DNA of 64,000 bases from Rebecca billardiae RCC1528 (taxonomy: Eukaryota > Protista > Haptophyta), in contig OZ251253.1 in the NCBI GenBank assembly GCA_965240325.2, positions 864,233 to 928,232 of the forward strand, in the 5' to 3' direction. Made by a program: the position numbers and the translations under genes. Positions 1 to 64,000 of the stretch are shown here, one piece after another. Within the stretch, counting starts at the first letter, position 1; each line of letters opens with the position of its first letter. The notes beneath the pieces were generated by a model. It did not search any database. It saw nothing but the letters and a program-made list of their open reading frames with translations, and was not told the DNA's origin.

Positions 1-1799
1 CTGCGCCCGCGCCCGCGCCCGTGCCCGTTGCTGCGCCGGAGCCCACCGCCGCGCCCGCGCCGAGCGCCGAGCCCGCGGCCGGCCCAAGCGGGCGCGACGC
101 GCTCGAGGCCTCGCTGCGCAAGCTCTCCGTGCGCGACGTGCCGCTCAAGGGTGCGCGCGCGCTGCGCCGCGGTGCTCCCGCGCGCACTCAGAGCGCTGCG
201 TCCGCGCAGCGCTCTGACTGACACGCGCGTGTGTGCGCGCACACGCGCGCGCAGGCAAGCGGCTGCTGCTGCGGCTGGACCTGAACGTGCCGCTGCAGCC
301 CGCGGAGCAGGGCGGCGCGGTGCTCGACGACACGCGCCTCCGCGCCGCGCTGCCCACCATCCAGCACGCGCTGCGCGAGGGCGCACGCGCAGGTGCGCCA
401 CGCGCGCACACCCGCGCACACCCGCAGCAGCACCGCCGCAGCACCGTCGCAGCACCGCCGCCGCGTCCCGACCGCCGCGCCGCGCCCCGCCCGCGCCTCC
501 CTCCGCGCGGTGTGCGCAGTGGTGCTGTGCGCGCACCTGGGCCGTCCGCAGGGCGTGCGCGTGCCTTCCCTCTCGCTGCGCCCCGTGTGCGCGCGCCTCT
601 CGGAGCTGCTGGGGCTCGAGGTGCGCTGGAGCGAGGTGGCCGTGGGGCCCGCGGCGGAGGGCGCGGTGGCCGCGCTGCCCGAGGGCGGCGTGCTGCTGCT
701 CGAGAACGTGCGCTTCTACCCCGAGGAGGAGGCGCCCCTGGGCGGGCCCGCCGCGCACCCCTCGGGCTTGGGCGCCGCGCTGGGCAGGCTAGGCGACGTG
801 TACTGCTGCGACGCGTTCGCGTCCGCGCACCGCGCGCACGCGTCGCTGGTCGGCGTGCCGCTCACGCCGCGCTGCGCGGGGCTGCTGCTCGCGACCGAGC
901 TCAGCTGGCTCGGCGGCGCGCTCGCCGCGCCGCGCCGGCCGTACCTCGCGGTGGTGGGCGGCGGCTCTCTGGGCGCGCGGCTGCCGCTGCTGCTCTCGCT
1001 GATCGAGACGGGTGCGAGCCGACGCGAGCCGACGCGAGCCGCCCACCCGCGCGCGCGCTCGCCCGGCCGCGCGCGCGCACGCGCCGCTCACGCCGCCCGG
1101 CCCTCCGCCGCGCGCGCGCGCCCGCGCGTGCGTGTGCGCGCCGGTGCGCCGCGCGCCTCTGCGCCGCAGTGGACGAGCTCGCGCTGGTGGGCGGCGTGGC
1201 GCACGCGTTCAAGCGCGGGGCGCTGGGCGTGCAGCTGGGGCGCTCGTCGGGCGAGGGCGCGGAGGCGGCCGCGCCGCTCGCGCAGCGGCTGATCGCGCGG
1301 CTGCAGGCGCGGCGCGTGCGGCTGTGCGTGCCCACCGACTGGATCACCGCCGACGCCTTCGCGCCCGACGCGACGATCGGCCTCGCGACCGACGGCGGCG
1401 GCGTGCCCGCCCCGTGGCGCGCGCTCGACCTCGGCCCGCGCTCGGCCAAGGAGCTTGGCGCGGCCGTGCGCCGCGCCAACACGGCGCTGTGGGTGGGCGG
1501 CGCGCCCGGCGTCTTCGAGTTTGAGCGCTTCGGCGGGGGCACGCGCACGCTGGTCGGCGCGCTCGCCGAGGCGAGCGCGCGCGGCGCGACCACGATCGCC
1601 GCGGGCGGCGACGTCGGCGCCGCGCTCGCTCGGTTTGGCGCGGAGGGCCGGCTGTCGCACGCCTCCACCTCCGAGCACGCGGCGGTGTGCGTGCTCAGCG
1701 GCCAGCTGCTGCCCGCGGTGGGCGCGCTCTCGGAGGCGAGCGGCGGCGCGTCCTCGCTGCTGCTCGAGGCGGTGGCGGCCGCGCACCCCGCCGAGGGCA

Positions 1800-1836
<37 letters not shown>

Positions 1837-3413
1837 GCGCCCCGGCCGCGCGCTGCCCGCCGCGCTGCTGCGCGCCGCCACCGCCGCGGGCTCGCTCGGC
1901 CTCGGCCTGCCGGGCAGCAGCGGCACGCCCGGCGGCTCCAAGGCGCAGCGCGGGGCGAGCACGCCGCCGCCCTCGCCCGCCACCGCCTCGCCCGCGCCCG
2001 CGCGCCCGCCGGCCGGCGCCGCCGGCCCCGCCGCCGCCGTGCGCATCGGCGTCGCCGGGCTCGGCCGCGTCGGCCGCGCGCTCGTGCGCGCCGCGCTCGA
2101 GTCCGCGCAGCAGCCGCAGCAGCCGCAGGGCGGCGGCGCGCGCTGGTGCGTGTGCGCGATCAACGACCCGGCGCTCTCCGCGCAGCAGATGGCCTACCTG
2201 CTGGCGCACGACTCGGCCAGGGCGCAAGGCGAGCAGCTGCTCGCGCACGTGGGCGCGGACGGCAGCAGCCTCGAGCTGCGCGCGCCCGGCTGCACGGGCG
2301 CGCCCGCGGTGGTGCGCGTGGCGCACGCGCTCGACCCGGCGCAGAGCGCGTGGCGCGCGGCGGCCGTCGACGTCGTCGTCGTGTGCGACGCGCCGCGGCC
2401 GCCCTCGCTCGGCGCGCTGCACGGCCACCTGGCAGCGGGCGCCGCGCGCGTCGTCGTGGCGGGCGTGGCGGAGGCGGAGGTGCCGTGCTTCGTGCTCGGC
2501 GCCAACGAGCGCGCCCTCTCGTTCCGCACGCCCGTGCTCGCCACCGGCTGCGCGGGCGGGGGCTGCTGCGCGCCGCTGCTGCAGCTGCTCGACGAGGGGC
2601 CCGGACTCGAGGTGAGGCACAGCGGCGCGCGGCGCGCGGCGCGGCGCGCGCGCACCCACGGCCGCCGCGCCCCGCGCCCCGCCCTGCCCTCGCGCAGGCC
2701 GCCTCCATCGTGCTGGTGAGCGCCCTGGCCCCGGCGCAGAAGACGGTCGACGGGCCGGTCGGCCCCGCGCAGGGCGGCGCGTGGCGGCTCGGGCGCGGCG
2801 GCAGGCAGAACATCGTGCCCGCGCCCGCCACCGCCGCGGCCACGGTCGTGCAGGTGTGCGCGCGCGCACACTGCACACGCGCGCGCGCGCGTCCGCGCGC
2901 ACGCACTCGCCAACCTTACCCCCCGCCCCCTGCCCCCCCCCCGCCCGGTTCGTGCGTCAGGCCGTGCCGCGGCTGTCCGGCCGCGTGTGCAGCAGCGCGT
3001 ACCACGTGCCCACCGCGGCCGTGTGCGCGGCCGACATCACGCTGCGCCTCAAGAGCCCCACGCCGCTGCCCAAGCTGCTCGGCGCACTCGAGCGCGCGGC
3101 CGCGGGCCGGCTCGCCTCTGTGCTCGGCGTGAGCGCGCAGCCGCTCGTCTCCGCCGACCACGCGGCCGAGCGGCGCTCGTGCGTGCTGGACGCAGAGGCG
3201 TGCCTCGCGCTGCCCGCGGGAGCCGAGCCGGGCGGCGGCGCGCGCACGCTCAAGCTGGTGTGCTGGTACGACGAGCCGACCGCCTCGGCGCACCGCGCGC
3301 TCGACCTCGCCGCCGCGGCGCACACCGCCGCGCGCACGCCCTTCGCGGTGCTCATGCGCTCGGCGAGCGCGCTCGGCGCGGCGGGCGCCAAGCAGCCCGC
3401 CGCGCGCGCGTGA
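1..3413 (+). CDS. Phosphoglycerate kinase-GAPDH fusion protein, 5'-partial, both domains with degenerate catalytic motifs; exons <1-150, 255-392, 520-1011, 1170-2611, 2698-2853, 2961-3413
   Basis: Five GT-AG introns (151-254, 393-519, 1012-1169, 2612-2697, 2854-2960) splice to one frame. PGK motifs: KLSVRDVPLKGKRLLLRLDLNVP, HLGRP, LLENVRF, DAFASAHRAH, LDLGP, GVFE. After an Ala/Pro linker, GAPDH motifs: RIGVAGLGRVGR, AINDP, QKTVDGP, QNIVP, VPT, WYD. The PGK-GAPDH junction lies inside one exon. Confidence 0.9.
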
Positions 3414-4551
3414 CGTGGCGCGCGCATGTCCGCCGCGCGGCCGGCCGCGTCCGCAGCCGCACCGCCCCGGCCCAGCATCCTGCCGGCGGATGCGCCGCCG
3501 CCGCTCTGCATGTTTGTCCGTCGTGACCGTCGTCGTCACCCCACCACCAGCCGCCCGCGCCGCCCACGCAACCGGCGCTCTTGCTGCCGTCGCGGAGCGC
3601 TGACAGGAGGCGCTCTAACTACTTGTCCACGGCTCAAGTCGCACTCATCAAGTTCCGAGGCGACGCCGCCCAGTGTCAGCGCGCTGTCGCGTCGTCTACT
3701 CACTAGCACCGCAGCGTCGGTAGTGCTGCAGTGATGCCTGCTGCGCGCTGCGCGTCCGGTCGCGTCCGTATGGACCCTCGGCGCGGGCTGATGCGCATGA
3801 TGCATATGCGTGCGCGCGATGCGATATGACGAGCGCATCAGCGCGGTGGTACCGCCCGCGGTACTCAGCCGGTAGCCCGGTAATCTAATCCGGTCGCATA
3901 TAGTAAAGACTGGCAGCGGGGGGGCTCAGCCCGCCCCTGCGCTCGCGGCCCGCGCCAAGTCACACTAGTGGCGGCCGCCTGCGCAGGCGTCAGGCGCAGG
4001 ACCCGTAGCTATATATATATATATAATATATAATATATAAGCATCAGCAGCAGAAACTACTGAGACTCCGCAGGCGGTCGGGCTACCGAACGGCTATATA
4101 TAAGAAACCGAGACTAGCCGTGAGATTTCTGACGACTTCTTATTGCCCGCGATTGCCTGTATGCGCTGCGCTGATGAGGCGGACGTGACGACGGCGACGA
4201 TGACGACGATGACGCCGCGATGACGACGATGACGTGGTCGCCGCCGCCGCGCTGTACCGTACTGCGGGCGCCGCGCATCAATAAGCAGCGCGGCTGCTGC
4301 CGCTGGCGGGGCGCGTGGGCGGACGGAGGCGGCCGCGGTCGACGCCACCGTCTGGTGACTCGGCCTCCTGCTGCTGCGAGGCGCCCGCGTGACGACTGCG
4401 CGGCGCAGCCTGCCGACACGCGCGCGCCGCGAGGCGGCCGCGGCTCGCGGTCGGACGCGGCCGAGCGCCGGGGCTCCGGGCGGCGGCGCGTGCGGCGCGG
4501 TGGTTGGCGGGTGCGCACGCGTTCGCGGTGGCGTGCGCGCGCGCGCGCCCC

Positions 4552-6576
4552 TCACGAGAGGAACGTGTCGACCCACTTGAGCAGCGCGAGGTCGGCGAGC
4601 GCGCCGTCGCCGTCGCACAGCTCGCTCTCGTCGCCGCCGACGACGGCGGACGGCTCGGCCGCGCGCGCCGCCTCCCACACGGCGCAGCCGCAGTTGGCGA
4701 GCGCGGCGGCGGTGACGCCGGCGGCGCCGGGCGTGGCGGCGGCGGCCTGCGCGGCGGCCTCGCCCGCGCCCGCCGCCGCCGCGTCCGCGTCGGCGAGGCG
4801 CCAGACGTCGTCCCACGGCACAGACGCGGCTGTGCGCAGCGGCAGCAGCAGCCCGGCCGCCACCTCGCGCTCGAGCCCGCCGGGCGGCCACGCGAGCACG
4901 CCCTGCACGGGCAGCAGCTGGGAGGGCTGCGCGCGCCCGTCCTGCAGCGCCTGCGCCGCGCCGTCGCCGGGGAGCGAGCACACGCCCGAGCGGCCCACCG
5001 CCTCGCCGCCGAGCTCGGGCCCCGCGCGGTGCAGCCAGAGCAGCGCCTCGCCGCGCAGCGCGAGGTTGCCGCCGAACAGCACGTGCCGACGGCCGCCGCC
5101 GCCCGCGCCCGCCGCGCCGCCGCTCGGCTTGAAGCGCACGTGCGCGCCGGAGGGGCGGTTGAGCAGCACGCCGACGCTGCCGCCGTCGCCCGCCTTGAGC
5201 AGCAGCACGAGCCCCTTGTGCAGCCACTGCCGCGAGAGCGTGAAGGCGCTGACCGCGCACGGCGCGCGCAGCACCACGCCCGCGGACAGCTGCACCGGCG
5301 CCTGCGCGCCCGCGCTCGCGGCGGCGGCGGCGGCGACGGCGGCGGCGGTGACGACGGGCGTGAGCGGCGCGGGGCGCAGGTTGGCGCGCACCCACTCGCC
5401 GAGCATGCGGTCGGCGAACGAGCCCGCCGACGCGTCCACCTCGGAGGCGCCGTGGCCCAGCCTGCGCATCAGCCGCGCCCACAGCTCCACGCCGTCGCCC
5501 AGCCGGTCGCCCACGCCCTCCGCGCCGCCCTCGGCGCCGCCGCCGTCCGAGGCGCGGCCGAAGAGGAGCTCGCGCACGAGCGTGCCCGAGTCCGCCGCGG
5601 CGAGCCGCCACGACGAGCCCGTGGCCCGGTCGAGCTCGGACTGCAGCTGGCCGGGCCCCCAGCCCGCGTACCCGACGAAGCAGATGAAGTCGGAGGGGGA
5701 GGCGACGCCGTCGGCGCAGAGCTGCTTGGCGCACGCGCCCGAGGTGCAGTACACGCCGGGGAGGACGGGGACGGAGAGCCGCGCGGCGAGCACGTTCGAC
5801 GGGTGCAGCGCGTGCAGGCACGTCACCTCCCGCCCCTGCCGCTCGTCGGTGAGGCCCTGCACGTCGCCGCCAAAGTGCAGCGCCCACCCGTCCTCGTCCT
5901 CGAACGGGGTGGGCCTGTTGAGGATGAGCCCGCGCGTGAAGTCGGGCCCGTGCGAGATGACGAGCATCACGCACTTGTGGAAGTACTGCTGGTGCAGCCC
6001 GAAGCCGTGCCGCTGCTGCGTGCTCGCGAGGATGATGGAGCCCTGCTCGATCAGGGGGCTCTCGTGCACCCAACCGCCGGACGCGGACGCGTCGGCGGAG
6101 GACGCGGCGGCGGCCGCCGCCGCCGCGGGCGTGGGCGTGTCCGGGTCGGCGGCGGCCGCCGCCGCCGCGCCCCCGACGGGCGCATCGGCCGCGCCGGCGG
6201 GCGCCGCCGCGCCCTCGCCCGCCGGCGGCGCGGCCGTCGCGTTGCCCAGCGCCTGCTCGCGCGCCTCGCGCGCGATGAGCCGCGCGCGCACGGCGCGCCA
6301 GTCCTCGTCGGAGACGCTCGGTGGCTGCGCGGCATCGTCGTCGGCGGACGCGTCGCTCGTGTCGCCCGCGCCCGCCGACGCCACGAGCGCCGCGCGCGGC
6401 CGGCGCGCGCCGCGGCCCGCGCCGCCCGCGCCCGCGCGCGCCGGCGCGGCGGGGCGGAGCGCGACGGCCGCGGCGCGCGGTGGCAGCGCGGTGGCGACGA
6501 GCAGCAGCAGCACCGCGCGCGCGAGCGCGGCGCGCGGCGCGCGCGCGCCCTCCCTCGCGCTCGGCTGTGTGCACAT
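4552..6576 (-). CDS. Tandem DUF179 (YqgE/AlgH-like) domain protein with N-terminal signal peptide, probably plastid-targeted
   Basis: DWRAVRARL, YFHKCVML, GLILNRP, FGGDV, FVGYAGWGPGQLQSEL; second copy GVLLNRP...LFGG...WPPGGLEREV. Hydrophobic N-terminus after the ATG at 6576. Confidence 0.85.
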   Translation of the reverse strand: MCTQPSAREGARAPRAALARAVLLLLVATALPPRAAAVALRPAAPARAGAGGAGRGARRPRAALVASAGAGDTSDASADDDAAQPPSVSDEDWRAVRARLIAREAREQALGNATAAPPAGEGAAAPAGAADAPVGGAAAAAAADPDTPTPAAAAAAAASSADASASGGWVHESPLIEQGSIILASTQQRHGFGLHQQYFHKCVMLVISHGPDFTRGLILNRPTPFEDEDGWALHFGGDVQGLTDERQGREVTCLHALHPSNVLAARLSVPVLPGVYCTSGACAKQLCADGVASPSDFICFVGYAGWGPGQLQSELDRATGSSWRLAAADSGTLVRELLFGRASDGGGAEGGAEGVGDRLGDGVELWARLMRRLGHGASEVDASAGSFADRMLGEWVRANLRPAPLTPVVTAAAVAAAAAASAGAQAPVQLSAGVVLRAPCAVSAFTLSRQWLHKGLVLLLKAGDGGSVGVLLNRPSGAHVRFKPSGGAAGAGGGGRRHVLFGGNLALRGEALLWLHRAGPELGGEAVGRSGVCSLPGDGAAQALQDGRAQPSQLLPVQGVLAWPPGGLEREVAAGLLLPLRTAASVPWDDVWRLADADAAAAGAGEAAAQAAAATPGAAGVTAAALANCGCAVWEAARAAEPSAVVGGDESELCDGDGALADLALLKWVDTFLS

Positions 6577-6823
6577 GGCGGTCACGCTTGCCGGCCGCCC
6601 TGGCGACGGAGCGCAAGGCCGGAGAGGCGAGAAAGGCCCCAAGCGGCGCCCGCCGGCCGCGCTCGCTGGTCAGGAGAGTGGCGACTTGGTGGCGAGCTGC
6701 AGATCTCCCGCCGCCGAGCGAGCGAGCCTTCCAGCGGCAGTCCGGAACCTTCGCGCAGGCTCGCAGCGCAGCCGCCCTGGTGGGGTGTACGCAGTGGTGC
6801 ACCGAGCAGGACCGCCCTGAGAG

Positions 6824-7379
6824 ATGCACGCCGCGCCCGTCGTCGAGCACGCGACACACCACGCCGCCGCGCCGGCGGCGGCGGCGCGCGGCGCGGGCTG
6901 CGCCGCGCGCGCGGAGGACTACGAGTGCGCGGTGTGCAACGGCCTGCTGTACGAGCCCGTCGTGCTGCCGTGCGGCCACGCGCTCTGCCGCGTGTGCATG
7001 GGCCGCAGCCTGCGGTACGACGACAAGTGCGCGCTCTGCAGGGCGCCCGCGCCGCTGGCGTTCGCGCACGGCAACGCCAAGGTGTGCATCCCGCTGGCCG
7101 ATCTGCTCGCCGCCGTCTTCCCCGCCGAGACCGCCGCCCGCGCCTCCGAGCTCGCGTCCGAGCCCCCTCCTGCCGCCGGGTTTGTGCTGCCTCTGTTTGT
7201 GCTCGACCCGATGGTGCCGTCCCAGACGATCGCGCTCAACGTGTTCGAGCCGAGGTACCTCTGCCTCTTCGAGATGCTCGACGCGCACGCGCGCGCGCTC
7301 GCGCGCGAGGCCGCCGCCGCGCCCGCCGCCGCCGCCGCGCCCGCCGCCGCCGCCGCGCCCGCCGCGTCCACGGCGGCGC

Positions 7380-7453
<74 letters not shown>

Positions 7454-7996
7454 TGGGGCTCGATGGACGGCGCGCTGCCCGCGGTGCGCGGCTGCACGTT
7501 CTGCATGGTGGGCTGGGCGCCGGGCGCGTCGCCGCCGCTGCCGCAGCACGGCGTCGAGTGCGAGGTGCGCTCCGTGCGCCGCACGCTCGACGGCCGTCTG
7601 CTCGTGGTCGCGCGCGCGCTGCGCCGGCTGCGGCTGTGCCGCGCGTGGGCGCAGCCGGTGAGCTTCCGCGACGGGCGCGCGGGCGGCGGGCGCGGGCGCT
7701 ACGTGACCGTGCCGCCGCCCGGCGTGCCCACCGCCCCGCACGCCGCCGCCGCCGCGCGCGACGACGCCCCCCCGCCGCCGCCGCGCGGCGCCGGCCGGCC
7801 GCGCGGCGTGGTCGGCTGGTCTGGGTCTGAGGAGAGCGTGCGCGCACACCCGCACCCGCACGGCCGCGGCCGGCCGCTGCCTCCGCTGTGGCACGCGCTG
7901 TGCGAGTACGCCGACTGCGACGACGACGCGGACGACCTCGCCGCGGCGGTGGCCGCGCCGGCGGCGGACGCCGACGCATCGGCGGCGGCGTCCCGT

Positions 7997-8041
<45 letters not shown>

Positions 8042-8704
8042 TCAGACGAGCCCGCCGCCGCGCGCGCCGCGGCCGCCGCCGTGGCCGCGCGCGCGCGCGC
8101 GCGCGCGGCGCGGTGTGCGCTCGCTTCCGAGGTGGCGGCGGCGATGACGGAGTGGTGGGGCGAGGTGGTGCGCGGCGGGTGGCAGCGCGAGCCGCGGCAG
8201 CTCGCGCGCCTCCTGCGCGAGGACTCGGTCGGGCCGATGCCCTCGCCGCCGCACGCGCGGCCGCACGCCCTCGCGCTCTGGGCCGCCGCCATCGTGAACC
8301 CGCTGCCGCCGCTCGGCGTCGCGCCCGAGATCCGGCCGGCCGTGCTCGCCGCGTCCACGGCGGAGGAGGCGCTCGTCGCCGTGCTCGCCGCCGTCGACGG
8401 CTCGCTCGCGCACATGCGCGCGCCCCGCCTGGGCGCGCGCGCCGCGCGCGCGCTCGGCGACGCGCTCGGCGCGCTCGGCGGCGCGCTCGGCCTCGGCGAG
8501 CGCGGCGCGGCCGGCGAGCGCGGCGCGGCGCACGCGCTCGGCAGCGGCGGCGCGCACGCCGACGGCGGGCCCGCGGCTGGCGCCACGACGTGGTGGTGGG
8601 CGGGGCGGCACACGCGGCGCGTGCTCACGGCCGCGTGCGTGGTCAGCGCGCTGCACTGCGCGCTGCAGCAGCTGCTGCCGCCGCCCGCGGAGGGCGGCAG
8701 CTAG
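6824..8704 (+). CDS. RING finger (C3HC4) plus LON N-terminal substrate-binding domain protein (LONRF-like E3 ligase)
   Basis: CAVC...EPVVLPCGHALCRVC...CALCR followed by LPLFVL...LNVFEPRY. Confidence 0.85.
7381..7453 (+). repeat. (GGC)n trinucleotide tract encoding ~24 Gly within the LONRF-like gene
   Basis: Pure GGC run seen directly. Confidence 0.95.
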
Positions 8705-8912
8705 CTACCGCTTGTCAGAGCACGCGGACGGAAGGTTCCCGTCTGGCGATGAGGCATACAGTCGACTAAGAATAAGAGACTCACACAGCTTAGGCAGGCG
8801 AGACCGTGTTCCCGACGCGCACGCACATAGCATCAGCAGCTAACAGTACTGTATGATTGTATGATACATGCTGCATGCATTTTAACCGCACGGTACAACA
8901 CAGAGGGCCACG

Positions 8913-10169
8913 ATGGCGGCGGACGGCCCGAGCGCGCTCGAGCGCGCGCTGCTCGACCCGGCGCGGCTGCTCGCGCTGAGGGCGTGCGACGCGAAGCTGC
9001 TGCGGTACAACCCGCACTCGTTCGCCTCGGTGCTCAACCCGCGCGGGCGCAACCTGCGCATGCTCGGCCCGCCGCTACTTACGCTCGGCGGCGCGTACTC
9101 GGCCCTGGCCGCGCTGCTCACGCCGCCGCTCGCCGAGGCGCTGGCGGAGTGGCTCGAGCCGGTGGAGGGGTACTTCATCCCGCTGCTCACCAGCACGGTC
9201 GCCTTCCTCCTCGTCTTCCGCATCGGCCGCGCCGCCGTGCGCTACTGGGACGCGCGCGCGGCCGCGGGCGAGCTCGTGCTGCAGTGCCGCACGCTCGCAG
9301 GCGAGGCGCTCGCGCTGCGCCCGGCGGACGAGGGCGCGCGCGCCGAGCTGGCGCGCTGGCTGTGCGCGATGCCCGTCGCGGTGAAGAACCACCTGCGCAG
9401 CGTCGCCGCGCGCGACGACGTGCTCGAGTGCGCCGCCGCGCCGTGCCGCTGGGGCGCGGCGGCGGCGGGCGCGGCGGCGGGCCGCGCGCGCGCCGACGCG
9501 CGCGCCGCCGCCGCCGCGCGGCGGCGCGCGGCGCAGCTGGCCGAGCTCACGCCGGTGCTGAGCGAGGCGCAGGCGGCGGCGGTGCTCGACGCGCCCAACC
9601 CGCCGCTCCTCGTGCTCGCGCGCGCGCGCCGCGCCGCCGCGCGCGTGCTGCGCGCGTCGCGCCCCACCGAGTGGCAGCCGCTGGCGTACCGCGGGCTGGG
9701 CGACGCGCTGCACAGCCTCGCGCGCGGCGCGGGCACGATGGAGCGGATCGCCGCGACGCCGCTGCCGTTCGTGTACGCGGCGCACGAGCGCACGCTGCTC
9801 TTCCTCTTCCTCTGCGTCGCGCCGCTGCCCCAGCTCGCCGCGCACCGCTGGGCCGCGCTCGGCCCCGCGCTGCTGACCGCGTGGGCGATGCTCGGCATCG
9901 AGGCGGCCGCGGTCGAGTGCGAGGCGCCCTTCCTGCGCCGACCCAACCACCTGCCGCTCGGCGCGATGTGCTCGACGGTGGCGCGCGACGTGGCGCAGGC
10001 GCTGCGCGACAACGCGGAGGACGAGCCGCCCGGCGCCACCGCCGGCGCCACGCCGCCGCCGGCCGGCGCACCCGCCGCCGCGCAGGAGCCGAGCAGCGGC
10101 AGTCGGCGGCAGCACGCCCTCGCGAGGCGCGCGAGCGTGCTCAACTACGGCGTCGGCCTGCGATGGTGA
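8913..10169 (+). CDS. Bestrophin-like (UPF0187/YneE/VCCN family) anion channel
   Basis: FLLVFR...RYWDAR, ERIAATPLPFVY, GIEAAAVECEAPF...NHLPL; hydrophobic segments. Confidence 0.85.
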   Translation: MAADGPSALERALLDPARLLALRACDAKLLRYNPHSFASVLNPRGRNLRMLGPPLLTLGGAYSALAALLTPPLAEALAEWLEPVEGYFIPLLTSTVAFLLVFRIGRAAVRYWDARAAAGELVLQCRTLAGEALALRPADEGARAELARWLCAMPVAVKNHLRSVAARDDVLECAAAPCRWGAAAAGAAAGRARADARAAAAARRRAAQLAELTPVLSEAQAAAVLDAPNPPLLVLARARRAAARVLRASRPTEWQPLAYRGLGDALHSLARGAGTMERIAATPLPFVYAAHERTLLFLFLCVAPLPQLAAHRWAALGPALLTAWAMLGIEAAAVECEAPFLRRPNHLPLGAMCSTVARDVAQALRDNAEDEPPGATAGATPPPAGAPAAAQEPSSGSRRQHALARRASVLNYGVGLRW

Positions 10170-10969
10170 GGGCTGCGCTGGTGATACACGCACGCCGCGT
10201 GGTGCGTGTGTGCTCGTGCCGGTGCGCAGTGGCTCATATCGGCGATATGTCGTTAATAAGAGCAGTCGCGCAGCAGATCCCTGTATCGCGCCATCGGCAG
10301 TCGCGTCATCAGTCGCGCGGCGTCGTACTCGTCAGTTCCTGCTGAGTGCTGTCACGGCAGCCCGTGTCACCGGCAGTCAGCCCGTCTGACAGTCAGGTGC
10401 CGTGTTCCGCGCCACTAGTCGATCCGCGCGGTAGCTTCGTATATATATATATAGCTATATTAGCTCCTGTCGCTGCCGTGTCGCGCTGCTGAGACACTAT
10501 GCTGCGCACGGCGGCGGGCCGCCCGTAGGCCGCCGTAGAATACGTACCGGACTCAGATACCGAGTGGCTCTCAAGCGCAAGTTTTATAGCTAGCGCTACT
10601 CGGAGTAGCGCACTAGCTATAGCTACTCACCACTCAGCGCCCGCGCGCTCGGGCACCGTCAGCGGCCGAGGCCGAGCGGCGCGGGCTCACTCACTCGGCC
10701 GGCGCTGCGGCCGAGTTATTTATGAGTGACGTCGGACCCACCAGTAGTCGCCGAGTCGCGGACCGCGCGCGCGTAGCTGACAGGCTGCATTACGGACATT
10801 AGTCACTTAGTGCGCTGGCATCCGGTCGTGACACTAAATAGTAATAAATTCTGAGTCAGCATCAATGCTAAATGTAACTACTGCCGCCCGGCCCGGACAC
10901 GGAGTGAGTCGGCAGTAGACGTAGTCAGTAGATACTCGGTCGTCTCTCGGATATGCCCGGGCGGGCGGC

Positions 10970-11662
10970 CTAGGCGGACGTGTCGCGGTTGACGTAGGCG
11001 TACACCGTGTCCGACACCTGCTCGAGCAGCCAGCCGTACCCGTGCGAGCAGCAGTACCCCGAGCTGAAGGTGGCGTGCTGCAGCGGCAGCGTGAACGAGT
11101 GCGACCACACGGGCAGCGACGCGTAGCACTGGCTGGACGAGCTGATCTGGCCGGAGAAGTCGGCGAGGCAGCTGATCTGCGCCTCCCTCTGGATGTCGAT
11201 GCCCGAGACGCACGCCTGCAGGCACAGCCGCGCGCCCATCGGCAGCTTCATGTCCGCGGGCACGCCGGGCGGGTTGTGCCGTCCGCGGTACGCGCGCGAC
11301 GTCCAGTACGCGACCGCGCCGTTGGGGCAGTCGAACTGGTCGCCGCCCACCGCGGGGCACTTGTTCGAGAACTGGCCCGAGACGAAGCGCGCGTCCTCCT
11401 CGTCGAAGGGCTCGTCGTTCTCCTCCTGCTCCGCCCCGAGCTGAAGCGCCGCGCACGTCTCGGGGCAGCGCGCGGCCGTGCGCGCCAAGCGGCCGCATTC
11501 GTCGAGGCTGAGCGAGCGGCAGCGGCGGGACTCGGCCTTCGCGTCGGCCGGCGCGAGGCCCTCGGGCAGGAGCGTGAGGGTGAGCAGCACGCCGGCGCCG
11601 CAGCCCACGAGCAGCACGCCGGCGAGCGCGAGCGCGCGGCGAGGCCGGGCGCTGTCCGTCAT
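10970..11662 (-). CDS. Hypothetical Cys-rich protein with N-terminal membrane anchor; partial ShK-like CPxTC motif
   Basis: ATG-initiated 230-aa ORF with GC3-biased codons, one hydrophobic helix, C...C...CPETC and further cysteines. Confidence 0.65.
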   Translation of the reverse strand: MTDSARPRRALALAGVLLVGCGAGVLLTLTLLPEGLAPADAKAESRRCRSLSLDECGRLARTAARCPETCAALQLGAEQEENDEPFDEEDARFVSGQFSNKCPAVGGDQFDCPNGAVAYWTSRAYRGRHNPPGVPADMKLPMGARLCLQACVSGIDIQREAQISCLADFSGQISSSSQCYASLPVWSHSFTLPLQHATFSSGYCCSHGYGWLLEQVSDTVYAYVNRDTSA

Positions 11663-11889
11663 CGGGTCGGAGGTTGGGCGGCCTCCGATCTGGGCTCTGG
11701 CGACGAGCGAGCGCGGGCCGCGGGGCGCTCACGTCGCTTCGATTCTGTCAGGAGAAATCGCGGCCAATCAGAAGGGCCTCCGCCCGAAACCTGAGACACG
11801 AAGCAAGGGAAGAGCGCGGAAAAGCGAGCACTTCCGGCGTGAATCTCGGAGCTCGGAGCTCGGATGACGCCATCAGTCCGTCACGCGTG

Positions 11890-12062
11890 ATGCCGCCCGC
11901 CCGCCTCCGCTCGCGGCTGTGGGTCTGCGCGGCGCTGCTCGCCGCGCTGCACGGCTCTGGCGCGGCGCCCAGCGCGCGCGCCCATGGGCGCCGGCTCCGC
12001 CGCCGGCGGAGTGAGCACCCGTCGCCCTCGCCGCCGCACCTGCCCCCGTCGGCAACGCCCGT

Positions 12063-12100
<38 letters not shown>

Positions 12101-12597
12101 AGTTCGAGGTGGACGAGCGCGACGATCCTCACGTCGAGGGCGTGCGGCCTGGCGTCGGGCTGCTCGCAGCGCGAGCCTTCCGCTCGCTCCGCCCGCCGCC
12201 CGACGGGCTGCAGCTCGGCGCCTCGCCCGGCGCCGGCACGCGCGGCGGCGGCGGCGCGGCGCGCGCCCGCTGGACGCGCGCGCTGCAGGGCGCGCTCGGC
12301 GTGCTCGCCCTCATCGTCGTGGCGCTCTGGCTCGTCTTCCGGCGCAGCGAGCGGCGCATCCGGGCGCCCGCGGACGGCGACGACTCGGAGGCCGGCGACC
12401 TCCAGGGCCTCGACGACGGCGGGCCGCCTGCGTCGGGGCCGCGCGCGATGCTCGTGCGCACGCTCACCGCGCCCGCGCGCCTCAACGGCGCGCTCGCGGC
12501 GCTGCGCGCGCTCGGCTCCAGCGCGCGCGGGGGCGCGCTGGCCAGCGCGGCGCGGCCGGCACCAGGCCGTGCGGCCAAAGGGGGGCAGCTCTTGTAG
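11890..12597 (+). CDS. Hypothetical single-pass membrane protein with signal peptide and poly-Pro
   Basis: ATG at 11890, signal-like LWVCAALLAALHG, TM helix ALGVLALIVVALWLVF. Confidence 0.6.
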
Positions 12598-12888
12598 CAG
12601 GGTCCTCCTGTGGCTCGCGACCGTACGTAGTCTTTCTTACTACTACTACTACTACTACCGTAGTAGATACTGTAGTACAGCAGTAGTAGTACCGTAGTAG
12701 TACAGTCTGTACGTACGGTACAATAATAAAACGCACGTTCGAAGTGGACCCCTTCAAAATGTTCGCGAGGCTTCCGCCGGCCTCCGCCGCGGCGTTCGGC
12801 CGACGAGATTCTCGGCTGGGCGTCTCACGTCGGCAGCAGCCGAAGACCGTTCGCACGCCCGCGCGTCTCTTTCCACGTGCCGACACGA

Positions 12889-13796
12889 ATGGCGGACGAG
12901 GCGCACCTCGCGCCGCTCGACGGCGTGCGCGCGCTGACGACGCTCTCGCTCGTCGCGCTGCACGCCACGCTGCTCTGGTCCGGCCTCGTGCCGTGCGCCT
13001 CGGCCGAGTGGGCGCAGTTCCGCGCGCACCCGCTGTTTGGGCTCACGATGGGCGGCGGCTGCCAGGTGGACGTGTTCCTGCTGCTCTCGGGGCTGCTGCT
13101 CGGCCGCAAGCTGCGCGGCGGGCCGCCCGCCGAGGGCCTGCTCGCCGCGTCCGTGCGCCGCGCGTGCCGCCTCTGGCCCGCGCTGCTGCTGTGCATCTGC
13201 GCGGGCGAGCTGCTGGGCGACTCGTTCCCGCCGTACCGCGCGCACTACCCGCTCACGCTGCTCTTCTGGTGCAACAACGTGGACGTGAACGTGTACGGCT
13301 CGTTCAGCCTCTCGCAGAGCTGGTCCGTCTGCGCCGACTTCCAGGTCGGCCTCGCGCTCAGCGCGCTGCTGTGCGCGCTGCACGCGCGCGCGCCGTCCGC
13401 GCGCGCGTACGACCTGCGCGCGCGGCTCTGCCTGCTGGGCCTCTTCGCCGCGAGCTTCGGCGTGCGGTACGCGCTGTCCGAGGGGGGCGAGTACTCGCTG
13501 ATCGAGCTGGGCGAGGCCTCCAACTTTGCGCACACGCTGCCGCAGGACACGGCGGGCTGGCTGCGCGCGCGCTACGCGCACCCGTTTGACGACGCCAACA
13601 AGTGCGCGCTCGCGGCCGCGCCCACCGCGGGCGCGACCGAGCGCGCGGCCAAGGCGGCGGCGACGGCGGCGGCGGTCGAGCGCGGCGTGGGCAAGGTGGG
13701 GCTGTACATGAACCGGCTGTACATGCCCACGCACGCGCGCTTCGGCCCGATGGTGCTCGGCGCGCTCCTCGCCTTTGTGCTGCCGCACCCGGACCG

Positions 13797-13833
<37 letters not shown>

Positions 13834-14385
13834 AGCGGCGGCGCGCGCGCGGCCGCCGTGCGCGCGGCGCGCTACGCGACGCTCGGCTGGGCGGCGCTGA
13901 CGCTGTACGCGCTTTTCTGCCCGCCGCCGCCGTCGGACGAGCCCACGCCGCCGCTCGTGCACGTGCTCGTCACCGCGTGCCTGCGCAACCTCGCCGCGCT
14001 CGCGGTCGGCGCGGTGCTGAGCGCCGCGCTCGCGCGCCCCGGCAGCGCGTGGCGCTCCGAGTGGGCGGCGGCCGCGCTCGGCTGGAAGGGCTGGGCGCCC
14101 CTCGCGCGGCGCTCGTACGTGGTGAACATGGTGCACTTCCGGCTGCTCATGCACCTCGCGTACGAGCCGCGCTACGGCCTCGGCGCCGCGCTGCGCGCGC
14201 ACAGCGCGCGCGAGCACTGGGCGGGCGCGGCGTGCCTGTACGGCTGCGGGCTGGGCGGCAGCCTCGCGCTCGCGGCCGCGTTTGGCCGCTGGGCGGAGCC
14301 GCCGCTGCGGCGCGCGCTCGAGAAGGCGGCGCTCGGCGCGCTCGGGCTGTCGCGCCCGGCGGCGGGGGCCAAGAAGCTGCAGTGA
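12889..14385 (+). CDS. Acyltransferase-3 (OafA/NRF-6-like) multi-pass membrane protein
   Basis: LDGVRAL...H, VDVFLLLSGLL, RRACRLWP, SWSVCADFQ, SYVVNMVH, EPP. Confidence 0.85.
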
Positions 14386-15167
14386 GCGCGCAGCCCGCGC
14401 CCGCGCGCACCCTTCTAAGCCTGGCGCCGCCGCCGCGTGCGGCTCCTGCTGCTCGCCATCGCCGATCGCGGCTTCGCGCTTCGGACCGCGTGTATGTGAG
14501 TGTACGTATAGTGCGCCGCATGATGATGATGGCGTCTGCCAATATACTATATATGTTTCATCGTCAAGACGACGGTTCACGGTCAGTTTGATGTGAGTTA
14601 GAGTGTCAGTCTATCTGAGTGCCACAGGCGCGCACGGTGTGAGTGTGTCGGTGTGCGACGGTGGGTCGTCACAACTCACATTAAGATTAACTCCCGGTCA
14701 CGGTGCCATCAGTCGATCATCACGTAGTACTATGAGTCGTCGTCGTCGGACTCGGTGGCCCGCGCGGACGGAATATGCTGCGCTCAGTCGTCACTATTGT
14801 CATCATGTGCACAGTGACACGGTCACGGTGTGCGCCACTGCGCCACTGTCCCACTGTATGTGCGTCGTCGCGTCGTCCGAGCCCACCGCCGGCGGCGGCG
14901 GATTAATTATAATCGACAGAGTGGCGGCGTCCGATCACTCGGGCACCGCAGTGACCGCCGTATTATTATTATACTTATCAATGCCCACCGTGATGGCGGC
15001 AGTCATCTCCGCTCTTCCTGTTTTCCTCCACGATCCGGTCGCGCTGTCTGACGCCGCATGATAAGTCGTCATCAGCATAAATAAGAGCGCCCGCCCTGCG
15101 GCGCTCAGCACTGTGGCTGTCGCCTGAGAGTGACAGAGCCGAGCGTGCCAACCAATTGATGCGCGCG

Positions 15168-15625
15168 TTACACGCGCGCCGAGCGCATCTCTTTGAGCTT
15201 GGCCTCCAGCTGCTCGTTCGTGATGGTGTGCCCACCCCCACCACACACGAAGCCAGTCTCCGTACGGCGCCACTCCCATCCGGCGTCGCACTTTGACATC
15301 TCCTTCATGACGATCATGGCTTCACGCTCCGGGGAGCCCTCGGGTGGATCCTTGATCACAGTGCCGGGGGGTGCGTCGAAGAGCTTCTTCATCTCGCGTG
15401 CGGCCGCTTGGTTCGTACCGCCAAACAGTTTCATGAACAGAGCCACGGAGCAGAAGATCAGGATGCCCACACCGGTGACGAGGCCAAGCGCGAGCCCGGC
15501 GATCTCGCCGCCAGTCCAGCGATCATCCGACGAACTCTGCAGGCGCAGCGCAGCAGAGGAGAGCAGCAGGCGGAGGAGCACAGAATCGCGTCAGCCGAGC
15601 GCAGAGAGCTGTCGCGCACGTGCAT
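15168..15625 (-). CDS. Small membrane-anchored hypothetical protein with C-terminal CxxGWxW...GFxCxGGxH motif; 5' structure uncertain (possible ATG at 15625 and short intron)
   Basis: Low-repeat protein-like frame with a TM helix. The upstream sequence has a GTGCGC donor, GCTGAC branch-like site and CTGCAG acceptor. Confidence 0.55.
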
Positions 15626-16702
15626 CACCAGCGGCTCGGGGGCTCGCTAGCTCGCCGGCGGACCATGATTGCGCGAGATGCACGAGAGAGGTGTTTGGCC
15701 AGGGTCGTGTCGCGTCTGACTCGTCAAAGCGAGAATATCCGCGCCCTTTGAAGTGTGGGCGATCAATTTTTTTCGACGAAAGTTGGTGTCGTCGTCGTCG
15801 GCTCGTCGCTCATCCTCGCGCATTTATTGATATGAGCTCACTCTATGATGCGTCATGCGTCTCTTTTATTCTTAGAAAACTACTACTATCATAGTACCAT
15901 CATCATGGTACTATGGCGACATGTACAGCTAATCACGTCGTTGGCGGCAGAGTCGATGCTTGCACCGCGGAATGGCTTGAGCGCGGCCTTGATCTGATGG
16001 AGCGCGATCCGCCTGCGGCTTGCGGCGTGAGTGACGGTGCATGGAGGTGGGGCACCAGACCCGAGTATGCGGGTGAGTCGGGAGTGCTCATGCACAGCCG
16101 AGGCTCTCGCTGCGCACCCACGCCTCATCTGCGCGCTCGGCTTTTGCAGGCAGCTGCTCATCATCACCAACACGCGCACAAACGAGCAGATGGCGCTGGG
16201 CGAGGTCGATTGGTGCGTCATATCATATATTCGGCAACGACCAGGGCCCAGTCTTGTGCCGCCGCTCGTGCTACCTTCGACGACCACCTCTGGCTCGGTC
16301 GCGCGCACGAGGCTGCTCGCGGCCAAATGGCGTGCCGTGTGACCGTCAAGCTGTACCGTGCGCACTCGAAGTCGAACGTCGGCGTGGGCTCGCATGCGAG
16401 GGCCCAACGGTGCGGCGCGTCGATGAAGCATGCTCCGGATACGCTTTGGTGCCCTTCCCGACGCGCACGAGCCGCTCGAAGGCGCGGAAGGGCGCCCAAA
16501 CGAGGCATCAACCGCCGATGCCGATGCCGATGGCCGCGATGGCCGATGAATATGATGCCGATGGCGCGGTCAAAATCAAATCCGACGCAGTCAATCTGAG
16601 CAGAAATTGCTGACAGTGCGCTCTATATATATCATCCGAGTCAGATGAAAGGCGGTTTGCACGTGTATGCATCATGCTCATCGTAGTCGCCGTCATCGTC
16701 CA

Positions 16703-17743
16703 TCAGCGAGCAGCACCATCCGTGTCGGAGCAGGCTTCATCGTCGTCAGACGCCGACGAATCCGTCTCGTCCGAGTCCCGGTGGCAGCCCTCGGCTGCCG
16801 TGTCGCGCAGCACTAGCAGGCTGCTGCCGCCGACGACACCGCCGTCGCACGCCTCGTCGTCCGCCCAGCCCTCCGGCGGCACGCGCGCGGACGGGCCGAA
16901 CGCGGCGGCGAGCGCGCGCGCCACGCGCTCGTCCCGCGCGCTAAGCACCGTGGTCGAGTGCCGCACGTTGCACCATGGCTCGTCGAGCCGGCACAGCTGG
17001 CGGCGCGCCAGCGCCGCGAGCTCGGCCACGGCCCAGCCGCCCACGCGCGCGGGCAGCGGCGCGCCCGCGCCGCCGCCGCCCCAGGTGCGCTCGGCGTCGC
17101 CGCAGATGCCGCGGCCGGCCTCGCCGACGAGCACGCACGCGTGCACGCTGGGGCACGCGCGCACCGCGGCGCACCAGTCCTGCCCCAGCGGCATCCAGCA
17201 CACGAGCGCCACGTCGGGCGCGCACGCGGCCAGCGCGGCCTCGCAGCGCGCGCGCAGCACCGGGAACGCGGCGGCCGCGGGCAGCGCGGGGCAGCACGGC
17301 AGCGGGGACGCGTCCGACGCGATGAGCAGCACGCCGCTCTCGGGCTCGCCCCGCGCCGCCGCCGCGCGCGCGAGCTGCGCGCGCAGCAGGTGCGCCAGCC
17401 GGCCGCTGCCCGCGCCCAGCTCGAGCACGCGCAGCGCGCGCGCCGGCAGCAGCGGCAGCAGCGCGGCGCGCAGCGCGAGCAGCAGCGCGGCGAGCAGGCG
17501 CACGTGCTCGGCCGTGTGCACCTCGTAGAGCGGGTAGCCGCCGTTCGTCGCGCCGCGCGTGTACCGCGCCCACGCCGCGCACTGCGCGCACGCGCAGCGC
17601 ACCTCGCCGCGCGCGCCGGGCGCGGGCGCGTGCGCCTCCGGCCGCGCGGCCGCAAAGAGGCCGAACGCGGCCTCGAGCTCAGCGAGCGGCGGCGCGTGCG
17701 CGGGGCCGTGCAGCGCCGAGCGGGCGCGCGCGCGCGTGAGCAT
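16703..17743 (-). CDS. SAM-dependent methyltransferase-like protein
   Basis: Motif I LRVLELGAGSGRLA; downstream LIASD, VCWMP, VLVGE. Confidence 0.7.
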   Translation of the reverse strand: MLTRARARSALHGPAHAPPLAELEAAFGLFAAARPEAHAPAPGARGEVRCACAQCAAWARYTRGATNGGYPLYEVHTAEHVRLLAALLLALRAALLPLLPARALRVLELGAGSGRLAHLLRAQLARAAAARGEPESGVLLIASDASPLPCCPALPAAAAFPVLRARCEAALAACAPDVALVCWMPLGQDWCAAVRACPSVHACVLVGEAGRGICGDAERTWGGGGAGAPLPARVGGWAVAELAALARRQLCRLDEPWCNVRHSTTVLSARDERVARALAAAFGPSARVPPEGWADDEACDGGVVGGSSLLVLRDTAAEGCHRDSDETDSSASDDDEACSDTDGAAR

Positions 17744-18563
17744 GGGCCGCCTGTGCGAGCGGCGGCGGCGGCGGCGGCGGCGCGCGCGCGTGAGCGCGCG
17801 GGGCGCGGCGCGCGCTCGGGCGGCGCGGCGCGGCGCGTCGCGCGTGTGCGCCGCGTCGCCAGAGCGCGCGCCACGGGGAGGCGGCGCTCATAATTGCGGC
17901 GGGGGTCGATCTGGCCATCAATACCGGGACCGAATGGCCATGGGCGGGGCCACCGTTCAGGAAAAAAAATGGCGGGCACGCGCGCGCGAAAAGGGCGCGC
18001 GCGCGCGCGCACCATGACGTACGTGCTTGCGTCCGGGCGCGGCTCGCCGGCGTCCGGACGCACTCGCAGTCGCGACGTCGCTCGGGAGACGCCGAGCTTG
18101 ATTGGCCGGGCGGAGGCTGATTGATGAACAACTGCTGATTCCGAGACTACGCCCCGCACGGTCAATTCGAGTCCGCCGCGACGGCCGCGCCACGGACGGG
18201 CGAGGCGTGCGGCACGCCGCGTCGGTGAGCTAGCAGAGTGCCGTCAGCAGCATGCACACTCGCCCGCCGCCCCAAAGCGGCTGTCAGAGCATTCTCAGTC
18301 CGATGAACGTCGCGCCGTCGTCATCTCACTCGACCCGGCCCGCGTCAATGATCTGAATCAGAGGGCCACGCGCCCGGCCCGAGACGGCAGCCCCGCAGGC
18401 CGCTCGTCCGCGCCGGGCATGTCTCGGCGGCTCGGCCACGGGCTCGCCCTGAGCTCGCGTGCCTCGCCCCCGACGGATCGGCGTCGCGCGCGCGACGAGC
18501 ACCCGCCGGCAGGCCGCGCCGGCCGGGCTCGCGCGCACGCGCCCCGCGCCCGCCGCGCGCCGC

Positions 18564-18923
18564 TCACTTGCCGTTCTTCTGCTGCACGTAGCACGCGACG
18601 TGGAGGAAGAAGGAGTAGATCGAGAGGAACGCGCCGAGGATGAGCAGCGGGCTCGTCTCCTCCAGCGTGTTGAAGTTGTTCGAGATGCCCGCGAGCGTCG
18701 TGCCCGTGCCGAGGCAGGCCAGCGAGCTGATCGCGTACACGTTCGACGAGACCTTGGCGCCGATGCCAAGGGTCTCGGACGACGGGTACTTGTACTCCGC
18801 CATGCTGAGCGCCTGGCGCGCCGCCACCGCCGAGCGCGCGGCCAGCGGCCGGCCCGCAGGCGCGTACGCAGACGCCGTGGCCGCGAGGACCGAGAGCGCG
18901 ACGAGCGTGCGGAAGGCCGACAT
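18564..18923 (-). CDS. psaR: Photosystem I subunit PsaR (Psa28)-like, nuclear-encoded with bipartite plastid presequence
   Basis: Signal peptide ending ASA-YAP (ASAFAP-like), then a transit peptide. Mature part YPSSETLGIG...two TM helices...LHVACYVQQKNGK resembles red-lineage PsaR as recalled. Confidence 0.75.
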   Translation of the reverse strand: MSAFRTLVALSVLAATASAYAPAGRPLAARSAVAARQALSMAEYKYPSSETLGIGAKVSSNVYAISSLACLGTGTTLAGISNNFNTLEETSPLLILGAFLSIYSFFLHVACYVQQKNGK

Positions 18924-20108
18924 GGTGCTACTCACGCGAGCAGCGGTTTTTACGCGGCCGCTAATTTGCGCCGGTCCGGGAGACGCGCCCGTGCGTCCGG
19001 GAAACGCCCTGCCGCTCTTCTGATTTCTCTGTTGTTGGCTTTTTAAGTTGTTCGCATTTTCTCGCCGGCGTGGATCGACTCGTCCAAGGCGGCTGCGCGC
19101 GCGACGGCGCCCTGCTGGTGGCGCCACGTGGGGGAGGGGGGGGGGGGCACGCTCGAGCGAATAACACCTGCCGTGCGCCGCCACCGCGGGCCATCCGCCG
19201 CCCCGCCAGATCCTGAGGCCGAGCTCGTCGGCTCCGCGGCTCCGCCGGGCGGCGGGCGGCCCCTTCAGCGCGCGGTACTCGCGGTTTGGCGAGGCGCGCG
19301 CGGCGGCTCGTCGGACGAGCGGGCGATCGCGACCACCAGGCTGCCGTCACCCATCCGCGCCCGATGGGCGCTCGCGTCGGCGGGCGGCACTGTCGCAGCT
19401 CCCGCCGCACGGCCCAGCGCGCGTCGCCGCGCCATCCAGCTGCCGGCCGCCTGCCGCGACGCACGCGGTGCGGTCGCTCTCGACAGCGCGCATGCACGCG
19501 ACCGCGCCGTACCAGCCCGCCCACCGCGCCCGTGGGCCGTGGCGGTGGCGCCCGAATTCGTTCACCGAGCCGGGCGGCGGCCAGCCGGACGGGCGCGCGC
19601 GGCGCCAAGCAAGCCGTGCGAGGGAGCGCGCGTCCACGCTCGGCGTCGAGAGCGTGCAGCCCTGCGCCGTCCGCCGACTCCGCACCGGCCCCCGCACCTC
19701 CTGCCCGTCCCGCCTTGCCAGTCGCGCGCTCCGCGCGGCAAGCACGGCGCGCCGCGCGAGCGCGCGACTGGCGGAGGCAGCCGGGGTGGGAGAACCGAGG
19801 CGGCGTGGGCAGCGACGGGGCGCGCATGTGCGGCGTGGGGCTCGCGCTCCGCCCCGTCGGAGCCCCAACCCGCTCGCCGCGGCGGTGCTCACGAGCACAC
19901 GCGCTGCGCGCGCGGCCGGCGGCCATCGCCGGCCGGGGGTCGGTGGACGGTGGTCCGGGCCGCGACGGCCGCTGTTCGGCAACAGACTCTTTCCGCTGCG
20001 CGCTGCGCGTCGGCCAATGATCATGAGGCGCCAGCGAGTCTCTCGCCGCCGCCGCCGCCAGCAGACACGCACTGCCGCGAGCAGCCCCTGGCCTCGAGCT
20101 GTGGGGGC

Positions 20109-23100
20109 ATGGAGGCCGACAGCGCGGAGGGCGGCGGCGCGGGCGCGGCGTCGACGTTCGTCTCGGACGTGCGCGCGGGCCTGCTCGAGCTGCTCGAGAG
20201 CGGCGCGCACGCCGACGTCGCGCTCGTCATCGGCGGCGAGGGCGGCGCGCGCGTGCGCGCGCACCGCGTGGTGCTGTGCATGCGCTCGCCCCACCTCAGG
20301 CGCGTGCTCGCGGCGAGCACGGACGGGCCGCCGGGCGGCGCGCGCGGCGCGGAGGGGTCGGGCGCGGCGGCCCCCGCCGAGGCGACCATCGTGCTCGAGG
20401 GCGTCTCCCTCTTCGTCGCGCAGCAGCTCGTGCGGTACATGTACGCGGACGCGATGGCGCTGGGCGACGCGGACGACGACGCGGTCGTGCAGCTCGCCGC
20501 GCTGGCGGAGCAGTGCGAGTGCGCGCCCGCGGTGGCGCGGGCGGAGGCGGAGCTCATCTCGCGGCTGAGCACGGCGAACGCCGCCTCGCTCTTCCGCGCC
20601 GCCGTCGAGTCGGGCGTGATGCCGCGCGTGCGGCAGCGCGCGCTGCGGCTGCTCGCGCACGGGCAGCAGCACGGGCGGCAGCGCCCGCGCGCCTCCGCGC
20701 TCGCGCTCGGCGGCGGCGCGGGCTCGGCGGCGGAGGCGGAGGAGGGCGGCGTGACCGACGACGACGCGGACGACGACGACGGCGCGGACGTCGGCTCGGC
20801 CGCCGCCGTCCGCGAGGGCGCGTGCTCCGACGCGGAGGAGGGCGCGCGGCTCGCAGAGGCGCGCGCGTCGCCGACCGCGGCCGCGGCGGCGGGCGTGGGC
20901 GCGGTGGACGGGCTGCGCGTGGGCCGCGCGGCGCGGCTCGCGACGCTGCCCGCGGAGCTGTGCGCGCGCGTGTACGAGGAGGTCTGCCCCTCCGCGCCGC
21001 TCGTCCCCGCCATCGCGGACGGGCGCGTGGACGTGGCGCGCCACCTGCTCGCGGCCCACGCCGACCCGAACGGCGCGCCCGCGGGCGGCCGCGGCTGCTC
21101 GCCGCTGTGGGCGGCGCTGCGCACGGCGCAGCGCCCGCTCGCGCAGGAGCTGCTCGAGCGCGGCGCCGCGATCGGCGCGCGCGGCTGCCCGCACGGCGAC
21201 ACGGCGCTGCACCGCGCCGCGCTGCGCGCGGACGTGCGCAGCGGGTACGAGGCGGTGCAGTGGCTGCTGGCACACGGCGCGCCCCCCAACGCCACCAACC
21301 ACCTGGGGCAGACGGCGCTCGACGCGCTGCAGGCGGCGGTGGGCGCGGACGCGCTCGCCGCGCCGCTCGGCTCCGCCGCCGCCGCGCGCGCGCACCGCGC
21401 GCACCGCGCCTCCGCGCGCGCGCTGCTCGCCGCGGGCGCGCACGCGCGCGCGCGCGACGGGTGCGGCGAGTCTTTGTGGCACGCGGCCGCGCGGCACGAC
21501 GACGCCAAGCTGCTCGACGCGCTGCTCGCCGCGGACGGCGCGGCGAGCGTGGACGCGCCGGACGACGCGGGGCGCCCGCCGCTCTTCGTCGCGCTGCGCC
21601 ACCACGCCGCGCGCGCCGCCGTCCGCCTGCTCGACGGCGGCGCGCGCCCGGCGATGGGCGGCGGGCACGGCGGCGCGGGCCGCGCGGTCGGCGCTGTCGA
21701 GTACGCCCTCTTCGGGCAGCACGCGCACGCGGGCGCGCACGCGGGCGCGGCGGCGCGGGAGGCGCGGCGCGAGGGCGGCGAGGAGGCGGCGGGCGGCGTG
21801 CCCGCCGCCGGCGCCACCGCCGAGGCGACCGACGCGCGCTGGCGCCTCGCCGCGGCGCTGCTGCGCGCCGGGCTGCCGCTGCCGCCCGAGGCCGAGGCGG
21901 GCGGCGGCGGCGGCGACGGCGACGACGGCGGCGGCGGCGGCGGCGCGCCGCTCGGCGGCGGGCCGCTCGGCGGCGGCGGCGGCGGCGGCGTGGGCGGGCA
22001 GCTCGTGCACGCCGCCGCGCGCGGCGGCTCGGGCATGCCGACCAACCTCGCCGCGTTCATCATCCGGTACTGCGCGCCCGCGCTGCACGCGGACGGCACG
22101 GGCGCGGCCGACGGCGCGCACCGCACGCCGCTGCACGTGGCCGCGGCCGCGGGCAACGTGACGGCGCTCGCGCACCTGCTGGGCGCGGGCGCGGACGTGG
22201 GCGCGCGCGACGCGGAGGGGCGCACGGCGCTGCACCTCGCGGCCACCCGCGCGCCCGAGGGCTGCCTGCTGCTGCTGCTGCGCCACGGTGCGCACGTGGA
22301 CGCGCGCGACGCGCGCGGCCGCGCGCCGCTGCACGGCGCGGCCGCGTCCGAGTGCCCGCTGCGGCTGCTCACCGCGCTGCTCGAGGCGGGCGCGGACGCC
22401 AACGCGGCGGACGCGGAGGGGCGCACGGCGCTGCACGTGCTGTGCGCGCACCCCGACGGCGCCGTGTGGTCCGGCGCGCTGCGCGAGCTCCTCCTCGAGC
22501 ACCGCGCCGACGTGCGCGCCGCCGACGCGGCGGGCGCCACGCCGGCGCACCTCGCCGCCGCGCGCGGCCGCGTGCGCGTCGTGCAGGAGCTCGTGCGCTG
22601 CGGCGCGCCGCCGCACGCGGTGGACGGCATGGGCCGGTGCGTGCTCGACGTGCTCGCGCTGCCACTCGTCTCGGCCGGCGGCGCCGACGAGCCGAAGGGC
22701 GGCGGCGGCGGCGGCGCGCCGAACGGCGGCCCCGCGGGCGGCGCGGCCGCCGCGCTCTCGCTGCGCCGGCTGCAGCGCGACGTGCTCGCGTGTGTGCGCG
22801 CGCCGCCCGCGTGGCTGCCGGACGAGGCGGTGCGCGTGTGCCAGGCGTGCGCGCGGCCGTTCGACCTGGGCAACCGGCGGCACCACTGCCGGCACTGCGG
22901 GCGCATCCTCTGCGCCGAGTGCTCCGCGCACCGCTCGCCCGTGCCCAAGTTTGGGCTGCACGCGCAGCTGCGCGTGTGCGCGCCGTGCGCCGAGGTGCTC
23001 GCCGACGAGCTGCGCGTGCACGGCGCGGGCGCGGGCGCGCGCGCGGGCGTGGTCGCGGACGCGCTCGTCGACGGCGACGCGGCGGGCGTCGCGCGCTCGC

Positions 23101-23252
23101 TCTCGCCCGCGCGCGTCGCCGGCGCGGACGCCGCCGCCGCCACCGCCGCGCGCGACGAGCAGCTCACCACGCCCACGCCGCCCGCCGCGCGCCGGCACGG
23201 CGCCGAGGCGCGCGTCGCCGCCATCAGCGACATCGAGCGCGCCTTTGACTGA
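20109..23252 (+). CDS. BTB-ankyrin repeat-FYVE protein (rabankyrin-5/ANKFY1-like architecture)
   Basis: BTB (ADVAL...AHRVVLCMRSP...YMYAD), several TPLH/TALH ankyrin repeats, FYVE WLPD...CxxC...RRHHCRHCG...CxxC...RVC. Confidence 0.9.
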   Translation: MEADSAEGGGAGAASTFVSDVRAGLLELLESGAHADVALVIGGEGGARVRAHRVVLCMRSPHLRRVLAASTDGPPGGARGAEGSGAAAPAEATIVLEGVSLFVAQQLVRYMYADAMALGDADDDAVVQLAALAEQCECAPAVARAEAELISRLSTANAASLFRAAVESGVMPRVRQRALRLLAHGQQHGRQRPRASALALGGGAGSAAEAEEGGVTDDDADDDDGADVGSAAAVREGACSDAEEGARLAEARASPTAAAAAGVGAVDGLRVGRAARLATLPAELCARVYEEVCPSAPLVPAIADGRVDVARHLLAAHADPNGAPAGGRGCSPLWAALRTAQRPLAQELLERGAAIGARGCPHGDTALHRAALRADVRSGYEAVQWLLAHGAPPNATNHLGQTALDALQAAVGADALAAPLGSAAAARAHRAHRASARALLAAGAHARARDGCGESLWHAAARHDDAKLLDALLAADGAASVDAPDDAGRPPLFVALRHHAARAAVRLLDGGARPAMGGGHGGAGRAVGAVEYALFGQHAHAGAHAGAAAREARREGGEEAAGGVPAAGATAEATDARWRLAAALLRAGLPLPPEAEAGGGGGDGDDGGGGGGAPLGGGPLGGGGGGGVGGQLVHAAARGGSGMPTNLAAFIIRYCAPALHADGTGAADGAHRTPLHVAAAAGNVTALAHLLGAGADVGARDAEGRTALHLAATRAPEGCLLLLLRHGAHVDARDARGRAPLHGAAASECPLRLLTALLEAGADANAADAEGRTALHVLCAHPDGAVWSGALRELLLEHRADVRAADAAGATPAHLAAARGRVRVVQELVRCGAPPHAVDGMGRCVLDVLALPLVSAGGADEPKGGGGGGAPNGGPAGGAAAALSLRRLQRDVLACVRAPPAWLPDEAVRVCQACARPFDLGNRRHHCRHCGRILCAECSAHRSPVPKFGLHAQLRVCAPCAEVLADELRVHGAGAGARAGVVADALVDGDAAGVARSLSPARVAGADAAAATAARDEQLTTPTPPAARRHGAEARVAAISDIERAFD

Positions 23253-23517
23253 CGACGACGCGCAAGGCAGTAGTACTACCCTATGCTTTGATTCGTCGGA
23301 CGCTGACTCTGACGAGGAGGGGGAGTCACGACAGTCGATCTCATCAGTGGTGGACGTACCGCCAGGCCGCTATTACACATGATGACGAGGCGGGAGTTAT
23401 ATATACTGATGAAGTATTATAGATCTATGAATTCGGCGCAACTGTCGGGATGACCTGCTGCGAGGCCGCCGCTGCACCGGAGACCGTCGCGCACGGCGGA
23501 GCTAGTGTCACACACCG

Positions 23518-24051
23518 TCACCGACTGATGCGCTCGTCGTCCGCGCCGTCGGCGTCGCGCCAGAGCGGCGTGCCGCGCCACCACGAGGTGGAGCCCGCGC
23601 CCCACGCGGGCGGCGGCCAGCGCGGCGGGTCGAAGCCCGAGCCGCCGAGCGGGTTGCAGCGCGCGATGCGCCACGCGGTCAGCACCGTGCCGCGGCGCGC
23701 GCCAAACTGCTCGTACGCCTGCAGCCCGTACGAGGAGCAGGTGGGCTGGAAGCGGCACGCGCGCGGGAGCACGGGCGAGATCCACTCCTTGTAGAACCGG
23801 ATGAGCGCGCGCTCCGCCGGCGCGCGCCCCTCGGACGGCTCGCCGGGCGTGAGCAGCGGCGGCGGCGGCAGCCCGTCCGGCGGCAGCGGCGGGGCGCGGG
23901 CACGGCGCGCGCGCTCGGCGTCGTCGCCGGGCGCGCACGCGACGGCGGCGGCGCGGCAGCCGCCGCGCACCGCCGCCGGCCGCCCCAACCGCGCGCGCGC
24001 CGGCGAGCACGCGAGCGCCGCGGCGACGACGACGACGAAGCCGGTCGCCAT
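23518..24051 (-). CDS. yidD: Membrane protein insertion efficiency factor YidD homolog with N-terminal targeting sequence
   Basis: IRFYKEWISP...CRFQPTCSSY...RIARCNPLGGSGFDP. Confidence 0.9.
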   Translation of the reverse strand: MATGFVVVVAAALACSPARARLGRPAAVRGGCRAAAVACAPGDDAERARRARAPPLPPDGLPPPPLLTPGEPSEGRAPAERALIRFYKEWISPVLPRACRFQPTCSSYGLQAYEQFGARRGTVLTAWRIARCNPLGGSGFDPPRWPPPAWGAGSTSWWRGTPLWRDADGADDERISR

Positions 24052-24236
24052 CGCGCGCGGCCGGACCGCCCGGACCGACTCGCAAAGTCGCTGCCGGAGC
24101 AGTGGGCGAACCGCCGCGTGGCCAGGCCTTGCCCGTGCCCTCGTCACAGCACGCGGCGGCGTGCATCCATCCGGCCCTGGGCCCACGCGCGCGGCGAGGC
24201 CCCCACCCCTTCCCCCGAACCCCCACGCAGCGAGCC

Positions 24237-27200
24237 ATGAGCGCCGGCGCGTCGTCGTCGGCGGACGCGGGCGTGGAGGCGGCGGAGCTCGAGGCGCTGC
24301 TGCTGCAGACGCTCGAGCCGACCACCGTGCACGCCGCCGAGCGCGCGCTGCGCCGCGCGCTCAAGGCGCCCGCGTGCGTGCAGCCGCTCGCCGCGCGCGC
24401 CGCGCACGCGGCCGACGTGCGCGTGCGCCAGGTGGCGGCGGTGCTGCTGCGCCGCGCGGCGCGCACGCACTGGGAGCGGCTCGAGGCGGCGCCGCGCGAG
24501 GCCGTCAAGGCCGCCGTCCTCGCGCGCCTCGGCGCCGAGCCCGAGGGCGCGGTCGTGCGCGCGCTCGCCGCGGTCGCGTCCGAGATCGGCGCGGCCGAGC
24601 TGCCGCGCGCGGGCTGGCCCGAGCTGCTCGGCTTCCTCTCGGACGCGGCGCAGGCGGCGGCGCCGTTCGCGCGCGAGGTGGCGATGCTCGTGCTCACCGA
24701 GCTCTTCGAGCAGCCGCACGGCTGGCGCTGGTTTGCGCCGCACCTGCCGCAGCTGAGCGGCGTGCTGCGCGGCTGCCTCGCCGACGCGCACGGCCCCACG
24801 CGCGTCGCGACGCTGCGCGCGGTGGGCGCGCTCGCGACGGGGCTGCTGCAGGCGGAGGACGAGGCGGGCGCGGCCGCGAGCGCCGCGCTGCGCGAGCTCA
24901 TCCCCGTCGCGCTCGACGTCTCGCGCCAGTGCGCCGCCGCGCTCGGCGGCGCGGGCGGCGGCGGCGCCGAGGCGGAGCAGCTCGAGCGCTCGCTCTCGAC
25001 CGCGCTCGAGATGACGACGGAGGTGCTCGAGTCGGGGCAGGGGGCGCTGGTGCGCGAGAACGTCGAGCGGATCTCGGGGCTCTGCCTCGCCCTCGCCGCC
25101 GCGCCCGAGTGCCCCGCCTCGGTGCGCGTCGTCGCCTTCCACGCGCTGTGCACGCTGTGCGCGCGCCGGCGCAAGCTCGTGGGGCGCAGCGCCGCGCTGC
25201 TCGAGGCGCTCGCCAACCTCGCCGCGCAGGCGGCGGCGGCGGACGAGGAGGAGGACGAGGCGGAGGAGGAGGAGGAGGAGGGCGGCGGCGAGGGGGACGA
25301 CGACGACGACGAGGACGACGAGTACGCCTCGCGGCACAAGCTCGGCTGCCAGCTGCTCGACACGCTCGCGTGCTCGGTCGAGGTGCGCCGCGGCGCCCGC
25401 GCTGCGCACCCGAGCGCGGCGGAGCGCGCGCGGCTCACGCTGCGTCCCCCCCCCCCCCCCCCCCCCGCTTCGCGGCGCCGCCCGGCGCAGACGAAGCTGA
25501 TCATGCCGCACGTCGACCGGCTGCTCGGCGCGTCGCTCGCCGCCGCGGCCTCGGACGCGCGCGCCGCGCGCGCCGCGTGCCTGATCGTGGGCATGGTGGC
25601 GGAGGGCTGCGCCGCGCCGATCGGCCGCAGGCCCGCGCGCCTCGCGCAGTTCGTCGCGCCGCTGCTCGCCGGGTGCGCGCACGCGGACGTGCGCGTGCGC
25701 GAGGCGGCGGCGCTCGGGATCGGCGAGCTCGCGCGCCACGTGGACGCGTCCAAGCTGCTGCCCGCGCACCTGCAGCACATGGCGCGCGCGCTGTGCGCGG
25801 TGATCGACGCGGCGAGCGCGTCCGCGGCCGCGGCGCGCGGCAAGGCGGGCGCGCGCGCGCTCGACCGCTGCTGCTACGCGCTCGAGGCGCTGTGCGACGC
25901 GGCGGCGGAGGACGGCAACGCGCACGTGCGCCTGCTGGGCGACGTCGCGCCCGAGCTGCTCGGCCGGCTGCTCACGCTCGCGCAGCAGCCGCGCGCCTCC
26001 GCCGCCGCGCGCGCGGCCGCCGTCTCGTCGGTCGCGTCGCTCGTCGGCTCGGCGCCGGGCGCGCTCGCGCCCGAGCAGCACGCGCACGCGCTGCGCTGCC
26101 TGGGCGCGCTGATGGGCGAGACGCGCGCCGCGCTGCTGCCGCTCCGCGCGCGCGCCACCGAGTGCGTCGGCCTCTGCGCGCGCGCGCTCGGCGCCGACGG
26201 CTTCCGCCCGCTGCTGCCCGACGCGTGCGCGGCGGCCGCGCGCGGGCTCGGGCTGGGCTCGCACGACGTGCGCGAGTACACGTTCACGCTCGGCGCGCAC
26301 CTCGCGGCGCTGTACGCGGAGCAGCTCGACGCGGGCTTCGTGCGCGCGCTCGTGCCGCACCTGCTCGCCTCCGCGCGCGCCGACGAGATTGTCGAGCGCG
26401 GCGGCGGCGGCGACGACGGCGACGACGACGGCGCCGAGGGCGAGGCGGATCTGGAGGACGAGGCGGAGGAGGAGGACGAGGAGGAGGCGGCCAAGCGCGC
26501 GTACGGACTGCACTCGGGCGTGCTCGACGAGAAGGCGGCGGCCGCCTTCTGCGTGGGCGCGCTCGCGCGGCACTGCGCGGCGCAGCTGGGCCACGCGCAC
26601 TGCATGGAGCTGCTAACCGCGCTGCAGGGCGCGCCGCCCGCCGCCGCGGGCGGCGTCGCCGTGAGCGGCGAGGCCGAGGACGAGGACGACGGCGCGTGCT
26701 GCGACCACTTCCACGAGCACGTGCGCCACGCGGCCGCGCGCGCGCTGCCCGCGCTGTGCGCCGCGGCGGTGGGCACCGCGCCGGACGCGGCCGCGCGCGC
26801 GGCTGCGGAGGGCGCGGTGCGGCGCGTGAGCGTGCCCAAGCTGGTCTCGCTGCTCGACGACGAGGACGCGGACGTGATGGTGGCGAGCGCGCGCGCGCTC
26901 GTCGCGCTCGGCAAGCGGCTGGGGGCCGACGTGTACCGCGAGCAAGGCGGCGGCGGCGCGCCCGCGCTCGAGCGCGTGGTCGCCGCGCTGGACGGCATGC
27001 TGCGCGGCGTCGCGCCATGCCAGGCGCTCGGCGCCGCGCTCGGCGGCGCCCTCGCCAAGCCGGGCGGCGGCGGCGGCGCGGACGACGAGGACGAGGAGGG
27101 CGAGGGCGAGGGCTGCGAGGACGCGGTGTGGGAGGCGGCGGCCGCGCTGCTCAAGGGGCTCGGCGCCCTGCTCGGCGACGCGTGGGCGCCCGCGTTCGAG

Positions 27201-28033
27201 CGGCTGCTGCCGCTGCTCCTCGCGCGCGCGGCGTCGTCGCTGCCCGTGCACGAGCAGGGCATGGCCATCGGCGTGCTCGCCGAGGCCGTCGAGCAGCTGC
27301 CCGCCGAGCGCGCGCGCGCGCACGCGCCGACGCTGCTGCCGCTCGCGCTGCGCGGCGCGACGCACGCGCTCGCCGCCGCGGCCGGCGAGGACGAGGACGA
27401 GGACGACGGCGCGGACGACGCGGCGCAGCTCGTGCAGAACTCGGTCTACCTCGCCGGCGTGCTCGCCGCGCACGGCGGCGACGCCGTCGTCGCGCAGCTG
27501 CAGCCGCTGCTCCTCGCGCTCCGGCACATGCTGCAGCGCGACGCCGCGCCCGCCGTGCCGCCGCGGCTCACGGACAACGCGCTCGGCGCGCTCGCGCGCG
27601 TGCTGCGCGGCAGCGCGGCGCTGCTGCCGCTCGAGCAGATCGTGCCCGTGATGGTCGGCGCGCTGCCCATCCGCGAGGTGCGGCGCGCCCGCAGCCCGCC
27701 GCCCCCGCGCGCGCGCGCGCGCGCGCGCGCGCTGACGTGTGACACGTGTGCGCCGCGCAGGACTTCCGCGAGAACGACGTGACGCTGCGCACGCTCATGG
27801 CGCTCTTCGCCGACGCGGGCACGGGCGCGGCGCTCGCGCCGTTCCGCGAGGCGTTCGTCGGCGCGCTGCGCGGCGTCGTGCACACGGCGGACGAGGCGGC
27901 GGCCGCCGCGGCCGCGCTGCCCAAGCCCGCGTGGGACGACGGCGAGGACGAGGACGAGGACGAGGAGCAGCGCGAGCACCTCACGCACCAGCTGCGCGCG
28001 GACGTGCTCGCCTTCCTCGGCGGCGCGGCGTGA
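24237..28033 (+). CDS. Importin-beta family HEAT-repeat karyopherin, importin-4/Kap123-like; exons 24237-25382, 25491-27677, 27761-28033
   Basis: IBN_N-like VRQVAAVLLRR, WPELL, VREYTF, LDEKAAA, DNALGALAR, LPIRE|DFREN across an intron; acidic loops; GT-AG introns at 25383-25490 and 27678-27760. Confidence 0.88.
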
Positions 28034-28399
28034 GCCGGCGGCCAGCCGCCGCGGCGGCACGCCGAGCCACGCGGCGCGGCGGCCGCGCCGAGGCGTTGTC
28101 CGCGAGCTAGCGCCGGCGGCGGCGCGCCCGCCAAGGTGACTGCCGCTGAGACTCGCGGCCCCGAGGTACCAGGTAGGGGGTGAAAATCCCATTTATTATT
28201 TCTGGCGCCTGTCCGGGCGGAAAATCCGGCTGCTCAGATCTGACCGGGCCGGCGTCGTAATTATATTACGACATCATCTTAGACTTATTACTCGTCGTCA
28301 TCGACATCGTAGTTTATTCGCTCGCGGTAGTACGCAGAGTCATATGAACGGCCATCCACGAATCTGCTGCAGACGCACACATGGTGAGCACCGCAGCCG

Positions 28400-31300
28400 C
28401 CGTCCCAGCGCGTGGCACTCTGATGGCCAAAGCTGCCCCCGCCCCGGCCCCCCATCTGACGCTCGGCCAACCTGTACCTGGTCGTGCGCACGCACGCGCG
28501 TGCGCGCTCGCTGCCTCGGCGCAGGAGTAGCTGCGCGCGGCGTGGCGTAATTCGCGGCCGCCGGGCGTCGCGGCTCGGGCTGCACCGGCCTGGCAGGCGG
28601 GGCTCGCGCCGACGAGCAGCAGCCTGCGCACTGCGGTTTCGCGCGGGGGTGCGTGCTGCGCGCGCGGACTGTCCTCTTGCCCGCGGCTGCACGCACGCTC
28701 TGCACCGCGCATGCCGCTGCATGGTGCGTGGCGGCTCTCCGAGGCTGCGGCGGGCGTCGGACGGCGGCGCGGCCGCGCGCAGGGGGCGACGCGCGCATGG
28801 CACCCCACTGCCGTCCGAGCGCCTCGCACCGTTCGAAGCTGCCCCCGCCCCGGCCCCCCATCTCAGCCTTCGTTCAAACTTCACCTGGTGCGCGCAGGGG
28901 GCCGCAGCCAGGCCAGGTTGCTCATCGCGCGCGCGCGCCGCCCAGCCCGCGCGCGTACTGCAGTGCAGCCGGTCGCGCGCGAGCGCGCCTCGCGCGGAAG
29001 GGGCGGGCGCGCCTTGCCATGGCGCGAGCGCGTGGCGGCCGAGACGCGCACACTCGAGCGCGGGCAGCGCGTGTCGGCGCTGGCGCCAGCACTGGCACGG
29101 GCATTGCCCTGGGCCGCCGCGCGCGCAGGTCGCCCTCTCGTGCGGCTCCTAGGTCGGCGGGCTGGGGGGCCGCCAAGGGGAGCGACGCGCTGCGCGACGT
29201 CGTGCGAGGGATGGACTCTCCATCCACCTCGTCGCGCGCTCGACCGCCCCTCCGTGCGCGGCGGGCGCGTGGCCGCACCCAGCCGGCAGCGCGCGCGCGG
29301 CCGAGCCGGGCCGGGCCGAGGGGCCGGCGGCGCGCTCGCGCCAGGGGCGCAGACGCAAAGGCTACGGGTGGGGCGGTGCGAGCCAGCGGGGGCACGCTGG
29401 GCGTACGCTGCGCAGCGGCGCGTGGCGCCGCTCGCGCACCACTGCGCCGGCGGGGACGTGCGCGCCTTGACCGTCCGCCTTGACTCCGCCGGCGGGGACG
29501 GGGCGCCGCCATGCTTGCGGCCGAGGGTCTTGATGGCCTTTTGTTTTTCCGCGCTCGCTGTACGCCCAAAAAAAACCCGGCGGATGTTCAACTTCCCCCC
29601 GGCACCACCAATCAAACAAGGCGCCCGGACTTCGCCAAAACCGGCGGCCTGTACGCCCAAAAAACCCGGATGTTCAACGTCCTCCCGGCACCACCAATCA
29701 AACAAGGCGCCCGGACTTCGCCAAAACAGGCGGCCGATAAATTTCACAGGAAAAACCTGAAAAAAGCCTTGCGCGCGGTGCCGACTGACTTGCGGCCGCC
29801 TGCGCCATCCACGATGCCGTCGACACCACTTCCATCGTCCCGCTGGGTCTTGGGCTCCCTTTGCAGACAGACGGGCGCAACGGCGGAGGGTGTCGGCGGG
29901 TCGGCAAGGCGCGCACGTGCAGGTGCGCGCTCCTCGCCCTCCACGCGCACGTGCGCGCTCGCTGCCTCCGCGCAGGACCAGCTGCGCGCCGCGTGACGGC
30001 TCGCGGCCGCCGGGCGTCGCGGCTCGGGCGGCAGCGGCCTGACAGGCGAGGCTCGTGCCGACGAGCCGCAGCCTGCACACCGCGGTCTCGCGCGGGGTGC
30101 GTGCTACGCGCGTGGGTTGCCCTCCCGCTCGCCGGCCGCACGCACGCTCTGCACCGCGCATGCCGTTGCGGTGAGCGGCGGCTCTCAGAGGCTGCGGCGG
30201 GCGTCGGACGGCGGCGCGGCCGTGCGCAGGGCGTCCTACTGCCGACCCAGCGCCTCGCACAGGTCGAGGCTGCCCCCGCCCCGGCCCCCCATCTCACCCT
30301 CCGTCCATCCTGCGCCTGGTGGGCCGCGTAGTGAGCGGCAAGCATCAGGGCGCTCCTCATTGTGTGTGAGCGCCAGCTCATCTGCGCACGGCCGTCCCAC
30401 TGCGGTGCGGCTGGGCGCGCGCCTCGCGTCGACGGAGCGGGCGCGCCTTGCCGCGGCGGCCGAGACGAGCACTGTCGAAGCACTGTCGAGCTCGATCATC
30501 GTGGCGGCGAGCAGCGGTCGTGGCTGGCGTAACACGCCGGCCCAGCCCGCCCCCGCCCCCGCGCCCCCATCCTCCACCCGCGCGCGCCATCACGGCCGCG
30601 CCGCGCACGCGGCTGGGTGCCGCCGCTCGCGCGCGCGCCTAGGTTAGGGCGGTCTGGGCGGGCAGGCGGCGATGGCGGGCGTCTCTCGGCGGGCCTTGGC
30701 TGCGGCGGGCGCATCGTCTAGTCAAGCAGCAGTCACCCGCGCCCGCGCCCGCCGCCGCCGTTTGTAGTCTCAATCTGATTTTGCCGCCGCGCACTGGAGT
30801 GTTGCTGCGGGCGTGGTGCGCAGCAGCCGACCCAGCGCCTCGCACCGGTCGAAGCTGCCCCCGCCCCGGCCCCCCATCGTCCACCTCGTCCTATCTGACT
30901 CCGGTGAGCAGCAGCTGCTGAATGCCCAGCATACGCCCTTGCTGCCCGTGCGCAGGAGGCTGAGCCGTGCGGTGCGTGATGGCTGGCGGCCCGCGACTGG
31001 CGTCGCGCTCGGCGTACGTGAGGCGAGTCGGCGGGCAGCCTGCGCACCACGGGTTGGCGCGCGGCACTGGCGTGCTACACCGAGACGAGACGACACATGC
31101 GCGCCCACGCCCGCGCTGCCTGCAGCACCGGCCGGATGCACCGCTGGTGCGTTGCCACACTCAACGGCAGCAGCTGCCGGCGGTCCGGTGCGGGATGCCA
31201 CGTGCGCGCGCGCGCGCTCGGCGCGGCGGCTGTGGCGGGCCGGCGGAGGGCGCAGGAGTGCGCGATGGAATGACTGCAATGCTCCCACACCACTGCGCGG

Positions 31301-34300
31301 GGCCGCGTGTGCGCGCTCGCGCGCAGCGCGCTCTCTCCTCGTCAGCGTGCGCACTGCTCGGTGGGCGTGCGGTCGTGCCCGAGGTGCAGCGCTTGCGTTG
31401 GGCGCGGCGGCGCGGGCGGGTGCGCACCGGGCGCCGCGTGCGGTATGCGTGCGCGGAGGCCCTCGTGCCCGCGCGACGGCGCGCGCGGTCGACCTGGCAT
31501 CGCGGGAAGAGGCATGGCTCCTGACGATGCAGTCTCGCTGCGAGGCGGCGGGCGCCGCCATCGTCCTGCTCTGCGCCTTTTTCCTTCCCGCGCATTTCGC
31601 GACGCTCCGTTTTGTTTTTGGTTTTCTTTCTCGCCGGCGCGGTCCGCTGTCCACGATGGCCGACCAGCCTTTCCGCACGGGCGCACGAGCACGTCGCCTC
31701 GCCGCAGCGACGGGCGCGGCAAGAGGGCGCGAGGGCGCGCTGCGCGGCGGGCACGCGGCGTGCAACGCGTATGCATCGTGTCCAGCTCACCGCGAGGTGG
31801 CTCGCACGCTGCCGTTGCGAAGGCGCGGCCGCGGCGACGGCTCGCGGTCGGCATTGCGCTCGCGTGATGCGGCCGCGCGTGAAGCGGGCCGGCGCGCGGC
31901 CGGCGCCCCACGGGCTGGCGGGGAGCGCCGGGTAACACCCACCTGGCCCGTGTCGCGCACGCGCGCGCGCGCGCTGCCCACCGCGCCGGCCAGGGGCGCG
32001 GTGGGAATGTTGCCACGCGCGGCGGCCCGGGGGACGGTCGGGACCGGCCGCCCGCCAGTCGCGCGCGCGCGCGCGCGCCCGGCGCGCGGCGCGCGAGCGG
32101 AGTGCGCGTGCGTGCGCGAATGGCCGATGGCGCTGCGCCCGCGCCACTGCGCGGGGCTGCGTGCGCGTACCCGCGCGCGGCCTGCTCCCCTGTGGACGGC
32201 GTGTGCACGCACGGCTCTGCATGCGACCGCCGTGGCGCGGCGCCCGCTGCCCGGGGACGGTGGCGACGGCGGGTGCGCGCCGGGCGCCGGGTGACGCGTC
32301 TTCGCTGCGGCGCGCGCCTCCTCGGCCCGTGCGCGACCGCGCGCGCCTGCCGCCGTTGCGCGAGCGGAGCGGCGAAGGCGCCCGCTCGCGCCCGGAGGCG
32401 ATGCCGCCATCGCCCATCGCTCTTCCGTACCGGGCTTGGCGGCGCTGACGAAACGAATCCGTGTGGTCGTCTGGGCTTCCTTTCCGCGGAGCAGCCAGCA
32501 TGGCTGCCGAGGCGGCGGTTGGCACGTTGCTTTTTGTCGTTGGCGCTCACGGCACGCTCACGGCCGCGCGGCGGCGTGCGGCGCGAGCGCGTGCTCGCAC
32601 AGTCGGCGAGTCGCGCGCTGCACCGCTGCTCGAGACAGCGAGTGCCACCGCCGCGCAGCAGCGTCGCATCAAAGAGCGCCGCAGCCAAGCGCGCGGCCCG
32701 CTGAGTGTAACGGCTTCCTGCCCGCCGCCGGCGCGCGCCGACTGCGAGCACGCAGGGCTCGGCGCGTGCGCGCCCTCCGGTGCCAGGCCGCGTCATGCGC
32801 ATCGTCTAGCCAAGCAGCCTTCGCCCGCGCCCTCGCCCGCCGCCGCCATTGTAAGTAATCTCAGTTGCCGTGCACCCTGCGCATTGCGTGCCGACCGGCG
32901 CGGTAGCTGCTGGCCACTGCCTTCCGGCCGGCGAGGTGCGATGAACCGCGGCGCAGCACGCGGGGGTCTAGCCGAGCGCGAGGCGTGGGAGCCCCCGGGC
33001 TGCCCGCACGAGGGCGCGTGCGGCGACCGCGAGCCAGGCTCGGGCTGTGGCTGCAGGACCGAGGCTAGTGCGTCCGGAGCCGTGCCGGCTGCGCCAAGCG
33101 CTCGCCGCATCGCGCCCCGTGCGGCTCAGCCGGGCCCGCCTGACCTCGGCGCAGCATGCGGCGCCGCGGCCGAGGTCGAGGCATGACGCCCAGCGGCTTG
33201 TCTGCGCGCGCCCGCACTGGCTGCCCGTGCGCCAGGCTCGGGCTGTCGCAGCAGTATCGACGCTGCGCCCGGGGCAGCGCGCGCGGCGGCCGTCGCCGGC
33301 TGTCCATCGCGCGCCCGCGCGGGCGCGACGGCAGCGCGTGGGGTGGGCAGCGAGCCAGCCGAGCGAGCGCAGCGCATGCTCGGTCGGCAGCGTGAGGCGC
33401 GAGCGCGTCGCGGCCGTGGCTGGCGCAACACACCAGCCAAGCCTGCCCCCGCCCCGCGCCCCCATCTCCCACCTCGTCCGAGCTGCTTCCAGTGCGCGCC
33501 ATCAGGGCCGCGAGCGGTCTACGCGCAGCTGCTGCATGCCGCTGGTCGCGCACGCGCCTCACGTCGAAGGCGCGGCCGCCCCTTACACGTGGCGATCGAG
33601 ACGAGCACACTCGAGCGCGGTCAGCGCGGGTCGGCAGTGGCGAGCAGCGGGAGAACAGTCTCTATGTTGAACGGCCGCGCACGCCGCCGGGCCGAGCTCT
33701 GCGCGCAGGCTTGGCAGCTGTTTATGCGTTGCTGACGGGCACCGCGCACTGCGCGGCGTCGTGCAAGCGACGGAAACGCGAGTGCATCCCCCCAGTACGC
33801 GCGCTCGACCGCTCGGCAGTGCACCCGCGCGGCCGCGCGCGGCCGGCAGCGTGTGCGTGGCAGCGCGGCCGAGCAAGGTTGGCTGGCAGTGCGCTCGCGC
33901 CACCGCGATGGCCGCGCGTGGGACGCGGCGAGCTGGCCGAGGCGCTCTGGGCGCACGCTTCGACGGCGCGTGGATCCTCTCGAGCACCACTGGGCCGCCG
34001 TGCGCGCGCACGCGACGCGCACGACAGCCGCCCTCCGGCGGACGGCGGGGATGAAGTGCGGCCATGCTGACCTTTGATGCCGGATTTCTCGCCGCCTGGA
34101 ATATCGCGGTTGGTTACCTTTTTCGCGCGACGTGACCGTTGGTCGCGGCGCCGCGCGATTCAGCATGGCCTCTCCCCACGCTGGGCGGACAAGACTGACG
34201 CCGATGGCTTCTGCCTTTCTGGCTGGCTCGGTGCTGTGGCGCCAAGCGTGGCGCAGCACGGCATGATTGTGTGCGGGCGATCTGACCACTTGGACGGCCG

Positions 34301-36150
34301 AGTCGGTTGGTGAACGGGCCACGCCCGCGAGGGCATCCCCGCGGGCAGCAAGGGTGGTCCAGTCAGGGCGGGAGCGCGGCCGCGCCGAGCGGCGCGTCAC
34401 GGCTGCCGATTGCGCGGCTCTTGCGCGGTGGGACGTGTGTGTGAGCCCCGCCGCGCACGCTCCTGCGGCACCGAGGCTGCCGCTCCGCGCCCGAGCAGAC
34501 CGCGCGGCGCGCGCGGCGGCGCCTGCCGGGTGCTGCTGCTGCTGGCTGGGCCGCGCCGGGGAGGCGGGCCGCGCGGCCGGGCGCTGCGGACGTGGAGCGC
34601 CGCAGCCGGCCCAGCGCCTCGCACCGGTCGATGCCGCCCCCGCCCCGGCCCCCCATCTTACCCTCCGTCAAGCCTGCGCCTGGTGGGCCGCGTAGTGAGC
34701 GCGGCAAGCAGCAGGGCCCTCATCATCGCGCGCGAGCGCCAGCTCATCTGCGCACGGCCGTCCCACTGCGGTGCGGCCGGGTGCGCGCGCGCCTCGCGTC
34801 GATGGAGCGGGCTCGGCTTGCCGCGGCGGCCGAGACGAGCAGTGTCGATGCACTGTCGAGCGCGACCATCGCGGCGGCGAGCAGCGGTTGTGGCTGGCGC
34901 AACACGCCGGGCCAGCCCGCCCCCGCCCCCGCCCCCCCATCCTCCACCTCGTCCGAGCTGCCTCTGGTGCGCGCCATCACGGCCGCGCTGCGCACGCTCG
35001 CGCACGCGCCTCGCTTCGAGGGAGCGGCCGTCCCTTGCCGTGGTGCGTGGCGGTCGAGACGAGCGCACACTCCGGCGCCCATGATCACCGCGGGTCGGCG
35101 GTGGCGAGCAGGAGTCGCGCAGCCTTCATTGTCAACAGCCGCGCGCGCGCCGCGGCCGAGCTCTGCGCGCAGACTTGGCAGCTGTTCACGCGTGGCTGGC
35201 GGGCACCACGCACTGCGCGGCGTCGTGCGTGCGAGTGGCGGAGACGCGAGTGCATCCCCCCAGCAAGCGCGCTCGGCCGCTCGGCCGTGCGCTCGCGCGG
35301 CCGCGCGCAGCCGGCAGCGTTTGCTTTCAGCGCGGGCCGAGCGAGCGGGCAGTGCGCTCGCGCCGGGGGCGCAGTCGCAAGGGCTACGGGTGGGGCGGTG
35401 CGAGCCGGAGGGGGTGCACCGAGCGCATGGTGCTCGGCGGCGCGTGGCCCCTCTCGCGCACCGCTGAGTCGCGCCGAGTCGGCGTGCGTGCGCGCCGGAC
35501 AGCACGACGTCCGCCTTGAGCCCTCGAGTCTTGAACGAGGGCCGCCATGCTGGCAGACCTAGGGCTGGTTTTTTTTTTGCGTGGGTCGTCGGGCGGTCCT
35601 TTTTTCCCTCGCGCTCCCGAATTCCGTCGCTTGTTCGCGAATCAGCATGGCAGCCCGAGTTCTCCGCGGGGTGGGTCTCGCTTTGCAGAAACGGCGGGAG
35701 GTGCCGGCGGGTCAGCAACGCGCGCACGCGCGTATGCGTGCTCCTCGTCCGCTACGCGCGCGTGCGCGCTCACTGCCTCGGCGCAGGCGTAGCTGCGCGC
35801 CGCGTGGCGGCTCGCGACCGCCGGGCGTCGCGGCTCGGGCCGCAGCGGCCTGGCAGGCGAGGCTCGCGCCGACGAGCAGCAGCCTGCGCACTGCGGTTTC
35901 GCGCGGGGTGCGTGCTGCGCGCTTGGACTGTCCTCTTGCCCGCGACTGCACGCACGCTCTGCGACGCGCATGCCGCTGCGGGGCGTGGCGGCTCTCCGAG
36001 GCTGCGTTGGGCGTCGGACGGCGGCGCGGCCGCGCGCCGGGGGCGACGCGCGCATGGCACCCCACCGCCGTCCGAGCGCCTCGCTCCGGTCGAAGCTGCC
36101 CCCGCCCCGCCCCCCCATCCCACTCTTCGTCCAGCCTGCGCCCGGTGCGC
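28400..36150. repeat. Patchwork of degenerate direct repeats (~1.4-1.5 kb unit remnants), subtelomeric
   Basis: ~28495-28875, ~29945-30310 and ~35755-36135 are similar; ~29280-29530 matches ~35310-35560; ~30245-30610 matches ~34605-34990. Recurrent anchor GCGCCTCGCACCGGTCGAAGCTGCCCCCGCCCCGGCCCCCCATC. Confidence 0.8.
29558..29735. repeat. Two-copy ~90-bp tandem duplication
   Basis: CTGTACGCCCAAAAAA...GGCACCACCAATCAAACAAGGCGCCCGGACTTCGCCAAAAC occurs twice. Confidence 0.9.
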
Positions 36151-38400
36151 GTAGTGGGCGGCGACTGCCGGTCAGTGCCGCTGCGCGGTGAGTAGCAGTG
36201 ACCTAGGCCCTGCTCCGAGTCATGAGTCAAGCCACTCAGCTGAGTCCCAGGACCTTACAATTACATTGTACATAGTACTGACGTACTCTGGCACTCGAAA
36301 AGCCGCACACAGTAAAGAAATCGATTTTCGGCGTTACCGTAACCCGTCCGCACTTCCGCCCAGTGGGGATGCGCTGGAATTTTTTTCATGCCCCGTTCGC
36401 GGCACTTCGCGCCGCGCACAGTGGAGAAAGATCGGGCCGGAAGCCGTTTGAGCATGGTCGGTCGTGCGCACGCCCATTCGAATCGATGGCGCGCTCCGAG
36501 CGGCGGGCGTGCGCGCATGACTGCCGCGAGGGGGGCTGCGAGGCGTCGGCCGGCTTGCCAAGGCGGTTCCCCGGGGCGGCATCACCCTCGCCCGCCCCTC
36601 CTCGCCCACCCTCGCCCCACGGGCGGCCACACGTGACCTGTTAAGATGAGTTCACGGGAGCCGCACGGCACGCGCGCGGAGAGGCGAGGAAGTGGTGTTT
36701 CGCGGAAAAAACGCTCTATAGCATTGTGCTCAACCCATGTGGGCACCCGCTCCACAAGTTTGCGCGCCTTCAAACCGCACACAGCGGCCTGAGGAGCTCC
36801 CAGACTGAGTTTCGCTCTTGAAGCCTGGTTTTGGGCCATGTGGATGTAGCGCGGCGAGGATGCGCCGGGCGCGCGCCCGAGCTGCGTGCTGGCACTCGCC
36901 ATGACCCATAGGCATCGTCCGTCGCGAACGACCCGGCTCGCCTCGACCTCTCCGACCCGCCGGGCAGCCACGACCGAGCACGGCACGACAATGGCCAAAC
37001 CGGGAGGCTTCTCAGACCGCGTGGGATGGGCATAGGCGCGAGAGAGGGCGCCCAGCGCGCTCTTGAGATGCACAGGAGCACGCACTGATGCGTATGGAAC
37101 CATCCCATCACGATCGCCCCGACCTGGCGCGCCCTATCTGGCCAGTCAGGCTGCCCGCGCCGCCGCCGCCGCGCCATGCCGCCGCCGCGGGCGCCGCCGC
37201 ACCGTGGGCACATGGGTAAGTCCGTATTCAACAAATACAGAATTTCCGGTGCGGCCCTCTTTTGGGCGGCAAGGTCGGTCTGGTCGACACCTGCCGCGCG
37301 GCATGGGCCACGGCGCGGCGAGGTGGCGGCTGGCGCACCACGGCGTGGGCGGGATGGCTCGAGGACACCACCGCCCCGCCTCCCACGCCGCGCCGTGCGC
37401 GTGCGCCGTGCTCTCGTCGCGTACCGATTTTCCTGCGGCGAGCGACGTCCAACAGCGCGACCATGCCATCGGCATCGCGCGACGAGGTGCGTTCAGCTCG
37501 GCGATTTGTCGTATTCGTTGAATACATGCGGGTACGAATCGGCCGCAAGATGGCCTCGACGTACACGTCGAGAGCCACGCGCGCGGTGTGGAGTGGCACG
37601 CGACGCGGAGAGGGCGGGTGCGGTGCCGCGGGCGCGCGACTGGTCTAGAACATCCCAATGAAGCGCGGGACGGCGCTGCGCGCCTGTGCTCGCCGCCGTC
37701 TCCTTGCAGTCGAAAATATCTGTGCACCCTTCTGTCTGGCTAGTCGACCGGCCGGCACGCGGCACGCGAGCAGTGCGTGTGGGGAGGAGTGTGACATGGC
37801 AGGCTGTGGCGAGGTGGATGGCCGTGCAGGTCTACGCTAGGAAGGGCCGCTCCCGCGCTCGCGCGGTGCCTCGTGCACGCATCGTCGAGGACGAGCGTGT
37901 TTGAATGGCTCCGGAGAAGGCTTACGATCGCTCGTTGATGGGCAGCGCGCGACACGTGCACACGACGAAGGTGACGACCAGGCACTCCGGCGAGGGCGGC
38001 TGTGCTGGCAGCAGACTGCATTCGGAGTAAGATGCGCCATCTTACGCGCCGCTTCGCCTCGCTGCATCGCCGCACTGAGCAGCAGGGCTCCACGCTCACG
38101 AATGGCTCACCACGAGCTACGTGACCGGCCAGCCGCGTGCAACCCGGCGAGGCAGAGAGGGGCGGAGGGATGGGGAGGCTGGGTGGGATGTTGCAGTCCC
38201 ATGCCCGGGGCACTCGTCAGGCGCCTGCGCGGCCACCGTAGCGTCTTCTGTGCGCTCGTGCGGCCCGCGCGAGAATTTCCCCGAAAATCGGCTCGTGTCG
38301 GACGGGTTACGGTAACGATAATCCCGTTTTTGTTCACTGTGAATATATTCGCCTGAAATGAGCTGGGGTCACGCTGACAAGTTTTGCGAAAAAATGTCAC

Positions 38401-38404
<4 letters not shown>

Positions 38405-38458
<54 letters not shown>
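38405..38458. repeat. (TA)n microsatellite
   Basis: Pure AT alternation. Confidence 0.95.
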
Positions 38459-38459
<1 letters not shown>

Positions 38460-38949
38460 GACTGGAGATATACGACCTGTCGACCTCAATCTCGACGCGA
38501 TCTCGGCAACATTAGTAGGGGAGATACACGACCTCCAAGGTGATCTCGCTATTTGCAGCGCACCAGAATCGCACCGTCTAGATCACATTTTCGGGCAGTC
38601 TGAAATTGGCTAACAGGCGGCGGCCGGATTCCGTAGACCAATTCTATGATTTAAAGACACAGGCACGAGGGCGCAGCTCTCCTGATTCGTCTGTCGAAGT
38701 ACTGAATGGAGTTAATGGAGGATGTCGGAGCGCGTTGGCCGCGGGTGAGGGAGTCGTCGTAACCGATGCTGATCACACGGTCACTGAGGTAGTAGGCGCC
38801 CGGGGATGCCGCTGTTTTGCAGTCGTCGTCGGCCTTGGTCATCATGTAGTTGCCCGTGTCGTCGTCGTCCGAGGCTGTTCAAGTTGATGCCGTAGTGCAG
38901 GTAGTGGATGTGGTCGCCCGGGCCGGTGTGCGCGGCCTAGTGGCCTTGC

Positions 38950-39080
38950 CGAGTTGAGGGAGTAGTCGCCCTTGCCGTTGAGGAAGTCGTCGTCCTTGCC
39001 GTTGAGGAAGTCGTCGCCCTGGCCGCAGAGGAAGTCGTCGCCCTTGCCGTTGAGGAAGTCGTCGTCCTGGCCGCTGAGGG
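38950..39080. repeat. 24-bp minisatellite, ~5 copies
   Basis: GAGGAAGTCGTCGCCCTTGCCGTT and variants in tandem. Confidence 0.85.
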
Positions 39081-39622
39081 TGCCTGCGCTGCCCAACCGG
39101 GCGCGTCTGGCGCGCCAGCGCCGCGCGCGGCTCTACGCCAGCGACTGCGGCGCGGCGGCAGCCAGGTCACGGGGGGGGTCGCCGAGGGACGCGGTGCGAG
39201 CCTGCTTGGCCGGCTTGGCGTCGCTCCCGCCAGCGGAGGAGGGCCCATCCTCCTCCGCCGGCGTGGACGGCTCGGTCGCCGCGCGCTTGCCGGCTGCCGC
39301 GGCGCCGGGGGGCAGGACCAGGCGGTAGTTGGACTCCCCGAGCGCCGGCCTGGCCTGTTGCACCTCGGGCGACCGTACACCCTGGAATTATAAGCCTAAT
39401 ATATAAACGAACTTAATAAATAACGGACTCCGCCGAAACAGTTATTATACAAACCGAGGAGTAGATATTACACATTTCGAGATTTCGGGCGGAGATTGTG
39501 TCACTCGGGAATGTAACGGTCGGAGCTCTGACCCCACTACGGCGGGCGGCGGCGCCGTCCGCGCTCGATGAGTGATAATGCCCCGCCATTGCGCCGCGCG
39601 CCTGACCGGTCAGCCGCCGATC

Positions 39623-41944
39623 TCATAGCCAAGGATGAACATGTCGAGGACCTGTTCCATCGTGCTCGGCTCGGATGCGGGCGGGTCGCCGCCGCCCTCG
39701 CCGTGCGCGCGGCGTGCGTCCGACGGGGGCGTCGCGTGCGAGCCGCGCGCGCCGCCAGCGCCGTCTCCGACGGGCGGCTCGGCGCGGCCACGCGCGGCGG
39801 CGGCCGCGCGAGGCGCGTCGCCGCGCTGCCCGCCGGCCGGCGTGTCGATCGGCGGCGCGGCCGGCCGCCTGCCCGCGCTCGCGGGCCTCCGTGGCCGCCC
39901 GCTGGGCGTGCCAGACAAGGCGCAAGCCGGCCCCGACGCTCTTCTCCACCACCATCCTGTCGGCCTCCCGGAGCGCGTTGTGCGTCGCCTGGAGCGTGGC
40001 GAGCTGGCCGCGCGCGGCGGCGAGCTGCCCCTCGGACTCCTTCGCGCGCAGCGCGAGCGAGGTGCTGTCGGAGCGGTGCTTCTGGCTCTGCTCGCACTCC
40101 GCCGCGTACTTCTGCTCGAGCTCCTTCTTCGTCGCCTCGGCGGCGCGCAGCTTGGCCTCGAGCGCGCGCACCGCCTTCTCGTGCGCGCCCTGCAGCCGCT
40201 CGCGCGCCTCGCTCGCCGCCGTGCTCGCCTTGCGCTGCCCGTCCTCGGCGGCTTCGCGCCGTCGCTCGGCCTCCTTGGCGAGCTCGTCCTTCTCCTTCGC
40301 CTGGTCCAGGCTCGCCTTCCCGTCCTCCTTCGCCTTCTCCAGCTCGGACTGCACGTCATCGCGCTTCTTCTGCATCGCCGTCAGCTTCTTGGCCGTCTCC
40401 GCGCCTGCGCGCTCCGAGTCTGACGCGCGCTGCACGGCCTCGAGCTTGGCCTTGGCGGTGTGCTCGAGGTCGGTCTTGAGGCGCTTGATCTCGGCCTGCG
40501 CGCCCGTGAGCTCGTCAGCGCGCTCGTCCAGCTTGCGCTTGTGCGCCTGGATCTCCTCGAGCTGCTCCTTGCGCGCGCGCTCCGCCGCATCGAGCTTGGC
40601 GCGCATGGCCGCCAGCTGCTCGCGCGCATCTGCCGCCTCGGCTTTCGCAGTCTTGAGCACGGCATGGGCGCTCTCGAGGTCCTGCCACGCGCGGTCGAGC
40701 TGGGCCTCGAGCGCGCCGCGCGCGCGCTCCGCCTTGCGCAGCTCCGTGTCGCGCTCCTTGCCGTACGCCCGGCTCGACCCGAGCTCGTGCTGCGCGGCCG
40801 CGGCCTCCGCCTTGGCGCTGACGACGGCCTGCTGCCCCGCCTCCTGCGCCGCGCGCTGCCGCTCGGCGAGCTCGGCGCGCTCCTTGTCCGCGCCGGCGAG
40901 ACGGTCAAACGCGGCGCGCAGCTCGCGGTGCTTGGCCTGCTCGCTCTCGAACTGCGTCGTCAGCTGCTCGAGCTTCGAGCGCGCCTCGTCGCCCTTCGAG
41001 GCCGCGTCATCGAGCTTCTCAGTGAGCAGCGCGCGCTCGCGCGCATGCGCGTCGAGCAGCTGCTGCGCATGCGCCTTGGCGTCCTGCAGCCGCGCGTCGG
41101 CCTGGGCGCACTGCGTGGCGTGCGCGGCGCTCGCGTCGTCGGCGGATGCGCGCAGCGCGTCGACCTCGTCCTTCCGCTGCTGCAGCTGCGCGACCGACGC
41201 CTTGAGCTCGACGTCGAGCCGCTCGGCCGTCGCGCGCGCGGCTGCGAGCTCGTCCGCAACCGTCTTCATCGCCGCCTCGGCCTCCTCGATCCGCTTGGCC
41301 TGCTCGGCGCACTTGGCGTGCGCGTCGCGTGCCTCGGCGCGCGCGGAGTCGAGATCGCACGCCTGCGCCGCCGCCTTCTCGTCGAGCTTCTCGATCTCAG
41401 CCGCGCGGTCGCGCAGCTGCTCGTCGCGCGCGAGCCGCTCCGCGTCCGCGTCCGCCTTGTGCTTCTCGAGCGCATCCGCGCGCGCGCTCGCGTCGGCCGT
41501 CGCCGCGGCGAGCTCGCGCTTGGCCTCGGCCAGCGACGCCTCGCGCTTGCGCGCCTCCTCGGTCAGCTCGTCGATCTTCTCCTTTACCTTCGCGTTCAGC
41601 CGGTCCCACGCCCCGAGGTGCGCGGTGATGTGCCACCGGGCCTTCTCCGCGTTCTCCGTGCGCTCCTGCAGCGCGCCGGCCTGCTTCTCGAGGGCCTCGA
41701 CGCGCCGCCAGTCGATGGCGAGGGACGCGGACTGGGTGTCCTTGTTGAACTTGAGCTGCTTTTGGAGCAGCGCGCACTGATCCTCGAGCCGCCCGACGTG
41801 CGCCTCGGCCGACGCGAGGCGCTCCTTCGTGCGGCACGCCTCGTTGTGCGCCTCCGCGTGCAGGCGCTCAGCCTCGCACAGGCGGTACCACGCCTTCTTC
41901 GCGTCTGTGCTCGCCGGGTGGAGCTCAAAGAGGTCCGGAGTCAT
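39623..41944 (-). CDS. Long coiled-coil protein of unknown function (C-terminal end uncertain)
   Basis: ATG at 41944; about 680 aa of E/K/A/Q/R/L heptad-like sequence with GC3-biased codons. The last ~90 aa look out of frame. Confidence 0.75.
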   Translation of the reverse strand: MTPDLFELHPASTDAKKAWYRLCEAERLHAEAHNEACRTKERLASAEAHVGRLEDQCALLQKQLKFNKDTQSASLAIDWRRVEALEKQAGALQERTENAEKARWHITAHLGAWDRLNAKVKEKIDELTEEARKREASLAEAKRELAAATADASARADALEKHKADADAERLARDEQLRDRAAEIEKLDEKAAAQACDLDSARAEARDAHAKCAEQAKRIEEAEAAMKTVADELAAARATAERLDVELKASVAQLQQRKDEVDALRASADDASAAHATQCAQADARLQDAKAHAQQLLDAHARERALLTEKLDDAASKGDEARSKLEQLTTQFESEQAKHRELRAAFDRLAGADKERAELAERQRAAQEAGQQAVVSAKAEAAAAQHELGSSRAYGKERDTELRKAERARGALEAQLDRAWQDLESAHAVLKTAKAEAADAREQLAAMRAKLDAAERARKEQLEEIQAHKRKLDERADELTGAQAEIKRLKTDLEHTAKAKLEAVQRASDSERAGAETAKKLTAMQKKRDDVQSELEKAKEDGKASLDQAKEKDELAKEAERRREAAEDGQRKASTAASEARERLQGAHEKAVRALEAKLRAAEATKKELEQKYAAECEQSQKHRSDSTSLALRAKESEGQLAAARGQLATLQATHNALREADRMVVEKSVGAGLRLVWHAQRAATEARERGQAAGRAADRHAGRRAARRRASRGRRRAWPRRAARRRRRWRRARLARDAPVGRTPRARRGRRRPARIRAEHDGTGPRHVHPWL

Positions 41945-44565
41945 CGCCGCGCCCGCGCTGCCCGCCCGCCGCTCGCGCTCTGCGCTTCGGCGAGTCCGGG
42001 CCTCCCGGTTGTCAGCGCCAGTCCGGTAGCGGAAAACCCGGAGATCTCCGCGAGATTGTACTCGCCCTTACTTCAAGGATGCTCCCGCGACGGGCGGGCA
42101 AAATCTCGGCACAGCGGTTTCGTCAGGCTGTGCCGTGCGCGCAGGCCGCGGCCGACGGCGGCGGCGGCGGCGCGGCTGGCTGGGCGCGCTGGCCGCACGT
42201 CCGACGCCGCGGCGGCGCGGCGCTCGGCGCCGCCGAGCCCGCGAGCCGGACTCGCGGCGCGCCGCCGCGGCCTCTCGGCGCCGCCCGCGGCGGGCGCCCG
42301 CCGTGTGACTCACGGCGCGCCCTCTCCCTCTCTCCCACTGCCTCGCGCGCCGGTCGCGCCCTCGGCTGGGGCGAACCGCCCGCCGCCGCGCCGCCGCGCC
42401 GCCGCGCCGCCGCCCCGCGGCGGCGGCGCCCCGGCGGCCGGCCGGTCGGTCGAGCCCGCTGGCGCCCGGCGTAGTGAGGCACGCCGCCGGCCGCAGCGCC
42501 CGCCGCACCGGGCCTCCGCGCGCGGCTGCGCCGCCGGCCCCAACGCGCCCGCACCGGCGGCGTCGCCCTCGCGCGCGCCCGCGCGCCGCTCCCGCGCGCG
42601 CGGCCGGCTGGCTGTCGGGCGCCCGTTGGTTTGGCGCGCGCTTACGGAGCGGCACCCGGCCCGGCCGCGGCCGCGGGCTCGGCCGGCGCCGAGGATGGCG
42701 AGGCCGGCGGGCCGCTTGGGCGCGTTGCCGCCGCCGCCGCTGCCCGCCCGCCCGCCTCGCGCGCGCGGCTGCGCGGTCGGCCAGGGCATCGCGGGAGGGC
42801 GGCGGGCCAAGGTGCGGGCGAGGCCAGCGGAAGGCCGCCCGCCATCGCCCGCGGCGGCCCGCATTTGTTTTTCCGTCGAGCCATTATTGCGATATATACC
42901 AGATCTTGGCGACGTCGCGATGGTGCCCGCCGACGCGGCCCCCGCCCCGCTCGCTGGCCCCGGGTGCGAAGCACACGGGGCTGGTGGGGCGGGGGCCGCA
43001 TGCCTGTGGTGCTCCCCCATGCTCATCTTCGGCAATCTCCTGCGCGCTCGTCGGCCTCGCGGCACTCCTGCTTGGCTGCGACATGACTACGACTAGTTCT
43101 ACGACCTCTACGACCACTTCTTCCTCCCTTCGTGCGCACGCGCTGGCCCTCGCAGAGCCAGTCGGACGCGGCGTGGGTGGCGGCACGAGCGCGGCCAGCG
43201 CGCTCGGCCTGCCTGCCTGCGAGCCTCCATGGATGCGTGCGCGTGGGGCCGGGTTCTGCCACCGTTCATTGCCAACAGCAACTGGGCACGGACCTGCGAC
43301 GAGGCATGCCGCCTTTCCCCACGCGCCCTTCAGGTTGTCCCGGCTCAGCCGGTCGCTTCGGCGGCCGACGGGCCCTCGGCCGGCTCCCCCTTCCCGGGGA
43401 CTCGGTGGGGCACCGCCAGGAGTGTCTTGCGGCGGGCGGGCCGAGCGCGCGGGTCGCCAGCTGACCCCGCGACTGCTCTGCGCTGGCACGTGCACGCGGA
43501 GATCAACCACACGCAGCGGGTCCGGGATAGGCACTGGCACCCTCTTTCTCCAGCCGGCCGCCGGCTGCATCGCCTCGGGGGGCGATGCAGCAGGTGGACG
43601 CCGCTGCACCCATCTGGCCCTTGGCGCTGGCCTCCTCTGTGCCCCACGCTCCACCCTAGGTGGGGCAGGGGGTGCGGGGTGTGACGCGCCCGGAGGCCAG
43701 GTTCCCCAGCATCAAGCACTGCATCTGCAGCAGCCCGCCGGCGGGCCGGGCTGCGACATCGACTACCACCTCATCTGCTTCATCGCCCAGAGCGCGCTAG
43801 GCGGCGCGCTCACTCTCCGAGCCCCTCTTCTGCAGCTGCGCGCCGCTTGGCCGGCGCGCGGCGACGCGTACTACGACCTCATCCTCATCCAGGCGCCCAC
43901 ACGGGCGCACGGGGGCGACAGCCGCGGCTGCCGCTTGCCGGAGCTGCTCGCCGCTAGGTCGGCGGGCGGCGACATCGACTACGACCTCACCCTCATCCAA
44001 GTGCTCCGGAAGGCGCTCGGCCGCGGCGGCATCTGCCGTCGCCGCCGCGTGCCCCAGGCCGAGGCGGTGCTCCATCCCGGCCCCGCTCCCGTAGGGGGGC
44101 AGGGCTGCGGGTGGCGCACTGTCTGACCTGGACGGAAGGCGCGGACGCATTCTATGTGTCTGTTGCACTCTGAGCCTGACGCTTGTCGGATGCTGCCACG
44201 TCGTTAATATATATATATGCTATATTTCTGCTGATATGTTTCTTTCGATCGCCAATTCTTCGTCGTGAGCGCTGAGCCGCCTGACCATATCAAATCATAT
44301 ATCATAGAATTAGTAGGCTTGAATTTAATAATAAGCCTATACTACTAGTCGCTGTGACTATAGCAGTCACTGTGACGATGGCCCGATGACCTACACCTAT
44401 ATATGTAATACTAATACGCACGACGACGACTACCGTCACGCGCGCATCACGGCGCGCGCGCGCCCACCGCGCCTCGGCCAGTGTGCCGCGCCCGCGCGCG
44501 CGGCCGGCATCGGGCCGGTCGGCGCGCGAGCGCGAGGCGGGTGGAGCGCGCGACCGCGGCCGCGC

Positions 44566-45798
44566 TCACTGAGCCTGATGCGCTACGTCGAAGTCGAACT
44601 CGTCCGGGTCGTAGTCGGCCAGTTCCTCGTCCAGCACCAGGGACACGTAGTCCCCGGCGTCCGGCCACCACCACTTCTTCAGCCACGCCACGGCCTGCAA
44701 CAGATACCGATCCTTCGCCTCGCGCTGCGCCGCTGCTCTGGACAGCCCGCCAGCGCTGCTCACCTTGAAGAACGCGGCGCCGAGCGTGCGGAGCGCACAC
44801 CTCAGGCGCCGCGCGTCGTCCGTGCTGATCACGGCGAAGCACTCGTCACCGAGGGTGTGCTCGTCCGCGTCGGCGGGCAGCGGCACGTGCGCGAGTTCGC
44901 CCATCCGCACGGTGCCGTTCCAATCCACGCCGTCGAGGGCCCCCGCGTCGGGCGCGCCCTGCCCGCCGCCGACGATGCCGCCCGGCAGGTGCACCGCGCG
45001 GCCGCTCTCGACGCCCTCGCCCCGCGCGTACCCCCACTTGGCGCGCGCGTTCGCCAACCGCGCCTCGAGGCCGACCCAGCCGTCGAACTCGCACGTGAGG
45101 TAGACGTTGGCGAGGATGTGGTGCATCTGCGGCGCGTGCGCGGCCTGCTCGTTGTCGATGGCCGCGCCCTGCGGCGGCGCGAGGGCCGCGCGGTACCGCT
45201 GCGGCACAGGCGCGCCGTCGAGCTGCGTCGCGCCAATCTCCATCAGCGGGGAGCCGGCCCACTTCGGGAGGCCTTGCATCGCGCGGTTGCGCAGGAAGAC
45301 GCCCAAGCAGTCGGCCAGCACGAGGAGGTACCACGGGTGCGAGCCGAGGTGCGTCTCCGTGGCCTCGCCCAAGGCCGGCACTGGCGGCTTCACTTTGATC
45401 CCCACGCCGAGCTGCGAGAGGTTGCCAAAGAGGCCTGACAGGTGCTGCGCGCCCTTGCCCGCCATCTCTGCCTGCGCGCGGCGGCGGCAGGGGCGCGCCG
45501 TGAGCGCGGCGCGGCGCGGCCCGCCCCGTTCCGCCCGCGCGCCGCGCGCCGCGCGCACCTCGTGCTGGAAGGTCGACCCCGCGAGCCTGTTGTGGCGGAT
45601 CACGGAGAGCGGCCACAGGACGCGCCGCGCCGCGTGTGCGTGCGCCGCCACTGACTGGGCCGGATCCGGCAGCTGCGAGCTCGCCCCGTAGCTCTTCGGC
45701 ACCGCAAAGCGCGTGGCCAGGTCCGTGGCCGTGAAGCCCCACGTGGCCATCACGGCGTGCTCGGCCCGCACCACCTTGCACCCGCCCTCCCCGAGCAT
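44566..45798 (-). CDS. Hypothetical protein, probably 5'-truncated by the satellite array; in-frame intron 45472-45558
   Basis: Protein-like composition and GC3 bias; GT...GCTCAC...CAG intron; the frame stays open into the satellite. Confidence 0.65.
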   Translation of the reverse strand: MLGEGGCKVVRAEHAVMATWGFTATDLATRFAVPKSYGASSQLPDPAQSVAAHAHAARRVLWPLSVIRHNRLAGSTFQHEVRAARGARAERGGPRRAALTARPCRRRAQAEMAGKGAQHLSGLFGNLSQLGVGIKVKPPVPALGEATETHLGSHPWYLLVLADCLGVFLRNRAMQGLPKWAGSPLMEIGATQLDGAPVPQRYRAALAPPQGAAIDNEQAAHAPQMHHILANVYLTCEFDGWVGLEARLANARAKWGYARGEGVESGRAVHLPGGIVGGGQGAPDAGALDGVDWNGTVRMGELAHVPLPADADEHTLGDECFAVISTDDARRLRCALRTLGAAFFKVSSAGGLSRAAAQREAKDRYLLQAVAWLKKWWWPDAGDYVSLVLDEELADYDPDEFDFDVAHQAQ

Positions 45799-45804
45799 CA
45801 CCGC

Positions 45805-48800
45805 GCAACCTTGGCCGCCACCCGAGCTACGCGCGCTGGGCCGCACTGGCTCGCTCTGGGTGCCGCCCGGCGCTCACCGAAGGCGCGGCAGTTATTTATC
45901 TCGGTCGGGTGAGTGGCGGCCGAGTGTCACGACGCGCAGGGGGCGCCGGCGGCCTTCGCCAGGTGCTCCAGGCCGCGCAAAAGGTCGAATGCAACCTTGG
46001 CCGCCACCCGAGCTACGCGCGCTGGGCCGCACTGGCTCGCTCTGGGTGCCGCCAGGCGCTCACCGAAGGCGCTGCAGTTATTCATCTCGGTCGGGTGAGT
46101 GGCGGCCGAGTGTCACGACGCGCAGGGGGCGCCGGCGGCCTTCGCCAGGTGCTCCAGGCCGCGCAAAAGGTCGAATGCAACCTTGGCCGCCACCCGAGCT
46201 ACGCGCGCTGGGCCGCACTGGCTCGCTCTGGGTGCCGCCCGGCGCTCGCCGCGGCAGTTATTCATCTCGGTCGGGTGAGTGGCGGCCGAGTGTCACGATG
46301 CGCAAGGGGCGCCGGCGGCCTTCGCCAGGTGCTCCAGGCCGCGCAAAAGGTCGAATGCAACCTTGGCCGCCACCCGAGCTACGCGCGCTGGGCCGCCGAC
46401 TGGCTCGCTCTGGGTGCCGCCCTGCGCTCACAAGGCGCGGCAGTTATTCATCTCGGTCGGGTGAGTGGCGGCCGAGTGTCACGATGCGCAGGGGGCGCCG
46501 GCGGCCTTCGCCAGGTGCTCCAGGCCGCGCAAAAGGTCGAATGCAACCTTGGCCGCCACCCGAGCTACGCGCGCTGGGCCGCACTGGCTCGCTCTGGGTG
46601 CCGCCCGGCGCTCACCGCGGCAGTTATTTATCTCGGTCGGGTGAGTGGCGGCCGAGTGTCACGATGCGCAAGGGGCGCCGGCGGCCTTCGCCAGGTGCTC
46701 CAGGCCGCGCAAAAGGTCGAATGCAACCTTGGCCGCCACCCGAGCTACGCGCGCTGGGCCGCACTGGCTCGCTCTGGGTGCCGCCCGGCGCTCGCCGCGG
46801 CAGTTATTCATCTCGGTCGGGTGAGTGGCGGCCGAGTGTCACGATGCGCAAGGGGCGCCGGCGGCCTTCGCCAGGTGCTCCAGGCCGCGCAAAAGGTCGA
46901 ATGCAACCTTGGCCGCCACCCGAGCTACGCGCGCTGGGCCGCCGACTGGCTCGCTCTGGGTGCCGCCCTGCGCTCACAAGGCGCGGCAGTTATTCATCTC
47001 GGTCGGGTGAGTGGCGGCCGAGTGTCACGATGCGCAGGGGGCGCCGGCGGCCTTCGCCAGGTGCTCCAGGCCGCGCAAAAGGTCGAATGCAACCTTGGCC
47101 GCCACCCGAGCTACGCGCGCTGGGCCGCACTGGCTCGCTCTGGGTGCCGCCCGGCGCTCGCCGCGGCAGTTATTCATCTCGGTCGGGTGAGTGGCGGCCG
47201 AGTGTCACGATGCGCAAGGGGCGCCGGCGGCCTTCGCCAGGTGCTCCAGGCCGCGCAAAAGGTCGAATGCAACCTTGGCCGCCACCCGAGCTACGCGCGC
47301 TGGGCCGCCGACTGGCTCGCTCTGGGTGCCGCCCTGCGCTCACAAGGCGCGGCAGTTATTCATCTCGGTCGGGTGAGTGGCGGCCGAGTGTCACGATGCG
47401 CAGGGGGCGCCGGCGGCCTTCGCCAGGTGCTCCAGGCCGCGCAAAAGGTCGAATGCAACCTTGGCCGCCACCCGAGCTACGCGCGCTGGGCCGCACTGGC
47501 TCGCTCTGGGTGCCGCCCGGCGCTCACCGCGGCAGTTATTTATCTCGGTCGGGTGAGTGGCGGCCGAGTGTCACGATGCGCAAGGGGCGCCGGCGGCCTT
47601 CGCCAGGTGCTCCAGGCCGCGCAAAAGGTCGAATGCAACCTTGGCCGCCACCCGAGCTACGCGCGCTGGGCCGCACTGGCTCGCTCTGGGTGCCGCCCGG
47701 CGCTCACCGAAGGCGCGGCAGTTATTCATCTCGGTCGGGTAAGTGGCGGCCGAGTGTCACGATGCGCAGGAGCCGCCGGCGGCCTTCGCCAGATGCTCCA
47801 GGCCGCGCAAAAAGGTCGAATGCAACCTTGGCCGCCACCCGAGCTACGCGCGCTGGGCCGCACTGGCTCGCTCTGGGTGCCGCCCTGCGCTCACCGAAGG
47901 CGCGGCAGTTATTCATCTCGGTCGGGTGAGTGGCGGCCGAGTGTCACGATGCGCAGGGGGCGCCGGCGGCCTTCGACAGGTGCTCCAGGCCGCGCAAAAG
48001 GTCGAATGCAACCTTGGCCGCCACCCGAGCTACGCGCGCTGGGCCGCACTGGCTCGCTCTGGGTGCCGCCCGGCGCTCGCCGCGGCAGTTATTCATCTCG
48101 GTCGGGTGAGTGGCGGCCGAGTGTCACGATGCGCAGGAGCCGCCGGCGGCCTTCGCCAGATGCTCCAGGCCGCGCAAAAAGGTCGAATGCAACCTTGGCC
48201 GCCACCCGAGCTACGCGCGCTGGGCCGCACTGGCTCGCTCTGGGTGCCGCCCGGCGCTCACAAGGCGCGGCAGTTATTCATCTCGGTCGGGTGAGTGGCG
48301 GCCGAGTGTCACGATGCGCAGGGGGCGCCGGCGGCCTTCGCCAGGTGCTCCAGGCCGCGCAAAAGGTCGAATGCAACCTTGGCCGCCACCCGAGCTACGC
48401 GCGCTGGGCCGCACTGGCTCGCTCTGGGTGCCGCCCGGCGCTCACTGAAGGCGCGGCAGTTATTCATCTCGGTCGGGTGAGTGGCGGCCGAGTGTCACGA
48501 TGCGCAGGGGGCGCCGGCGGCCTTCGCCAGGTGCTCCAGGCCGCGCAAAAGGTCGAATGCAACCTTGGCCGCCACCCGAGCTACGCGCGCTGGGCCGCAC
48601 TGGCTCGCTCTGGGTGCCGCCCGGCGCTCACCGAAGGCGCGGCAGTTATTCATCTCGGTCGGGTAAGTGGCGGCCGAGTGTCACGATGCGCAGGAGCCGC
48701 CGGCGGCCTTCGCCAGGTGCTCCAGGCCGCGCAAAAGGTCGAATGCAACCTTGGCCGCCACCCGAGCTACGCGCGCTGGGCCGCACTGGCTCGCTCTGGG

Positions 48801-51800
48801 TGCCGCCCGGCGCTCACCGAAGGCGCGGCAGTTATTCATCTCGGTCGGGTGAGTGGCGGCCGAGTGTCACGACGCGCAGGGGGCGCCGGCGGCCTTCGCC
48901 AGGTGCTCCAGGCCGCGCAAAAGGTCGAATGCAACCTTGGCCGCCACCCGAGCTACGCGCGCTGGGCCACACTGGCTCGCTCTGGGTGCCGCCCGGCGCT
49001 CACCGAAGGCGCGGCAGTTATTCATCTCGGTCGGGTGAGTGGCGGCCGAGTGTCACGATGCGCAGGAGCCGCCGGCGGCCTTCGCCAGATGCTCCAGGCC
49101 GCGCAAAAGGTCGAATGCAACCTTGGCCGCCACCCGAGCTACGCGCGCTGGGCCGCACTGGCTCGCTCTGGGTGCCGCCCGGCGCTCACCGAAGGCGCGG
49201 CAGTTGTTCATCTCGGTCGGGTAAGTGGCGGCCGAGTGTCACGATGCGCAGGAGCCGCCGGCGGCCTTCGCCAGATGCTCCAGGCCGCGCAAAAGGTCGA
49301 ATGCAACCTTGGCCGCCACCCGAGCTACGCGCGCTGGGCCGCACTGGCTCGCTCTGGGTGCCGCCCGGCGCTCACCGAAGGCGCGGCAGTTATTTATCTC
49401 GGTCGGGTGAGTGGCGGCCGAGTGTCACGACGCGCAGGGGGCGCCGGCGGCCTTCGCCAGGTGCTCCAGGCCGCGCAAAAGGTCGAATGCAACCTTGGCC
49501 GCCACCCGAGCTACGCGCGCTGGGCCGCACTGGCTCGCTCTGGGTGCCGCCCGGCGCTCACAAGGCGCGGCAGTTATTCATCTCGGTCGGGTAAGTGGCG
49601 GCCGAGTGTCACGATGCGCAGGGGGCGCCGGCGGCCTTCGCCAGGTGCTCCAGGCCGCGCAAAAGGTCGAATGCAACCTTGGCCGCCACCTGAGCTACGC
49701 GCGCTGGGCCGCACTGGCTCGCTCTGGGTGCCGCCAGGCGCTCACAAGGCGCGGCAGTTATTCATCTCGGTCGGGTAAGTGGCGGCCGAGTGTCACGATG
49801 CGCAGGAGCCGCCGGCGGCCTTCGCCAGGTGCTCCAGGCCGCGCAAAAGGTCGAATGCAACCTTGGCCGCCACCCGAGCTACGCGCGCTGGGCCGCACTG
49901 GCTCGCTCTGGGTGCTGCCCTGCGCTCACAAGGCGCGGCAGTTATTCATCTCGGTCGGGTGAGTGGCGGCCGAGTGTCACGACGCGCAGGGGGCGCCGGC
50001 GGCCTTCGCCAGGTGCTCCAGGCCGCGCAAAAGGTCGAATGCAACCTTGGCCGCCACCCGAGCTACGCGCGCTGGGCCGCACTGGCTCGCTCTGGGTGCC
50101 GCCCGGCGCTCACCGAAGGCGCGGCAGTTATTCATCTCGGTCGGGTGAGTGGCGGCCGAGTGTCACGACGCGCAGGGGGCGCCGGCGGCCTTCGCCAGGT
50201 GCTCCAGGCCGCGCAAAAGGTCGAATGCAACCTTGGCCGCCACCCGAGCTACGCGCGCTGGGCCACACTGGCTCGCTCTGGGTGCCGCCCGGCGCTCACC
50301 GAAGGCGCGGCAGTTATTCATCTCGGTCGGGTAAGTGGCGGCCGAGTGTCACGATGCGCAGGAGCCGCCGGCGGCCTTCGCCAGGTGCTCCAGGCCGCGC
50401 AAAAGGTCGAATGCAACCTTGGCCGCCACCCGAGCTACGCGCGCTGGGCCGCACTGGCTCGCTCTGGGTGCCGCCAGGCGCTCGCCGCGGCAGTTATTTA
50501 TCTCGGTCGGGTGAGTGGCGGCCGAGTGTCACGATGCGCAAGGGGCGCCGGCGGCCTTCGCCAGGTGCTCCAGGCCGCGCAAAAGGTCGAATGCAACCTT
50601 GGCCGCCACCCGAGCTACGCGCGCTGGGCCGCACTGGCTCGCTCTGGGTGCCGCCAGGCGCTCACAAGGCGCGGCAGTTATTCATCTCGGTCGGGTGAGT
50701 GGCGGCCGAGTGTCACGATGCGCAGGGGGCGCCGGCGGCCTTCGCCAGGTGCTCCAGGCCGCGCAAAAGGTCGAATGCAACCTTGGCCGCCACCTGAGCT
50801 ACGCGCGCTGGGCCGCACTGGCTCGCTCTGGGTGCCGCCCGGCGCTCGCCGCGGCAGTTATTCATCTCGGTCGGGTGAGTGGCGGCCGAGTGTCACGATG
50901 CGCAAGGGGCGCCGGCGGCCTTCGCCAGGTGCTCCAGGCCGCGCAAAAGGTCGAATGCAACCTTGGCCGCCACCCGAGCTACGCGCGCTGGGCCGCACTG
51001 GCTCGCTCTGGGTGCCGCCCGGCGCTCACCGAAGGCGCGGCAGTTATTTATCTCGGTCGGGTGAGTGGCGGCCGAGTGTCACGACGCGCAGGGGGCGCCG
51101 GCGGCCTTCGCCAGGTGCTCCAGGCCGCGCAAAAGGTCGAATGCAACCTTGGCCGCCACCCGAGCTACGCGCGCTGGGCCGCACTGGCTCGCTCTGGGTG
51201 CCGCCCGGCGCTCACCGAAGGCGCGGCAGTTATTCATCTCGGTCGGGTGAGTGGCGGCCGAGTGTCACGACGCGCAGGGGGCGCCGGCGGCCTTCGCCAG
51301 GTGCTCCAGGCCGCGCAAAAGGTCGAATGCAACCTTGGCCGCCACCCGAGCTACGCGCGCTGGGCCACACTGGCTCGCTCTGGGTGCCGCCCGGCGCTCA
51401 CCGAAGGCGCGGCAGTTATTCATCTCGGTCGGGTGAGTGGCGGCCGAGTGTCACGATGCGCAGGAGCCGCCGGCGGCCTTCGCCAGATGCTCCAGGCCGC
51501 GCAAAAGGTCGAATGCAACCTTGGCCGCCACCCGAGCTACGCGCGCTGGGCCGCACTGGCTCGCTCTGGGTGCCGCCCGGCGCTCACCGAAGGCGCGGCA
51601 GTTGTTCATCTCGGTCGGGTAAGTGGCGGCCGAGTGTCACGATGCGCAGGAGCCGCCGGCGGCCTTCGCCAGATGCTCCAGGCCGCGCAAAAGGTCGAAT
51701 GCAACCTTGGCCGCCACCCGAGCTACGCGCGCTGGGCCGCACTGGCTCGCTCTGGGTGCCGCCCGGCGCTCACCGAAGGCGCGGCAGTTATTTATCTCGG

Positions 51801-54800
51801 TCGGGTGAGTGGCGGCCGAGTGTCACGACGCGCAGGGGGCGCCGGCGGCCTTCGCCAGGTGCTCCAGGCCGCGCAAAAGGTCGAATGCAACCTTGGCCGC
51901 CACCCGAGCTACGCGCGCTGGGCCGCACTGGCTCGCTCTGGGTGCTGCCCGGCGCTCACAAGGCGCGGCAGTTATTCATCTCGGTCGGGTAAGTGGCGGC
52001 CGAGTGTCACGATGCGCAGGGGGCGCCGGCGGCCTTCGCCAGGTGCTCCAGGCCGCGCAAAAGGTCGAATGCAACCTTGGCCGCCACCTGAGCTACGCGC
52101 GCTGGGCCGCACTGGCTCGCTCTGGGTGCCGCCAGGCGCTCACAAGGCGCGGCAGTTATTCATCTCGGTCGGGTAAGTGGCGGCCGAGTGTCACGATGCG
52201 CAGGAGCCGCCGGCGGCCTTCGCCAGGTGCTCCAGGCCGCGCAAAAGGTCGAATGCAACCTTGGCCGCCACCCGAGCTACGCGCGCTGGGCCGCACTGGC
52301 TCGCTCTGGGTGCTGCCCTGCGCTCACAAGGCGCGGCAGTTATTCATCTCGGTCGGGTGAGTGGCGGCCGAGTGTCACGACGCGCAGGGGGCGCCGGCGG
52401 CCTTCGCCAGGTGCTCCAGGCCGCGCAAAAGGTCGAATGCAACCTTGGCCGCCACCCGAGCTACGCGCGCTGGGCCGCACTGGCTCGCTCTGGGTGCCGC
52501 CCGGCGCTCACCGAAGGCGCGGCAGTTATTCATCTCGGTCGGGTGAGTGGCGGCCGAGTGTCACGACGCGCAGGGGGCGCCGGCGGCCTTCGCCAGGTGC
52601 TCCAGGCCGCGCAAAAGGTCGAATGCAACCTTGGCCGCCACCCGAGCTACGCGCGCTGGGCCACACTGGCTCGCTCTGGGTGCCGCCCGGCGCTCACCGA
52701 AGGCGCGGCAGTTATTCATCTCGGTCGGGTAAGTGGCGGCCGAGTGTCACGATGCGCAGGAGCCGCCGGCGGCCTTCGCCAGGTGCTCCAGGCCGCGCAA
52801 AAGGTCGAATGCAACCTTGGCCGCCACCCGAGCTACGCGCGCTGGGCCGCACTGGCTCGCTCTGGGTGCCGCCAGGCGCTCGCCGCGGCAGTTATTTATC
52901 TCGGTCGGGTGAGTGGCGGCCGAGTGTCACGATGCGCAAGGGGCGCCGGCGGCCTTCGCCAGGTGCTCCAGGCCGCGCAAAAGGTCGAATGCAACCTTGG
53001 CCGCCACCCGAGCTACGCGCGCTGGGCCGCACTGGCTCGCTCTGGGTGCCGCCAGGCGCTCACAAGGCGCGGCAGTTATTCATCTCGGTCGGGTGAGTGG
53101 CGGCCGAGTGTCACGATGCGCAGGGGGCGCCGGCGGCCTTCGACAGGTGCTCCAGGCCGCGCAAAAGGTCGAATGCAACCTTGGCCGCCACCCGAGCTAC
53201 GCGCGCTGGGCCGCACTGGCTCGCTCTGGGTGCCGCCCGGCGCTCGCCGCGGCAGTTATTCATCTCGGTCGGGTGAGTGGCGGCCGAGTGTCACGACGCG
53301 CAGGGGGCGCCGGCGGCCTTCGCCAGGTGCTCCAGGCCGCGCAAAAGGTCGAATGCAACCTTGGCCGCCACCCGAGCTACGCGCGCTGGGCCGCACTGGC
53401 TCGCTCTGGGTGCCGCCCGGCGCTCACCGAAGGCGCGGCAGTTATTCATCTCGGTCGGGTGAGTGGCGGCCGAGTGTCACGACGCGCAGGGGGCGCCGGC
53501 GGCCTTCGCCAGGTGCTCCAGGCCGCGCAAAAGGTCGAATGCAACCTTGGCCGCCACCCGAGCTACGCGCGCTGGGCCACACTGGCTCGCTCTGGGTGCC
53601 GCCCGGCGCTCACCGAAGGCGCGGCAGTTATTCATCTCGGTCGGGTAAGTGGCGGCCGAGTGTCACGATGCGCAGGAGCCGCCGGCGGCCTTCGCCAGGT
53701 GCTCCAGGCCGCGCAAAAGGTCGAATGCAACCTTGGCCGCCACCCGAGCTACGCGCGCTGGGCCGCACTGGCTCGCTCTGGGTGCCGCCAGGCGCTCGCC
53801 GCGGCAGTTATTTATCTCGGTCGGGTGAGTGGCGGCCGAGTGTCACGATGCGCAAGGGGCGCCGGCGGCCTTCGCCAGGTGCTCCAGGCCGCGCAAAAGG
53901 TCGAATGCAACCTTGGCCGCCACCCGAGCTACGCGCGCTGGGCCGCACTGGCTCGCTCTGGGTGCCGCCAGGCGCTCACAAGGCGCGGCAGTTATTCATC
54001 TCGGTCGGGTAAGTGGCGGCCGAGTGTCACGATGCGCAGGAGCCGCCGGCGGCCTTCGCCAGGTGCTCCAGGCCGCGCAAAAGGTCGAATGCAACCTTGG
54101 CCGCCACCCGAGCTACGCGCGCTGGGCCGCACTGGCTCGCTCTGGGTGCCGCCCGGCGCTCACAAGGCGCGGCAGTTATTCATCTCGGTCGGGTGAGTGG
54201 CGGCCGAGTGTCACGACGCGCAGGGGGCGCCGGCGGCCTTCGCCAGGTGCTCCAGGCCGCGCAAAAGGTCGAATGCAACCTTGGCCGCCACCCGAGCTAC
54301 GCGCGCTGGGCCGCACTGGCTCGCTCTGGGTGCCGCCCGGCGCTCACCGAAGGCGCGGCAGTTATTCATCTCGGTCGGGTGAGTGGCGGCCGAGTGTCAC
54401 GACGCGCAGGGGGCGCCGGCGGCCTTCGCCAGGTGCTCCAGGCCGCGCAAAAGGTCGAATGCAACCTTGGCCGCCACCCGAGCTACGCGCGCTGGGCCAC
54501 ACTGGCTCGCTCTGGGTGCCGCCCGGCGCTCACCGAAGGCGCGGCAGTTATTCATCTCGGTCGGGTGAGTGGCGGCCGAGTGTCACGATGCGCAGGGGGC
54601 GCCGGCGGCCTTCGACAGGTGCTCCAGGCCGCGCAAAAGGTCGAATGCAACCTTGGCCGCCACCCGAGCTACGCGCGCTGGGCCGCACTGGCTCGCTCTG
54701 GGTGCCGCCCGGCGCTCGCCGCGGCAGTTATTCATCTCGGTCGGGTGAGTGGCGGCCGAGTGTCACGATGCGCAGGAGCCGCCGGCGGCCTTCGCCAGAT

Positions 54801-56670
54801 GCTCCAGGCCGCGCAAAAAGGTCGAATGCAACCTTGGCCGCCACCCGAGCTACGCGCGCTGGGCCGCACTGGCTCGCTCTGGGTGCCGCCCGGCGCTCAC
54901 AAGGCGCGGCAGTTATTCATCTCGGTCGGGTGAGTGGCGGCCGAGTGTCACGATGCGCAGGGGGCGCCGGCGGCCTTCGCCAGGTGCTCCAGGCCGCGCA
55001 AAAGGTCGAATGCAACCTTGGCCGCCACCCGAGCTACGCGCGCTGGGCCGCACTGGCTCGCTCTGGGTGCCGCCCGGCGCTCACTGAAGGCGCGGCAGTT
55101 ATTCATCTCGGTCGGGTGAGTGGCGGCCGAGTGTCACGATGCGCAGGGGGCGCCGGCGGCCTTCGCCAGGTGCTCCAGGCCGCGCAAAAGGTCGAATGCA
55201 ACCTTGGCCGCCACCTGAGCTACGCGCGCTGGGCCGCACTGGCTCGCTCTGGGTGCCGCCCGGCGCTCGCCGCGGCAGTTATTCATCTCGGTCGGGTGAG
55301 TGGCGGCCGAGTGTCACGATGCGCAAGGGGCGCCGGCGGCCTTCGCCAGGTGCTCCAGGCCGCGCAAAAGGTCGAATGCAACCTTGGCCGCCACCCGAGC
55401 TACGCGCGCTGGGCCGCACTGGCTCGCTCTGGGTGCCGCCCGGCGCTCACCGAAGGCGCGGCAGTTATTTATCTCGGTCGGGTGAGTGGCGGCCGAGTGT
55501 CACGATGCGCAGGGGGCGCCGGCGGCCTTCGCCAGGTGCTCCAGGCCGCGCAAAAGGTCGAATGCAACCTTGGCCGCCACCCGAGCTACGCGCGCTGGGC
55601 CGCACTGGCTCGCTCTGGGTGCCGCCCGGCGCTCACTGAAGGCGCGGCAGTTATTCATCTCGGTCGGGTGAGTGGCGGCCGAGTGTCACGATGCGCAGGG
55701 GGCGCCGGCGGCCTTCGCCAGGTGCTCCAGGCCGCGCAAAAGGTCGAATGCAACCTTGGCCGCCACCCGAGCTACGCGCGCTGGGCCGCACTGGCTCGCT
55801 CTGGGTGCCGCCCGGCGCTCGCCGCGGCAGTTATTCATCTCGGTCGGGTGAGTGGCGGCCGAGTGTCACGATGCGCAAGGGGCGCCGGCGGCCTTCGCCA
55901 GGTGCTCCAGGCCGCGCAAAAGGTCGAATGCAACCTTGGCCGCCACCCGAGCTACGCGCGCTGGGCCGCCGACTGGCTCGCTCTGGGTGCCGCCCTGCGC
56001 TCACAAGGCGCGGCAGTTATTCATCTCGGTCGGGTAAGTGGCGGCCGAGTGTCACGATGCGCAGGAGCCGCCGGCGGCCTTCGCCAGATGCTCCAGGCCG
56101 CGCAAAAGGTCGAATGCAACCTTGGCCGCCACCCGAGCTACGCGCGCTGGGCCGCACTGGCTCGCTCTGGGACTGGGTGCCGCCCGGCGCTCACTGAAGG
56201 CGCGGCAGTTGTTCATCTCGGTCGGGTAAGTGGCGGCCGAGTGTCACGATGCGCAAGGGGCGCCGGCGGCCTTCGCCAGGTGCTCCAGGCCGCGCAAAAG
56301 GTCGAATGCAACCTTGGCCGCCACCCGAGCTACGCGCGCTGGGCCGCACTGGCTCGCTCTGGGACTGGGTGCCGCCCGGCGCTCACTGAAGGCGCGGCAG
56401 TTGTTCATCTCGGTCGGGTAAGTGGCGGCCGAGTGTCACGATGCGCAGGGGCCGCCGGCGGCCTTCGCCAGGTGCTCCAGGCCGCGCAAAAGGTCGAATG
56501 CAACCTTGGCCGCCACCCGAGCTACGCGCGCTGGGCCGCCGACTGGCTCGCTCTGGGTGCCGCCCTGTGCTCACAAGGCGCGGCAGTTATTCATCTCGGT
56601 CGGGTGAGTGGCGGCCGAGTGTCACGATGCGCAGGGGGCGCCGGCGGCCTTCGCCAGGTGCTCCAGGCCG
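45805..56670. repeat. Subtelomeric satellite, 180-192 bp monomers, ~59 copies
   Basis: Unit GCAACCTTGGCCGCCACCCGAG...GCGCAAAAGGTCGAAT repeated head-to-tail; periodic 61-aa pseudo-ORFs in the track. Confidence 0.98.
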
Positions 56671-56681
56671 TAGAAGTATGT

Positions 56682-56794
56682 TTTCTCGAGATTGACCGAG
56701 CCGAATCCTCTCAAAATTGGAGGGCCTCTAGCCCTTCCCATTTCCATGGCAGAGCCCAAGTCTCGTTGAAATCGGTTCGGTCAATCTCGAGAAA
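56682..56794. repeat. 23-bp inverted repeat around a 67-bp spacer (second copy 60746-60858)
   Basis: TTTCTCGAGATTGACCGAGCCGA ... TCGGTTCGGTCAATCTCGAGAAA, one mismatch. Confidence 0.9.
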
Positions 56795-56815
56795 TTCCCA
56801 TTTTAGTACCGGCGA

Positions 56816-57164
56816 CCCTAACCACGACCCTAACCCTAACCCTTACCACGACCCTAACCCTTACCTGCGCCCTAACCCTTACCACGACCCTAACCCTTAC
56901 CTGCGCCCTAACCCTTACCTGCGCCCTAACCCTTACCTGCGCCCTAACCCTTACCTGCGCCCTAACCCTTACCTGCGCCCTAACCCTTACCTGCGCCCTA
57001 ACCCTTACCTGCGCCCTAACCCTTACCTGCGCCCTAACCCTTACCTGTGCCCTAACCCTTACCTGCGCCCTAACCCTTACCTGCGCCCTAACCCTTACCT
57101 GTGCCCTAACCCTTACCTGCGCCCTAACCCTTACCTGCGCCCTAACCCTCACCCTCACCCTCAC
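56816..57164 (-). repeat. Inverted telomere-variant 18-mer array (CCCTAACCCTTACCTGCG)n
   Basis: About 17-19 units, each containing CCCTAA, opposite in orientation to the terminal TTAGGG. Confidence 0.95.
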
Positions 57165-57641
57165 ATTGTACATTTGGAATGTAAATTGTACATTTGGGGT
57201 GTAGTACATTGTACATTCGGAAATGTACATTGTACATTCGGAATGTACATTGTACATTCGGAAATGTACATTGTACATTCGGAAATGTACATTGTACATT
57301 TGGATACATTGTACATTTGGAATGTAAATTTTACATTTGGAGTGTAGTACACTGTAGATTCGGAAATGTACATTGTACATTCGAAAATGCACATTGTACA
57401 TATGGAATGTACTACATTGTACATTCGGATCCATTCGATCATCAGATGTACAGCATGCAATCGAAAAGTGTACGAATGGTACACAGTGTACTGTTGCAAT
57501 GTACACTCTGATACATTCAGATGTATATCAATCAAAAGTTCACAAAGTGTACACATATATGTACATTCAAAATGCACATTCGGATACAGTCATATGTACA
57601 ACCAAGAAGTGTACAAAGTGTACAAATGTGTACATTCAAAA
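57165..57641. repeat. AT-rich TGTACA-palindrome minisatellite (degenerate ~21-mer)
   Basis: ACATTGTACATTCGGAAATGT variants with many TGTACA sites. Confidence 0.9.
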
Positions 57642-57930
57642 TAGGGTTAGGGTTAGGGTTAGGGTTAGGGTTAGGGTTAGGGTTAGGGTTAGGGTTAGGG
57701 TTAGGGTTAGGGTTAGGGTTAGGGTTAGGGTTAGGGTTAGGGTTAGGGTTAGGGTTAGGGTTAGGGTTAGGGTTAGGGTTAGGGTTAGGGTTAGGGTTAG
57801 GGTTAGGGTTAGGGGTTAAGGTAGGTTAGGGTTAGGGTTAGGTTAGGTTAGGGTTAGGGTTAGGGTTAGGGTTAGGGTTAGGGTTAGGGTTAGGGGTTAG
57901 GGTTAGGGTTAGGGTTAGGGTTAGGGTTAG

Positions 57931-57962
<32 letters not shown>

Positions 57963-57988
57963 GGTTAGGGTTAGGGTTAGGGTTAGGG

Positions 57989-58029
<41 letters not shown>

Positions 58030-58246
58030 GGTTAGGGTTAGGGTTAGGGTTAGGGTTAGGGTTAGGGGTTAGGGTTAGGGTTAGGGTTAGGGTTAGGGTT
58101 AGGGTTAGGGTTAGGGTTAGGGTTAGGGTTAGGGTTAGGGTTAGGGTTAGGTTAGGGTTAGGGGTTAGGGGTTAGGGTTAGGGTTAGGGTTAGGGTTAGG
58201 GTTAGGGTTAGGGTTAGGGTTAGGGTTAGGGGGTTAGGGTTAGGGG
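57642..58246 (+). repeat. Interstitial (TTAGGG)n telomeric tract, ~600 bp
   Basis: Seen directly. Confidence 0.98.
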
Positions 58247-59245
58247 CAGGGCCTCCTAACCAAATACGTGTGCGCCCCCGGAGCACTCTGTGAGGTTGAG
58301 GAGCGCATCGGCCTCGGAGCGCAGCGGCGCAGCCGCTGCGCTCCTCGGCCTCCTCGCCTAATTACTAACCCTAAAACTACTAATACTAATAACTAAATAC
58401 TAATTACTAATACAAAAACTAAAACTAGTAATCACTAATTCTATAACTAAAAACTAATACTAATACTAATACCCCTCCTCCCCCCCTCCCTCAATATTTG
58501 GGTGTATTGTGGGGGCTGCGCCCCCACACCCCCGCCTCCTAACCCCCCTCCTACTACCCCCCTACTACCCCTCCTACCCCCCTACTACCCCCCCTCCCAC
58601 CACCCACCTCCTCCCCAGCCTCCCCTTCTACTACACTTCATCTCCCACCCCCTAGAGGCACTGCCAGAGGGCCTGACACCAGTGCGGGCCATCTTTGACG
58701 AATTCTTGCGAGCCACCACCGCATTTTTAATAAACAAGTGCACTTGCTCAAAGAGAGAATTTTGTCTTCAGAATGTTCCCTCAAAACATCAGCAAAATCG
58801 AAAAATATTTGGTGCACCTGCCAGTGGGACTTGCACCTGGCGCCTATGTGTTTGCACCCATGAAAAAATCTAAGTCTTGGTGGCTGTACTTTCAAAAAAA
58901 ATACAAACTTGAGGAACGTCTTCTTTCTATATGTAGATTTTGTCTGCAAATTATGAGAAAATGCAAAAAAGCTATGCTACTAATGGTACTGCTTAGTAGT
59001 AGTTTTCTATAAGTAGGGGTATTAGTAGGAGGGGGTTACTAGGAGGGGGTTAGTAGGGGGTTAGTAGTGGTTTTAGTTTTAGGTAAACCTTTAGACTTTT
59101 CGGGGGGAGCGATTTGATTTTGATATTTTCAGAATTTCTAAACGACTTCGTATGCAAGTGACGAAACCCTAACCTATGGCATAGTTAGCAAAATGTGACT
59201 TTTTGGACAAAACTTCAGGGAGTGTTGCCCCACTTCAGGGAAGCC
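58247..59245. other. 1-kb AT-rich insert between telomeric tracts, with strand-asymmetric inverted arms and hairpins
   Basis: Much lower GC than the genic region; CTA/CCC-rich left arm, TAG/GGG-rich right arm; no convincing ORF. Confidence 0.8.
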
Positions 59246-59263
59246 TAGGTTAGGGTTAGGGTT

Positions 59264-61890
59264 AACCTTGGCCGCCACCTGAGCTACGCGCGCTGGGCCG
59301 CACTGGCTCGCTCTGGGTGCCGCCCGGCGCTCGCCGCGGCAGTTATTCATCTCGGTCGGGTGAGTGGCGGCCGAGTGTCACGATGCGCAAGGGGCGCCGG
59401 CGGCCTTCGCCAGGTGCTCCAGGCCGCGCAAAAGGTCGAATGCAACCTTGGCCGCCACCCGAGCTACGCGCGCTGGGCCGCACTGGCTCGCTCTGGGTGC
59501 CGCCCGGCGCTCACCGAAGGCGCGGCAGTTATTTATCTCGGTCGGGTGAGTGGCGGCCGAGTGTCACGATGCGCAGGGGGCGCCGGCGGCCTTCGCCAGG
59601 TGCTCCAGGCCGCGCAAAAGGTCGAATGCAACCTTGGCCGCCACCCGAGCTACGCGCGCTGGGCCGCACTGGCTCGCTCTGGGTGCCGCCCGGCGCTCAC
59701 TGAAGGCGCGGCAGTTATTCATCTCGGTCGGGTGAGTGGCGGCCGAGTGTCACGATGCGCAGGGGGCGCCGGCGGCCTTCGCCAGGTGCTCCAGGCCGCG
59801 CAAAAGGTCGAATGCAACCTTGGCCGCCACCCGAGCTACGCGCGCTGGGCCGCACTGGCTCGCTCTGGGTGCCGCCCGGCGCTCGCCGCGGCAGTTATTC
59901 ATCTCGGTCGGGTGAGTGGCGGCCGAGTGTCACGATGCGCAAGGGGCGCCGGCGGCCTTCGCCAGGTGCTCCAGGCCGCGCAAAAGGTCGAATGCAACCT
60001 TGGCCGCCACCCGAGCTACGCGCGCTGGGCCGCCGACTGGCTCGCTCTGGGTGCCGCCCTGCGCTCACAAGGCGCGGCAGTTATTCATCTCGGTCGGGTA
60101 AGTGGCGGCCGAGTGTCACGATGCGCAGGAGCCGCCGGCGGCCTTCGCCAGATGCTCCAGGCCGCGCAAAAGGTCGAATGCAACCTTGGCCGCCACCCGA
60201 GCTACGCGCGCTGGGCCGCACTGGCTCGCTCTGGGACTGGGTGCCGCCCGGCGCTCACTGAAGGCGCGGCAGTTGTTCATCTCGGTCGGGTAAGTGGCGG
60301 CCGAGTGTCACGATGCGCAAGGGGCGCCGGCGGCCTTCGCCAGGTGCTCCAGGCCGCGCAAAAGGTCGAATGCAACCTTGGCCGCCACCCGAGCTACGCG
60401 CGCTGGGCCGCACTGGCTCGCTCTGGGACTGGGTGCCGCCCGGCGCTCACTGAAGGCGCGGCAGTTGTTCATCTCGGTCGGGTAAGTGGCGGCCGAGTGT
60501 CACGATGCGCAGGGGCCGCCGGCGGCCTTCGCCAGGTGCTCCAGGCCGCGCAAAAGGTCGAATGCAACCTTGGCCGCCACCCGAGCTACGCGCGCTGGGC
60601 CGCCGACTGGCTCGCTCTGGGTGCCGCCCTGTGCTCACAAGGCGCGGCAGTTATTCATCTCGGTCGGGTGAGTGGCGGCCGAGTGTCACGATGCGCAGGG
60701 GGCGCCGGCGGCCTTCGCCAGGTGCTCCAGGCCGTAGAAGTATGTTTTCTCGAGATTGACCGAGCCGAATCCTCTCAAAATTGGAGGGCCTCTAGCCCTT
60801 CCCATTTCCATGGCAGAGCCCAAGTCTCGTTGAAATCGGTTCGGTCAATCTCGAGAAATTCCCATTTTAGTACCGGCGACCCTAACCACGACCCTAACCC
60901 TAACCCTTACCACGACCCTAACCCTTACCTGCGCCCTAACCCTTACCACGACCCTAACCCTTACCTGCGCCCTAACCCTTACCTGCGCCCTAACCCTTAC
61001 CTGCGCCCTAACCCTTACCTGCGCCCTAACCCTTACCTGCGCCCTAACCCTTACCTGCGCCCTAACCCTTACCTGCGCCCTAACCCTTACCTGCGCCCTA
61101 ACCCTTACCTGTGCCCTAACCCTTACCTGCGCCCTAACCCTTACCTGCGCCCTAACCCTTACCTGTGCCCTAACCCTTACCTGCGCCCTAACCCTTACCT
61201 GCGCCCTAACCCTCACCCTCACCCTCACATTGTACATTTGGAATGTAAATTGTACATTTGGGGTGTAGTACATTGTACATTCGGAAATGTACATTGTACA
61301 TTCGGAATGTACATTGTACATTCGGAAATGTACATTGTACATTCGGAAATGTACATTGTACATTTGGATACATTGTACATTTGGAATGTAAATTTTACAT
61401 TTGGAGTGTAGTACACTGTAGATTCGGAAATGTACATTGTACATTCGAAAATGCACATTGTACATATGGAATGTACTACATTGTACATTCGGATCCATTC
61501 GATCATCAGATGTACAGCATGCAATCGAAAAGTGTACGAATGGTACACAGTGTACTGTTGCAATGTACACTCTGATACATTCAGATGTATATCAATCAAA
61601 AGTTCACAAAGTGTACACATATATGTACATTCAAAATGCACATTCGGATACAGTCATATGTACAACCAAGAAGTGTACAAAGTGTACAAATGTGTACATT
61701 CAAAATAGGGTTAGGGTTAGGGTTAGGGTTAGGGTTAGGGTTAGGGTTAGGGTTAGGGTTAGGGTTAGGGTTAGGGTTAGGGTTAGGGTTAGGGTTAGGG
61801 TTAGGGTTAGGGTTAGGGTTAGGGTTAGGGTTAGGGTTAGGGTTAGGGTTAGGGGTTAAGGTAGGTTAGGGTTAGGGTTAGGTTAGGTTA
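59264..61890 (+). repeat. Near-exact duplicate of 55200-57850 (8 satellite monomers, spacer, inverted 18-mers, TGTACA block, telomere start)
   Basis: Constant 4064-bp offset (55300/59364, 56781/60845, 57521/61585) with the same diagnostic variants. Confidence 0.97.
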
Positions 61891-62716
61891 GGGTTAGGGT
61901 TAGGGGTTAGGGTTAGGGTTAGGGTTAGGGTTAGGGTTAGGTTAGGGTTAGGGTTAGGGTTAGGGTTAGGGTTAGGGTTAGGGTTAGGGTTAGGGTTAGG
62001 GGTTAGGGTTAGGGTTAGGGTTAGGGTTAGGGTTAGGGTTAGGGTTAGGGTTAGGGTTAGGGTTAGGGTTAGGGTTAGGGTTAGGGTTTAGGGTTAGGTT
62101 AGGGTTAGGGTTAGGGTTAGGGTTAGGGTTAGGGTTAGGGTTAGGTTAGGGTTAGGGTTAGGGTTAGGGTTAGGGTAGGGTTAGGGTTAGGGTTAGGGTT
62201 AGGGTTAGGGTTAGGGTTAGGGTTAGGGTTAGGGTTAGGGTTAGGGTTAGGGTTAGGGTTAGGGTTAGGGTTAGGGTTAGGGTTAGGGGTTAGGGTTAGG
62301 GTTAGGGTTAGGGTTAGGGTTAGGGTTAGGGTTAGGGTTAGGGTTAGGGTTAGGGTTAGGGTTAGGGTTAGGGTTAGGGTTAGGGTTTAGGGGTTAGGGT
62401 TAGGGTTAGGGTTAGGGTTAGGGTTAGGGTTAGGGTTAGGGGTTAGGGTTAGGGTTAGGGTTAGGGTTAGGGTTAGGGTTAGGGTTAGGGTTAGGGGTTA
62501 GGGTTAGGGTTAGGGTTAGGGTTAGGGGTTAGGGTTAGGGTTAGGGTTAGGGTTAGGGTTAGGGTTAGGGTTAGGGTTAGGGTTAGGGTTAGGGTTAGGG
62601 TTAGGGTTAGGGTTAGGGTTAGGGTTAGGGTTAGGGTTAGGGTTAGGGGTTAGGGTTAGGGTTAGGGTTAGGGTTAGGGTTAGGGGTTAGGGTTAGGGTT
62701 AGGGGTTAGGTTAGGG

Positions 62717-62757
<41 letters not shown>

Positions 62758-62780
62758 GGTTAGGTTAGGGTTAGGGTTAG

Positions 62781-62818
<38 letters not shown>

Positions 62819-63074
62819 GGTTAGGGGTTAGGGGTTAGGGTTAGGGTTAGGGGTTAGGGTTAGGGTTAGGGTTAGGGGTTAGGGGTTAGGGTTTAGGGGT
62901 TAGGGTTAGGGTTAGGGTTAGGGTTAGGGTTAGGTTAGGGTTAGGGGTTAGGGTTAGGGTTAGGGTTAGGGTTAGGGTTAGGGGTTAGGGTTAGGGTTAG
63001 GGTTAGGGTTAGGGTTAGGGTTAGGGGGTTAGGGTTAGGGTTAGGGTTAGGGTTAGGTTAGGGTTGGGTTAGGG

Positions 63075-63141
<67 letters not shown>

Positions 63142-63622
63142 GGTTAGGGTTAGGGTTAGGGTTAGGGTTAGGGTTAGGGGTTAGGGTTAGGGTTAGGGTT
63201 AGGGTTAGGGTTAGGTTAGGGTTAGGGGTTAGGGGGTTAGGGTTAGGGTTAGGGTTAGGGGTTAGGGTTTAGGGGTTAGGGTTAGGGTTAGGGTTAGGGT
63301 TAGGGTTAGGGTTAGGTTAGGGTTAGGGTTAGGGTTAGGGTTAGGGTTAGGGTTAGGGTTAGGTTTAGGGTTAGGGTTAGGGTTAGGGTTAGGGTTAGGG
63401 GTTAGGGTTAGGGTTAGGGTTAGGGTTAGGGTTAGGGTTAGGGTTAGGGTTAGGGTTAGGGTTAGGTTAGGGTTAGGGTTAGGGTTAGGGTTAGGGTTAG
63501 GGTTAGGGTTAGGGTTAGGTTAGGGTTAGGGTTAGGGTTAGGGTTAGGGTTAGGGTTAGGGTTAGGGTTAGGGTTAGGGTTAGGGTTAGGGTTAGGGTTA
63601 GGGTTAGGGTTAGGGGTTAGGG

Positions 63623-63663
<41 letters not shown>

Positions 63664-63839
63664 GGTTAGGGTTAGGGTTAGGGTTAGGGTTAGGGTTTAG
63701 GGGTTAGGTTAGGGTTAGGGTTAGGGTTAGGGTTAGGGGTTAGGGTTAGGGTTAGGGTTAGGGTTAGGGTTTAGGGTTTAGGGTTAGGGGGGTTAGGGTT
63801 AGGTTAGGGGGTTAGGGTTAGGGTTAGGGTTAGGGTTAG

Positions 63840-63873
<34 letters not shown>

Positions 63874-64000
63874 GTTAGGGTTAGGGTTAAGGGTTAGGGT
63901 TAGGGTTAGGGTTAGGGTTAGGGTTAGGGTTAGGGTTAGGGTTAGGGTTAGGGTTAGGGTTAGGGTTAGGGTTAGGGTTAGGGTTAGGGTTAGGGTTAGG
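61706..64000 (+). repeat. Terminal telomere (TTAGGG)n
   Basis: About 2.3 kb of TTAGGG to the end of the window. Confidence 0.99.

What the first reader, a model, noticed from the sequence alone, without database searches (positions are those of the whole stretch)
45805..59275. Both array starts fall at the same position in the monomer
Seen: the main array begins ...CCGC|GCAACCTTGG (45805) and the duplicate begins ...GGGTT|AACCTTGG (59264), within 2 nt of each other in a ~184-bp unit although the flanks are unrelated. This site lies in the AAGGT-N8-ACCTT hairpin, and the second junction forms the palindrome GGTTAACC. Inference: a defined terminus or preferred cleavage/template-switch site, so the cassette may behave as a non-autonomous chromosome-capping mobile unit. 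Only two junctions are available, so chance (a few percent) is not excluded.
Basis: partly seen in the sequence, partly recalled or inferred. Interest (0 to 1): 0.75.

Follow-up and report, generated by a model that had tools for sequence, protein, structure and literature searches.

The report
Satellite array starts coincide by chance
Two blocks of a 186-base repeat at this algal chromosome tip do begin at the same point of the repeat unit. The second block is only a fresh exact copy of the chromosome's last 2.4 kb, and the match in starting point is no better than a 3-8% coincidence.

Summary
The main array (45805-56670, 58.9 x 186 bp) and the distal array (59264-60734) start within 0-3 nt of the same monomer position, beside unrelated flanks.

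The distal array is not an independent array. Positions 59264-61705 are a 0-mismatch copy of 55200-57641, that is the last 7.9 monomers plus the subtelomeric "X" module. The copy runs on into the same telomere variant block. It is joined through a 1-nt overlap to a 19-nt telomerase-type seed that follows a 600-bp internal telomere and a 1-kb orphan insert.

The satellite occurs on only one other end in the 72-Mb assembly (contig 39, left end). There it starts 21-25 nt upstream. Chance odds for the coincidence are 2.7% for the pair, 8% for any pair of three starts, and 4-6% for all three within about 25 nt.

The hairpin is no better than shuffled sequence, and Rfam finds no ribozyme.

The element with a truly fixed start in this genome is the X module: 35 of 36 junctions on 20 ends. 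The same scan had already noted X on other ends of this genome.

Best reading: the end was re-capped recently by copying or capturing its own terminal 2.4 kb, and the shared phase is chance or a soft preference for the monomer's only A/T-rich patch. An assembly artefact is not excluded because no reads were available.

The parts
44566..45804 (-). Proximal flank of the main array: a unique, ORF-like stretch. The minus-strand ORF 44566-45846 runs 42 nt into the array.
   Evidence: no Pfam family, no paralogue in the genome, and no homologue other than itself.
45805..56670 (+). Main 186-bp satellite array, 58.9 copies with monomers of 180-192 nt. It starts at phase -2 to 0 and ends at phase 168 (...CCAGGCC).
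55200..57641 (+). Parent segment of the duplication: the last 7.9 monomers plus the X module.
   Evidence: 0 mismatches against 59264-61705; the same monomer-length series, 180, 186, 186, 180, 186, 192, 192.
56671..57641 (+). X module: a palindromic core starting (G)TAG|AAGTATG, then inverted CCCTAA-like repeats, an 18-mer x17.8 and an A/T-rich repeat.
   Evidence: present on most chromosome ends, always pointing outward, with the same first base at 35 of 36 junctions.
57642..58245 (+). Interstitial telomere tract of about 100 TTAGGG repeats. At 0.6 kb it is shorter than the terminal tracts seen, which are about 0.8-3.1 kb.
58246..59245 (.). Orphan insert of about 1 kb with lower GC than the flanking DNA by eye (not computed) and imperfect mirrored arms: C-rich 11-mers and TACTAA repeats on the left, the G-rich complement on the right.
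   Evidence: unique in the genome, no match in the metagenome or viral scans, no Rfam family.
59246..59264 (+). Telomerase-type seed of 19 nt, TAGGTTAGGGTTAGGGTTA. Its last A is shared with the array.
   Evidence: the same TAGGTT(T)AGGG opening begins 11 of 21 telomere or seed tracts listed at the ends I examined.
59264..60734 (+). Duplicate array, 7.9 monomers, starting at phase 0 to +1.
60735..61705 (+). Duplicate X module.
61706..64000 (+). Terminal telomere, at least 2.3 kb, reaching the contig end. It shares the proximal variant block with the interstitial tract.

Best explanation
This chromosome end is a patchwork built outward in steps. (1) A satellite-bearing end was joined to unique DNA at 45804/45805 with 2 nt of overlap. 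(2) An X module was added onto the array where it ended, at phase 168. (3) Telomerase capped it. (4) The telomere, then about 0.6 kb long, acquired a 1-kb orphan piece, whose end telomerase healed with a short seed. (5) That barely capped seed was extended by a copy of the same chromosome's, or its sister's, last 2.44 kb and telomere. The copy arose either by microhomology-primed break-induced copying to the end of the template, or by end-joining of a broken-off terminal fragment. The start of that copy fell at AACCTTGG in monomer 51 of the parent array. Its agreement with the phase of the old array start is most likely coincidence. At most it reflects a soft preference of breaks or joins for the monomer's only A/T-rich patch. 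The satellite is a passenger, one of many end-specific 182-216-bp satellites in this genome, and not a mobile capping unit with a defined terminus. Shown: the layout, the exact copy, the seed, and the phases. Inferred: the order of events, and copying versus capture.
For: Exact copy of 55200-57641 with the same monomer-length series. The copy continues into the telomere: the same odd repeat block follows 27 canonical repeats in one tract and 23 in the other. The junction has a 1-nt overlap to a 19-nt seed. The seed opens with TAGGTT(T)AGGG, like 11 of 21 de novo tract starts listed at the ends I examined, so the junction looks native. The satellite lies on two ends only. The third start is at phase -21, with CCAG microhomology reaching -25, fixed by comparison with two paralogous flanks. 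Null odds are 2.7-8%. Nine of the monomer's 25 A residues lie in the 27-nt arc that holds 4 of the 5 junctions. The hairpin is not above shuffles, and no ribozyme family appears at E<=10. Most of the ends I fetched carry their own 182-216-bp satellite just inside the X modules. Microhomology junctions, interstitial telomere tracts and translocated terminal pieces of this kind are documented in Chlamydomonas telomerase mutants (PMC10620057).
Against: All ways of counting give odds near 3-8%, so a real preference is not excluded. Four of five satellite junctions fall in one 27-nt arc (4.7%). In a second satellite family, two apparently independent starts (C22R, C32L) lie about 13 nt apart of 182, but this rests on alignment edges only. 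The 8-nt palindrome at the junction is unexplained. The 0-mismatch copy and the only long internal telomere among 21 ends would also fit a mis-assembly.
Confidence: 0.55

Rival explanations
1. Assembly artefact. The last 5.7 kb (58246-64000) comes from a chimeric or concatenated long read, or from a mis-join, and the real chromosome ends with the telomere that starts at 57642. The second 'array start' would then not be a feature of this chromosome.
For: 0 mismatches in 2442 nt. This is the only internal telomere of 100 repeats or more among 21 ends examined. The position is the very end of a contig. The telomeres of this assembly carry uncorrected long-read-type noise, for example a 234-nt CTTTAA-like block inside the contig 17 telomere. 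The insert is found nowhere else in the genome.
Against: An assembler does not invent junction sequences. The seed before the copy has the genome's own de novo telomere opening. No adapter-like string lies in the insert, though this was a weak test with strings recalled from memory. The two telomere tracts differ in repeat counts (27 vs 23, and 7 vs 2) while sharing the variant block, as expected for two places in real molecules. The internal tract is shorter than the terminal telomeres seen, as expected for a worn end. Stacked re-duplications at 99.8% identity exist on another end, contig 13.
Confidence: 0.22
2. There is a real preferred site at phase 0. This could be a fragile or nuclease-sensitive point at the loop-stem border of the small hairpin. 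It could also be the fixed 3' end of an inward (antisense) transcript that is reverse-transcribed onto chromosome ends. Either way, copies of the satellite cassette would tend to begin at AACCTTGG.
For: Two junctions 0-3 nt apart beside unrelated flanks. All three starts lie within 21-25 nt (4-6% by chance). The array end on contig 37 (phase 168) and the array start on contig 39 (phase 161-165) also nearly coincide. The genome clearly has machinery that adds a unit with a base-exact start, the X module, onto seeds.
Against: The third independent start misses by 21 nt. The hairpin is no stronger than shuffles. No ribozyme family was found. The copy passed seven other phase-0 sites before starting. 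X joins after ...TAG, whereas this copy joins after ...GGGTT(A). The satellite is on only two ends.
Confidence: 0.15

Closest known systems
Sultan subtelomeric arrays of Chlamydomonas reinhardtii and the end rearrangements seen in its telomerase mutants (PMC8287924, PMC10620057)
   Same: End-specific tandem arrays lie just inside the telomere. Segmental duplication occurs within one subtelomere. New ends are made from translocated pieces, leaving interstitial telomere tracts and junctions with a few bases of microhomology. Junction position within the repeat unit is used there as a marker of de novo events.
   Different: The organism and sequences differ. Here the arrays are separated from the telomere by a second, genome-wide element (X) with a fixed start. 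The state is found in a reference assembly, not in a telomerase mutant.
Y' element amplification and telomere capture by break-induced replication in budding yeast (own knowledge, not checked here)
   Same: Short telomere tracts are left between tandem copies of a terminal element. A worn end is rescued by copying another end out to its telomere.
   Different: Yeast uses long homology (Y', TG tracts). Here the overlap is 1 nt, and the copy begins inside a satellite, so microhomology-mediated copying or end-joining is needed.
Telomere-attached retroelements: HeT-A/TART of Drosophila and endonuclease-deficient Penelope-like elements such as Athena (own knowledge, not checked here)
   Same: Units are stacked head-to-tail at chromosome ends, always in one orientation, with short telomere repeats between them. 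This fits the X module of this genome.
   Different: No reverse-transcriptase gene, poly(A) or telomere-complementary tail was found in the satellite cassette. The satellite lacks a fixed start and is confined to two ends.

Membership tests
Terminal segmental duplication / telomere capture (BIR, MMBIR or end-joining of a terminal fragment) | The copy is collinear with an existing chromosome end and runs out to its telomere. | tested here: met
   2442 nt with 0 mismatches; a shared telomere variant block.
Terminal segmental duplication / telomere capture (BIR, MMBIR or end-joining of a terminal fragment) | The junction shows none to a few bases of microhomology and no target-site duplication. 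| tested here: met
   overlaps of 2 nt (GC), 1 nt (A) and 4 nt (CCAG) at the three starts.
Terminal segmental duplication / telomere capture (BIR, MMBIR or end-joining of a terminal fragment) | The structure is present in single DNA molecules (read support). | not testable with these tools
Mobile chromosome-capping unit with a defined terminus (telomere-targeted retroelement-like) | All independent copies start at the same base. | tested here: not met
   The satellite starts at phase -2..0, 0..+1 and -21..-25. As a positive control, X starts at one base in 35 of 36 junctions.
Mobile chromosome-capping unit with a defined terminus (telomere-targeted retroelement-like) | It is spread over many chromosome ends. 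| tested here: not met
   69 monomer matches, all on contig 37 (right end) and contig 39 (left end).
Mobile chromosome-capping unit with a defined terminus (telomere-targeted retroelement-like) | It has a unit of fixed content. | tested here: not met
   Copy numbers are 58.9, 7.9 and 3.7. The distal ends lie at phase 168 and 105.
Satellite with a self-cleaving ribozyme (hammerhead, HDV-like, twister and others) | Each monomer holds a recognisable ribozyme fold with a cleavage site at the junction phase. | tested here: inconclusive
   no ribozyme family at E<=10 on either strand. HDV-like folds can escape sequence-based models. The stretch that another note proposed (45948-46019, minus strand) would cut about 27 nt from phase 0, not at it.
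Hairpin-directed breakage site | The hairpin is markedly more stable than expected for the composition. | tested here: not met
   -5.6 and -7.5 kcal/mol, z = +0.23 and -0.47. 116 and 66 of 200 shuffles fold at least as well.

The most novel reading that the evidence does not exclude
Phase 0 is the 3' end of inward-running subtelomeric transcripts. The same end-adding machinery that attaches X modules base-exactly onto telomerase seeds occasionally uses a read-through RNA that ends in the satellite. This would carry satellite monomers along, like 3' transduction by L1 elements, and would found satellite arrays that always begin at AACCTTGG.
Probability: 0.08. Interest if true: 0.75.

Novelty: new member of a known kind. 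Interest (0 to 1): 0.3.

Why it matters
If the phase match were real, it would point to a site-specific step in how this alga rebuilds worn chromosome ends, either cleavage or a fixed RNA end. As it stands, the match is weak evidence. The solid result is descriptive. The window holds a very fresh example of an end re-capped by its own terminal 2.4 kb behind an internal telomere and a telomerase seed, in a genome where ends are patchworks of end-specific satellites and a fixed-start X element. That makes this end a convenient place to test, with reads or PCR, how such additions are primed.

Tried and rejected
- Ribozyme in the monomer: Rfam with permissive filters on both strands gave only noise.
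- Hairpin hot spot: folding is no better than shuffles.
- Progenitor single-copy monomer in the flanks or on contig 39: none.
- Truncated-gene test for the proximal flank: the ORF has no Pfam family, paralogue or homologue, so truncation cannot be judged.
- More junctions from public data: an exact-pattern scan of metagenome contigs found nothing.
- Origin of the 1-kb insert: no match in metagenome or viral scans and no RNA family. Elsewhere in the genome it resembles only (TATTAG)n microsatellites.
- Adapter strings at the internal telomere/insert border: none above shuffles. This was a weak test with strings from memory.
- Extending the phase test to sister satellites: the 183-bp family on contigs 12, 13, 15 and 22 shares its flank, so its junction is one event.
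- Telomerase adding onto the array's minus strand at CCAAGGTT: rejected, because the added strand there reads C-rich.
Full report
**Setting**

The window is the right end of contig 37 (positions 864233-928232) of a 72-Mb, 41-contig assembly. The DNA is 63-83% G+C up to 56 kb and about 50-56% beyond, and the window ends in at least 2.3 kb of TTAGGG repeats. It is a eukaryotic chromosome end and, despite the vertebrate-type telomere repeat, not human. Earlier notes of this scan call the organism a probable haptophyte alga; I did not test that.

**Layout**

| Window positions | Feature |
|---|---|
| up to 45804 | Unique ORF-like DNA |
| 45805-56670 | Satellite array, 58.9 copies, modal 186 nt |
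| 56671-57641 | "X" module: palindromic core, inverted CCCTAA-like repeats, an 18-mer x17.8, an A/T-rich repeat |
| 57642-58245 | About 100 TTAGGG repeats |
| 58246-59245 | Orphan insert of about 1 kb with imperfect mirrored arms |
| 59246-59264 | 19-nt tract TAGGTTAGGGTTAGGGTTA |
| 59264-60734 | 7.9 satellite monomers |
| 60735-61705 | X module again |
| 61706-64000 | Telomere to the contig end |

**The observation**

I take phase 0 as the first A of AACCTTGG.
- The main array's own sequence begins at phase -2 to 0. The flank's last bases GC match the monomer, a 2-nt ambiguity.
- The distal array begins at 0 to +1, because the A at 59264 is shared with the telomere tract.
- The two crossovers are therefore 0-3 nt apart.
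- The flanks are unrelated, and GGTTAACC and AAGGT-N8-ACCTT are both there.

**What the distal array is**

The distal array is not an independent array.
- Shifting by 4064 nt, positions 59264-61705 equal 55200-57641 with 0 mismatches in 2442 nt.
- The monomer-length series 180, 186, 186, 180, 186, 192, 192 is that of the last monomers of the main array.
- The copy continues into the telomere. Both tracts have the same odd block (TTAGGGGTTAAGGTAGG, two canonical repeats, two TTAGG), after 27 canonical repeats in one and 23 in the other.

The second "start" is therefore the left breakpoint of a very recent re-copy of the chromosome's last 2.44 kb plus telomere.

**The seed**

The tract before the copy opens with TAGGTTAGGG. 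At the ends I examined, 11 of 21 listed telomere or seed tracts open with TAGGTT(T)AGGG directly after non-telomeric DNA. I read this as the signature of de novo addition by this organism's telomerase (inference). On that reading, the end of the insert had been healed and was then over-built.

**How many junctions exist**

A 26-nt monomer pattern with up to 3 mismatches hits 65 times on contig 37 and 4 times on contig 39, and nowhere else (one search agrees).
- Contig 39's left end has 3.7 monomers in the same outward orientation.
- Its proximal flank belongs to a subtelomeric repeat family with two paralogues in the window, ending at 34915 and 30545.
- Comparison with those paralogues shows that the flank ends at ...GGCCCAG and the satellite begins at GTCGCGCAAAAGG. 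That is phase -21, with CCAG microhomology back to -25.
- The distal ends of the arrays lie at phase 168 (contig 37) and 105 (contig 39).

**Chance**

| Event | Probability by chance |
|---|---|
| Two starts within 2 nt | 2.7% |
| Any pair among three starts within 2 nt | 8.0% |
| Three starts within 21-25 nt | 4.1-5.7% |
| At least four of five junctions within 27 nt | 4.7% |
| Distal start within 2 nt of the main start, if a 1-nt overlap with the seed's A is required (only 25 of 186 positions qualify, two of them within 2 nt of the main start) | 8% |

- All figures are post hoc and marginal.
- The arc that holds four junctions is the monomer's only A/T-rich patch, with 9 of its 25 A residues. 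That offers a mundane reason for loose clustering.

**Tests of special mechanisms**

- The hairpin folds no better than shuffled sequence: z = +0.23 and -0.47.
- Rfam with permissive filters finds no self-cleaving ribozyme on either strand. The stretch another note proposed for an HDV-like fold would cut about 27 nt from phase 0.
- Telomerase addition onto the array's minus strand is excluded, because the sequence following CCAAGGTT on that strand is C-rich.

**What a defined terminus looks like in this genome**

- The X core occurs on most chromosome ends, often two or three times in a stack and always pointing outward.
- At 35 of 36 junctions on 20 ends it begins at the same base (TAG|AAGTATG).
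- Upstream sequences are unrelated: unique DNA, or earlier modules cut at varying points. They often end in a short telomerase-type seed.
- This confirms earlier notes of the same scan about an end-added, outward-pointing element.

The satellite behaves differently. It sits on two ends only, has three different copy numbers, and has no common start.

Most of the ends I fetched carry their own 182-216-bp satellite just inside the X modules, and some families are shared by sets of ends.
- Where flanks are shared, the junction is one event. This is the case for the 183-bp family on contigs 12, 13, 15 and 22.
- The 182-bp family gives one apparently independent pair (contigs 22 and 32) about 13 nt apart, but only by alignment edges.

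**Real or artefact**

For an artefact:
- The copy is perfect.
- This is the only internal telomere of 100 repeats or more among 21 ends.
- It lies at the very end of a contig.
- The assembly keeps long-read-type noise in its telomeres, such as a 234-nt CTTTAA-like block on contig 17.

Against an artefact:
- The junction carries the genome's native seed signature.
- No adapter-like string was found, although this was a weak test.
- The two telomere tracts differ in repeat counts while sharing the variant block.
- The internal tract (0.6 kb) is shorter than the terminal telomeres seen (about 0.8-3.1 kb), as expected for a worn end.
- Another end (contig 13) has a stacked 2.2-kb re-duplication at 99.8% identity, though that one starts at the canonical X base.

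**Mechanism**

Most likely (0.55), a barely capped seed end was extended by copying the chromosome's own or its sister's terminal 2.44 kb. Microhomology-primed break-induced copying or end-joining of a broken terminal fragment would both do this. The phase match would then be chance or a soft A/T-patch preference. Comparable junctions, interstitial telomere tracts and translocated terminal pieces are described for Chlamydomonas telomerase mutants (PMC10620057). End-specific subtelomeric arrays are described for the wild type (PMC8287924).

The rivals are an assembly artefact (0.22) and a real preferred site (0.15). The boldest form of the second is an RNA 3' end used by the X-adding machinery.

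**Verdict**

The defined-terminus and mobile-unit reading of the satellite is not supported. The feature is a new example of known subtelomere dynamics.

Noticed in passing
L013 (contig 39:1-10000), 5215-7847, minus strand: A 2.63-kb dispersed repeat with at least 40 copies at about 100% identity across the genome, evidently a very young transposable element. It ends exactly at the first base of an X module on contig 39, so either it inserted at that border or X was added onto its end.
   Followed up: partly
L024 (contig 17:1-10000), reverse-complement positions 8522-8754: A 234-nt block of CTTTAA-like hexamers inside an otherwise regular TTAGGG telomere. It looks like a long-read base-calling error left in the assembly.
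   Followed up: no
Window 59246; also contig ends C39L, C7L, C15L, C29L, C32L, C7R, C22R, C5R and C13R: De novo telomere tracts and the short seeds under stacked modules mostly open with TAGGTT(T)AGGG. This suggests a fixed first register of telomerase on non-telomeric ends.
   Followed up: partly
Window 30241-35460 and 30636-30652: Copies of a subtelomeric repeat family that lies 4-12 kb from the tip on 30 or more other ends sit here 29-34 kb from the tip. Beside them is a relic CCTAGGTTAGGG. This may be an older position of the chromosome end.
   Followed up: partly
Window 58246-59245: An orphan insert of about 1 kb between telomere tracts, lower in GC than the flanking DNA by eye (not computed). 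It has a 19-bp GC hairpin at 58310-58350, TACTAA repeats, C-rich 11-mers, and their G-rich complement 450-650 nt further on. Its origin is unknown.
   Followed up: partly
Contig ends in L016-L035: Most of the chromosome ends I fetched carry their own tandem satellite of 182-216 bp directly inside the X modules. Families are shared by pairs or quartets of ends.
   Followed up: partly
L018+L019 (contig 13 right end), local 6519-8685 and 15128-17290: A long form of the X module (18-mer, A/T-rich part, a GC-rich unit and a 222-bp satellite) is stacked twice at 99.8% identity. About 6 kb is inserted in the core of the outer copy.
   Followed up: partly
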